Origin: Takakia lepidozioides
Lineage: Eukaryota > Plantae > Bryophyta
Direction: 5' to 3'
DNA: 64,000 nt
Assembly: GCA_030704615.1 (NCBI GenBank)
Contig: CM060732.1
Coordinates: 9,114,001 to 9,178,000, forward strand
In this document: in pieces, positions 1-64,000 of the stretch
Layout: every line of letters begins with the position of its first letter
Position numbering within the stretch: the stretch's first letter is position 1
Notes under the pieces: generated by a model
Database searches by the model: none
What the model saw: only the letters and a program-made list of their open reading frames with translations
Told to the model about the DNA's origin: nothing
Program-made: the position numbers and the translations under genes

Positions 1-1312
1 CCCAGTTTGGGTTTCCTCACGAATCCACTGCACTTGGTCACCTCTTGTCCTGTTATTCAAGGTCAAAAGCTGAAGCTCTTCTAGACAGTTAATTAACCGT
101 CTGCCATTAGAATTCAGCTCGTCCTCACCAAAAGGTCCAATGATATCGTCCTGATGGATCCCTTTGCCCACCCGGCATTGAAGTCCCCCAATAGTACCAC
201 CTGACCTTTGGCAAGGAACGAAGCACAGTCCAGCTTTACATCTTCGAAGGCCTTGTCTGCGTCAGCACTAAGGGTCCCCTCTGTGGGCATGTAAACACAA
301 CCAACAAAGAGGTCCTTTGTACTCATGCCGCCCTTCAAATTCAGTTTTAGCCAGATACTATGCTCGTACCTCAAACCCTTGTTGATAATTTCACATTGTC
401 AAACAAGAAATCACGGACAAAGAATCCGACCCCTTTTTGACCGCGTTTGGCAGAGGCTGCCTTGAGAGTACACATCTTACCTGCCCATTTATAACCAATG
501 ACATCTCCAACCAGTTTATCCGACGTTTCCCATGTTTCTTGCCCAGCACAGATATGAATATCATTAGTCCGAAAGAACTTGTCCCACTTCAAGTTGTTTC
601 CTTTGGTTGGTCAACCCTGAGAAGTTGAAAGTGGCCAGCCGCAAGCCAGCCCTTTGCGTGTGAATTGTTTGTTTGTCGTCTAGGTAGCTTGTGATTGCTC
701 CTGGACGGCCAACCGTTCTGCAAAGGGGGGACAGTTACCCCATGTGTAGATTTTGCTCGTCTTGTGTAAACTTTGAGAATTGGTAAACCATTCAGGGTAC
801 CAAATCTTTCAGTTACACGACGCACAGGCTCCGCACACATAGGGGCAGATTGTCCGTCAGACTGCTTGGGGACAATTACCCCGTGTATAGATTTTGCTCG
901 TCTTGTGTAGACTTTGAGGATTGGTAAACCATTTAGAGTACCAAATCCTTCAGTTACACGACGTTCAGGCTCTGCACACTTAGGGACAGATTGTCCATCT
1001 GACGGCTTGGGGACAATTACCCCGTGTATAGAATTTGTTCGTCTTGTGTAAACCTTGAGGATTGGCAAACCATTCAGAGTACCAAATCCTTCAGATTCAG
1101 GACGTTCAGGTTCCGTACACTTAGGGGCATCTTGTCCTTCTGGCTGTTTGGATTCAACCTCATCCAGAGCATCAAACCGATTAGAAACTCTCAAGTTGAA
1201 GTTGTTGCCCTTGGTTGTCTTCCTAGAGCGCCCCATTGAATCACCAATGTCTAAGACCGCTCTCCAGCCAGTCAAGGGACGAACTTCTTTGAGATTGAAT
1301 TGATGCCGGACT

Positions 1313-1315
<3 letters not shown>
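1..1315 (-). mobile_element. 5' part of a non-LTR retrotransposon (LINE): N-terminal repeat ORF plus frameshifted apurinic-like endonuclease; continues beyond the left edge of the window
   Basis: Minus-strand frames give EEP endonuclease motifs LRLATFNFSG, ICAGQETW, GYKWAG, GVGFFVR, VGCVYMP, VLLGDFNA. Upstream ORF 589-1275 has the NRFDAL motif common near LINE ORF N-termini. Confidence 0.85.
729..1140 (-). repeat. About 3 tandem copies of a 141-bp (47-aa) coding repeat in the LINE N-terminal ORF
   Basis: ACA(G/A)TTACCCC recurs at 731, 872 and 1013. Translated unit is approximately GQSVPKCAEPERRVTEGFGTLNGLPILKVYTRRAKSIHGVIVPKQSD. Confidence 0.95.

Positions 1316-1359
<44 letters not shown>
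1316..1359. repeat. (GA)22 microsatellite at the 3' tail/target of a LINE
   Basis: Directly visible. Abuts the LINE 3' end TATGAGTACAA read on the minus strand. Confidence 0.98.
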
Positions 1360-1364
<5 letters not shown>

Positions 1365-3691
1365 CTCATAAAGACGTTGTTTGCCGTAGCCTTGTGCCAT
1401 TGACCCCGCGCCCAGTTTGAGCGGGAACAAAAGGGACAGAACCTACCTCTGTCAGGGGCTCACGTTGGTAGTAAGACTTACCTCCATATAAAGAATTAAT
1501 CCGGGTTTTCCAGATATCCTCTAGAAATCCCTTCACACAAGCATCAATCTGCTGTGTGTGATTTGCCCAAAAACTAGGCCTCAGGAGGGCCTGGGCTTTT
1601 GGCTCAGCCTCGAGACTTTCAAAATTGTTAAACAGGGGTACAGGCACAATTCCCTTGATAGAATTGAAGAGAGCGTCTCTTTGGTGAGAGAACCCCGGAC
1701 AGTGTATCAGAAAATGAATACTGTCTTCAGATTGCCCACACAACGGGCAATTGCACTCTCCCTTTCCTCTCTGCTTCTGTTTGCTGTTCAAAGGTAGGCT
1801 TCCTGCCCTGAGTTTAAATTTCAGTCTAGTGCCGAGAGTGGGTAGACCCTTGAGGTCATCCAAGATGTCCTCCCCCATGTCACAGACTGGAAACAAGTTC
1901 AGGGAAGTTTTCTGCCTAACTTCATTTTCATCAGACAATCTCATGGCAACAGACATGGCTGAGGACACTACAGCCTCTAAGTCAGATTTATCCAGCAGGG
2001 TCAAGACTGGTTGGCCCTTCAACGTTTGTACAAACCGAAAAACGGTCAGCAAGTACAAGCGCTGAAGACTACTAAAGGTGCAGTGGTGACTTCATCGGTT
2101 GACATTGTCAAAACCTTTGAAACTCACTACAGTATCCTTGGCAGAACTTCTAGGTCTAACAGTGAGGGGTCTTCTGCTGAATGGAGGGACACAGTTGGAA
2201 AAACTGTTCCTATGATTCAAAACAGCCCTGATGAACTGGAGTATATTTCAATGGCTTATAATGCTCCCATTAGTTCTTCTGAGATTGTGGATGCAATTGA
2301 ACATTTAAATGGGATAAAGCTGGTGGACCTGATGGTATTGTCAACGAGCTTATCAAGCACGGTGGCGATCCCATGATAGAGGCCCTAGTTCTCCTCTTTA
2401 ACCTTATCTGGAAGACTGAAATGATCCCCTTTCGCTGGCGACAGGGGGTCATTGTCAATCTATACAAGAAGGGTGACAGAGAAGAACCGGGGAACTACCG
2501 TGGCATCACGCTCCTCAATGCTGTTGGCAAGACATTCTGCAGAGTTATAAGTACTCGTCTCGAGGTTGATCTGGAGTCTAGAGGTTGTTTCCACGAAGGC
2601 CAAGCTGGCTTTCGGCGAAACAGGGGCTGTGTGGATCATATCTTCACTCTAAGCCAGATTATCCAGGGAAGGAAAAAAGAAGGGAAACCCACTTATGTCT
2701 TTTTCCTGGATGTCAAAAAGGCTTATGACACAGTGTGGAGAGATGGCCTATGGTTCCGCCTCTGGTCTGGTGGATCAAGGGAAAGATGTGGAGAGTTGTC
2801 CACAACTTGTATGCTCACACCAAAAGCTGTGTCACTGTTAACGGACAGAAGTCCAACTTCTTTGACATAGACCAAGGTGTAGCTCAAGGATGTACTCTCT
2901 CCCCTCTGCTCTTCAATGTTTTCATCAATCAACTCCTCGAGGATGTGGAAAGTGAGGGATTTGGGTTAAGGGTGGGTGATACCACCATACCAGCCCTTAT
3001 GTTTGCGGATGACTTCGCAGGCATAGGGGAGACTCCAACCAATCTCCAGGAATTGATTGATTGCGCGAAGAGATACTTTGATCTTTGGGGGCTAGAGGCT
3101 AATGTCAGCAAATGTGCAGTGGTAGCATTCAACGACAGAGGAGAGGGAGGAAGTGATCTTAAGCCAAGAGATCCCGGTCCTCCCTTCCTACACTTACCTG
3201 GGCGTTGAGTTCTCCTCCAATTGTAATTGGGATGCACATATCCGAAAGAAAGTTGTTCAAACTGGCAAGGGCAAAGCTCTGGGGCTCCCTAAACTTTTCC
3301 ACTGCAGAGGGGTCACCTCTGAGGTTAAGAAAACCATGCTTTGTCGCGTTATTAGACCTGCCTTGGAGTACGGATCTGCTATATGGGTTGATAACTCCAA
3401 CCAGGCTAAGTCTCTAGAATCCATTCAAGTGGGGGTGCTTAAGGAGTGTATGTCAGCATGCTCCAAAACAGCCAATGTGGCTGTTTGGGGTGAGTTTGGC
3501 ATTCCGTCCTTAAGCTCCCGACGAGATGAATTCAAGGTCAGATGGTGGGGTCAGCTGCAACATATGCCCAACACCAGATATCCTAAGTTAATCGACTCCA
3601 TATCTTGGAAACAGGACCGCCCTGTCAAACAGGCTAAGTCCTGGCAGAAGAGAGTAGAAGAGATCCTCAAGGACCTGGACCTGGATCCTCT
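1360..3691 (-). mobile_element. LINE copy with 5' inversion: 3' portion on minus (1360-2010), RT portion inverted on plus (2011-3691); frameshifted
   Basis: Plus: RT motifs YKKGD, NYRGITLL, QAGFR, LDVKKAYD, GVAQGCTLSP, FADD, YTYLG, ending at KDLDLDPL. Minus: VLTLLDKS...LRAGSLPL...CPLCGQSEDSIHFLIHCP. The two pieces are contiguous in the uninverted copy at 18511-19756. (GA)n lies on both sides. Confidence 0.9.
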
Positions 3692-3713
3692 GAGAGAGAG
3701 AGAGAGAGAGAGA

Positions 3714-3860
3714 CGGAGACGTAGCCTTGGGGGCGCGGAACAAAAGGGAACAGACACTACCTTCATGAGGGGCTCCCGTACGGGGACTTACCTGGATATA
3801 CACAATTAGTTCAGGCCAGATTGCCTCTAGAAAGCCCTTCACACAAGCATCAATCTGCAG
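3714..3860 (-). mobile_element. Degenerate short 3' fragment of the same LINE family, with (TC)n tail at 3692-3713
   Basis: Minus frame QIDACVKGFLEAIW and a 3' UTR similar to 1380-1550. Confidence 0.8.
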
Positions 3861-3873
3861 AACCAGAATATAC

Positions 3874-6800
3874 CTGTTAAGCGTGGGCCGAGGAGGGATG
3901 CCACTGGCTGCTGTGTAGGGTTCTATGGACATGGGCATCCCACCCACCTCAGAAGGAGTTTCCCCTACCCTATAACTGCCATTAGAATGTCTATTGGCTG
4001 CCCCTGCTGAATGTATATCTCCACCAAATAGTTGCAAACGTCGGGCTTTGCTGGGAGGTGAGAGGACAATGGGTCCAGTAGGGGAACGAAGCTCTGGAGG
4101 TTGTAGCTGTCCTTCTGGCCTTGGGGGCGGCCTTCGGAGGAGTGCATTTTTTGTTGCTGCTGGTTCTGTCATAAAGTACCTGCAGAGGTTTACCTGTGCC
4201 CAACTTCAGCTGCAGAAACCTAGAAAACGAGAAGAGCAAAGTGTCTCTTATTCAGATTATTATGACGTGGTTTCTTATTGTGGCTCTGCTTTATGCCACT
4301 TTCCAGAGAAAGCTGTGGCAGAAGACTGAGATGACCAACAACCAGCAAGGGGGATAGTTACATATGTGATAGTTATAGTTACCTGTCACGGTTGACCAAA
4401 CTAGCTACTGGGTTTGGCTCTAAAGGTAAGCATTTGTGCATTGGCATTCACCTATTCCTTCGAGACTACATTCCAGTTACACTTCCCATACAATGGAATC
4501 CCTTACTGATAAGGAGAAGCATCTGTTAATACTTATTGATGGAGCGATACTCCATAGCAACTGGTGTAGAGAGGAAAGAGAGAGACCTATGCTCCAATGT
4601 TTGCTGTGCCGAGATCCGAGACTTGGGATCAAACATAAACATTCGTTGTAGAAGGTCTAAGCAGTCTTCGCTGGCCATGGGGAAGAGAGAGCGAAAGGGC
4701 TGAGGTGGAAAGTACTGGTATTCAACATAGTCAGGGAGAGAGGTCATGTCTGGCCATTGTGATTCTCTTGGAGTTCCAAATGCTCCAAATATTTTTCCAA
4801 GTTGATCAATGTCGCTGGAGCCCTGTCATAGCCACATCCATGTAACTAGTCACACCTCCAAATGCAGTGGAAATGGGGAGGACAAGCGTTGGCAAAGAAA
4901 TGTGCCTTCTGTGCCACCCACATAAGCCCACCTGCATCTCTCTCTCTCCCCCACCTCTGTGAGGAAGGGATTCGCAACAGTCTCTCTCCCCCATCCTCAA
5001 ATCCAGAGATGAAGGAATTCTAATCCCTTTGCCCCACTGAAATATACCCAAATTGCATGAACAAGAAAATTTCAGACTTTGATAGCCGTGCACCTTATCA
5101 GATGGGTCAAATGCAAGTTCATTCTTGAAAGTTTGTGGAAATAAGAAAAAGTACGTGAAGTACAAATCCAGTGGGATTCTGCGAAATACTGACCAAAAAG
5201 AGGTACCTGGAGGAAGGGCCGGCGCAGTATGAGCTCTGCAAAGATGCAAGCTGCTGCCCAGATGTCAACACCTGGCCCATAAACCTTGGAGCCAAAGAGA
5301 AGCTCAGGTGCACGATACCATCGAGCAAACACCTGGCTCCCCATTGGCCCCCCTTTGTCAGTGCGAGCTCTGCGCACCCAACATCAGTATCCTGGAATTG
5401 ACACCCAGCTAGCAATCAGGAGTATTGGATACAACAGATTGCCCTAATGCAGGCAATTACAGTTTGGTTTTCATCGTCCAAACAGTTAAAACATTCTGCT
5501 GGCACAACAAGTCCTTGGATAGCCACTGTCAGGGAAGGTTGGCGGCAGCATCCTTAATGTTCCATCAAATCCATATACACTATGTTCTAGGTTAACCTAT
5601 GTTGTACGCCCCATGTTCTAGCCCAGTTGCGCATGATCGGACTTTCAAGGAAACTGTGTGAGGACTATTCCCGTTCGCAATAGGCAACCGGGAATCAAGG
5701 GTATCAGACAAGGGTGGTCTTACAAATTCTTGTTCTCCTTTGCTCTGTAGTGCAGAAATCCATCTCGCTGTTGAGACCACGACTGGTGCTAGACATATGC
5801 AAAATAACTTGCATCAAGTTTTCTTGCTGTTGTACTGTTATACTGATTACAGAGACCACTATTTGGCACATCGACCCACCCGTTTTGGCCCTCAGTTTCA
5901 CTAACTCAGATAGTAAAATGTTAGGCAGAAAACCCCCAAGTTGAACCTCTAGTCTAAGAGGCCTTTCTCAAGCAATGGAGAGCAGAAAGGTCATGAGAGC
6001 AAAAGGCTCTACAACCACATGAAAGACAGGACAAGGTCAAGGCCTCTTTACCTGGTGAGTGAACCTTCGATCAGGACTTCCAAAAATGCGGGCCAACCCA
6101 AAGTCAGCCAGCTTTAATTGCCCGTCTGAGGCAATCAACAGATTGTTGGGTTTCATATCCCTGCATTTTTCAACCATTGTTCACTCAATCCACTTTCAGT
6201 CACACTACCCGAGATGTAAACTCCTAATAAACAGGCTTTGTGCATGATGGATAGAGGTTCACTCAGGGACTTCACTTCTGTGAAGGTGGCTATATATCGG
6301 AGCAAGTTATGGCTTTGTAACCCACCAGAGCATGAATCCCCACCCAGCCAGGATGACTCAAGGACAGCACTGACCTCAAACCGAGGCGTAAGGAGACAAA
6401 GAAAGAAACAGACGTATGGCCTCTGTGGGTCAAAAAAGGCCCACAGGACAGAAGAAAAAGCATTGTAGACCCACAGAAAACAAAGGAAAACCAAATCCCA
6501 AATGTTATAGAGATGTGCTTGTGCTGGCAGAACTCTTAGCTGTACTCCAATCTTCTCCACCCTTAGTTAAGAATGTACTCATGCCATTCCCTGCGAACGT
6601 TGGCTTGCCATAGCCTTATCCCATGGGAAACTAACCCTCCCTCAGCCTTTTGTGGGGGTTCAAACCCACCAGACTTTCTGTTGAGAGAGAGGGGCAGAGC
6701 AATTACAGACCTGTGAAGCACCCATTTCTTGTGACACACTGCAAGTCCCTTGAGTGTCATTTGCATGTAAGACTTGATATCCGCTGGAGACAGAACAATG

Positions 6801-8284
6801 TTACGGTCTCGTATCACCGCTTCCAAATCACTCTCCATGAATTCAAATACAAGGTGGAGATTCCGCTTGTGGGGGTAAACATCAACCAGTTCAATGATGT
6901 TGGGATCGTGAAGCTCCTTCAGCATTTTTATCTCCCGCAATGCTGTCACATTCACCCCCTCCTTGTACTTCCCAAGCCTGATCTTTTTTACAGCAACTGT
7001 CCTGTTTGTCTGCACAGGCATGGTATAGTAGTATACACCAATAGCACTGCAGGGGTTTCGAATTTCAAGGTACAAAGTGCCATAAAATGTGAAATCTGGG
7101 AATGGGAAGCATTGGTCAGAGAAATAAAGAGTATTACAATTAGATTAGCCCACTTCTGTGTCTCTCCTCTTGTTTGAAGGGCTTTTTAGAGGATATCTGG
7201 AAAGCACGAACTATTGTCTTCATCTTGGTAAGTCCCACTACCAGAGTGAGCCCCTCACAAAGGTAGTTTCTGTTCCCTTTTGTTTCACCCAAACTGGGTA
7301 CGGAGTCGTTGGCCACAAGGCTACAGCAAACGTCATCTTATGAGTACATTCTCTCCTCTTGTTTCTTTGACATGGTGACAGCAGTGTAACCACTTCCACA
7401 GCCACAACTCAAGGTATGACCATTCGCACTAAGCAAGTGCTGGCTACAGGAAATAATCAAACTTCAGTTTTCAGCCAGGGGGCTATGGTAGCAGGGTTGG
7501 AATGAAAACCTCTTTGTAGTAGGGCAGTCAATGCCAGTCGAGATTTCAAACAATACTTACTTTCCCATCACTGGATTATCAGTGCCAGCATTGGAGTCCT
7601 AGGGCAAGTTGACGTTGCATCTTACATGCTGATGTGAGCTGAAACTCCTCTGAGAAGGCTAGTATCCTGTGCGACTCTGCCCCTGAGGGCATGGTGGATT
7701 GAAACTCCACAACCAGCTCCAGCCTACGGGTGCGTTGAACACAAGGGCTAGGCCCTCATGGTTACTTAAGGAGGTTCATACAACATCTCTCTCTGCCCTT
7801 TTCTAGACACTCTGTGACTGCCTGCCTTTCTTCTACAGAGTGACAAATTTGCAGCCAGATTAAGGACTACAGGAGCACTTTTGCTTTTCTGGTATGGATT
7901 GGAATAGCGGTGTCAGAGCTTTTGACCGTTCTGTGCAGAACTAGGTTTACACAATGAGCCTGAAGCACACTTTGCCGAATTTTTGCAACCATTCGAACAA
8001 GCTAGCCTTCCTAGGGAATTGAGCTCTTTCCCCTCCCATTTTATAAATGTAGCCAGAGACCACTCCCTTTTGTTGGCTACGTTGTAGTGATACCTTAGGG
8101 CCTGGCATTGGGATCATTGCACCCGTCATATAAATTTCGACTTTGGCACAGATACAGTGGGGCATGGCCATGGACGAGAAAGTACCAGGAGGTCAACGGC
8201 CTTGAAGACAACACCATAAGTTCCCTCACCGAGTGTCACCCCCTTCACGTACCGGCCCGTCCCATTCTCCTTCCCCACGACCAT
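3874..8284 (-). CDS. CDKD: Cyclin-dependent kinase D (plant CDK7/CAK). Exons 8284-8186, 7009-6711, 6160-6052, 5332-5207, 4822-4587, 4179-3874; final exon probably left of the window
   Basis: Spliced protein [29 protein letters not shown]...[24 protein letters not shown] (N(F/V)TALRE CDKD signature)...[10 protein letters not shown]...[30 protein letters not shown]...DQLGKIF. All junctions are GT-AG and in phase. The last visible exon ends PPRPTLN at a GT donor with no stop. Confidence 0.95.
6571..6700 (-). mobile_element. Possible short SINE-like element whose 3' end resembles the LINE 3' end (CDKD intron)
   Basis: Minus strand has B-box-like GGGTTTGAACCC, then AAGGCTATGGCAAG...CATGAGTACATTCT, compared with the LINE end AAGGCTACGGCAAAC...TATGAGTACA(A/T)TCT. 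Confidence 0.45.
7176..7349 (+). mobile_element. 5'-truncated LINE 3' end in CDKD intron 1 with a 15-bp target-site duplication
   Basis: Matches the LINE 3' end (GAAGGGCTTTTTAGAGGATATCTGG...TTATGAGTACAT). TSD TCTCTCCTCTTGTTT at 7161-7175 and 7350-7364. Confidence 0.9.
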
Positions 8285-8994
8285 TTCTCCAAACCCTAGT
8301 TTCTGGTATTCAAACAGCTTTCAGACTTGAAATTCAACCCTACAATGACTGCCCTCAACTCATGCCGGAATAAATTCTGAAAATTGGAAAAACCCAATAG
8401 TAAGAAACAACGACAAACACCAGGACTTATGCATGACAGGTTCTCTTCAAAGTGCAGATGCCAACTCACCAAACATGTGATCAAAGAGAGAATGTGCAAC
8501 CCACCTACGAGGTCTGATCCTCGCGAGTCGCACCCAGACGATCCCACAACGGAGAGAGAGAATAGTAAAGAGCGATGAATGTTGGATATTCTATTCGTCA
8601 TCCGTTCGGCTCTTCATCCATCTTCCTGGACTGCCGAGTCCTTCACACTAGTCGCGCGGGAAAGAATGGAGCGCTTCTTTTAGGTCTTGCCTTACTCGAT
8701 TCGTTGTGGCAACTGCGCCTGTCTCTTGTGACGGTTAAATTGTGAGAGGGGTTTGTCGCAGACACAGTTTTGAAGTGGAGCAGAGCTGGTCGAGGCGACA
8801 GACTTTGCAAGGTTCTTTATGGTCGTTCCCAGCTTCGGTCTGCCTCGACGACCTGCTTCGGCTAGCTCATACCTACAACTCGGTTCTGGGTGTTGAAAAT
8901 CTGCTTTGACATTATGGGTCAGTAGCTCCGGGAAGCCTAAAGGTACATTGGCCGAAGGTTTCCTCGAATGTTTGTTGGGCTCGAGTGAGCAGCC
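8285..8994. promoter_or_regulatory. Putative bidirectional promoter/5' UTR region shared by CDKD and RAD17
   Basis: Divergent start codons at 8284(-) and 8995(+), about 710 bp apart. CpG-rich relative to the introns; AAACCCTA telo-box-like motif at about 8291. Confidence 0.6.
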
Positions 8995-11900
8995 ATGGCC
9001 AAACGGAGGCGTCATCTAGTGCTTCTCTCAGACGACGAGGAAGAAGATCACTGTGATTCAGTTTCTGCAGCCCTTTCCACTCTCCGCCATGATGGAGATG
9101 GAGGACATGGAGCGTGTATCGCAGGCTCTCTTTCTTCTCAGGTACTAATTGATGGCACAAGGATTGGTTGGAAGGGTGGGGGATTTTAGCAGGTTTGGCA
9201 TTTTGTGTTGGATCATACCTACTTGAAGTTGAGACATGTTTCTTTTTTCTTATTGGATATTGAGAGGGTGAACGAAGGTGTATAATGGGAAGGTGCGTGT
9301 ATTTCACAGGATTCCTGGAAATCTGTGCTTCTGGAGACCAATTCAGATCTGCCTGGGAGATCGCGAGCACAAACTTCTGTTACTACTAGTACACCCAAGC
9401 CCTCTCTGCCCTGTTTCTGGGACTTTTTTGTTCTAGTACTGCACTTGTTTTGGTTATGCTACTTATCAGAACGCATTGAACCAGTTCCCGCGAACTTGAA
9501 CAAGCTAGACCTAGAAATGAAGGAAATACAACATGGCCCTCACCCCTTGCAATGTGAGAAAACATATTAATTAACAGCTCTGCAAAGTGGTAAGCACGCC
9601 ATAGATGGTTTCCTGGATGATCCAAGCTGTTAAATGCACTAGTCCTAAAGGACCGTGAACAGTTCTGCCTGTGGTGGCATGTAGCATTGTGATCCTCCAC
9701 CCGAGCTTGTTGCTGGTAATCTGTTTCAAATACTATTCTCTTTCTTGGGCAGGAGGCAGGAAACTAAATGTGAAGCAGTCAAATGGGTTGTTGCCATTTG
9801 TAAAAGTAATTGACAAGTTTCCAGCAGCCTTCAAGCCTGACTGCATTGCTGGCAAGTTGAAAGGTAGTTGCCCTGCTGTGAAGGATGTTGGTAGGAGAGG
9901 TGGGTGTGAGGATGTTGGAAAAGAGCTATTTGGCTTAAAGGTGGAGCTATCTGTGTGAGGATTGTTGGATGAGGGTATGTCTGGATAAGGTTAGAGAACC
10001 TTATCTAATACAATGTTCTTGCTGTAGCAGGATGAGTTCCTGTAAGAAACATAGTTCTTCTCTATCACCGACTTGAAGAACAAATGCTGCTTGTGATCTG
10101 TTCAATCTCTTTCACCTTGCCGTATGGCTCTAACAGGTTGTCACCTTCTCACATGGGCCTGGACTTTTTGAATCTTGGCAGATCATGCTTCGCAATCCCA
10201 TACAGAGCCAGATTTCAAGCTATGGGTGGAGAAGCATGGCCCAAGGACTGCTGCGGATCTGGCAGTACATAATAAGAAAGTGAGGCCTTTTTGAAATCTC
10301 TTCCAATCTTTTTCAGTCAACACATGACTAAAATAAAGCAGTGGCAGAAGTTTGTTTATGCTGGATGCCTAGCCCTGGGCAGGTTTATTTTTAACAATGT
10401 CTTTCACATGCGACCCACAATGTTTTGGTTGATTGGATAATGATTTATGTATTATCTGCTTCTTTGAATCTAAGCTGTTCCATTATAGTGGATAGATCAG
10501 ATGGGGCCAGCATCAGGGAGGGAGAGAAGATACCAAGTGATGCGAGTGTATGAAGTCTGCCCATCCTTCCATCATACATCTATTAAATCAGCTGTCCATC
10601 CCCTCTATAGTGCTTTTGTGCTGAGCCTCTTGAGTTTGATTATGCAGATAGACTTCGAGTGGTGATAGGGAGGATGATGCATGGGTTGTGGGGGCAGATA
10701 GGTGAGGTACGGGCATGGCTGGAAGGACAGCTGCTCCCCGCCTTCGGGGTAAGCCTCAGGGGAACTTGCCACCCACTGGATACTGGGGGTATTTTCTCAA
10801 TTTTACATTTTCGCTTTCTTCTCTTGTCCGGACATATTGTTCCATCTCCATCTCTGTTCCTTTTTTATGTGTGTTGCTCTTCCTGAGTGACCAAACTTGC
10901 TCTAGATGTGCGCTACACATTTGAGAGGATTGTAGCTTCCAGACACGCCCACAGCTGGTGCCAAAGGTTATGTAACTCCTGAAGTTTTGCAAGCTATATA
11001 TGGCTCATTCTAGTACCATGAACTTCATGTCTACCAGTGGGGAAGCTCCCTTTCTCAAAGTAACCCCATTATGGGGGCAGCTTGATTGTTCCTCGTTTTT
11101 GGGGGTTCCTCGCGAGTTTGCTACTAGTTTATGTTCATGCTTTTTGAGACTTACTCTCTGTGCTGTTGTTGTTTGCAGAATCATTGTGGCGGCCGCGTGC
11201 TCATGATCACAGGACCGGCAGGGGTGGGAAAAACGGTGAGGCCCCATGCCTTCCTCTGTGATTTGATCAATGTGAAGTTCAAGAAGGTTAAAACAGTCGA
11301 CTTTAAACTCTTAGGCTTCGTTGTACAGTAACAAGAGGTGATGCAATGAATTGACATCAGATGAATCGCTGTGCTGAATGTGAGTGGGGCTCAGGCTGTT
11401 GTACGTGTGCTAGCAGATATTATGGGTCTGGAGCTTTTTGAGTGGAAGCCTCCTACTCCGACTCTTTGGCAGGAGCACATGCATCAGGCAACTAATGGTA
11501 TTCTGGCAAACCCTAAAAAGGGAGGTCAATGTCTGCTCTATGCATCTGATGTCTGTGGTGAGGCAGTCCTTTGTTGACTTTTGCAAGGAAGACCATAAAC
11601 TACCAGGCATCAAGTGCCAATTCATTTTGCGGCTGGTGAATCAAAACATTGATTCATCTGACCATATGGTATCTTGCTTCTGAGCAGGGACTCCTTACAT
11701 GTCGAAGCTTGATGACTTTGAGGTTTTTCTGGAAAGTGCAAGCAAACTTCCTATGCTACCCGTCGTTGTTTCATCTTCAAGCCCCAAGTCTGGGTTGTCC
11801 CGACAGGATGACCATCGTCACCAGAAAGTAGCGAAGGTACTTATGATAGAGGACCTGCCATTGGTGAATGACCCAGAGCGACAGCAGCGGCTCTGCCGGT

Positions 11901-14900
11901 TGTTGCACTTTCTGACTTTTTCAGTCAAGTTCCCAACCGTGGTGATAATAACGGACGTTGCAGAAAATGTGGGAGGAAGGGATGTGAGGCAGTGTGCGCT
12001 GGGAATGATCCAGCAGACCTTTCAAGGGGCAGGTGCTACTCAGGTAGTCTCACAATGCCTGAAATGAAAGCCTTCAATGATCTACTGGCTCAGTAGATCT
12101 GTGGTTTTGTCTTCATATTCCTGCTGGTCTTTGTCCTCACCCTGCTCATTAAAGTGATCTGCTGAACCATTGCTCTGGTTTGCAGATTGCCTTCAACCCC
12201 GTAACAATTAATGTCATCAAGAAGCTTCTCATCAGAGTTTCAGTAGCAGAGAAATGCCGGGTTCCTCCCGATTCTTTGTCAGCCATAGCTGAAAGCTGTG
12301 GAGGTGACATTCGCCATGCTCTCTCCTCTCTCCAGTTCCTATGCCTTGGATATTGCCCTAATCTCAATAATCCCACATGGGATCCAGGCGGTTTAGGGGT
12401 CTATAAACAGGGGAAGGCGAAGTTCAGGAAAGGTGTAGCTGTTCAGCAAATGTTTACAATGGAGGACGGATTTTCAAGGTCTGTGGAGGATTCAAGAGAG
12501 GAAGGAACCTCTGGACCAATTGCTGGTCGGGATGGCATCCTCTCTCTGTTCCATGCTCTTGGGAAATTCCTGCACAACAAACGGCACATGGACTGTGTTG
12601 CTGAACCAGGTATATAGAGAGAGGATGAGGCCCTTTTTCTCTTTCTCACACTCCTGTTCCGTCATACTTACATCCTTCCGTGTTTACAAATTTGGTTATT
12701 TGTTTCTAGGACCATAAGCCAGATCTTTAATGTCTGCATCAGCAGACACTGTGCTTCATTGCTTGGGTTCATTCTTTCTCGTATAAAATCCCCGCAAGAA
12801 ACACTCAGAAATGTTGTCCTGTTTGTTTGTCATGGAGTTCCTGAGTTCCAACTACAACCTTTGCATGACAAGGTCAAGGGACAATTGTGATGCTTGGAGA
12901 GGAGCACAGAAGGCATCCTCTGAATATGGATGAGCCCGAGATCATTCTCTCTCAAGCACATACAGAGCCTGCAACTGTTTTGGCCTTTCTTCACGAGAAT
13001 GGTAGGCTCTCAATTACTTGTCTGAGGTTCAAATTCATCATTGTTGTGTTCATCTTCAGAGCTTTTCCAAGTTATTACCCGACACCCGTTTTTATAATTT
13101 ATTTTTTAATGTAATGGAAACACCTGGGAGCGACAGCTCACAAATCAGGCCCCCTTAATAGTATAACCTCTTTCACAGTAACCCCGCCATGTGGCGTTGG
13201 AATGGGACACCACCCAGGAACATACCACACCCTTCAGTAGCAAGATTTGACCCCATAATCATCTGGGTGGCACTCAGTGCACTTCACCAACTGAGCTACT
13301 GACTGTTGGTATCTCATTCAACTATTACTAAACGTCGAATGAACAGTGGAACTTGCTTATCCAGCAAAATAGTTTACCCAGTCATGCAAATCGATGCTGA
13401 CTACAAAGCAGCAAGGATAGGATTTCTGACCCGAAGTTATATCTCTCTTTCCTAGTTACTCCCACATATGGTAACTGTCCACTTGGAGAGTTATTGTAGG
13501 ACAGTGACATGCATTTTGACATAGCTGAAGTGTTGACTACAAAAGCAACATCCAAAGTGGTTTGGTGAGTTCAGTTATATGTCCTGTGCAAAATCTTTGT
13601 GGAGAAGCTACAGAACTGGCGCGAAACACTTTTTGTGAAGCTGCTTGAGTGTGCAGTTCTGCTATTAAGAAATTGTGTGCGGCCTGCAGTGCTGCAATTT
13701 GTTGATGAGGATGCAAGTGATGATGTGGCAGCCATAGCTGGGTATCTGAGTGATACCGATTGTTTGCTTGGGTCTCGAGGCAGCTGGCGCGTGCGGACCT
13801 CCTTGTCTTTCTCTCTTTCAGATACAAATGACATGGACCCTTCCCACATTGCTGCTGCTGCAGCAGGGTCTGTAGCCTCGCGTGGGGTCTTGTTTGCAAA
13901 TTTGCACCCTGCTCCTCGCAGGTTCCTCTCTGTCTGTGTTTTTCCCGCCTCCTCTCTGACACACACCCACATGCACACATTAAAAAGGAATTTTATTACA
14001 TACAGATTTGAGGCCAAACTGCTGTTGTAGTGTTGAAGAACAAATGCAAATTTGACAGGATCATCAATGATTCTGTAGTGGTGGAAGAGATCCCTGTCCT
14101 CTCCCTACCGAATTTTTCCTAGGATTTTGGCGGCAACACCCAGAGTTGCAGCGTCGATGTTAGTGGTATCTGAGTTTTGCTGCTGCAGGGAGATTCACAT
14201 GGCAGTGAGAAGATCGTTGTTGCTCCTGGTCCTGACCAGCCTGAGATATGGGTCCACTACATGAGTTCACTTTTAACCCTGAGTAATCAACCTGGGGCTG
14301 CAGAGAATGAGCTGGGCCAGTCATCTGTATGGGTCACATACAGATAAATTAATCACATCTAGCCAGAGGAAGTCAGGATGATTGGAGGCACACTAGTGAC
14401 TTACAGGGATTAGCTATCCCCGACTTTCAAATAACCTAATTTCAAGGATATAGCATGAATCAAGTCTTTGTGTGCCATCCATGGTGTCCACTAATGATTA
14501 GGGCATGAATGTACAGGTGGCAATCAGTCCGACCACCAGCACTTTGGCAGGTTGAACGTCTCCTGCTGGAAAAGGTGATGAATACAAGCAAAGTGGATAT
14601 TTGGGCTCGGGTCTGGGCTTCAGGTCTGCAGAGCTCTTTTAAAAGCAATGGAAATGGGGCATCTTTTCCAGCCAGAGAGCAATTGTTTTCTTCCCAGCAG
14701 ATTCCTGTCCAGGCTTCTGTGCATGACAGGGTGATTCTGGAAGGCAGTATGATACCAAATAACCAGGGATGTGAAATTGGGGCTGAAACCTTGTCTGCAG
14801 ATACTCTATCCTCGAAGTCAGGAGGGACAGTTGCACACATATACAGGAGATCACACATGTCTTTCAGTATGAAAGAGCTGGACGGTTGTTTGGCAGCAGA

Positions 14901-14922
14901 AGATGAGATAGAAGATTGTTAG
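8995..14922 (+). CDS. RAD17: Cell-cycle checkpoint clamp loader RAD17. Approximate exons 8995-9141, ~9310-9390 (uncertain), 10182-10279, 10698-10748, 11179-11235, 11395-11497, 11688-12043, 12186-12609, ~12873-13001, 13690-13921, 14517-14922
   Basis: LWVEKHGPRTAADLAVHNKK, Walker A ITGPAGVGKT, EWKPPTPTLWQEH, Walker-B-like LMIEDLP, IAFNPVT, GGDIRHALSSLQF, GRDGILSLFHALGKFLHNKR, FLHENVLQF, RWQSVRPPALWQVE, acidic C-terminus EDEIEDC*. GT-AG introns. Confidence 0.92.
13089..13305 (-). mobile_element. tRNA-derived SINE in a RAD17 intron
   Basis: Minus strand: A box TAGCTCAGTTGG, degenerate B box GGGTCAAATC, about 140 bp non-tRNA body, A-rich tail ATTAAAAAATAAATTATAAAAA. Confidence 0.7.
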
Positions 14923-15172
14923 CCAGCTCTGCTCTTGAGAGTACAGTCTATTGACTGTGCTTGTGGAAGTACCTTTTTTCCAGTGAGCTTAATGCAAACT
15001 GGCAATGCCTAAAATTTCAGGTGCACACATGGCGCTCCCTGAATGTGGGTAGGGCTTGATTCTGTAAAGTCAATGAAATTGGGTCTTGCATGGAATACTC
15101 GGAATGTCTAGGGTTGATGTCTAGGGTTGCGGTTGCAAAGTGGCTTGGCCATTTGTGCAAGAGTCTTTGTAG

Positions 15173-15734
15173 GGTGGATATGCCTATTCCCCTGTAAATA
15201 GGATTGCTGTCAGCTAACAAAGTCTTTTGACATGGGACGACTTGGGTCATAAAGGCGTTTGCATCCTTATTCACTAGAAAAAAAATGATTTCTACGAATA
15301 AATTATAAATATCTTACGATTGGTGCCTATAAGCGTTCCTTGAGTGGGGTCATGACTCATAAGAGGGATGGAGGATGCCTAATCTGAAATTTGTCAATGC
15401 CAGGTTGCACATGTGACATCAACACAACCTATTAGTGAGTTAAAAGTGAGAAAGTGCAGACCTTGAATTACATGAAAGTCTGCCAATCGGAGAATTTCTA
15501 GTATGATGAAGGGTCCTTCCATAAGGCATGTCCTTCAGCAGTCAGGACTTGTAAACTTGCAGGTGAGCTATATATTTATTCCAGGACAGGACTTGTCATT
15601 TTAAGGCACCATCCAACATATACTACCAATACCACCTATTTCTATTATGATTATGGTGCCACATGCCACTTGGAACTTATATGCAGTAAAAACATAGGTG
15701 GGTTTTATAGGTAACGAGGATGGGCATATCCACC
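15173..15734. mobile_element. MITE-like element with about 17-bp TIRs
   Basis: GGTGGATATGCCTATTCC at 15173 and inverted GGATGGGCATATCCACC ending at 15734. A related left end recurs at 32072-32245. Confidence 0.7.
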
Positions 15735-16496
15735 TTAGCATGTTGTGCACTGTGTTTTGTGGTTAATATATTTGCATGATTTTTTATTTTTTATTTTTTT
15801 AAAGAGGAGAGTCCCTCGAAAATTTTTATTATTTGAGAGGTAAAAATAAACCCCCAAGACAGCCATGAAGCAGACACGCCACAAGCGGCGAGGGCGAACC
15901 CAGAGAGGCGAAAAGACCAGCCAAAGCTGAAAACCGTTGAAAACCTCAGAAGAGGCCACCGAGAAAGCCAATACTAATCACAAGTAGTAACTAAGATGGT
16001 TTGCTAAGCAGCAAGTGCAAATAGAGTACAGTGTTAGCCATTTTTGGGAGAAAATGGCGCCGAATTTCCAATTCCGACCAAATGTATTTCATTGTTGTAA
16101 CATACAATCTTGAATTCTAAGTATGTTTTTCTTCGTATGCATTTTTTTGCACTTTAATTCATTGTTGGTGTTTGGATGCATGTTTCCTAGCCCATTGGAT
16201 GAGGAGAAAGTGGCTATTGATGCTGCAATGTAGAGTTTCAAAATTCATATTTCGGATGGAGTGCATCGCTTTGCTAAGAACCGAGATTCGAAACACCTCC
16301 AAGATTACATCGCATACACTTATCAATTGGTCAAGCATACACATCAATTGGACCATCTCAAGCCACCTCAACTAGGAACCACGCACCTGAAGAAAGTAGT
16401 CTGGTTTGTGGACATTTTGGCTTCTCCCAAGGTAGGAAAGGTATTGTACTACGAGTGCAAGTGTTCTTACATTTAATCTTCTTCATGGATGAGTTT

Positions 16497-17011
16497 GTAT
16501 ACCCGTGTTGACTCGTATATAGGTGAAGGACTGGTATATATACTGGTATATGCAATGGTATTAGATACCAGACCAATCTGGTATCATTTGGGAGAATACT
16601 TGGTCATATATCAGACCAGGCTGGTATCAGTTTTTTCATACCAGCCACAATACCAGTACTCCCCCGCCGTCTTCCTCATTTACTTTGGTATGTGTACTAT
16701 ATTAATTTATGTGTACATTTGTCTACATACTTGTATTTACGTATGCTTATTTATATATATACATTTTATTCATTTCACTTCATACTTGCTATTTGATGAA
16801 CTTGTAATTCAAGATGGCTTTGGAATGATACCAGAGTTGCTATCTCATACCAGCTGGTATTGTGGTCATGCTACTCATACTCATACCAATATCTGGAGAA
16901 AAATACATCCACCATTATAAAGACCAGACTACCAGTTTTGTGATACGTGTCTAGTACCAAGACGAGACTGGTATGTGAAAAACTTGATACCAATCCAACA
17001 CTAGTGTATAC
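16497..17011. mobile_element. Degenerate hAT-like MITE
   Basis: Imperfect terminal inversion GTATAC..GTGTTG / CAACAC..GTATAC, with many internal CTGGTAT/ATACCAG subterminal motifs. Confidence 0.45.
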
Positions 17012-17239
17012 ATTATATGTGTTGGTCAGGCAATATCACATAGATATAGCTGGCACTCAAAACATTGCTACCAGCCAAATAGTTATTTGCAACACAGATA
17101 TCAGTTGTTCACATCAACCGCACAAAACACGGATATTAATCGCTTAAAATATAAAAACTAGTCTCCAAAAACATGGATATCAGCCGCATAACCGGTTTTG
17201 GGATGAGTTCTGCCGACGTATTAAGTGTTTATTGGCCTA

Positions 17240-17748
17240 GAGCATCTCCACGGTGAGCACGGCCCGTCAAATGTTATATACCCTGGTTACAGGGGCGGTA
17301 TTTTTAACAATGAGTGGTTGGCTGACACTCGGGTTGGGACGGTACAAGACCAGGGAGAAATAGCCCGCTAGATCACAATCTTGGTGCGTTGACCGAGGAC
17401 ATCATATCTCATTAACTCAGAAATAACTCACAAATCTAATGTGCCGTGGTTTGGCGGAGTTGGCGGAGTCATGGTATGATTGGCAAAAGTGCTGGGGCGG
17501 GAGGCAGATTTAAGGCGGGCCCGGCAGTAATTCTACCGGGCTAATTCTATTGGGCTGAGCCAACCGGACCCAGCAGAAATTCTACTGGGCCAATTCTATT
17601 GGGCTGAGCCAACCGGGCCCAGCAGTAATTCTACTGGGCTGATTCTATTGGGCTGAGCCAACCGTGGAAAAAATTGCGCTACTTTTTTGGACCCCGCACC
17701 GGTAGATTGCAATTTTTGGGCAAGTGCCTTGGCACCGTGGAGATGCTC
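17240..17748. mobile_element. PIF/Harbinger (Tourist-type) MITE containing 3 x 49-bp tandem repeats (17521-17664)
   Basis: TIR GAGCATCTCCACGGTG / CACCGTGGAGATGCTC, flanked by CTA and TAA. Internal unit CAGCAGTAATTCTACTGGGCTAATTCTATTGGGCTGAGCCAACCGG. Confidence 0.85.
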
Positions 17749-18510
17749 TAAGGACACTGGATATAACCCATAAGGTAGTGGTATCTAGAAGTGTGCATTT
17801 AAGCAATGTGAACTGCTTAAAGGGTGTAGTGTCACAAAAATTACATAAGCAGAATAGCAAATGAAGCAACAATCACTTGTGCAAAGCACATAATTTTTCA
17901 ATCACAGATGTATTATATATGAATTATCAAAGTCAAAGTACATATTATCCCGCTTCTGCTCAGTAGGTCCCTCCTATAATGCCATATATTCATCCCTCAT
18001 ATGTGCCTAAAGGTGCCCAAGTGCACAAGGTGTGCACCTACACCTTTTCCAAAGAATTACCAAAACCAGGCCCTGCGTGGGCCCAGAAGTACCTGCCTCC
18101 CAACACGGAATTGAGCGCATCTACCTATGGAAGGACCCATAGCTTTCCCTGCATGGATGACGACCTATGCAAAATCTGACCATACACGTACAAGTAGGAC
18201 CCCTACGTGTTGACCTACAACTCCTCAGACATGGCCAACTGAGAACCCAAAACTAGCCGACCCTGTGGATAGACTCAACGGCTCCTTCATTTCTCGTTCT
18301 CCCGTAAACTGAAGCATGATAAAAGTGTGCACCAATATAGCAATATATAATCCATGCATCCCATTTGCATTCATGCCTGACTGCTGTATTAACCGGCCAT
18401 TGTCCCGAAAGACCAGCCTCCACTTTCAAAAAGGAATGGGGAATTTGAAATGAGATCACTAGGTGGCTGTGTAGTTAGCTTCACTAATCCACCATTAATT
18501 AAGCCCCTCG

Positions 18511-19756
18511 TACAGTGGTGGCATTCAATGACCGGGGGGGGGGAGGAGGAGGCAATCTCAAGTTGGCAGTGGGGAAGCCAAGAGATCCTTGTTCTCCCCT
18601 CCTACACCTATCTTGGCGTTGAGTTTTCCTCCAACTGTAATTGGGAAGCACATATTCAAAGAGTGGTTCAATCTGGCAAACGCAAAGCGCTGGGTCTCAC
18701 TAAATTTTTCCACTACAGAGGGATCAACTCTGAAGTAAAAAAAACCATGCTTTGCCGCGTTATCAGGCCGGCCTTGGAATATGCATCTGCTGTATGGGTT
18801 GATAACTCCAACCAGGCTAAGTCTCTTGAATCCATCCAAGTCGGGGTGCTCAAGGAGTGCATGTCAGCATGCTCCAAAACAGCTAATGTGGCTGTTCGGA
18901 GTGGGTTTGGCATTCACCCCTTAAGCTCCCGACGCGATGAATTCAAAATCAGATGGTGGGGTCAGCTGCAACGTATGGCTAATACCAGATATCCTAAGTT
19001 AATCGACTCTATATCTTGGAAGCAGGACCGCCCTGTCAAACAGGCTAAATCCTAGCGGAAAAGGATAGAAGAGATTTTCAAGGATCTGAATCTTAGTCCA
19101 CTAGCCATGACCCTGCTGGATAAATCTGGCTTAGAAGCTGAAGTTTCCGAAGCCATATCTATTGCCAGGAAATTGTCTGAAGAAAATGAAGTTAGGCAAA
19201 AAACTTCCCTCAACCTGTTTCCAGTCTGTGACATGGGTGAGGCCATCATGGATGACCTCAAGGGTCTACCCACCCTCGGCACTAGACTGAAATTCAAACT
19301 CAGGGCGGGTAGCCTACCTTTGAACAACAAACAGTCGCAGAGAGGAAAGGGGGATTGTAAGTGCCCGTTGTGTGGGCAACCTGAAGACAATATTCACTTC
19401 CTGATTCATTGTCCTGGGTACTCTCACCAACAGGACACCCTCTTCCATTCCATCAAGGAAATTGTGCATGTGCCTCTGTTTAACAACTTTGAAAATCTTG
19501 AGGCTGAGCCAAAAGCCCAAGCCCTTTTGGGGTCTAGCTATTGGGCAAATCACACACATCAGATTGATGCTTGTGTGAAGGGATTTCTGGAGGATATATG
19601 GAAATCTCGGATCACTGTTTATTCCAAGGTAAATCATACTACCGGCGTCAGCCCCTGACAAAGGTAGTTTCTGTCTCTTTATGTTCCGTTCAAACTGGGG
19701 GCGGGGTCAATGGCCACAAGGCTACGGCAAACAATGTCTTATGAGTACAATCTCTC
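18511..19756 (+). mobile_element. 5'-truncated LINE copy (RT C-terminus plus CCHC zinc finger), one in-frame stop
   Basis: YTYLGVEF...KQAKS*...LRAGSLPL...CPLCGQPEDNIHFLIHCP. Ends TTATGAGTACAATCTCTC. Same family as 1360-3691. Confidence 0.9.
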
Positions 19757-19779
19757 CAAAGGAATCAAAGAAATGGGAA

Positions 19780-22700
19780 CTAGCATGTACCTCAGCAAGG
19801 AATCTCCCATGGGATATGAACACTGGATTCAGGCCCCCAAAATAGGTGAAGGAGCCTAGGGGCATTTGGTGAATCTCCAAAAGAAAGGGGACATCAAAAA
19901 CTGGTGAATGTGGACTTGGGCATGAAGCAATAAATTGGCTGAGAGCATCTAATCTGCAAATTGATGAGACTCAAAGGAGTGAAGAAGCAAGGCACATGAA
20001 AAGCTACTACGGTGAAGTGGTGCTGGTTTAATTGTCTACAAAGGCGAAGTGGGAGCAACTTGAGAAGGGAGACAAAGCTACGGGTCAAAACAAGAAGCAT
20101 GTGGGGAATGCTTACTGTGAGTGAAAGCCAGAAACTAGAGGAGAGAGCTTGCAGGTATCATGACAAGAAGCAAAGAGGAGCTAGGTTTGCAGGGCAGCAA
20201 GTTATGTGGTGCATTTGGTGGAGCACATGTCTTCCAAACCTGATGAGCAGCCTCACAAAAGGCAAAGGCTTAGAAGGACAACGCAAGGCAAACTTGATAG
20301 GGGACGAAGCCGTGAAGAAAAAGGAGGCGAAGCCTAAAAGATGGTGACATAACAACACATCAGTTTGCATGTGATGACCTGAGTAGTGAGATTGAAGGGG
20401 TGCATGAAGAAACAGAAAACCATGTATGGAAGCCTGGAATTTTGGCATGTGCAAGGTCTTTGTTGGCTGTGCAGCAAGAGAAGGGAGAGAATAAACCTGA
20501 GGTTGTGATGAAGATATGCTTGGAGGATATGGGCATAGCAGAGGTATGTTCTTGCAGCCAAGTGAAAGAGGTCAGTAAACACATCCACAGGACAGAATAA
20601 GTGTGAACTACAGTACTACTTATTGGTCTGGGCTATATGGCAGTATAAATGGGAGCTAATCTCTGTGCACTTCCTGGTTTACACTACTACTAAACCGCTG
20701 AAATGGGCAAAGCAAGGGAAGGCAGGAACCGCTACCATGCTGGAGCAGGAACAACACGAGGGCGAAGACCCATCACATGAAGAGCTGCCCTTCATTGGGG
20801 TTCTACGAAGAAGGGCTTCGGGAAGACTTGAACCACAGCTACAACAGGTGGTAAATGAGACTGAGCATGCTATGCCTGAGGAAACAGGGAGTAAAGGAAG
20901 AAGTTGGGAAGAGGAGAGGCACTTCCCGGAGAATGTGGATGAAAGCCGAAAAGGGGAGGCGAGCAGTGATGCTACTGGATGTGAGAAAAATGGAGATGGT
21001 TGCCTGGAGAATCATAGCAATGATTTGCAACAGCCCTCTGCAAACCATGACCCCGATACAGATGGTGACAGTTTGATCAGCCCTGAAAGTGTGAGCAAGG
21101 AAAACACTAAGAGTTTGGGAGTCACACATTGGTGTTGGAGCTACCTGGTTTGGTTGAACTTGCTGGTTGCAGCATGGGATGTGTGCATAAAGAAGGCTGC
21201 TGAAATTAAGCAACATGGAATGGGGATAAGAGAGGAAGGTGGACAGCAGTACTGAAGTTCATTTACAGCTTTAAGAGTAAACAACAGTGAGCTCACTAGG
21301 CATGAGCACTATGATGGGAGCAAGCTGAAAATAAAAGGTGCAGCAATTATGATGTGCGAAGGATGGGAATTATGGGGCAGCTGGATAAGAGCAGAATGAG
21401 TGATCAAGATGACACCACTCCGAGCAGGATCAAGAAGAAGAAACGACAAGACCAGCTCAGAAAGAGGGCAGCCAACCAAGCATGGAAAATTCTGCAGAAA
21501 GAAGGGAAGGTTGAGATTCAAGGAGCTGGATACATGAGCAGTGACTTGCCCTTCATTGGCATGGTACAAACAAGAGCTGCAGACAAGGGAAGTAAGCAGC
21601 GACAGCAAATAGGTGAAGGGAAGCACAGTGAAGAACCACCTGAGCAGCAAAGCAAGGAAGGGAGCTGGGAAGGTGAAAAATACTCCCTGAGCAGCAAGTA
21701 CAGTGTGAAAGAGAGTCAAGGGGGCAGTGATGAAGTCAGCAGCGAGGAGCTGGAAGTGGGGAGCTACACAATAGAGACAACCCAAGTCAGAACAGATGAT
21801 GTTACAGCCTGGAGAAGGGCAGAAGCAGTGGATGGAAGTCAGCAGCATATTACGGAAGGAAGTAAAGGCTGAACTTCACAAGGCTGAACGTATGAGCAGT
21901 CACTTGCCCTTTATTGGCATGGTGCAAACAAGGGCTGCAAATGAAGGAACTGAGCATCAGAAGCAGGTGGATGAAGGGGAGCACATCAAGGAGCCATCTG
22001 AGCAGCAAAACAAGGAAGAGTACTGCCTGGAAGGTGAGGATAGCACCTGGAAAGCCAAGGGTGATGGGAGAGTCTGCAGGTGCGAACTGCCCTTCGTGAA
22101 CATCAAACGGCCAGAGCAGCAAGGAGAAGGAAGTTGCTGGGCAAGGGTAAGAAGGTGCTTCCCTGGCATGGAGAAAAGCCCGTGGAAATGCCAAGATGAG
22201 GGCTGCACCAAGATGGGAGACAAGAAAGATGAACGAACGATCCTGCAGTTCAAGGAACAACAAGAGGGGAGGCTGAAGGAGAAAGTGGCAAGCAATGCTA
22301 CTTCATACATCTGCTTAGCCCTTCTGTTGATCAAGGTGGGAGGATGCTGCTTGTGGGAGATGGTTTACAGTGCATAAAGTCATATCAGCCACATGGTGAC
22401 AATTGTTTCAGCCATGGTACAAGCATTGGATGAGATGGAATCGAACCTCACAAGTACTCCATTTGATCCGGGAGGTCATGAAGTGCATGCAAAGAGGCAG
22501 CCTGGTTGGCACCCAAGAGAATCAAGGGTTTGGAATTATTCATGGCAGCCAAGCATGGGGAAAGGATACTTTGGTTGGATCCTTGCTACTCGAAGGCACT
22601 GCACAATAAAGAGGGCAATTGGCAGCATTCAGTTTGCAGCTCAATCAAACCTACAATGTACTGTGCTTGCAAGGCACATGACGAACATCATGCACCAATT

Positions 22701-23130
22701 CTGATTCTTCTTTCGGTTAGAGCTAGAATACCATGTCTAAGGCTGTTCAACAAGGCTGTGAACGCCACACTTTGGGGCAAGCAATGTACTGAACATGGAG
22801 CAATCTGCAACTAGGACTAGAAGGAGAATGTTGAGGTACTTTGGTGTGTCTGCTTCAGAAATCCTCTGTGAGGTCAGACCTGCAGGGTGGGCTCAAGAGG
22901 GGTAACTACATGAGCATGGCTGGACACGAAGAGGTAAATGATTCAGAGCACAAGGACCTGCAAATTTCTCTTTTATGGATAAGAAGAGGGTTGAAACACT
23001 CACACATTGCCAACCACCAAAGGTGGTTTTGCTGGTTTGCTGATCAACGTGGAGATGAGGACTGGACATGAAGACTTTGATGATGCTAATCAAGGCCTGG
23101 GACTCAGGTATTTTGAAAGGGGCGTTGTGC
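19780..23130 (+). mobile_element. Highly degenerate Ty3/gypsy-derived relic (gag-like remnant, repeated low-complexity ORF fragments)
   Basis: Fragments like VKEPRAF and LRASNL resemble the gag at 41048-42154. PFDPGG motif at about 22459. Purine-rich plus strand; internal duplication SS(D/H)LPFIGMVQTRAA at about 21535 and 21892. Boundaries approximate. Confidence 0.45.
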
Positions 23131-24417
23131 GCATATGCTAGAGAGGAAGTACATGATGTCAAACGGTTGTGACTAAAAATCTTGCCAAGGGATGATCCGA
23201 GACTTTTCATGACCAAGGGATTCAGGCCAGCTTGTGAAATGGATAGCCGGGACGCTGTCACCGAAAAAAGGGAGACATACCACATATGTAGTGTGAATCC
23301 ATGGTGAATTTTCTTTTCTGCCTTTGGTTTAAATTTTTGAACCACGGGCAAGTCAGTGAGGACATCTTTGTAAATGAAGCTGGAAGAACCACGGTTGGCC
23401 CATAGCAAGGAATTGTACGAGCTCCCTAGCAAACTCCTGCTTCAGAACGTACCTATCAGCAGTACAATCTGGCGACTGACTGGGTGACTGTCCTCCTGAA
23501 ATTTACTGAAAGAGAGAGAAGTCTCCGGCCGAAGCCAGGGAACAAAGAACCACTTGAAACTGTATGTTTGATCTGCCAGTCTATCACAAATTCCTCGTAC
23601 ATTGGCAAGAGTGTAAAAAACTCGAGTTAGAGAAGTGTGTCTGAATCTCCCCAGTCTCAAAACACACATACATGTCTGAATAGCAATGCCATCTGGAAAA
23701 TTCCATTCATTTTGTGTCAGATTACAGTGAAAAATGTGAAATCATAAATCGAATCGTGCACGTCGTGCGGCCAAAGTTGGCGAGAAGAAGAATCGGAACG
23801 ACAATATATCGGTCTTCTTGCAAATCTGCTGGAACATGAGCTTCATGGACTTCGCCATACCTGCTAAGCTCGGAGGCGCAGCTTTCTCTGTAGATCCAAA
23901 TGTAGGTAGGCACAGTCACCTTAATCGATGCGCAAACGGAGCCTTTTACAGTAGTTCGATATTCCAAAACGTGGTCCAGTTGACGATCATACCATCCTCA
24001 AGCTTCCACATGGCTAGAAAGCTGGCATGACTGATCGATCTCAGATTTACAACCGACATTCGCAGCTCCACCTAGGCATGCTCTCCTTCCAGAATGTGCA
24101 CCTCGCTGCTTAGGGTTCTCTCATTTGCACCATTTTGTCATCCTTGAAACAAATTGCCTTATTCATCCCCTTACAACTACTCTTCAGACCAATGGATGAT
24201 TCTTTGTTCGTCTCCTACATGTCAGTAGCGCGACCTCGTTATACAAGCAAGTACGAATGCCTTACTTGGAAAGAGCCTACAAGTTTCTTCACACAAGTTA
24301 AACAGCAGAAGATTTCTCTTCATGAACCCAGCTCATCTAAGTAAAGCTTGAGATCATCTGGCTAACAGCCCCTCGCGTCATGGACAGGAAGGCATCATGG
24401 AAGCTGAACTATCTCCC

Positions 24418-24640
24418 GAGCGTAGGTAGAACTCGAGAAGAATACCAATATGGTTCTATCGGGAATAATCATGTCTACAGATGATGTAGGGCATCAAGAG
24501 GACACAGTTGAAAGCTCATTAATATAGGAGATGGGTTTACAGAGCGTAGGTAGAACTCGAGAATAATCATGTCTACAGATGATGTAGGGCATCAAGAGGA
24601 CACAGTTGAAAGCTCATTAATATAGGACATGGGGTTACCC
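24418..24640. repeat. Tandem duplication of about 100-125 bp
   Basis: GAGCGTAGGTAGAACTCGAGAA...TAATCATGTCTACAGATGATGTAGGGCATCAAGAGGACACAGTTGAAAGCTCATTAATATAGGA occurs twice. Confidence 0.9.
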
Positions 24641-25146
24641 CAGGGAGGTGATTTGCAGTCGACTGAAGTGTCGGGAAAGAGAGAAGAGGATTAGCATGAA
24701 GGATCCTCGGAGGTTCCCTGCACAGAACCTTATTTGAATATGCCTGTGCTGAAAGCATGCTATAAGGGTTTCTGAACGCAACAGAGTGTGAAAGACTCCG
24801 CTGAGATATCGACATGTGCTAATAATCAGCTATTTATGATCGGTTTTATAAAGCGTTTCAATCTGACAGCAATTGGCAATTAACTTATTCCCCTCATAAA
24901 TAAAATATCGGGGCTTCATCCCCTTTATCAAAAAAAAGAAAAAAAAAGAAAAGAAAAACCAAGGGTGTTCTTCTTCCAATGCTGCACAGCATGTTCACAG
25001 CTAAGTTAGAACACCTGGACGAGACCCTGGTCTTCGGATCAGCGTCTGGGAAATAATTTCAGTTGAACCAGCCAGTAGCCGCTCATTCCCAGCAGCAATC
25101 GGCTAAGTGGGTTGGGCAGTCGGTTGCTGCCCCTTGGTGGTAACTA

Positions 25147-26110
25147 TACCCGGTCAATTTCCGAGATAATTTCTTTACAACCGGTAATATTCCTAATGAT
25201 TTATTTTGTGTTCAGCTATAAATCCGGCCCTTATAAATATCAACCGGTTGACAACACAAGTGTCAAATGCACAACAATAAGTAAATAATAATAATAATAA
25301 AATAATCACAACCAGTTTTAAGCAATTCAAACAAGTGAAGAACATTGTATCCTTATAGAAGTTGGACCTGTCAATGCCTTCAAACCACATGGAGGCCAAG
25401 AATTGAACCCGCGTGGACAGGTGAGCTATGATAGCAGGCAGCGAGTGCAAGCAGGCGTGGGGCTGGGGCTGCGAGAGCAACGTCCAGACTTAGTAGGGTT
25501 TGCCCGCGGGGCCGCCTTCTTTGAGTTCAATATTTTTTCACCTAAACGCCCTTCCTTGGATGTAACCCGGCCTGGCACGTTGGATTTCTGCCATGTGGTG
25601 GACTTCGACGGCCATTTCCATTTTTTGTAATATAAGAAGGGCCGGAATCCGTCCAGGCCTTGCCAACTAAGGCAGATTTCCTGTCTGTAATGAAATGGAA
25701 AGGCAAATATCCTTCCTAAAAGTAGGGCACCCCGTTGTTTTCCACTTCGGCCATTTTTTCCCTCGGATCCATTTCCTGAGGTTTCATATTTCATTCGGAA
25801 ATTCTGGAATTCAGTCGGCTAGCATGTAACTGGCTGCCGGTTCTCCCCCGGACTTTGCTTCGGATCTCTCTACAATATCCTGTCCAACTTTGTACCGATT
25901 GCAGATTAATGTCCTCAGACCTAGCAATGACAGGCAAGTTACAAGTCATCTATTACGGACGGAGCATGTCACTGTCAATTGCTCAGTTGATTAGATGCAG
26001 GTATAAATAAGCTTCGTGGGTTCCTTGCAGGTTACGTTATGGACGTATGGACCAATGTTGGTCGGTTATCAGGGACCCACCCGGTTAATTACAGGTTATT
26101 TGCCGGGTAA
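25147..26110. mobile_element. Possible old TIR element
   Basis: Imperfect inverted ends TACCCGGTCAATTTCC and GGTTATTTGCCGGGTA; no convincing coding content. Confidence 0.3.
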
Positions 26111-29100
26111 GGGTAACTATAGCAGGAGGTTATGAGCATAAAAGAAAACCGTGGACACTGAACACCACCGCCACTTCAAATACCCGGTGAAACACCCTGA
26201 ACCTGTGAGTGAATAGCATTTGAAGACATAGAACCGACCCGGATATCTTTTAAGTGGACGGAAGCTGTTATAGTAGCTATGGTTTCGCAGCAAATTGTAA
26301 TTTTCTTTTGGAGGCCTGCAGAACCTATCGCTCAGGTTCAATGTGCCGTTTCAACTTCAATGTACATAGTGAAAATAGGACATGGTTCTGCAGCCTGATA
26401 GAGTACCTCAATTACATCCCATGGTAGGCAGGTTATATTTGGGTTACAACAAAGACCCAACATGAAATATCACCCCAGGTTATGATTTGTTTATGAATCG
26501 GCAAATAACCTGACCACACATATTGTCCTGCAAATAACCTTCATTCAATGTGCATATTTCACCTAGAACCGGAGGTTATTACTGCGTGAGTCAACTTGTA
26601 TAACCTGAACCTCATGAGCCTTGGAAAAAATGATAACCGACCAATAGTGGTATGGACCCCACTTTTTTCTGACGTAACGCGCTTTTTTCAACGAGCATGC
26701 TTTCTATACCGGAGTGGCCCGATATAGCAAGTTCCGCAAAAGGTTGCTATTCCCACGCCTAAAAGGATTCGCAAGTCCACTTAAGGTGAAGAACATGCGA
26801 GACCTACGGATTTTCACAGACTGCGCGTCACGCAGCCGGACTTAGGTTGACGGCAGGCGACCACACCAGCAACACCGCCAAAGAGCCTAGCCATCGCCAT
26901 CTGGCTCTTGGATTCTCCACAAAATTTGCTCGTGCCCAAAATCGACGCACACGCCAGTCGCGTGCAAGATAAGACAACTGCACGAAAAGCGTGAGGGCCA
27001 CGTAAGGGGGGATACGGAAGATCTTCTACCTAACCTCACGTAATGCCACTCGTTCTAACTACATGTAAAACTTGAAAAGCTAAAGTTTGTCTAACGTATC
27101 TTGCATGCACTCGTCTCCCCACTGCTTTAAGATTGTAAGATTGAGGAGAGACAAAAAAAAAAAGAAAAAAAAGAAGATTGTATCCTTTAAGACCTCACAA
27201 ACTTGGCAGTCTCAGCTTTTCCGCCAGGACTCCATTCTTTCAGCTCGTTCCTCTACATAATTAATCTATTTCTGACATGAGGGAACTACTCAGTCGAGGA
27301 ACCAGCTAAGAGCTAGCCTGGCGAAAATAACTTAGAAAGGGACTACTTAGGAGCTAAAAGTTCCGAGGTGTATATATGGATCAAAGGACATCAGCCTGTT
27401 CATTGTCGATGCAACACCAGCCCTTCACCCATGCAGTTGACAGGAAAAAAAGTGGTGCTAGTCTGACATAAATCCAAAGACAATCCTCATCTATTTTGGT
27501 TTGTCAGGATACATAAACTATGTACGTACGACCAATCGCCAGAAACCTGGTCCGAATTTCAGCAATTCATCTGGACAGTTCACAACATTTTAAAGTATTA
27601 CATGATCTATGATTCATGACACTCTTTCTGCACATGGACTGAACATAGCTGTAGTAAATTCACAGTAATAACGTCTATGCAGGCTGCCTCTCAGTGCTAC
27701 ATTGTCCCTTCGCCTGTCCCTTCTTAGCGTGGAATCCACAATTAAAAATTGGCCCGTCATGTAACTGGACACAACGGTCAAAATCAGGAAGACTTAAGTT
27801 GAAACATCAACGTCAGACTCTCATTCTACTTTGGGCTGTGGGACTCAAAAGCTTGAAGCTCATAATTTAGAATGATCGATGTAAAAGCCTGCATTCACCG
27901 CAACAATCTCTACCTTTAAAAGACTGAATAAGTTATACGTATTGAAAATCGCGGAGCTCAATCCTCATGATCGTGTCACGTTTGGTAGACACACCTCATG
28001 GATAAACTAATTATTTCAATGCTATCTTATTGCATTGAAGTGGAGAGCTCTCCTCTGCCTCGTGAATTTAGACTCTCAGTTTTCTAATGAGTTTAACATA
28101 CCAAAATTTCTGTACTGTTCAAAACAGAATTGAAGATGAACGCCGTCTCAGGGCCATGGTGACCTACAGTCGAAGAGGACCGTAGCTAAGTGGATCCCAT
28201 ATTTTTTTCAGAGCTCAGTGACAGATACTCAACTAAACATTTTGAGGCCTTAACAAATTTTAACTGATTTAATAAGTCTATGTCTGAAGTTCATGAGAAC
28301 GATAACTATCTAGATAGTTCAAAGAGAGTTTAGGTAGCCTACACTTCACGACCTAGGTGGTAAGGCTTTCGGTCGGGCCGTGGAGAGAATGATCTTAGAA
28401 TTTTATTCAACCATACGTAGACGTGCTCAGGCTGTGATAGATCCTCACTTGCTCTAAAGTTTTCGACGTTACGATGTGCAGACTTACAAATTTAGGGCTT
28501 GCATGAATATATCGTATCTAGAACTGAACAGTGTTCAGAAAGATGTCATGACATCTGCTAACGGAGCTCCTGCGAAAATAACATACGTATTAAAGGGATA
28601 GTTTCCTTATCAAACTACATACGTCTAAGTACAGCATTTCTAGAACTGTCAGAAAGTTAATGGCAGTGACAATCAATCAAAAAGTCAGCAAAAACGGTGT
28701 CTTCGACCATATTTAACAGCAACACCGTTGACCACGAGGATGTACTGCAGGCGCACATTACAGGTCTAAAGCCTCAGGCCTACTCATATAAGTTCTCTGA
28801 ATCTCGCCCAAGTTGGCACACAAATACACTGAGATTTACAGTCACTAGTTGCTGGTTCCAAGACAATTAGCACTTCAAGATGAGAAAGAATCACTCAAAT
28901 CCTATCAATATATCATGAAGTGTTCCTGAATCCTGTCTCGAACTATGAACTCACAGCTGATTGACACTCGTAATACCACACCTATCCAGATGATCTGTGA
29001 ATAACATAGCCAGCTCTACCTTTACTTATACATGATAAGAGATCCATATATACAGAAATCTATCACTAGCCCGACCGATACAAGTTCAAACTATGGAATC

Positions 29101-32071
29101 ATTGTGGCTCTGGATGCGCGCCTATTGTCATGAAGCCTTCCATGGTGCAAGACTGTTCTTAGAGACCTGCGGCCTGCAAACGACCTATTTGTGAGTGTGT
29201 TGGCCAGCAAAGTCTGACCACCTTCTGAGTTTCTCTATTCCTCCTCATTCCTTAGTTGATCTTTTGGCGATCAGCTGCAGCTCTTAATGCGAAAGGCAGG
29301 CATAGGCGCGCTCAATGCAGTATGAGAAGTCGTAAGCAAAAGGATCAGTTTGAAGTGATTTCAACCTTAAAATCAATCCAGGTATGCCGGACTTTTTCTG
29401 AGGGTTTTAGTATAGAAATAAACGAGTCAGCTAGGATGTCTCTCATTCACCGAGCTGATCAAATTCATCTAGAGGATGTGACTGCTGTTTAAACTGGTCT
29501 AGTCAACAGATGAAAAGACATGCAGAGCTCAGGCTGTTTCCATGACAACAGATCGTGGAGTTTTGGGCATTAGTTTTGAAAGAGTAAGTTTTGATTTATG
29601 GATTCTGAGGATGGCCTTACCTTCGAATCCTGCTTGGGACGAGCCAAACAGTGTAAGGAAGGTCAATAGGCCATGCCCTCCTCCCTCCCCGAGGAACCTA
29701 CCAGTGGTTCACTGGTGGGAAACTGTGTTAATGATCAGTTAAATTATACAACAGACCTCCTGAGAAATTCTCCAAGAAGATCTGAAAATATCTTACATGA
29801 TGAGAATCAGCTGGTGCAGGTTCAAGTATCTTTTCAAGTCGGTTTGTTCCTTGAGCTGAGTATATAACATGCACGCTCTGATTTGTGACTTCCTTATTTT
29901 CTGACATCTCGAAAGTAGTTGGCAAAATTCCACTGTTGAGAGGTCAACAGAGAAAAATAAGGTACTGACATCGACAGTCGATGAAGAGGGTAATCAAGCC
30001 AAATCTGTGCATAGTAATTCAGATTCTCTCTCAGGCTATGGTAGAAGACAGACGTTCCAGACCATCGTCTGTGGGGAAAGAAATATATTGAGTGTTCCAG
30101 ATGGTACTTAATACTAAATAAAGTGTATCCTTGTCTCAAAAAGCATCTTTTCACAAGTACAGGAGAGATGCTACAAGTTTCAGTCTTTCTAATGCTTCTT
30201 TGGGAAACGCATGCATCTGCAGGCGTGAACGTACCTGGTGTCACTGTAGTGGAAGGCTGAAGATCACACCAGCGACGGCTCCTCAAAGCCAACGAATAGC
30301 CTCTTAGCATAACTTTATCATATTCATGATCTTTAAATGTCTCTATCCAGATCTGACAGCCATATTTGTCCAACAGAACGTGATCTCGCACCTCCTGGCT
30401 TGTCAAGCATCCTACTCTCAGCTTGCAAGCTCATCCGAGGTTACAAATACTCACCCCTATTGTACAGGTAGTGCTGCGTCCATTCGGACGATTACCTCAA
30501 GTGAGAGCTGAGTTTTGGGTCTTCAACTGTGTTATATAAGTTATAAAAGGCTTTTCCTAGAATGTTGACATGATGGTCACCACAAAGCCACATGTTAGAG
30601 TTCCGACTCAAAACAATCTATCGACCAGTCATACATGTTCAAATGGCTGTTTTAGCTTTAAAGAAATGAAGAGTAAACATATCGATGTCCCTAGTCGGAA
30701 CCCCCACATATCCATAACACAGTTTGTAGTGGATGTACAGTATCCCTTAGGAACCCACGAGGCAGACGAAACACAGGGAAGGGACTGCACACGTCGCTTT
30801 GCAAGTGATCCTCTAGAAGACACAGCACCACGCTCCTTGGTTGCACACAGCTTGGCACGAAACTCTGGGCGACCTCACATATGTAAGAAACATCCATAAA
30901 TTACACCTCATAGACAAATCTGTGCCGGAAAACAGGTAAGCTGAACCATTGGCTATCGTTGCTCAATGTCATCGACTCTCCGAGTCAAATAGCTTTCAAT
31001 TTCAAAACGGTACATGTCAGCTGCAGGTAAAATGACAAGAAAAGGCACACCCAAATCCAGATCTATCCAAGTACAGTCGCAATCAAAAACTACAAAGTTC
31101 AACCCAACATGACCCAACCCCAGTGTACACGTATTTTGCATGTAAAATACAAACATGAAGACTAGAGAGTATCGTGCCAAGCTGCGGCGTCCAAGTAACG
31201 GCACCCTGCAGAACTTCGACAGCCATTGCTACATGGATGTACTGTACCGAGTAAGCCGCAGGCTCAGATGTCTACTGGGTTCTTGTCCAGGGATTTTGGG
31301 TGCCACCAGAGCACTCGGAACGAATAGACTTGTGGTACTCAGGCCTCAACTCCTTCATATACCGGCGGATAGACCAGGGTGGCTCCATTGTTCCAAAGTT
31401 TCTGACACTAGGATTCCGCCTGCGCCAACCGCAGAGCTAGAAGCGGTGGGATTTGGCGTACACTATGCACAAACCCTAGTAATGCGAGGAATTCAGTCAT
31501 TAGCCGCGTGATTTGATTTGTGGCTGGAAAAGCCCCAATCGATCCGCGCTTCCATGCCGATGAGGGTAGGTACGTGCCCTTCTTCAAATACAGGATTGGA
31601 TTTGCAAACAGAGGCATAGGGAAAGAAAAAAGATATGTCCGGGACCGAATCCCGATCCGTGAGGATGTCACTAGGGCATAAGAAGTGTCAGGATGCAAGA
31701 CTCTCCTGCAACCGCAGGTCGCGCCTGCCATTAAAGGAGCGCTTTTTCCATGTTACCACCTCACCCGTGGATGGCGAGACGAGGAATCGGGTGGCCACTT
31801 TCTGCTCCGGGTCAAGGCCAGCGAGCCTATGTGCAAACCGTTGAGAGCTGCGGGGCAGCCCTCGGCATTGTCCCTGCCCGCCGTGCCACGTCCTCTGCGC
31901 CCCACTCCGTACAAGCCCCCTGGTGGCGTATAAGCTCTCAAGCGGGACCCACCCGCCCTGCTGCCCGCCTTGCCACGTCATCGGAGGGGGCTCTCTCAGA
32001 AGGTGTATGACTAAAACAGATTGACCCATACACTTCTTGAGACAGTGTATGGCCAACTATAGAAGATACCT

Positions 32072-32245
32072 GGTGGATATGCCCATTCTTTTGGTCTTAA
32101 GCATGTTGCTGTCAGCAAACTCACAGGGGCGGCATGAAGGCATTTGCATCCTTATTCATTGTTGAATTTAAAAGAAAAATGATCGATTATGAATAGTTTA
32201 TGAATTTCTTAGACCGGTCATAGATATGTTTATAAGCATTCCTAA
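32072..32245. mobile_element. Truncated relative of the 15173-15734 MITE
   Basis: Shared blocks GGTGGATATGCC, TTGCTGTCAGC, TTTGCATCCTTATTCA, TATAAGC(G/A)TTCCT and GTGGGGTCAT in the same order. Confidence 0.7.
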
Positions 32246-32769
32246 AGTGGGGTCATTGTGTTGTAATTGTGATCCATTGTGAAGCAGTCTTGGACTGGTA
32301 TCGCAAAAATATGATACAAGTCCTGGTATCACAAGGGCCCATATTTCCCAAGACATGGTCCTGCTATTACGGTAAGGGGGCCGGGTAGGGTATAGGAAGG
32401 GTATCAATAACGTAAATTTGTGGATGTATAGCAGTAGGGTATCAATATTATTATTTTTCCATCTCACATGGGCAAAATATGAATATTGCCGAGGTAGGCC
32501 AAAAGAATATTCAATAACCTGAAAAAAAAAAAAAAAATGACCTTCACATTGGATCACAATTACAACACAATGCAATGCACACATACAAAACCAAAATTGA
32601 GCTCACACACATTGCAAAAAGACGTCATGAAATTCTATGCTCATATAATGGACTGCCACATTACTCAAAATGCCTTCCTAGGCTTCTACTACAACTCAAA
32701 CATGAGTAAGTTCAGAGCGGTCATAGAGGCCGCAAGAGGTTGGTCACGCTGCCGTGTGGGAACGGTAGC

Positions 32770-34333
32770 AAAGTCTTAAAGGTATCGGAAACGCCCAACT
32801 GAGTGGGAGGGCGAATAAACCTGCTAACGGCGAAAGAATGGGCCGTGGAGGAGCCATACGAACCCGAGTTTTTGCTTTACATGAGGAAAGTGGAAGGAGA
32901 AGTCGATAGGGAGCCGAGCCCAAATTGGAATATGGGAATCTTGGAGAAATACGAAGATGTAATGCCAGAGGATTTACCGAGCGGCTTGCCACCACGAAGA
33001 GGGGTCGACCATAAGATTGAGGTGGTGCCGGGAACGGAGCTGCCTGCCAAGGCACCCTACCGGTTGAGCCATAGAGAGTTGGTGGAGTTGAAAGAGCAGC
33101 TCAAAGACCTCATGGCAAAGGGATACATCCGGCCAAGTAAGTCACCTTACGGAGCCCCGGTGTTATTTACAGATAAAAAGGATGGGACAATACGGATGTG
33201 TGTCGATTACAGGGCTCTGAACAAGATGATTATCAAAAACTGGTACCATTTGCCAAGGATTGACAACCTCTTTGATCGGTTGGCAGACGCAAAGTATTTC
33301 AGCCGGATCGACTTGCGCTCAGGTTACCATCAGATTCGGGTGGCAGAAGGGGACGGAGAGAAAACGGCGTGCAGGACGAGATATAGCTCATACGAGTTTT
33401 TGGTGATGCCCTTTGGGTTCACCAATGCAACGCCGACGACTTTTAGCACGCTGATGAACATCCTCTTCCAGGAGTGACTAGATGACTTTGTGATCATGTA
33501 CATCGACGACATCTTGGTGTACTCGACAACAAAAGAAGACCACCTGGAGCACCTAAAAATGGTGTTCCAAAAGTTGCAGGAAAGGAAGCTCTATGCCAAA
33601 GCTTCAAAGTGCGAATTCGGGGTCACAAAGGTGGAGTTCCTAGGGCATGTGATTACACAAGATATGATCAAAATGGATGATAGAAATGTGAGGGCAATCT
33701 TGGACTGGGAACCTCCGACTTCGGTCCCGAGAGTGCGATCATTTATGGGACACGCCTCCTACTACCGAAAGTATGTGAGGAATTATGCCAAGATTGCGGG
33801 GCCGCTATCGGATCTCTTGCGTAAATCTAAGGTGTGGGTGTGGAACACCTTTTATGACCAAGCATTTGCTGAGTTGAAGCAGTGGATGGGGGAGACTCCC
33901 ATCTTTAAGATCCCGGAGTTCGACCGTCCATTTAAGATTCACATAGACGTGTCGGACTTCGCAATTGGGGGTGTTCTCATGCAGGATGGGCGTCCAGTCG
34001 CTTACAAAAGTAAGAAACTGAACGAGGTAGAGAGGCCGTGGCCTACGCACGAGAAAGAAATGAAGGCGGTGGTGCACTGCCTTGAGCTTTGGCGCCACTA
34101 TGGTGGTTCTAACTCGGTGAAGGTATTCACGGACAATGTCACGGTAAAGTATTTTTCCACGCAACCTAAGTTGTCCCCAAAATAAATTAGGTGGCAAGAC
34201 ACTTTGACATTGTTTGACGTGGATATCCAGTACAAGCTGGGACGAGACTATGTGGTGGCTGATGCTTTGAGTAGGAAGCAGCAGCTAATGTTGGTGTACA
34301 AAGGTGAGACCAAGTTGCAAAGGAAGATATGGA
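32770..34333 (+). pseudogene. Truncated Galadriel-like Ty3/gypsy pol fragment (RT-RNase H), older paralog of the 36037-43008 element
   Basis: [51 protein letters not shown]; premature stops at 33475 and 34183. Confidence 0.92.
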
Positions 34334-34570
34334 CGAATTTGCGACAGGATTGCACACATCAGTGACGTCACGTCAGACCTGACGCTGACGCGACCAACGT
34401 CCCGTCAGTTTTGCCGAAAAATCAGTAAAACATGAGTTAGGTGAAAAATATGTCACGTAGGTAGACACGTTGTATTCCAAGCGACACCTTGGCAAGTGAA
34501 TGAATTGTTTTATAAATTACTCCATCCGCCAGTATTTGAGGTCATTTTTAAATAATTACTGTTAAATTTG

Positions 34571-35171
34571 TGCGACCTCCAAATGTTGGTGGTCGTAGAA
34601 TTTATCTTATTTTTTAATAGTTGCGACCATTAGCAGAGGGGTGGTCGCAGCATTTTTGTTTTTTAAAAATAGATGCGACCACCAGCAGGAGTGGTCGCAT
34701 TTTTTTCTTTTCTTAAACAGTTGCGATCACCGCTACTGGTGGTCGCACAATTTTTATTTTATTTATAATAGGTGCGACCACCATCAGGGGGGTGGTCGCA
34801 ACATTTTTCTGTTTTTTAATATCTGCGACTACCAGCATGGGGTGGTCGCAGCATTTTTCTGTTTTTTTAATAGGTGCGACCACCAACAAGGGGGTGGTCG
34901 TAGCATTTTTCTGTTTTTTTAATATCTGCGACCACGAGCATGGGGATGGTCGCAGAATTTTTCTATTTTTTAATAGGTGCGACCACCAGCAAGGGGGTGG
35001 TCGCAGCATTTTTCTGTTTTTTAATATCTGTGACCATCAGCAAGGGGGTGGTCGCAACAGTTTTTTTTTTTTTTTTTTTAATAGGTGCGACCATCAGTAT
35101 GGGGTGGTTGTAGCATTTGTTAATTAATTTAAATAACATGCGACTTCCTCGTGCGACCTGGAGCGGTCGCA
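34571..35171. repeat. Array of about 12 hairpin units TGCGACCACC-N6-8-GGTGGTCGCA with T-rich spacers, period about 51 bp
   Basis: Directly visible. Further units with inverted loop polarity occur at 53828-53938. Confidence 0.95.
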
Positions 35172-36036
35172 ACATTGGATTCTGATTCGTTGAGCGTGTG
35201 AGGCTTGGAGGCTGGAGGGTATATAAGGTGGTCACAATGCCCCTCACTTCTTTTGTGGCAAACACTTTTGTGGCGAGTGAATGTTCTCTATTCCTTGAGC
35301 AAGAGTGTAGCCTAAGAGGAGGGTGCGGACTGTTTGCTGTTGTGGCTTCCACCAGAGCCACTGCAGCAAATTGTCAAAAAACACAATACTACATGGTGCA
35401 TTGATCCACTTGGATTGATACCGTAGTGTTGGGCCATCGCATTTTGTTCTACCTTCTATTGCTCTTGACAAATCTACCAAGTACACTAGTGTTCTTCGTT
35501 CAACCTTAAGTCTGTGGTTAGGGTTTTGGGTGTGAGGATGAGGGAGGATTGGATCCCCTGGTTCACATGGGAAGAATGCAGGGGTTAGTTTGTGCCTAAA
35601 AGCCTCCATGTGAGTGAAAGCCCACTTTGCCCAATGTGGAGGCAATATCCCACCGTCTCTTGATGTGGCTGCGGCTTCTGAGCCAAACACTCCATGTTCG
35701 AATCAAAATGCCCCTCAGAATTGTACCCAGGGGGATTCTTGCGAGGCGTCTGCTATTCGTGGAGAAGCCGGTGGGTTAGAAGCAACACCCGATTATACGC
35801 CAGCACTTGTACGGATCAGACCATTGAGGCAACAATCAATGCAAGAAGGCTTAAATTTGTCGCACATGAGGACTCCGGATAAGAAGTGGGCCCAATTTTT
35901 CTACGACGCCAATATTCCGTTCAATGTCTCGAGGCTTCATGCGTTTGTGGCTGCTGTCAAAACCATATCCGATTCCAAGTCCACATACACACCTCCGAGT
36001 TATCGCGATCTCCGCACATGATTGCTAGAAGGGAGT

Positions 36037-36763
36037 TGTCGCGCACCTCACTTCGGTAAACTCCCCTTCAAGTCATAGTTACTCGCTTTGATGCGCGCGC
36101 CTGACTCCCAACCTGGCCGCCGGGCCAACTTGGAGTTTCGGCTGCTCACCGGGACATAACGGTCCCCTTCCGCTTCCCTCTAAACCCTCCACCTATTTGG
36201 GACTAGGAGAATTCCCTTTGGTAGATGGCAGTCCGGAACAGCTCCCCACTCTTTGGTCGCTTTCCGGCTCGCTCGCTTACTCACTAGTTTTTGGTCACCA
36301 ACGGGCTTGCACCGTTCTCGGGGTTACTACTCCCTATATATACTTCTGTAGCTGTCCGCGGGGGTTCCACAACCAGCCATGCCATTTTATGGCGAACCAC
36401 CACGAAAACCCTCGACTCCCGGTGGTGAGTCGCGGTGAGTCTTGGCCCGCTCACCACGGCCCCTATGGACCGTGATGAGTCCCAAGACTCCCCACGACTC
36501 CCACCACGAGGTCTCCGCCCCCATGGTGAGTCCTATGCCACCCCCACTAAGTCCCACTAAGCTACCACCACCCCTTGTGGAGCCACCCCCACCGCAACCC
36601 GGTGTGCGGGGCTCCACCTAGTGAGCGCCTCCGCTTCCCTGAGTGCCTTGGGCACTCAAGGGTGGCTCAGCCCCCCCATACCTATCGCTGCTGCTGCCCC
36701 CACCACAGGGGCAGCCCCTCATGTGTCCCGACCCCCCTGCCCTCAAGGCAAAGGGCTGCGACA
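36037..36763 (-). repeat. 3' LTR (727 bp)
   Basis: Near-identical to 42284-43008: I count 2 substitutions and 2 single-base homopolymer indels. Confidence 0.97.
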
Positions 36764-37667
36764 CACACTCCTACCAACAGGGAGTCGATGTCCTCATCGA
36801 CTTGTCCATTTTGTAGAAACGAACATCCAAGTTGTGGCGTCCCACATCAAGGAGTTTGTTTCTGTACCATGGCGTCCCATGGCAAAGAACCAAACCCCAC
36901 ACTTGACTCTACTCCCCTAGCTAGTTCGGCCGACTTCCTCCAAGTCCCGGCCAAGGGTGGAGCCTCTCCAGCTCCTCCCAGTGCACTCTTCTTGGCCTAC
37001 TTCAAGGCCAAGGAACGATCCTCCCCGAGGATCGAATCGCCTTACTGCAACAACATTGCTTGCGATCGCTCATGATGCCGCTTTTGGCATCACCTTGAGC
37101 AAGGGTTCACCTGGAACCCTCTTTGACTAGGAAGATAACCTTGAACCAACCGTGCGCCCCAATCACTACAATTGGGTCCGCCTTGGAATGCTGGCCTGAG
37201 GTACGGGAACACGCCGAAGCCGCACTACGACTTCGTCCCGAGGCTACACGATTATAGTACGTGAACGGAAGCACGTAGCTTCCGCGTTAGCCCGCACTAC
37301 AAGGCAACCCCCTCGGTAGCGCAGTTATAGTACGCGCACGCGCCAGGTGCGCACTAGCACGTGAACTCCCAAATAAGGCGCAAGTTTCCTTGCCCCTTGG
37401 ATGGGAGTCACCCGATTTTGGCACTGCGCAAACACACGATTAACCCAATTTACCTCTCCCATTTTTGTAAGCTAGCATGCATTCTACACACTAGCCAACC
37501 ACACCATGCATCACCATTCCAAACACAATAGGACGCATAATATTTGGAACCCATTTCCTTTATAACAAATTTTTGTACAATACAAGTTTTTGCAATCGGA
37601 TTCCTGAGCTAGCTAAACCGGGCTAAGTATGCATTTCCTCCCCCACGCTCCAAGGTTGATGTCCCCA

Positions 37668-40600
37668 TCAACGTTTCTTCCGCTTTTGAGGTCGCCCTTC
37701 GAACGCTGCAACTGCCTCGGATGCGTTTCCCATTTCTGAGGCACGCACCCAAGATGCCTCCACAAGATGATAGCCCTTCCATTTGACGAGATACTCCGTT
37801 TCTCGGTTCTTGAACCTCCTCGACTTAAGTATTGCCTCCACCTCGTACTCAGGTTCATTTTCATGATCCAACAGCATAGGTGGCGGACGCAACACTTGCT
37901 GCCGATTCGGACGTGCTTCATCTTTGAAGTAAGGCTTCAAAAGGGAGACATGGAATACTGGGTGCACCTTGCTGTTTGCCGGCAGCTCCAATTCATACAC
38001 ATCCTCATTCATAACCCTCCGAATGCGAAAGGGACCCGCATACGGAGGTACGAACTTCGGACTCACTTCCGGAGGTAGTCGAAAATTCTTGATGTTCAAC
38101 CAGACCTCTGTGCCTGCCTCAAACTTCACTTCCCTCCGCTTCCGATTCGCCTGCCTTTCATACCGTTTCCTAGCTTTGGCAATGTTGTACTTTGCGAGCT
38201 TCAACAAACGCTCGCGTTCTTCCAGTACCGCCGCTACTGCCGGTTCCTCAACGTCCTGGGCGGCCCAACTTGTCGGCACCAGAGGTGCTTTTCCATAGAC
38301 CAACACAAAAGGGGAAACTCCCGTCGCGGAGTGTTCTGTGTTATTATAACAGAACTCTGCCGCGTCTAAGTGTTCCATCCAGTCTGATTGGTCTGCCGAC
38401 ACGTAATTCCGCAAGAATTGCTTCACTACGGAATTCACTCTTTCCGTTTGGCCGTCCGTCGTAGGTCGGAAGGCGGTGCTCATCTTCAGCCTCGTCCCCA
38501 TCTTCTTCCAAAGTGCTCTCCAGAATTTACTCGTAAACTTTGGATCGCGGTCCGAGACAATATCCTTCGGGACTCCATGATGCTTTAAGACGTGGGTGAA
38601 GTAAAGTCGCCCTGTCTCCTGCGCCGTTGCCGTCTCCTTGGTGGGGATGAAATGGGCCATTTTACTGAACCTATCTACCACCACCATGATTGCATCGAAT
38701 CCTTTTGACAGCGGCATAGCAGTCATGAAATCCATCGAGACGCTTTCCCAAGTCCCCTCTGGAATCGGCAAGGGTTGTAACAGCCCCGCTTGCTTTTTGT
38801 ACTCGCTCCGGTTTTGTTGGCATGTGGTGCATGTCTTGACATACTCCTCTGCCTCCTCCCTCAGTTTGGGCCAGAAATACTCTTTCTTCAAGAGTGCCGC
38901 AGTGCGCTTGGCTCCACCGTGGCCCGCAAGCGGGCTATCATGGCATTCTCTCAAGAGACTATCCCTGATCCCTCCCTTTGGCACATAGAGACGTTTTTGC
39001 TTATACCGGAGCAGTCCGTTTTGCAAGTGGAACTGCGATTTAGCCCCCATTCTCAAGTCCTGCATCACGCACTTTGCCAGCTCATCCTTCCGGCAAGCCT
39101 TCCGGATCTTCCTTTGGAGCGCCGTCTCGCCCTTGTACACCAACAAGAGCTGCTGCTTTCTACTTAAAGCATCGGCCACCACATTGTCCCATCCCGGTTT
39201 GTACTGGATATCCACGTCGAACACTGCCAAAGTATCTTGCCACCTAAGTTGTTTTGGGGACAACTTGGGCTGCGTGGCAAAATACTTCACCGTGACATTG
39301 TCCGTGAACACCTTCACTGGGTTGGAACCAACATAGTGGCGCCAGAGTTCAAGGCAATGCACCACCGCCTTCATCTCTTTTTCGTGCGTCGGCCACCGCG
39401 CTCCACTTCATTCAGTTTCTTACTTTCGTAAGCCACTGGACGTCCATCTTGCATAAGTACACCCCCAATGCGAAGTCCGATGCATCTGTATGAATCTCAA
39501 ACGGACGATCGAACTCCGGGATTTTCAAGACTGGAGCTTCCGTCATCCGCTGCTTCAATTCAGCAAAAGCTTGGCCACAAAATGTGTTCCATACCCAGAC
39601 TTTGGATTTACACAGAAGGTCCGACAGCGGCCCCGCGATCTTGGCGAAATTTCTCACATACTTCCGGTAATAGGAGGCGAGTCCTAGGAAGGATCGCACT
39701 CCCGGGACCGAAGTCGGAGGCTCCCAGTCCAAGATCGCCCTCACCTTTCTGTCATCCATTTTGATCCCATCCTGTGTAATCACATGCCCCAAGAACTCCA
39801 CTTTTGTGACCCCGAATTCGCACTTTGAAGCTTTGGCATACAGCTTCCCTTCTCGCAATTTCTGGAACACCCTTTTGAGATGCTCCAGGTGCTCCTCCTT
39901 TGTTTTCGAGTACACTAAGATGTCGTCGATGTACACGATCACAAAGTCATCCAACCACTCCTGGAAAAGGCTGTTCATCAGCGTGCTAAATGTCGCTGGT
40001 GCATTGGTGAGCCCAAAAGGCATCACCAAGAACTCATATGAACCATACCTTGTCCTGCACGCGGTCTTCTCCTCATCTCCTTCTGCCACCCGAATTTGGT
40101 GATAGCCGGAGCGCAAGTCGATCCGGCTGAAATACTTCGCTCCTGCCAACCGATCGAAGAGGTCGTCGATCCTTGGCAAAGGGTACCGGTTTTTTATAGT
40201 CACCTTATTCAGAGCCCTGTAATCGACACACATCCGCAGTGTCCCATCCTTCTTGTCTGCAAATAGCACCGGGGCTCCGTAAGGTGACTTACTCGGCCGG
40301 ATGTACCCCTTTGACATTAGATCCTTGAGCTGAGTCTTCAGCTCGACCAACTCTCTGTGGCTCAACCGGTAGGGCGCCTTGGCAGGTGGTCCCGATCCCG
40401 GTATCACCTCAATCTTGTGGTCAACTCCTCTTCGCGGTGGCAAGCCGCTTGGTAAATCCTCCGGCATCACATCCTGGTATTTCTCCAAAATCCCCTTGAT
40501 CCAATCTGGGCTCGGCTCCCCATCGCCTTCTCCTTTCACTTCTCTAATGTAAAGCAAAAACTGGGACTCGTGTGCCTCCTCCACGGCCCACTCCTTTGCT

Positions 40601-42154
40601 GACAGAAGGTTTATTCGCCCTCCCACGGATTTGGGCGTTTCCGACACTCGTAAAACCTCGCCACCATTCCCACATGGCAGCGTGACTACTCTCTTGCGGC
40701 CATCTATGACCGCTCCGGATTTGCTCAAAAAGGTCATCCCTAAAATGAGATCCACTCCATCGATCTCGCAGATAGTGAAGTTCTCACGTCCCTCCCAACT
40801 CCCCAGTTGAAGAGGAACATCAAACGCCAACCTTGTCGCCAACTGAGGTTCTCCTTTGGCAGAGCGCACCTCGATAGAGGCCCCCACGTCACTTGTCGGG
40901 AGTCCCAACTTTCGCGCCGCCACCGGCGTCATGAATGAGTGTGACGCTCCTGTGTCCACCAACAACGACACGTTAGTTCCGGATATTATCCCATCCACGA
41001 ACAATAACTGGCTCCCTTTACGTAGGGCGCCAGTTTCCTGATACAACTCACAAGAATAGTTGCCTACCTTGCAAGTCCTGGCGACTACCGCTTCCACCAA
41101 GCGACTGATGGTATCTTCCGACAGCTCCGTGGTCGCCCGAGTCATGTTCAATTGCCGGGGCTTCGTGCACTTCTTGGCCATGTGCCCGGGCTCCCCGCAA
41201 TTGAAAACACACTCCATCAAAAGTCGCCTTCTGTCCGCCATAAGCCGCTCCACCCGCTTTTCCTTTCGAAGCACCGGGTGCCGCCTTGACGTGTGAAGGA
41301 CCTCCCTTCGATTTCCACGTGCCATTTTCGCCGCGTGGCCTATCCCACTTCTTTTCCGGTCGGGAGGAGTCACCTTCCCGCCGGGTCTTCTTGTGGTTCA
41401 GCTCCGTACGGCCTTGTCTCTCACCCTTAGGGACATCCGAGAAACATTCAGCTCTCTCAATTGCCTCGTTCAAAGTCTTGGGTGGCTTCTCCTCCAACTT
41501 CCGCCTAGCCCATGGGGCCAGTCCTGCCACAAAGTTGAAGACCATTTCTGGTTCTGCCATGTCCGCGACTTCGAGCAACAACACATTGAAAGCCTGGACA
41601 TACCCCCGAATGTCGTCTGTTTGCTTCAAATTCCTCATCTTGTCCCGGGCAAGCCAGGATGCGTTGAGGGGCACAAACTGTCTCTTCATCAATTCCTTGA
41701 ACCCACTCCAGTTCAAGGTTTCCGGGCTTGGGCCTCGGTCGTGAAGGCGTTTCTGCCACCATTGTTGAGCATAGCCCCTCAAATAGGTGGGAGCCACTTC
41801 CACCCGATCCTCGTCACTCAACTTGGCCGCCCGGAAGTACTGCTCTAGCTCCAGGAGCCAGGTGTTGAGTGCCTTCCGGTTTCGAACGCCCTCGAAGGTG
41901 CCGGGTTCCTTAGGCTTCACCTTAAACTTTGTCTTAGTGGAAGTGGCATTAGCCGCCTTCAACACGTCTTTCAATGTCCCGCCAAACTGCGCCAACAACC
42001 CTTCCCAAAAGGCTGTCGGCATGGGAGGCATCTCTTGGTTTGTCGGAGCTCTCAAGGATTCCTCGGGCTCCGACTCCTCGGATTCCTCCCGCTCCTGAGC
42101 GGCCTCGTTTTCGGAAACATTCATCGCTTCCTCAAACGGCCGCCTCGGTGACAC
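37668..42154 (-). CDS. Gag-Pol polyprotein (gag, CCHC knuckle, aspartic protease, RT, RNase H, integrase, chromodomain) with about 3 single-base frameshifts
   Basis: [16 protein letters not shown]; [14 protein letters not shown]; [10 protein letters not shown]; YIDDILVYS; HTDASD; [12 protein letters not shown]; [23 protein letters not shown]; YAGPF; chromodomain [30 protein letters not shown]. Confidence 0.93.
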
Positions 42155-42283
42155 GTCGCCCCCGTCGGGCTCACCGGATCATCATCTTTTGGGCCGCTCC
42201 GCTTTCGCTTCGGCTTGCCCGACCCCATGGTGAGGCCAATCCCAAGGACGATCGCGTACTGAACTCTAAGCTCTGATACCAAG

Positions 42284-43008
42284 TGTCGCGCACCTCACTT
42301 CGGTAAACTCCCCTTCAAGTCATAGTTACTCGCTTTGATGCGCGCGCCTGACTCCCAACCTGGCCGCCGGGCCAACTTGGAGTTTCGGCTGCTCACCGGG
42401 ACATAACGGTCCCCTTCCGCTTCCCTCTAAACCCTCCACCTATTTGGGACTAGGAGAATTCCCTTTGGTAGATGGCAGTCCGGAACAGCTCCCCACTCTT
42501 TGGTCGCTTTCCGGCTCGCTCGCTTACTCACTAGTTTTTGGTCACCAACGGGCTTGCACCGTTCTCGGGGTTACTACTCCCTATATATACTTCTGTAGCT
42601 GTCCGCGGGGGTTCCACAACCAGCCATGCCATTTATGGCGAACCACCACGAAAACCCTCGACTCCTGGTGGTGAGTCGCGGTGAGTCTTGGCCCGCTCAC
42701 CACGGCCCCTATGGACCGTGATGAGTCCCAAGACTCCCACGACTCCCACCACGAGGTCTCCGCCCCCATGGTGAGTCCTATGCCACCCCCACTAAGTCCC
42801 ACTAAGCTACCACCACCCCTTGTGGAGCCACCCCCACCGCAACCCGGTGTGCGGGGCTCCACCTAGTGAGCGCCTCCGCTTCCCTGAGTGCCTTGGGCAC
42901 TCAAGGGTGGCTCAGCCCCCCCATACCTATCGCTGCTGCTGCCCCCACCACAGGGGCAGCCCCTCATGTGTCCCGACCCCCCTGCCCTCAAGGCAAAGGG
43001 CCGCGACA
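42284..43008 (-). repeat. 5' LTR (725 bp)
   Basis: Followed on the minus strand by the tRNA-iMet PBS; flanked by the TSD. Confidence 0.97.
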
Positions 43009-46000
43009 GGAGTTCTGTTACTAATCGACCACTGTTCAATGTCATGCTGGTCTGTACTGCGGGGGAACAATTTTGGGATCCGTTGACACAAGCGGGGAGA
43101 GAAAAGATGCACGTTATTAAGCAAGGTTGTTGACGAGTTTCATCGATACAATTGGAGCTGATAAAATTGTCCAAGTGTGCACGGACAATGCATCTAACAT
43201 GGTTAATATGGCCAATATTTTGATGGTACGATATCCTCATCTATATTACCAAGGGTGTGCTGCTCATATCTTTGATCTCCTTTTGGAGGATTGGGGAAAA
43301 AATCATGGATGAAACAGCTAGTAAAAATGACAAAGTCGGTTGTGACGTTCATCCGTACACATCACATCCCTCTGGCATTGTTTAGAAAGCATGAACCCAA
43401 ATACAGCCTTAGGAGCCCGGGTGAAACCCGTGTCAAGTTATTTTACCACTAGTGTGAAGTTAGCTAGGAGATAGCTAACTTTCATATATTGACATTTGGG
43501 ATTGACCCAAGTGTCAATCCAGGGGCCAATACATGTTTGGGCACTTGGCGTTGTTATCTTCACGGCAGATCGCGGTGGGCTCATCTTTCTCGAGTTGAGC
43601 CTCACCGCGTCTAGCTATGGCGCCGTAGTGTGGATTCCCCATGGCGTGGGGTGCACTTGGCTCGACTTAATATATGAGTGATGCTTTCATGTGCAAGTAT
43701 GTGAGTTCAAGAGAGCTTGTGTGCTTGTATCATTTCTTTCCTTATCACTCGAGAAAAATGAGCTCGAGTCTGTGAGTGCCAGGTTCAAGTTGTTTTGTAG
43801 TACTTGTGTTTTCATGAGAAGCGGTTCAGCCTAGAGTGCAGGGATCCGTGCATGAGCCTATCCACAGTGGATAGAGTGCAAAGGCGAACAGATTGCATGT
43901 TTACAATGGATAGAGAGGCGGGTAGTCTATGTTGAAGAGCGGCGTTGCATAGCTCAACGCAATGGCAACCAAGTTTGGGCTTCTAGTGTGAAGCGGAGGA
44001 GATGCTGGCCACGAGTGGGCGAACTGGTGGTCGTCTTCTTCAGTTGCAGGCCGAGTTAAGGAGCTGCAGGAATGTAAGTTGCGCATGGGAAGCTAGCATG
44101 TTGCAGGTTGGAGATGATATAATCAGCTCCAGGTATTTCTGTCCAAAACTAGTTGTTGCGGGTAGATGAGGAGCAGCTGAATGGTGGAGCTGCGAGGGGA
44201 TGCATCGCAGCCCGTTGGGAGCTTCAGCTCCAAGCTCATGAAGAGGTATGAGTGAAGAGAGGGGGCTGGTCCCTCTTGTGTGCAAATCAGAGCACTTGTG
44301 AAGCATGTGCTGAGTTGGAGTTTCAATCTGAAACTCAGTAGTGTAAGGGCTCTTGGAGTGGCAAGAGCGGGGCTGGAAGGACAGCAACGAGGCGCCCTAG
44401 AGCCAAGGGAGATGCATGAGAAGTGCAGGTGCACCAAGTTTGTAAAGGTGTGTATTTTCAGATTTGTTTTTGTGAGCTTCATGAAGAAAAGAGAGCTTGT
44501 TGGGCAGCATATAGCTTGCTTGTTGAGTTGGAGGCACTTCTAGTGGGCTGTGAGAGCTCAGGAGTGCAGGGCAACGGGGCTGATGGCTCCGCAAAAGCCA
44601 TAGCTCGTCAACAGCAGGTGCTGGAGCAAACCCCAGCTCGGGAAGAGCTCGGGAACGCGTGGGAACGCCCGGGAACTCATAGGAACTCGTTGGGAGTTCC
44701 AGGGAACGCAGGGAATAGTGGCCATGATGGGCCGTTGGGGCGGTATCACGAGATACCACGAGCCCAGGTCGTGGTGGTTGACCGTGACCGTTGGAAGTCG
44801 TGGTGCGGACACAACGGATAGGCACGGTGACCAGATCGTGGGGATGGCGAGCCGTGAAGGCTCGTGGGAATGGTACCATGGGGTATCAATGGGCAGCCCG
44901 TGGCCAACGAGTGCCTAGGGCGGGCCGTGAGGAGTAGTGGCGGTTGGAGCCACGGAAGGCCGCGAACAGGCAGAGTAAAAAAAAAAATTAAAAAAAAAAA
45001 AAAAAAAAAACTTTTTTCACTCGTTTCGTGGGACCTTGATGGGAGGCTGGGCTTTGAAGAACAACGGTTTTGAGCTAGCTGATCCGGCAGAAAAGTCGGA
45101 ATTGCCTCCCTGTTGCATTTTAACAAAGGGGATTACTCCCCTGCAGGTAATCTTTTCTGGTTTTCAGCCCAGTCCTTAATTATGGGGGAGACCAGCCTGC
45201 AGGTAATTCCTTTGGACAGAATGTTGTTGGGGCCTATATGTACCTCTATTTGCTCCATTTTTGAACCTTCAGCGAATGGTGTGGTTTCCTGAGGTGGTTC
45301 CATTCGGAGGAATGGCTGGTGGACGTAAGGAGGCACTGGCGTACCTTGTGGAGGGTTGCATGGGGCCTTGGAGGCCAAGTTTCATGAGCTCGTGGAGGGC
45401 GGTTTGAGAAGTGTCTATAGGATGTTCTCATGGTCATGCAAGTAAGAGAAGAGAGAGAAAAAAAAAAAAGGTGTTGGGATGAGAGTGAGCTGGGGATAGG
45501 CATTGCTTTAGTTTTCTCTTCCTCGTAGCTTTCCACCTTCTCTGTAGGCCGAGACCTTTCCGTAGGTGGAGGCAAGAGTCAGTCCGGGTTTGGGCTGGGT
45601 TGCAGGAGCGACACTGTGGAGTTGTTTTTGGTGTGGGGGAGTTGTTGTTTTCATTCTTGTGTTTGGATCCCCTCCACACCTGCATGCTTGATTGTGCGTC
45701 ATGCTAGTTTTGTGTGGGCGCTTGATTTTATAGGTGGTGGACTCAGGCTTGATCGCCAATCCCACCCTAGAGCATGTTGTCGATGGTGAGGCTGGGTTGA
45801 TGACTAGTCAGACCATCTTTGTTTCTCCTGTGGTGAGGTTGGAGGTGATGACCAGCCAACCATAGGAGTGCCTGCGGTGGATGCAGGTGCAGGTGCAGGC
45901 TATGTTAGGAACCTAGTATTCCAAACCATAAGCCGCATCAGGTTCTCTACTCGGTTACCTTGTGGAGAGGGGGTTAGAGACAGGTTCATGACCGGTTGGG

Positions 46001-46210
46001 TGTTAGTTTGTCAACACGGAGGTGCCACTAGTTGCTGGGGAAAGTACCGGTACAAACACTAGCGATACTAGCGGGTATACGAGACGGGGTGTGCGGTTTA
46101 GGCCACCTTCACCTCCTGTGTCTTCTACGGAAGGTTCTGATTCGGATTGTGAATCAGGAGGACTCACACCGGCGGTGCAAGTTGTTTCCTTACCATTGTT
46201 GTAGGACACA

Positions 46211-48100
46211 ATGGAGGAGATGTATGGAGCCACCAAGGGGCCACGAAGGTACTCTGGGGCGGTGGGCACCATCGAGTTGGATGACTTTATCCAAGAGTTT
46301 GATAGTTGGTGTGACTTGCAGCAAATGCGCAATCCACAACTGTTTACGTCTTTTATGGCATTGAAGGGGTTGTTTCAGCACCTTGAGGGACCGCCCATGG
46401 ATGATTACCATGAGTTTAGGCGGGGGCACGATGTTAAGATCGAGGAGTGGAGGATGTACTGGTCACCCGACTACGTCTCCATCACTAGAGGCACTAGAGG
46501 CACAAGGGCAACAGCCACACCGGCAGCTGCATCAGCAGCAGCAGCTACAACAGCAGCTTCCACGAGTAGTAGTGAGACTAGTGGTACAGCAACTACGACG
46601 TCCACCCAAGCTACTGTTGCACCAGCACCAGTGGCGGTGCCTGCCTTCAACCCTGTTGTGGAGTTCTTCGAAGAGTTGAGAAGGAACTACCAAGGGGTAA
46701 GGACAGAGAAGTTGAAGAGCTTACAAGAGTTCCAACGGAAGCCTACTGAGAGCTTGATGGAGGCTTTCACTCGCATGAGGCGCTTGATAAATGTAACCCA
46801 AGGGGTTACGGAGGTTCAGGTAGTCCAATTCTAGTATGGGATATTGGACAAGGAGCTGAGGAGAAGGGTGCGGGATGCAATTCTCCTACAAGCGGCCCAA
46901 CCTACCTTAGCAAATGTGTTTTTGCTGGCAGAGCGGATAGAGCTCAACATGGTGGAGGAACGAGTGGTCATGGTGGGATTTGCTAAGGAGGCACCACGGG
47001 GTAGTGGTGCTCCTAGCCAGCCACTACCTCAACGTGCTCAAGGCAGCAAGGGAGCTCAAGTGAAGCTCAGGGAAGGGCAGAAAGGACCTCAGATGCAGGG
47101 GTCTCTCCCTTCATTTGCTGGCCAACAACGGGCGGATGTGGTGTGCTGGACATGTGGAGGACCCCATGTCAAGAAGGATTGCCCGGAGGGAGGCAATGGT
47201 TTGGCACCGGCACAGCCTGCACAGTTGTAGTATGGCCATTGTGGCAAGTACGGGCATGGAGAAGCCCAGTGCTATGGTTTGCACCCTAAGTTGCGCCCAG
47301 GCCAGTTCCAAATGAACAATGGTGGCCGGGGGCGAGGTGGAGCAGCCCAAAGAGGACGAGGTGGCCAGGCACGAGGTGCAGGCCAAGGGCAAGCTCAACA
47401 TGGCCAAGGACATGGAGGTCAGGGTGGTGCCCAAGGCATGGCCAACCGGCTTCAGCAGCTAGAGCAAAGGTTCGCTGCCATGGCCACAGCTCAGGTGGTA
47501 CCGGTTCCAAGGCCGGATGGTCCACCTCCTGCTCCTGAAGGAGTAGACATGGGAGGCATGGGATTCATGTGCGGGGCAGAACTACCACTAGTGAGGGGTA
47601 CCACTACCACTACCACTATGGGTGGGGCACCACTACCACTAGTGAGGGGTGCCACTACCACTACCACTGTGGGCGGGGCACCACTACCACTAGTGTCAGG
47701 CAGCACTACCACTACCACTATGTGCGGGGCAGGACTACCACTAGTGCAAATGGAGTCAGCTGTGGTAGTGACTCGAGGAGCAACACGAGTTCCTGAGCCA
47801 CGGGGTGCGGAGGTGGAGTTGAATCCACAGCGTGGGGAGGCAAGCCGTCAGGCCAGGCTTCCTCAGTCATTCACATTGGCGGAGACAGTGTCGACGCCGT
47901 CCATGGCACCTAGTTCTCGCCCGACTGTTACCGAGGCGGAGGTTACTATGCCATTGGGGAGAGCCACACGGGCAGCACCACTATCTAGTGTTGCCGAGGT
48001 TACGGCAGCTAGTGTGCTGTTGGGGTGGCCTCATCTATGTGCCAGGCTCCATTGTTCTCAGCTACCATGATTGCGACGCCAAGGGTAAGACCAGCTGAGG
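46211..48100 (+). pseudogene. Gag-like region with two CCHC zinc knuckles, a Gly/Gln-rich tract and about 51-bp Thr-rich repeats
   Basis: LDDFIQEFDSWCD...LQEFQRKPTESLMEAFTRMRRLI; CWTCGGPHVKKDC; second knuckle *YGHCGKYGHGEAQC; in-frame TAG stops at 46832 and 47228. Confidence 0.75.
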
Positions 48101-48329
48101 TGTTCAGGCTGGCAGCTACACTCTGTGAGAGTGGGGAGGTTACTTCATCTTCTGCGGAGATAGTGGGAGGTGTAGTGCCGGAGGGATCCTCGGATTTAAG
48201 GGTCAAGACTACCACGGCGGCGCCATGGCAAGCTGCAGTTGCCAGGTTGATGGAGCTGCTAGCTAGGCCAGCCATTGAGCGCGCCATGGTGACACCTAGA
48301 GTTGTCATGTTAGACAACCAGGATGACAT

Positions 48330-48640
48330 TTGCTGTTTGAGTGGACCGGCAGGCAAGAGGTACCGGCCACTGCGAGTCTTGTTGGACTCGGGAGCTCAGC
48401 CATTGATGTTGGGCAGAGCTGCTATTGCAAGCTTGGGCCTCACGGAGGCGGATATGGAGCCGTGCCCTTTCCAGATACAGACATCTCTGGGAGGATCAGA
48501 GCAGGCTCGGGGCATGACACGGCGTGAGTTGGCTATCCGGCTTCACCCTGGATTTTTGGGAGGAGTCAGCTTCCTATAGGCCTGGATGGCAGTCAGGGGA
48601 GGGTCGGCGTGTGCAACTCCCTGTGACGTTCATAGGAGGA
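48330..48640 (+). pseudogene. Retropepsin aspartic protease remnant
   Basis: RVLLDSGAQPLMLG catalytic DSG motif; deletion/frameshift near 48530. Confidence 0.8.
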
Positions 48641-48988
48641 GTTGCGGTTGCCCAGCAAGGCAAGATGCCAACACTGGCAGCATTCACAGCTGTAGTGACT
48701 TGGCCTGAAGAGTTATTGGATGGCAACACTCATTCAGAGGATGTGTCACCTCCGGGAGAGCAAGATGACATGTATGGTATGGCGGAGTTGCCTGCCATGG
48801 TTGCTCACACTCCATTGTGGGGCTCGAGCAAGGATTTGCAGCGGGTTGCTGATTGTCGTGTGCAACAAGCCTGGGTAGAGGCTTTTGTACCATCAGGAGA
48901 GGAGGACAGTGCGGGGATTGCACCAGGACCACCTCAGTTGTCACCATTGGACACCACACCGATCATGTGGCAGTGTCCGGATGAAGAC

Positions 48989-49207
48989 ATTTGTCTTCTG
49001 GACTTGTTTGGCGGGATCAGTACCGGGTTGGCTGCTGTTTTATAGACAGGTGTACGAGTACGGCGTTACTTGTATGTGGAGAGGGATGCTCAGTTGCAGC
49101 AGTTAGTGGAGCCTAATGCCGACGAGCGAGAACGGGCTATGGGTTTTTCCACTGGGACCACGGCGGTGCCTTCTCTTTCTAAGGCATCACGTCGTCAGGT
49201 GTTGGGA
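48989..49207 (+). pseudogene. C5-cytosine DNA methyltransferase (DNMT3/DRM-like) remnant inside pol
   Basis: Motifs I-II ICLLDLFGGISTGLAAVL*TGVRVRRYLYVERD, directly followed by motifs IX-X EPNADERERAMGFSTGTTAVPSLSKASRRQVLG. Central catalytic part deleted. Confidence 0.8.
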
Positions 49208-49699
49208 TTATCAGCTTGGCTATGGCTGAGCAACGTAGAGTGCGGAGTGCACTTCCCTTGACGGTCTCTCTGCCTATCGAGATGGTACAGGCAGTGAGTG
49301 GGGGCGAGCCGGTAAGGACCACGGGGTGTAGACATCCATGGCACACGTGGGAGGTGCTCGAGGTTCAGAGGGAGTTGGCAGCCAAGGCGGCTGTGATGGA
49401 TGAGGTTGGGGATTCTTCTTGGGTTGAGGAGGTCCTCAATGATGAGATGATGGGGCAGGATGAGGCCTTGTCATTGACTGAGCAGGCAAGGAGTACTGCT
49501 CAAGAGGTTATGGCATAGCAACCACGGGACGCGTCCTCTACCTCTAAGTCTGCTGGACTTAAGGTTGCAGTTACGAAGGGCAATTGGGAGCCTGACATTG
49601 GACCCATTGTCACTAGAGGAGAGAGATGACGTATACGGCCGTTCTTGAGGCTTACAGGAATTGCTTTGCCTCTCGTGCTACGGTGGAGGAGCATGAGAG

Positions 49700-51417
49700 A
49701 CATGTTCAGGTTGTGCATCGACCGGGTTTGGTCAATAGGGATGTGGATGGATTGAGTTGCAATCCATGCACGAGCCAGCAGGATGACATTGGAGCTCGGT
49801 GGCATGGTGAGACGGACGAGAAGATGGTGCCAGGATGGCATGCATCTGCCTTTTTGTGTATCTTGGCATCGGGAGGCCAGGTTGGACCTACAACAGGGAT
49901 GACTGTAGACAGAGTGTCTGAGGACCCTGAGACTAGTGATGAGCCAGCTGGTGCCAGAGATATACATGAGGATTCGGTTGTGTTGGACTACCTCTGCACT
50001 GGAGACACGACAGCTAGTGTGACTGCCAAGGAAAGGGATCAGATCCTGCAACGAGCCAAGAGGTTCAAGTGGGAGGGGATACACCTACTTCGAGTGTGGG
50101 AGGATGGTCGGGTGAGGATTGTGCCTCACCCAACACAGCGTGCACGGTTAGTGCGGCATGCCCATGAGGAGTTGGGGCATTTTGGAGTGCGACGCATTCA
50201 TAGTTTACTGCAGGGGCAATATTGTGGCGTGGTATGCACAGAGAGGTGCAACAGTTCGTGGCTAGGTGCATGGTATGTGACAGGGTGCGTGCTTCATTCA
50301 ACGCCCCTACACCATAGTTGCATCCATTACCCATCATGGGATTGGGCTACAGGTGGAGTTTTGACTTCGCAGGGCCGTTGCCACTGACGATGCGCCACCA
50401 CAGATATGTGTTGGTGATGGTGGAGCACTTCTCCAAGTGGATTGAGTTGGTTCCATTGCCTGACAAGGCTAGTGAGGGGGCTGCGTATGCATTCCTGGAT
50501 CGTGTGCTTAGCCGATTCAGTGCTCCAGCTGAGGTACTCACGGACCAAGGGAGAGAGTTCTTGGGGGGAGTTTCAGACTTTGTGTGATAAAGCCTTGATA
50601 GACCACCGTACCACTTCTCGGGATCATCCTGAGGCCGATGGCTTGGCAGAGAGAGTGGTGCAGACAGTAAAGAGGGGTTTGCGCAAGTATGGCTTGCAAA
50701 AGGGACACCTAGGAGATTGGGATCTTCAGGTACATTGGTTAGTCATGGGCTACAGGTTCAGCAAGCAAGCATCACTTGCCTCCTTCTCACCATATTTCCT
50801 TCTCTTTGGCCAAGAGCCGGATTTTCCTGCATCTATTCGCAAGGAGGCTGCAGTAGTCCTCAACCTTGATAATCCGGATGTGTGGACACAAGCATGTGCC
50901 CAGCGGGCAGAGTTGTTCAAGAGAGTCATGCCTATGGCTTTTGGGAATCTTGCTATTGCCCAACACCGAGACACATTGAGGTATGTCACTATACGTGGAG
51001 GGGGATATCGGCCAGATGTTCGGCGTTTCCACCCTGGGGACTATGTGTATCTGCAGCAGACAACGCCTACGACCTTGGATGTCACAGCAGGACGTGTGAT
51101 TCTAAGGGTCAGGGAAGTGTTGCCTTCAGGAGTGTTAATTCTGGAGGGTCGAGATGGCATGGTATGGAAGGACCATGTGCATAATTGTGCGCTATGTCAC
51201 CTTCTACATGTGGATGGGAGGATAGATCCCAACCTTGCAGAGGTACCTGCAGGATTGCGTTGCATGCTATGTGGGCATGCTATGTGGGCATGCTCGTGGT
51301 GCCGCCACTATGCTGGTGTGTGATCGATGCTCAAGAGGGTGGCACATGGGATGCTTGACACCACTTCTTGATAGGGTTCCTGATGGAGATTGGTTATGTC
51401 CACACTACTTGGGATAG
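49700..51417 (+). pseudogene. RNase H tail, DDE integrase and C-terminal PHD finger (frameshifted)
   Basis: VVHRPGLVNRDVDGLS; HEELGHFG..CMVC; WSFDFAGP..VEHFSKW..TDQGREF..ADGLAERVVQTVK; CMLCG..MLVCDRCSRGWHMGCLTPLLDRVPDGDWLCPH. Confidence 0.9.
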
Positions 51418-54364
51418 TGGCAGTGGATATGACTAGTGGCAGCTCACAAGACATGGGAGGCCAAGCTCATAGGAGTCAATACCCAAGATCTCAGGCTCAA
51501 GTTCACAGGTTGCAAGACGGCGACTAACGATGGGGCAACTCTTGTACCCGGCCTCTTGATCTATTGAGTTTGAGTGTAGTAGGGACAGTGGTGGAGGACT
51601 TAGTGAGGCTATGGCCACTATCACATCTTGTGGCTACCTGGACTTAGAGGGACCTAAGCGCCAGCTAGGGTGGCGATTGTGATGGGCTAGTGGCTGCACT
51701 AGTGGTGGCTAGTGGCAGCCTAGTGGCAGCCTAGTGGTGGACTAGTGGCTGCACTAGTGGTGGCTAGTGGCAGCCTAATGTTGGACTAGTGGCTGCACTA
51801 GTGGTGGACAAGTTGTTGCACTAGTGGCAGGACTAGCGGTGCACTAGTGGTGGACTAGTTATAGACTAGTGTTTGGTGTGCACATGTGGTTTTGGACAGC
51901 GATGTAGTTGTGTAGCGATATGTATGCGCACGACAGCTGTCAAGTTATTTTACCATTAGTGTGAAGTTAGCTAGGAAATAGCTAGCTTTCATATATTGAC
52001 ATTTGGGATTGATCCAAGTGTCAATCCAGGGGCCAATACATGTTTGGGCACTTGGCGTTGTTATCTTCACGGCAGATCGCGGTGGGCTCATCTTTCTCGA
52101 GTTGAACCTCACCGCGTCTAGCTATGGCGCCGTAGTTGGATTCCCCATGGCGTGGGGTGCATTTGGCTCGACTTAATATATAAGTGATGCTTTCATGTGC
52201 AAATATGTGAGTTCGAGAGAGCTTGTGTGCTTGTATCATTCCTTTCCTTATCATTGTGATGGGCTAGTGGCAGCCTAGTGATGGACTAGTGGCTGCACTA
52301 GTGGTGGACTAGTGGTTGCACTAGTGGCAGGACTAGCGGTACACTAGTGGTGGACTAGTTATAGACTAGTGTTTGGTATGCACATGTGTTGTGTGGTTTT
52401 GGACAGCGATGTAGTTTTGTAGCGATATGTATGCGCACGACACCCGCTTTGCCACAAACTTTTTGATGGTGGATCGACTGGTGACTGTGAGGGCGGGTCA
52501 GGAACAGGTGATCATCGACCTTCAATGGGATACATAGGTGGGTACCTTACGCGACTCTCGTAAGTCCAAGTCTTTGAGCAAAAGTCGGAGGGTCCGCGCA
52601 ATCATTCGCTCCGACAATTTCTGGGCGAAATGTGCAATTTTTGTGTACATGGTGGAGCCGGTGTTGATTGCTTTGCGGGAGTTTGATGGAAAACAACCAA
52701 TAATGGGTAAAGCATGGTTGATATTGGAAAACCTTTAGAAGCAGGTGCAATCCTTGAGGCGTCCTCCATTCTCTATGGACGATGATTTGGCGGCAAGGAC
52801 CGAGGATGCATTTTACGATCACAAACGGATGGTTCATACGGACTTGCATTATGCAGGGGCCTTGCTGAATCCATTCTTGCTGGACAATACGGATTTGAGA
52901 GACAATGTGGATGCCAAAGCCGAGCTTGTACGGGTCATCATGCAACTCGCGCCCTTGAATATGGCAGAGCGAGCTTTGTCCGAGTGCCAGTGCTTCTCGG
53001 ATCGCCAGTGCTTCGCCGAATCCAAAAGCAATGAACATGTTGCCACATGAATGGTGGGATCTGATTAGAGCTGGAGCAAGAACGTTAGCTCCCATTGCAA
53101 AACAAATTCTTGCTCAAGTGTGCTCTGTCTCGTCCTGTGAGTGGAACTGGAGCAGTTACTCATTTGTTCACAACAAGATTCGCAATAGGTTGAATCCTGT
53201 CAGGGCTGACAAATTGGTTTATGTCTACACAAATTGTAGGCTACTGCAAGAGAGGACAACAAGTGACGCATCTGCATGGTACGAGAAGAATTTGTCGTCT
53301 GAAGAATCTGCCTCAGAGGTCCAATCTAGCAGCAATGATGACACCCACGCCGCGAGGGACTCCGACTCTGACGGTTGGGATGGGTCCGATGATGTCGGCA
53401 ATCCTCCACATGACCCATATGAATTTAATGACGATGATGCTGCAATGCACCCATCCTTCGATGACCTTGTTGTTGATGAACTGCAACATGGTGTCATTCC
53501 AATTGCGGACCCCCTTCCCCCACTGGAGCACACTCTCAACAATGAAGTTGAGGTCAACTCTCCCCCACCACAAGTTCCACGAACTGCGGGAGATGTGCAG
53601 GTCAAATCGTCGGATGATGACAACCTGCCGTTGTCATTCCTTCACTGAAATCCTGCCTCTGTGAACTGTGCTTCATCTCACGTCGCTCCATCTCATGTTT
53701 CTCTTTCTCAAGCCGGTCCATCCTATGCTGGTCCATCTAGTCTATCTCTCCCTCATGTAATTCCTTCCATCGCTACTCCGATCCTAGGAGATGCTTCTTC
53801 TGCTGCGGGACTTCTGCAACTCGAACGTGGTCGCACCTATTTTTTATTTTTTTTAAATCTGCGGCCACCCCCCTGCTGGTGGTCGCACATAATAAAAAAA
53901 AGAAAAAATGATGCGACCACCCCCTGTTGGCGGTCGCAGCTATTACTAACGTGCGTAGTCGTGATGACAGCGCACGCCCCAAGTGTGGAGGGGGGCTTAT
54001 AAGGCCTTCGAGGCCATTCTCTCCCTCACTTCTCTCCACACCAGGACTTGGTGGGCGATGGGATGCTGCATTCCTTGTCGCTGAGTTCGAGTGGAGAGGG
54101 GTGCTATTGGTTGGGTGGGGGGTATTTGTGGCCGTTGGTTTCTACGAAATCGATGTTGAGTACCTCCCGGGAAGCCCTCCTCTGGCACCCACATTTTTTT
54201 CATTGCACATTGCGTCATATCACTTAGAACTGTCGAGGGAGTGAATGTGCCTCTGGTACTTGGGGAGGATTCATTAGGGAGTAGGATTAGGTACGATTTA
54301 GGAGGGTTGGGAGAACATTTTTCTTAGCAAATACCTGTCGAGTAGGGGTAAGCCAGAGCCATAA

Positions 54365-54876
54365 ATGGCGGAGGAGGAAGACAGAGGAGGTCATCCCAGG
54401 GATGAGGATAATGAACCTGGACCTCCCAAAAAAAAACCGAAAGGGGTCAGGCGTGAACTTCGTTGGGACATATACATTGACCCCAACATTCTTGCGGACG
54501 AGGTTGGGAAGTTTGGAGGTTGGGACAGCGGTGGTCGATTGGTGACTGCAGGAAATTTGTGGACTGGTGTCACATAAATCGTTTGTGGCCCAGAGATAGG
54601 CATGAGCCACAAACCAAACAAAATCAAGCTAGCTTGCATTCCTGCGCCAACCCGCATTTCCGCCACAGGGCACAGGAGATACATACAACATTGTGGGGTC
54701 AACCGCTCGTCAACAACAAGGTCCCGTATTTATTTGTGGCCATATTGTACACAGAGTTGATTTTATTGCAACCAGTGGATTGGCAAACTGGAGCGCAGCT
54801 ACGGCGTGAGCCTAGCCGCGTGAGCCCAGGAGCTCGGCTCACGCTTTGCCCTCTAAGCGTGAGCCTAGGGGTTTAG
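54365..54876 (+). pseudogene. Frameshifted ORF of unknown function (NLS-like PPKKKPK, C-terminal LYTELIL..PVDW), probably transposon cargo
   Basis: Overlapping ORFs 54365-54577 and 54520-54876 downstream of a TATA-like site at 53998; no family recognised. Confidence 0.45.
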
Positions 54877-55009
54877 TGGAGGAAGAAGCAAGCCCCATAC
54901 CCGAGTCCTCTATTTAGAGAGGGTCATATTGTCATGGAAGCAGTTATAGCGCTTAAAAAAAGAGGTATAGAAAACATGGAATGGTCATTGTGAAAGTTAC
55001 TTAGGTTTT

Positions 55010-55985
55010 CTTATTGAAGAAGAGGTGAAATAAAAGGCTGGGTGAGTCATCATGAATCTTACTTGGGGATTCTTGCATGAACAAGAGGCAAGAAAAGTTT
55101 GGATGCTCATTGTCAAGCTATCTGACGTTTCCAGTATTTCATCCATGGTGGATGAATGATGGATGGATGAAATATTGAAGGAGAGGATTAAAATAATGAG
55201 GATGGGCAAGAATAGGCCCCAAAATATGACCACTCATTGTGAAACAGACAATGATTTTTATTAATGTAGATGAGGTGAAAATTTGACAGATGACCATCTT
55301 CAAGCTTATTTAGGCTTTGTTTGTGAAGAAGAGGTGAAAAAAAATTGAGCTCTATCATTGTCAAACTTCTTCAGGTTTCTGTTATAGAAGAAGAGGTGAA
55401 AAAAAAACCAGATGGTCATCATGAATGCTTATTTAGGGAATAAATTAGGGATTGTTTGTGAAGAAGAGGTGAAAAAAAAACTTGAGCTCTACCATTGTCA
55501 AACTTCTTAAGGTTTCTGTTATTGAAGAAGAGGTGAAAAAAAACCAGATGGTCATCATGAATGCTTATTTAGGGTTTCTTTGTGAAGAAGAGGTGAAAAA
55601 ATTGAGCTCTATCATTGTCAATCTTGTTCAGGTTTCTGTTGATGAAAAAGAGGTGAAAAAAAAATCAGATGGTCATCATGAATAAATTAGGGATTGTTTG
55701 TGAAGAAGAGGTGAAAAAAAAACTTTGAGCTCTATCATTGTCAAACTTCTTCAGGTTTCTGTTATTGAAGAATAGGTGAAAAAAAAATCATATGGTCATC
55801 ATGAATGCTTATTTAGGGTTTGTTTGTATAGAGGACGTGGAAAACAAATGAGCTGTCATTGTGAAACTTGTTCAGGTGCCTGTTATTTCAGATGAAGTGG
55901 AAAAAAAAACAGATGGTCATCATGAAGCTCATTTACGCAATGCTTCTGTAGAGGCCGTCAAAAAATAAAATGAGCTTTCATACTG
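55010..55985. repeat. AT-rich minisatellite of alternating ~57-60-bp monomers (about 115-bp dimer)
   Basis: GAAGAAGAGGTGAAAAAAAA followed alternately by TTGAGCTCTATCATTGTCAAACTTCTTCAGGTTTCTGTTATT or by CCAGATGGTCATCATGAATGCTTATTTAGGG; best conserved at 55320-55930. Confidence 0.92.
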
Positions 55986-56250
55986 ACACTTGTCCATGTT
56001 TGAAAACAAAGTTTTTTTTTTTTTTTTTTTTTTTTTGGTTTTTGCCCGGGGAAATATTGGGGGTGGGGGCAGAAGTGGTGTGCGTTGACGCACTCAATTT
56101 TAGAGGCTCGTTAACCAAACCCGATGAAAAAATAAACTACCTTTTAAAACGAGACATCATCTGCTTGTCCAGTTTTAAGAGCTGTGTATACATGTTCTAC
56201 CAACAAGGCAGCCCTTTTCGACATTGCGAAAAATCGCAACATATGCAACA

Positions 56251-59200
56251 CTACTCGATATTGCCAATGTCTCGCTGCAAAAGTGTCCGTACCTCACCAG
56301 GACCTAGTGTCACCTGGTGAATGATTTGGTCTCTTTTGGGATCACAATACATCGTGCACAAAAAGATGTAGTAAAGATGCTTGCAGGGAACCCATTTCCC
56401 TCTCTTTCCTAGAGCTTCCTCACGCATGCACACGAAGTCAGGACAGGTACACCCCGGAAAATTTCCCAAGGTCACCTGATAGGCCCTGTCGTGCAAAATA
56501 GACCCAGATGTGACCAAAGTGTAAACCCGTCCATACCCAGGTGAAGGTACTTCCATAGTTCCTGTTACCCGAGCCTGAAGTAGTCTGGCCGATTCCACCT
56601 TCGCATCGTGATCAGGCCCCGAAGCCACCCGATGCACTGTTTTGCCATTCCTTCTCATGGGATGCGAAGTATCGTCCAGAGGAGGTACCATAACAGCAAG
56701 GCCACCAAGAGTCGACGCCACAGATCGGTGCAGACGAAAGCCGACGTCCTCCAACTTGCCAATCTCCAGTGCTGTTAGGGAGGTTCCCACCCGCACTGGC
56801 CAAATGGTTGGTGGGGGAGGCTTAGCAATGCAGGAGTCGCGGACGGTACCATTCACACAGCGAGCCATATCGTCCGGGCAGAACCAGAATTTGTGCATCT
56901 TTGACTCCTTTGACATATATGGCCGAATCAAACCTGTGGACGTCGGAGCTGGAGTACCCGCCGAGCCTTTGGCTATCCTGGACTTACACTTTTCATAACT
57001 AATGGCCCTCACTGCAGCGCAGCCAACTCTAGACCCTGGAGTAGTTCGCTCGATGTGCCATTTGGAGTCAGCACAAGGTGACTCCTGCACTGCCCCCCTG
57101 TGGTCCTGCTGGAAACCCGCAATTACAGGGGTTGCAGGTAGCTCTGTGGAAGAGGAAGCACCAGCAGCCTCTTTCCTACTGGATGCCATGCTTTGTAGTG
57201 GAGAAATCTTGGGTACAGAGAAGTTGTCTCTGTCATGGCGATGTGAATCCCCATCTGATCCTGGAGGTGTATTTAGCTTGCGTTTGCAAGTCCCGAACCT
57301 TTCCTCTCCTTCCAGATGGGGCTCCCTTGATTGGAGAGGCGAGCCCATTGTGCACCTGTTCACTGCCTTTGCCATCTTCGTTGGATCCCCGGACCTTCTT
57401 GCAGCTCTCAGCATCAACTCTGTTGTATCTGGTCCCTTGCCCCCACATCGCCCCCTGAGGAAGTCACGATATCTTGTTTGTTGGGTTAGAGCTCGTACCA
57501 GATCATCTATTGTAGCAATGTACAGATCTCTTCCTGCTTTGCCAGATTGCTGCTTCCAGGCGGCGTGAACACTTTCTGCCAGATTGCAGGATGGCATGTC
57601 CGCAATGTCCTCAAGGGACATGTCCTATGAAAGGAAAATGAAAGAGCGTCATTCATGCAAGCGCGGACTGTTTTGGGAACAAGGAAAGAAATTGGGCACA
57701 TACAAGGGATTGCAGAGGTGAAAGGCAGCTTACAGTAGTCATGAAAGCCCCCCATTGCCTGTATCTGAAGTGCCAAAAGACCAACCAGTCTTCCAATTCT
57801 TTGACACCGTCCTGATCAGTAGCCCTTGACGAGAACCACCATGCTCTCACTATGTGGTACATGGTCTCAGCCTCTTCCATTGTAGTCACATTCTTGTACA
57901 TGAAGCAGAGCCTCATATGCTCCGCCTGCAGATCTCTTCTGATGCACCTCTTCGTATGTTTCTGCAGGGACTGAGTCCAGTGGAATAGACATGTGCGCTC
58001 CCTATTAGGCATGGGTACCTTTGGATCACCAGATCCAAAAACTCGGCGCACAGCGTTGAAGTTAGCCTGTGCACTATCCGCCATAAACCCGTTGAAATTT
58101 ATGCATGTATGTCCATTGGACTCCATGACTGAAAGCAAACAATTCCACATTATCATCTGGGACTCTGTATCTTCAGACTGCATGTCACAGATGGCAATTG
58201 TCATTATTCTTTGGTAGTTCGGGTCGTAAACATGGCAAGACATGGTTGTCCAGCCCTTCACTCGTTTGCAATGATCGAACATCATCCAGGTTTTCTCCAG
58301 ATCCCCCCCTTGTTGCATACATCTGGCCAGGCTGATGCCACTGCCCTCGCCCACCGTAGACATCTTGAACAAGTAAACCTTTGAAGACCCCTGACCCGGG
58401 AAGACGCTAGATTGGATAAAGTCATATTGACTTATGCACTTGAGCTCCATAATGTTGTCGATGGACCCTGTGTTTCTACCGCGCACTCTCAATGCATTCA
58501 CCTGATTCCTAATATTGGGGGAGCTCAACACGGAGAAGTGATCCATCACTGCATCCAAAGAAGCCCCCTCAAGTCTTGAGCTGCATTCGCTTCCCTGCCC
58601 AAGAATGTGCCTCTCTAGGAAACTTTTGCTGGCAGCCAGCGCTATGGCAGATGGTTTGGCTGAAGGGGACTTTGCAAACTCCAACACGACAAGCCCATGC
58701 GCCAACTCCACACTATCTCTGCAATCGCCGTGAGACACACGATGGTCGTGAGTCCCAAAATGAATGTAGGCTCGAGTCATGGTTTTGCAACGGTGAGTAA
58801 CGTAGTACATGCGAGCAGGGCAATGTGCAATGCAGGAGGGGGCCACCTTGCAGAACTTACAAACAAATGTATTGGCAGACGGTGGGGCACAGCCTGGGAT
58901 AAAAGGATTGTCGGAGAGTCCTTCCCACTCACTCTCATTTTTAGCACCGCTCTTCATGAAACGCTGGCAACTTGCATTCACACATCTCAGATGCCCCACA
59001 CAAACGCTCCTTCTGAATGTCAAGTTTACATCGTTGTGGATATTGGACATTTTGGTTCTGCACCATGGATGGCCATCATGCTTTTTATCCATTCCTTGCA
59101 AGAGACCTGAGAGGCCCCCAACACAAGTTGCAGGATTCAGCTCAAAGAGGATGTCACCGTCGAAGGAAGGTGGACGGAAAGGAACCCTTTTTGTTGCGAA

Positions 59201-59653
59201 TGAATCCCACAGTATCCCTGCGATCTCGTTTTTGGATCCTAGTTTTCCTGACAATGCTTTCAGATGTGGGATGACGCTAACGATTTCTTGAACATCGACA
59301 TCCCCTTCAGGAAGACTGTTCATGGGAGCCAATATTTCTGCCAATTCATCATCCGAGGAATCCGACAGTGTCACAAAAGTTGTTGAAGTGGTGTCCTTTT
59401 GCTTCACAGTCACATGCCGCTTTCCTTGAACGACAGAGGCAGCTGTCCTAGGAGTGACAATGGAGCCACCGGATTGTCTCCTTTTGCTTCGGAACACACG
59501 ATATTTTCCAGGAAGAACTCTCTGCTTGAACCTTGCTGCCAAAACATGCTCCTCCACCACAACAAAACCGTCATCTTCAACCGAGGCACTGAAAGGGCAA
59601 GGCTCTTCAGTATACTGAAACTCGGTGAAGGCCACGTCATTAGGAGAAGCCAT
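56251..59653 (-). CDS. Mutator-like (MULE) DDE transposase with N-terminal GCM-like domain and C-terminal SWIM finger. Exons 59653-57734 and 57624-56251 (about 1100 aa)
   Basis: MMFDHCKRV (D1), FMADSAQANFNAVRRVF (D2), TCLFHW (CxxH), NLAESVH (E); SWIM CTCPDF..CKHLYY; DGHPWCRT..RRSVCVGHLRCVNASC..C..HDH. Phase-0 GT-AG intron at 57625-57733. Confidence 0.85.
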
Positions 59654-59775
59654 CGGAAATTGTATGCACACAATGCTCAAACATGGCATCCACATCAGCC
59701 CATGTGGTGAATCCAGTGTACTTCAACGTGAATACATCACGCACAGTGTGGTGCCTTTGCAAATTAGCAGAGATG

Positions 59776-60661
59776 CTATCTACACTTCGATTCGACAAAC
59801 GCGCTGCACGTTGGAGGGAGGACAGTGCTTCTTCTATCCATGTTTCCCGCGATGCTAGATGGCCCGCCCATGTCACCCAATTCCACCCTAGCTTGGTCAC
59901 GTTCCCCCACAAGCTGCTCTAATTCCTGTTCCTGGGCCGATGTAATTTGCACGGCTGAACATTCCCCAGTTTTCACTATGGGGTCCTTCCCTTTTCTTGC
60001 CCTCTCCGCCGCAAGTCTTTCTTCCTCAACCCTCGCCGGGTCCAGTTCAGGCGTTTCCACTTCATTCCCATGCCCGATTGAGTCAACCCCGTCGATGACG
60101 CAGTCAATGTCCATTGATGGCATATCCAAACGCGCCAATATGTCTTGCTCGTTGGTGATTGGCCTCGGGTCCTAAAGCACATCGCGTACGCTGTCGAGAG
60201 TCCCCAACCCCATTCTTTCCAGCAACTTTGCTATTTGCCACCGTTGCAAATGAACAATGTCCTGCAGGTCCTTGATGTGTTGTTCCTGTGCGGCCAACTG
60301 TTCCTCCAACGGAGAGGGTACCTCGCCCCCCTCCACCTCAGACATCGAAGGCCCGGCTGCGGAGACCTGTTGCGACGTATATTCTAGAGGTTGGCCCCCT
60401 GCACCTCCCACACCACCACTGCGTCTGCATTTCCTCCTTCTTCCACCTCATCGTTTCCATCCAACCGTATGATGTCATGCCCCTGACGTATATACAAGTT
60501 TGGGATATCAGAGAACATGTATAGTCTAGTACGCTGTCTCGCAGTGGCAGTTTGTTGGGGGATGCTAGAGTGTGAGCCCAGGACACGTGGCATGATTTTG
60601 GGAAAGATGCGGCGTCTATTTCCGTGGAAGAGGACCCATTACCGCAGAAACACGTCTTCAT
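59776..60661 (-). pseudogene. Disrupted coiled-coil/acidic ORF of unknown function between the methyltransferase-like gene and the transposase
   Basis: ORFs 60172-60411 and 59776-60138 are in the same frame, separated by one TAG (LEEQLAAQEQHIKDLQDIV...EEERLAAERARKGK); upstream part frameshifted. Confidence 0.5.
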
Positions 60662-61159
60662 CCATATTTAACCTGCAACCCCAAACAGAAACCCCAACCC
60701 TTGTCAGCCGTAGGGACCCACCTCAACCCCGACAGTGAACCTCGCCATCCCGCCCCTGTGCATGATACTGCGCACTGACATCATCCATGGGACCATCCAT
60801 GCATGCAACATTCATCCACATGTCACATCCAATCTGGCTTCATCTATCCAAAAACATTCATCCTCCATCCATCCAACCAAATATTGGTGTGATGGCATAT
60901 GTCGAATGACTGTCTACTGGACTATGCACATATTCATCTTTGTTGAAAAACTTTTATTGAATGCACACGGTTGAATTGGAGAGCAATGTTTAGAAGGAAA
61001 ACACTTTCAAATTCGCAGGATGCGGGGGAGAGAATGTTTCAATGACGGGATGTGAATTTCATTGTAGTCTGTGCTCATTACAACGGATGGTGGGAAGAGA
61101 AATGGTGGTGCAACGGAAAACGGAGAGTGCGTCCCCTCATGTTCCATAAATGAATGCCC

Positions 61160-64000
61160 TCAAGTACATCCGTAGGTGGTGTCAACACTGCAAATGCTAC
61201 CACCTGAATCTGCTGAACTGCTAGGAGTACTGCAACCACCTGAAACTGCGGCACTATCATCTATGAAGACCTTTGCGCGGAGGTGCTTGAGCGTCTTCCT
61301 GGAACTCCAACGCAAGGGTGGGGGAGAAAGCACAGCTGCATGCACACGAGCAATGCCTTCCGCGTAGTCGGGAAGGACATAAATAGGAGGTGGGCTCCAC
61401 CACAAGTCCCTCAAGTATATGGAAGACAGGGGCAACGGGATTGCGTTAACATTCCTACAATCAGAAATGCACCATTTGGGTAATAATCAGACAACAGAAG
61501 GGGATGCGATAGAGAATATACACATGGATGAAATAGACAGAAAATGAACTTACTCACATGAAAAGTCATTGTCCAGGTCCTTGTCGTCTCCGTCGAGGAT
61601 ATCAATTTGCGCAGTGACATCCTTTGCACTGGAGGTAGACGAGCCCCCTTGCAACTCGGCGAGTAGGCCAGTGAAAATATCTGCATCTCCTTCCATACCA
61701 AACAAGTGCCTGCCACCTGCCTTGCAAGCATGGTAAGAAGCGCCTGCAAGAGACATAATGATGGAATTAGAGTTTTAGAATATTGAGTAAAGGACGTGCA
61801 GAAGAAAAGAAATCGATGACAAAGGCAAGAAGAAAAACCTGTGCCAAGAGTGAGATCTATGATGCGGGCCCCTGGCCGAGAACAACTCTCAATGATTGTT
61901 TGGATAAAAGCCGGGCTTTTTTCACGGGCCCCTCTCCAAGGCGTTCCATTTGGCTTTCGCAAACATACGTTGGAGTCCACATAGTTGTAGTGCATGTCAT
62001 CGACAACAGGATCGAACCTCTCGTTTATGAAACATCCTCCCCCATGAAGCTCGAACTCAACCACTGTGGTGGGAGTCGACAGTGGATGTACCCTCACGAG
62101 ACAGACGGCCTCAAATAGACGGGTCTGCGATGAAGAGGTCAATAATTAGTGAGAAATGTTTCATAGCACATCTGGGTGGGAGTGCAGATCCATTCCGGAT
62201 GGAACGGGTTCAGAGTCATTGCTCATGCACCGCCAAAACTGAGTGCGCTGAAGCACTCAATTCAGGCAGTGCGAACAACATGACTTCATAACAGTCAGTA
62301 CAGTGGAACTTCAACAGAGAAGGCATAAAAATAAAGTATTTGAAACGTACCTTCTGCCCTGGGCAATCCCCCTTTGTCAGATATAGGCTGTTGACACAAT
62401 TCCAGGTCTTGATAATCCGCATCCCCGACGCTTTCAAGTAGCTTGCCAGCTCCCGACGACATCTCATCGTGACAGATTGTATGATAACAAGAACCCCTGC
62501 ATCGGAAAGGAAAAACTTGCAAAAGGAAAACACCCAACTCCAATACCTCTCGTCAAATTTGTTCCATGTTGGGTAGGTGTCACTGGGCAGAATATCCGGG
62601 ACTGGATGCCCGTCCGGAATGTCCACAATAACCATCTCCGAAGCAAACGGTTTCAGTGCACCATTCACCCAAGATTCCTTTCCCCTCCATGCCTGCAAGC
62701 AATATAGCGTGTAAGAAGGGAAAGATGTTTTATAAGCGACCTTTCTGATCCGAGCAAAAAAAAAAACAAAGGAAACAAAACTCAAACACATGCATGATAA
62801 TTGCTTACCGATTGGAGAAAAGCACAGAGCTTGTCCCATGTTTTGGAAGGATCACCACTGTAACTTGACTTCCTTGTCTCCATCATGGCCAGGAACCCGT
62901 CGTTTACCAGCTCGCACATGCCCGCAAAAATGATTCTAGATGGGTGCTCCATTGCATCGTAGGGCTCTTTAAGACCCTTTTTCTTTCGGTCAGGCTTTAT
63001 GGCTGGGGGTGGGGTCTGCAGTGGCCCCGGTTGCACCACGGACTCCATCTCATTATCATTCGAAGTGTTTTTCTGCCCCTTTACCTTCCCTTTCCCCTTG
63101 TCCTTTCTAGGCTTGACTGGCGTATTTGGTGCAAGAGGCTCTTTCTCAGCCAATATCCTCAAGTTTCTCTCGTGCAACTCCTTGTCCGTCAGAGGGGCCA
63201 AGGCCTCTGCATTGTCGTTTTGATTTCGGGTCACAAGCTCAGACCAAGGGCATCCAGACCGTGGGATATCCATATACTAGCAACAGTCTCGAAGATGCGA
63301 GGTCCCGTAATCCTTCAAAATCCTTGCAGTGTACATTGTCTGAGCGTTGGATGGATCACACCATAGGTCAATAAAGTGCGGGTGTCGACTCAGGTTCTGG
63401 CCTGGAATGAGAACGTTTTTGATGTACCTACACAATCAAAACAGAGGGAATATTAGTGAGTGGGGAAAGTGTGAGATAATTGTTTAAGGACCCCTTGACT
63501 GAGTGCGCCAGCGCACTCAATTTTTGGTCTATCCAATCAGGCCCTACTTACAAGCCAGGGCAGGTGTGGTTCAGTACAGGATTGGATATTCGTATGTACA
63601 ATGAGAGCTTGGGAGACACAGAAGTGCCCACCCCTTTACTGAGTGCGTCAGCGCACATAGTTTTGGGACTGTTTATTCAAAAGAGCAGGGCTGCAACGAA
63701 ATCAAAACTTCGTGAGAAAAGAAAGAAGGGTGGGAAAAGAGTGTCAAGACGAACCTGTATAGAACCCTCTTCATGGCCTATTCTGATCCATGCTGCTGCT
63801 CGAAGTCGTTAGTGCGCGAGATGCCTCCCTCTTTGGCGAACTCCCTGAAGAAGCAAGTGCCGAAGCAAGCTGCTTTCCACTGGCGGACGTAGTCTTCTAG
63901 AGTATCCGTCGGTGGAGTCATAGTTATCTTGTAATCGTTCAGCTGTTTCTCCAGAACCAGCTGTGCCCGAGCCTCTATCTGCGCAAGAACAGTTCTACAA
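61160..64000 (-). pseudogene. Intron-containing gene with a C-terminal beta-class N4-cytosine/N6-adenine DNA methyltransferase-like domain; 5' end beyond the window; two in-frame stops in upstream exons
   Basis: Approximate exons >64000-63755, 63428-62809, 62692-62351, 62124-61839, 61743-61554, 61454-61160. Motif IV-like EMVIVDIPDG...FLSDAGVLVI, then motifs X-I-II REKSPAFIQTIIESCSRPGARIIDLTLGTG|ASYHACKAGGRHLFGMEGD. Confidence 0.75.

Follow-up and report, generated by a model that had tools for sequence, protein, structure and literature searches.

The window, the whole 64-kb stretch of DNA that was analysed, carries at 43431-52442 a retroelement with the layout A1-internal-B1-GC-A2-B2, and all of the features that the original prediction had described for it were found in place (Table 1). 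The A repeats, given there as 317 bp with few differences, showed 96.5% identity over 317 columns with one gap. B1 and B2 showed 92% identity across 181 columns, B1 being longer than B2 because it carries additional CTAGTGG-type tandem units. The perfect 10-bp palindrome reported at the B1/A2 join, GACA-GC-TGTC, is the sole such 10-mer in the window, where 0.07 are expected, and the 4-bp target-site duplication CCCG is present on both flanks. No further copies of A or B were found elsewhere within the 64 kb.

Table 1. Positions of the repeats, coding remnants and putative replication signals of the element in the window.
Feature	Position	Strand	Basis or remark
Left target-site duplication CCCG	43427..43430	.	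identical 4 bases at right end
A1	43431..43747	+	followed by leader, not B, on 3' side; starts TGTCA (proposed integrase end); in the reverse-transcription LTR, predicted to span the 3' portion of U3 plus R and U5
Segment inside A pairing with the first 18 bases of the leader	43577..43594	+	predicted RNA 5' end (self-primer)
AT-rich motif TTAATATATGAG	43667..43678	+	downstream of predicted RNA start
Candidate self-priming PBS CTCGAGAAAAATGAGCTC	43748..43765	+	directly 3' of A1; complementary to 43577-43594
Leader	43766..46204	+	long; without recognisable domains or homology; A-rich tract 44974-45010
gag with CCHC zinc knuckles, interrupted by stop codons	46205..47305	+	weak Retrotrans_gag match; tblastn with L001 and L005 gag; translations
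Aspartic protease, LLDSGAQ	48256..48576	+	Asp_protease_2 E 0.002; tblastn with L001 and L005
C5 cytosine methyltransferase remnants	48539..49258	+	translations; tblastn to DNMT-bearing ORF1 of relatives
RNase H end and integrase H2C2 zinc finger	49692..50222	+	Integrase_H2C2 match; tblastn
Integrase catalytic core (rve) and C-terminal region, frameshifted	50225..51320	+	rve E 3.7e-11
PHD finger, integrase C-terminus	51226..51414	+	PF00628 E 5.8e-9
Decayed polypurine tract CTAGGGTGGCGA	51665..51676	+	adjoins B1; mutated counterpart of GTCTAGGGGGGG or GTCTGGGGGGGG of relatives
B1	51677..51935	+	predicted U3 start; last bases CGACA (proposed integrase end)
Palindrome GACA-GC-TGTC	51932..51941	+	B1/A2 join, made of the element's two ends; proposed internal attachment site
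A2	51938..52253	+	pairwise comparison with A1
B2	52254..52442	+	joined directly to A2 end; predicted U5-end/U3-start joint
Right target-site duplication CCCG	52443..52446	.	4 bp, outside B2

The leader gave no Pfam family above the curated cut-off (DUF6615 stayed below threshold with 20.1 vs 23.8 bits) and no blastn match to any of the fetched relative loci. The methyltransferase remnant has lost its core but still shows DLFGGISTG of motif I and, at the C-terminal side, the ERERAMGF motif; in tblastn it matched residues 773-941 of ORF1 of L005 and 838-903 of L001, the residues in between being absent. The match to the RT-RH-IN-PHD protein of L001 begins at residue 454, so the reverse transcriptase and most of the RNase H are gone, and the YxDD motif is absent in every frame of the window translations. 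The integrase is 60-62% identical to that of L001 and 63% to P0001, and the PHD finger that ends it is also present in all close relatives. The intact relatives L001 and L005 encode gag-PR-DNMT followed by RVT_1-RT_RNaseH-Integrase_H2C2-rve-PHD, with PF00145 found in ORF1 of both and in many other relatives. An rve integrase without any tyrosine recombinase, as had been predicted, was borne out in the window (rve match in Table 1) and also in the intact relatives, the tyrosine recombinase family PF00589 being absent from the window pieces and from the genes of those relatives. The window copy, on a contig of plant or algal and not human origin, belongs to a green-lineage Ty3/gypsy clade with the polyprotein gag-PR-(DNMT)-RT-RNaseH-IN-PHD. 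The copy is old, with frameshifts and internal deletions, non-autonomous because both the reverse transcriptase and the DNMT core are missing, and a dead relic with no functional consequence.

The layout and the palindrome recur in independent insertions. The motif CGACA-(G/A)C-TGTCA is located 110-700 bp past the IN-PHD stop codon, with otherwise unrelated flanks, in nine relatives, namely L001, L003, L005 and L007 from metagenomes, L002, L008 and L010 from Haematococcus lacustris, L009 from Volvox reticuliferus, and a metagenome family; this agrees with the earlier view that the palindromic join defines the ends of the element. The motif was found in about 25 of 80 metagenome loci, and the spacer has decayed by transitions there. 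Among 60 independent loci of the metagenome family, the right end is B-NN-A-B in 29 and B alone in 27, and the mirror permutation A-B-GC-A-internal-B was seen at 0 of about 21 left ends. The complete layout was present in 11 loci of this family, representing 10 independent insertions. Duplications of 4 bp, scored when at least 3 of 4 positions matched, flank 13 of 16 complete copies as compared with 1.5 expected, and manual reading gave 14 of 16. In Haematococcus (B of 39 bp) and Volvox (B of 52 bp), the right end is likewise B-GC-A-B and B1 is identical to B2. When both pairs of one copy are compared, the two B repeats resemble each other about as closely as the two A repeats do, which would be expected from a renewal of both in every cycle. 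The sequence next to the end of A is B in some instances and the leader in others, with an identical boundary in both cases, and head-to-tail units were present in L005 and internal-B-GC-A-leader forms in Haematococcus.

The possibility that this locus is a one-off, either misassembled or formed by loss of half of the 5' LTR together with a tandem or nested insertion, was considered because the copy is degenerate, internally deleted and alone in the window. It was rejected as hardly conceivable; it is refuted by the 29 independent metagenome loci and the two chlorophyte genomes having the same layout and junction motif, and the 4-bp duplications lie outside A1 and B2. The arrangement A-internal-B-GC-A-B was thus confirmed as the layout of a family.

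Putative signals of reverse transcription adjoin these repeats. A G-run of at least 5 lies directly 5' of B1 in 55 of 60 related metagenome loci (the tract of L037 reads ATCTAGGGTGGA), and G-runs likewise adjoin B1 in Haematococcus and Volvox. On the other side of the internal region, a stretch of 10-18 bases directly following A1 can pair with a segment within A, both in the window and in relatives, and a motif of the class TCTAGAAAAAC directly follows A1 in related copies. The pairing of the two window segments had a predicted RNAduplex energy of -24.9 kcal/mol, which was matched by 0 of 300 shuffles. Such complementarity occurs with differing sequences in three lineages (window, metagenome family and Haematococcus; shuffle fractions of 0/300, 0.003-0.013 and 0.007), and in the metagenome family the pairing segment of A lies about 28 nt downstream of a TATA box. 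The pair was not found in L005, L003, L007 and L009, in which the end of A is unplaced.

The original prediction had described an element without PBS and PPT, the LTR of which is A+B, with B an internally moved U5 and both termini templated by the B1-A2 junction. The conserved junction, the lack of a tRNA-type PBS after A1 and the lack of a strong PPT before A2 in the window are in line with this model, and the tRNA-independent replication deduced from it fits the self-complementary site after A1, the candidate primer-binding site. The model as a whole is nevertheless improbable. The absence of a PBS is true of a tRNA-type PBS, and that of a PPT holds in this decayed copy; for the family both statements are wrong, because in the relatives a G-run precedes B1 and a self-complementary site follows A1. 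With the polypurine tract directly 5' of B1 and the putative PBS directly 3' of A1, U3 would begin with B and A would end in U5, so that B is not a relocated U5, and the repeat of reverse transcription would be B-GC-A. Relative to this repeat, both a putative PBS and a polypurine tract of the kind that marks LTR retrotransposons are in position. The TATA-like motif of the prediction is present as the AT-rich TTAATATATGAG, but its position, on the 3' side of the predicted RNA start, leaves its role uncertain, and a poly(A) signal is one possibility.

These findings are probably best explained by an LTR of the form B-GC-A, self-primed reverse transcription and an integrase acting at the palindrome inside the LTR, which would produce permuted insertions. 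Plus-strand synthesis would start at the G-rich polypurine tract just 5' of B, and minus-strand synthesis just 3' of A, at the site paired with the element's own RNA 5' end as in Tf1/Sushi. The integrase would use TGTCA... and ...CGACA, which stand back to back in the palindrome within the repeat, and leave the outer repeat ends unused, and the permutation of the integrated copies would follow from this choice of site. The natural ends of the cDNA, the end of A and the start of B, would presumably be joined in the manner of a 2-LTR circle. Opening of one palindrome in such joined-end cDNA would give A-internal-B-GC-A-B, the replication-competent form and that of the window copy. The half-sites of two repeats, or a 1-LTR circle, would give A-internal-B, from which U3 could not be regenerated, and both forms would be inserted by a 4-bp staggered cut. 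The proposed integrase site in the family is GACAGCTGTC. Against this explanation, the mirror and the observed permutation should be equally frequent if the 2-LTR circle is symmetric; as the mirror form was not seen at the left ends, an asymmetry must be assumed, for example an intasome assembling on the first double-stranded repeat. The window copy, moreover, has a decayed polypurine tract and lacks a good TATA box upstream of the predicted RNA start. The A-internal-B copies could also be later B1 x B2 deletions, against which similar branch lengths argue weakly (p 0.34).

It was also considered, though it appears unlikely, that the insertions arise by replication of the DIRS/Ngaro kind in which an integrase has replaced the tyrosine recombinase. 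The RNA would begin within A1 and end either within B2 or past it, the B1-GC-A2 bridge would be copied to restore the outer parts of A and B, and integrase would trim the extended ends at two half-sites. Such a route suits the layout, which matches PAT/Ngaro/TOC1-type elements (PMC5890265), and it would yield A-internal-B-GC-A-B and A-internal-B without the mirror permutation, which equals the observed counts; the L005 head-to-tail units and the Haematococcus internal-B-GC-A-leader forms also agree with it. It gives no role, however, to a G-run adjoining the exact first base of B or to leader/A complementarity exactly at the end of A. Moreover, if B2 were copied from the parental B2, B1 and B2 should diverge over generations, whereas young copies have identical B1 and B2 and in old copies the two match each other as well as the A repeats do.

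When compared with known groups, the family combines features of two. The Ty3/gypsy set of PR-RT-RNaseH-IN with rve and a CCHC gag is present, the window retaining gag, PR, the RNase H tail and IN without RT, and so is a short integrase-made duplication (4 bp in 13-14 of 16 relatives). Two identical complete LTRs are not, since in the window and in 29 related loci the left end consists of A alone and the right end of B-GC-A-B. The DIRS-order elements PAT, Ngaro and TOC1 encode a tyrosine recombinase and insert without target-site duplication. The window family shares with them the split direct repeats (A1-internal-B1-A2-B2, that is A1-B1A2-B2) and an internal junction holding both termini, but it has an rve integrase, RT/RNase H/IN of Ty3/gypsy type and 4-bp duplications.

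Tf1-type elements are chromoviruses with ordinary full LTRs. Self-priming is known in Tf1/Sushi/Tcn1 (PMC6317226), and the likeness, by feature only, lies in the lack of a tRNA PBS and in bases past the 5' repeat that are complementary to a segment near the predicted RNA 5' end. The window family differs in its permuted integrated LTRs and in the PHD finger that ends the integrase. A palindrome of two ends with CA-NN-TG, proposed here as an integrase substrate, resembles the retroviral 2-LTR junction. To our knowledge, the retroviral palindrome forms only when linear DNA ends join, and its use is at most a side route; in the window family each LTR already contains the palindrome, and its outer ends would be unused. 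Retroviral integrases of PFV and HIV-1 can cut the palindromic LTR-LTR junction of 2-LTR circles in vitro (PMC1180852, PMC1905944).

The original prediction knew of no description of the combination, but Gypsy domains together with a DIRS-like repeat order had been reported earlier in KnitGypsy-Dnmt3 from Klebsormidium nitens (de Mendoza et al. 2018, PMC5890265, Fig. 4c legend), which has repeats A-coding-B-A-B and a Dnmt3-like C5 methyltransferase within the polyprotein (PMC5890265). That report gives the layout only, without junction sequence, PBS/PPT or mechanism (PMC5890265). The layout is thus known once before, in an alga. Compared by description, the window copy has the same DIRS-like arrangement and DNMT remnants between protease and integrase, the C5 methyltransferase of a Gypsy polyprotein being present in ORF1 of L001 and L005; it differs in its host, a different streptophyte, and in being non-autonomous. 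No K. nitens protein was among the matches listed.

In the textbook scheme, LTR retroelements insert a linear cDNA through the tips of its LTRs, and split direct repeats are conventionally taken as the mark of tyrosine-recombinase retroelements. The present clade breaks both rules, with a Ty3/gypsy integrase and target duplications, yet a split-repeat layout. LTR finders that seek two full LTRs will miss or misannotate these elements, and repeat layout as the sole criterion would place them in DIRS. We tentatively suggest, as a possibility short of an even chance, that in a whole clade of DDE-integrase elements, with hosts as far apart as chlorophycean algae and a bryophyte-like streptophyte, the integrase attachment sites have shifted away from the LTR tips and into a palindrome within the LTR. 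If so, productive integration would need joined-end cDNA, circular or end-to-end, and a palindrome-opening integrase, a natural and obligatory version of the old model of the circle junction as att site, and copies of the form A-internal-B would be dead ends that arise frequently as by-products. Whether a palindromic junction within joined cDNA ends can serve an integrase could be studied in this clade as a natural system, and young copies suitable for testing this are present in Haematococcus, Volvox and Klebsormidium.

Repeat finding and self-BLAST bore out the original map of the element at 43431-52442, in which a lone left repeat (A1) and a composite right end (B1-GC-A2-B2) enclose the internal region. 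The two A copies shared 96.5% identity with one gap, and CCCG was present at both outer ends of the element. The GACA-GC-TGTC sequence occurred only once within the window, and no further copies of A or B were found there.

Repeats and internal junction of the Takakia lepidozioides element (window positions)
Feature	Position	Remarks
A1	43431-43747	located by repeat finding and self-BLAST
A2	51938-52253	located by repeat finding and self-BLAST
B1	51677-51935	extra CTAGTGG-type tandem units inside
B2	52254-52442	corresponds to the last 174 bases of B1
B1/A2 join	51932-51941	GACA-GC-TGTC; two-base spacer, GC

The coding order on the + strand was gag with CCHC knuckles, aspartic protease, two C5 cytosine methyltransferase remnants, the end of RNase H, an H2C2 zinc finger, an rve integrase core and a C-terminal PHD finger, and every coding part was interrupted by frameshifts and stop codons. 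The intact polyproteins of two relatives, L001 and L005, served as reference for the missing parts. The window copy lacks the core of the methyltransferase, the final part of the first ORF, all of RT and most of RNase H, and is therefore dead and non-autonomous. No tyrosine recombinase domain was found in the window element or in its intact relatives. In the gag-protease linker, a 51-bp unit is repeated in tandem about 3.5 times (47568-47746) and encodes a Thr/Gly-rich low-complexity stretch. The 2.4 kb between the primer-binding site and gag (43766-46204), which includes an A-rich tract at 44974-45010, showed neither homology to the relatives nor a Pfam family above the curated cut-off, and may contain an unrelated insertion.

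The integrase C-terminus gave 825 matches at E <= 1e-10 among protein representatives, with a top identity of 63%. A second search returned a large IN-PHD group in which PF00145 was frequent and to which Haematococcus lacustris and Volvox reticuliferus both contributed proteins. The DNA retrieved for nine IN-PHD genes yielded ten loci (L001-L010). JGI metagenome contigs were then scanned with an IN-PHD alignment, which added 80 more; the first version of this alignment was too divergent, and a narrower version was used. The closest metagenome loci were about 69% identical in DNA to the window over the integrase and belong to related families different from that of the window element.

The motif CGACA-(G/A)C-TGTCA was present 110-700 bases past the IN-PHD stop in L001, L002, L003, L005, L007, L008, L009 and L010, with flanks unrelated between lineages. 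In the metagenome family it was located about 225-290 bases beyond the matched region, and its central two bases in independent copies were GC (9), AC (8), AT (4) and GT (4), as would be expected if GC had decayed by transitions in old copies. The right ends of Haematococcus L008 and Volvox L009 were B1 (39 bp)-GC-A2 (410 bp)-B2 and B1 (52 bp)-GC-A2 (676 bp)-B2, respectively, and B1 and B2 were identical in both. The end of A is therefore a fixed boundary, because the 410-bp A, when it recurs in Haematococcus L002 and L010, runs into the leader, the sequence found after A1, and not into B. The complete A1-internal-B1-NN-A2-B2 arrangement was found in 11 metagenome-family loci, which represent 10 independent insertions, with A of 290-315 bp and B of 175-180 bp, near the sizes in the window element. 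When the right ends of 60 independent metagenome loci were compared, 29 had B-NN-A-B and 27 had B alone, the latter being A-internal-B wherever the left end was visible; the remaining 4 were cut short or irregular (3 BA, 1 BB). Four-base duplications surrounded TGTCA... and ...GACA in 13 of the 16 two-ended copies, covering both forms (14 of 16 if L035 is read by eye), against 1.5 expected by chance. Because independent loci show the same layout and the 4-base duplications, a one-off rearrangement at the window locus was excluded. The comparison of layout, spacer and duplications across independent insertions, suggested with the original prediction, thus confirmed that the observation is real and that the layout, together with its conserved junction, is a trait of the family.

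Several loci showed peculiarities of their own. The L001 contig closes upon itself, with gag leaving one end and resuming at the start, and in the circular-flagged L005 contig (1-17788) an intact element is repeated head to tail, in 2.2 units. One inter-unit joint of L005 is an intact B-GC-A; at the other, near 3999, a deletion between two CGCGA microhomologies has removed B and the palindrome. The L001 and L005 forms could represent tandem arrays or extrachromosomal DNA, or result from the assembly. L002 and L010 were rejected as sources of left ends, as they gave no clean left end and were rearranged, with duplicated integrase fragments and inverted A-leader copies. Their segments 12863-22984 and 24610-34505, respectively, appear to be near-identical segmental copies of one another. 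Both contain head-to-head B|B joints, the duplicated fragments of the integrase and an inverted A-leader pair of about 1.1 kb at 100% identity, and their gene models fuse integrase pieces with exons of the host, in L010 those of an RB-like gene. In L008, the Haematococcus element is interrupted in its upstream part by long satellite arrays of 18-bp period, in both orientations (4027-5283 and 8444-9990). In L007 (1-9982), the IN-PHD gene is preceded by a called gene of 3676 residues, which as a gag-pol-type ORF would be exceptionally long for a relative of the clade.

The earlier reading of B as a relocated U5, and of the element as lacking both a primer-binding site and a polypurine tract, was not supported. 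A G-run polypurine tract directly adjoined the first base of B1, which would make B the beginning of U3. The run was at least five bases long in 55 of 60 metagenome loci, and read GGGGGGAA in Haematococcus and G9 in Volvox. G-runs were found at the corresponding place in L005 and L003 too, and the window carried a decayed counterpart, CTAGGGTGGCGA, at 51665-51676, in nearly the same decayed form as L037. At the left end, the first 10-18 bases past A1 were complementary to a segment within A. The pairing of 43748-43765 with 43577-43594 in the window had an energy of -24.9 kcal/mol, which was reached by none of 300 shuffles. Similarly, TCTAGAAAAACTA pairs with TTAGTTTTTCTAGAA, about 28 bases downstream of a TATA box, in the metagenome family, and ATCTCAAGCT pairs with AGCTTGAGAT in Haematococcus; the pairing was kept across lineages though the sequences differ. 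The strong pairs emerged when 200 bases of A were searched, and the last 110 bases gave weak, non-significant pairs. The search found no pairs in L005, L003, L007 and L009, and one candidate pair in L001. A tRNA primer-binding site was rejected, as neither the window nor the metagenome family has TGG after A1; in Haematococcus, TGGTCCGCGCGG occurs 12 bases further on. We infer that the leader-A pairing is a signature of self-priming, predicted here from sequence complementarity and likened to that known in Tf1/Sushi and predicted for Tcn1 (PMC6317226).

Because the G-run adjoins B1 and the self-complementary site adjoins A1, it would follow that B is the start of U3, that the end of A is U5 and that the reverse-transcription repeat is B-GC-A, with the A2|B2 joint being that of the U5 end to the U3 start. 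Within the same copies, B pairs were on average as similar as A pairs, and identical in young copies, which would fit the renewal of both in every cycle. Young copies are present in Haematococcus lacustris, Volvox reticuliferus and Klebsormidium nitens.

On this basis, ordinary reverse transcription would produce a cDNA with B-GC-A at each end. The 4-base duplications outside TGTCA... and ...CGACA show that the integrase joins these ends to the target, and both lie back to back inside each repeat. Its proposed substrate is the palindromic site GACAGCTGTC, comprising two half-sites; palindromes of this type are cleavable by retroviral integrases (PMC1180852, PMC1905944). The joining of the natural cDNA ends, in a 2-LTR circle or by end-joining following a cut, and the opening of one palindrome would give A-internal-B-GC-A-B. 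If half-sites from both repeats were used, or the one site that a 1-LTR circle contains, A-internal-B would result, a product in which U3 could not be restored. This is the preferred mechanism, and its weak point is symmetry. From a plain 2-LTR circle, the mirror permutation A-B-GC-A-internal-B would be expected as well, and A-B-NN-A-leader was seen at none of about 21 visible left ends, which conflicts with the symmetric model as stated. A bias to the repeat first made double-stranded would account for the missing form, although this is speculation. The missing form has a simpler explanation in a DIRS-like bridging scheme, but neither the G-run nor the leader-A complementarity has a role there, and this scheme was considered unlikely.

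The two integrated forms showed no difference in terminal branch length (medians 0.075 and 0.067, p 0.34). The A-internal-B copies have originated repeatedly from the other form rather than as a lineage of their own, because the forms are interspersed on the tree (16 changes vs 18.5 under shuffled labels). They may originate at integration or through later B1 x B2 deletion.

The combination of repeats and domains, thought undescribed in the original prediction, had already been noted in 2018. In KnitGypsy-Dnmt3 of Klebsormidium nitens, a Gypsy element, Pol contains a Dnmt3-like domain (de Mendoza et al. 2018, PMC5890265), and the Fig. 4c legend describes the element's repeats as DIRS-like in arrangement and its domains as Gypsy; the layout was given without junction sequence or mechanism. 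The window therefore contributes a decayed member of an already noted kind of element, in another host. No sequences were found in the supplements of that paper, the name KnitGypsy-Dnmt3 occurred in one paper only across the searchable literature, and a search for K. nitens relatives with a DNMT-bearing ORF1 gave three matches, none of them named. The anatomy comprising the internal palindromic attachment site, polypurine tract, self-priming site and two integrated forms was absent from the literature searched and merits experimental follow-up.

The window is a transposon-rich stretch of a plant or algal genome, whose repeats include a chromovirus and a hAT remnant. The chromovirus (37668-42154, - strand) is nearly intact: three long ORFs cover gag, protease, RT, RNase H, integrase and chromodomain. 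Its best named matches, at 40-51% identity, were from the liverwort Riccia sorocarpa and from Closterium and place the host among the streptophytes. The RT has a second copy, more broken, at 32803-34185 (+). Immediately right of the studied element, the ORF at 53031-53648 (+) contains a hAT-family C-terminal dimerisation domain and is probably a hAT transposase remnant. Two long neighbouring cysteine-rich ORFs of 680 and 456 aa (56251-59695, - strand) had no Pfam match, and the 680-aa product had no record in the gene collection; they resemble either an uncharacterised transposase or one of the genes of a large DNA transposon. Two similar ORF fragments at 3153-3809 and 18450-19055 (+), also without a Pfam match, have common motifs such as ILVLPSYTYLGVEFSSNCNW and are copies of one repeat, which is probably the C-terminal part of the RT of a non-LTR element.
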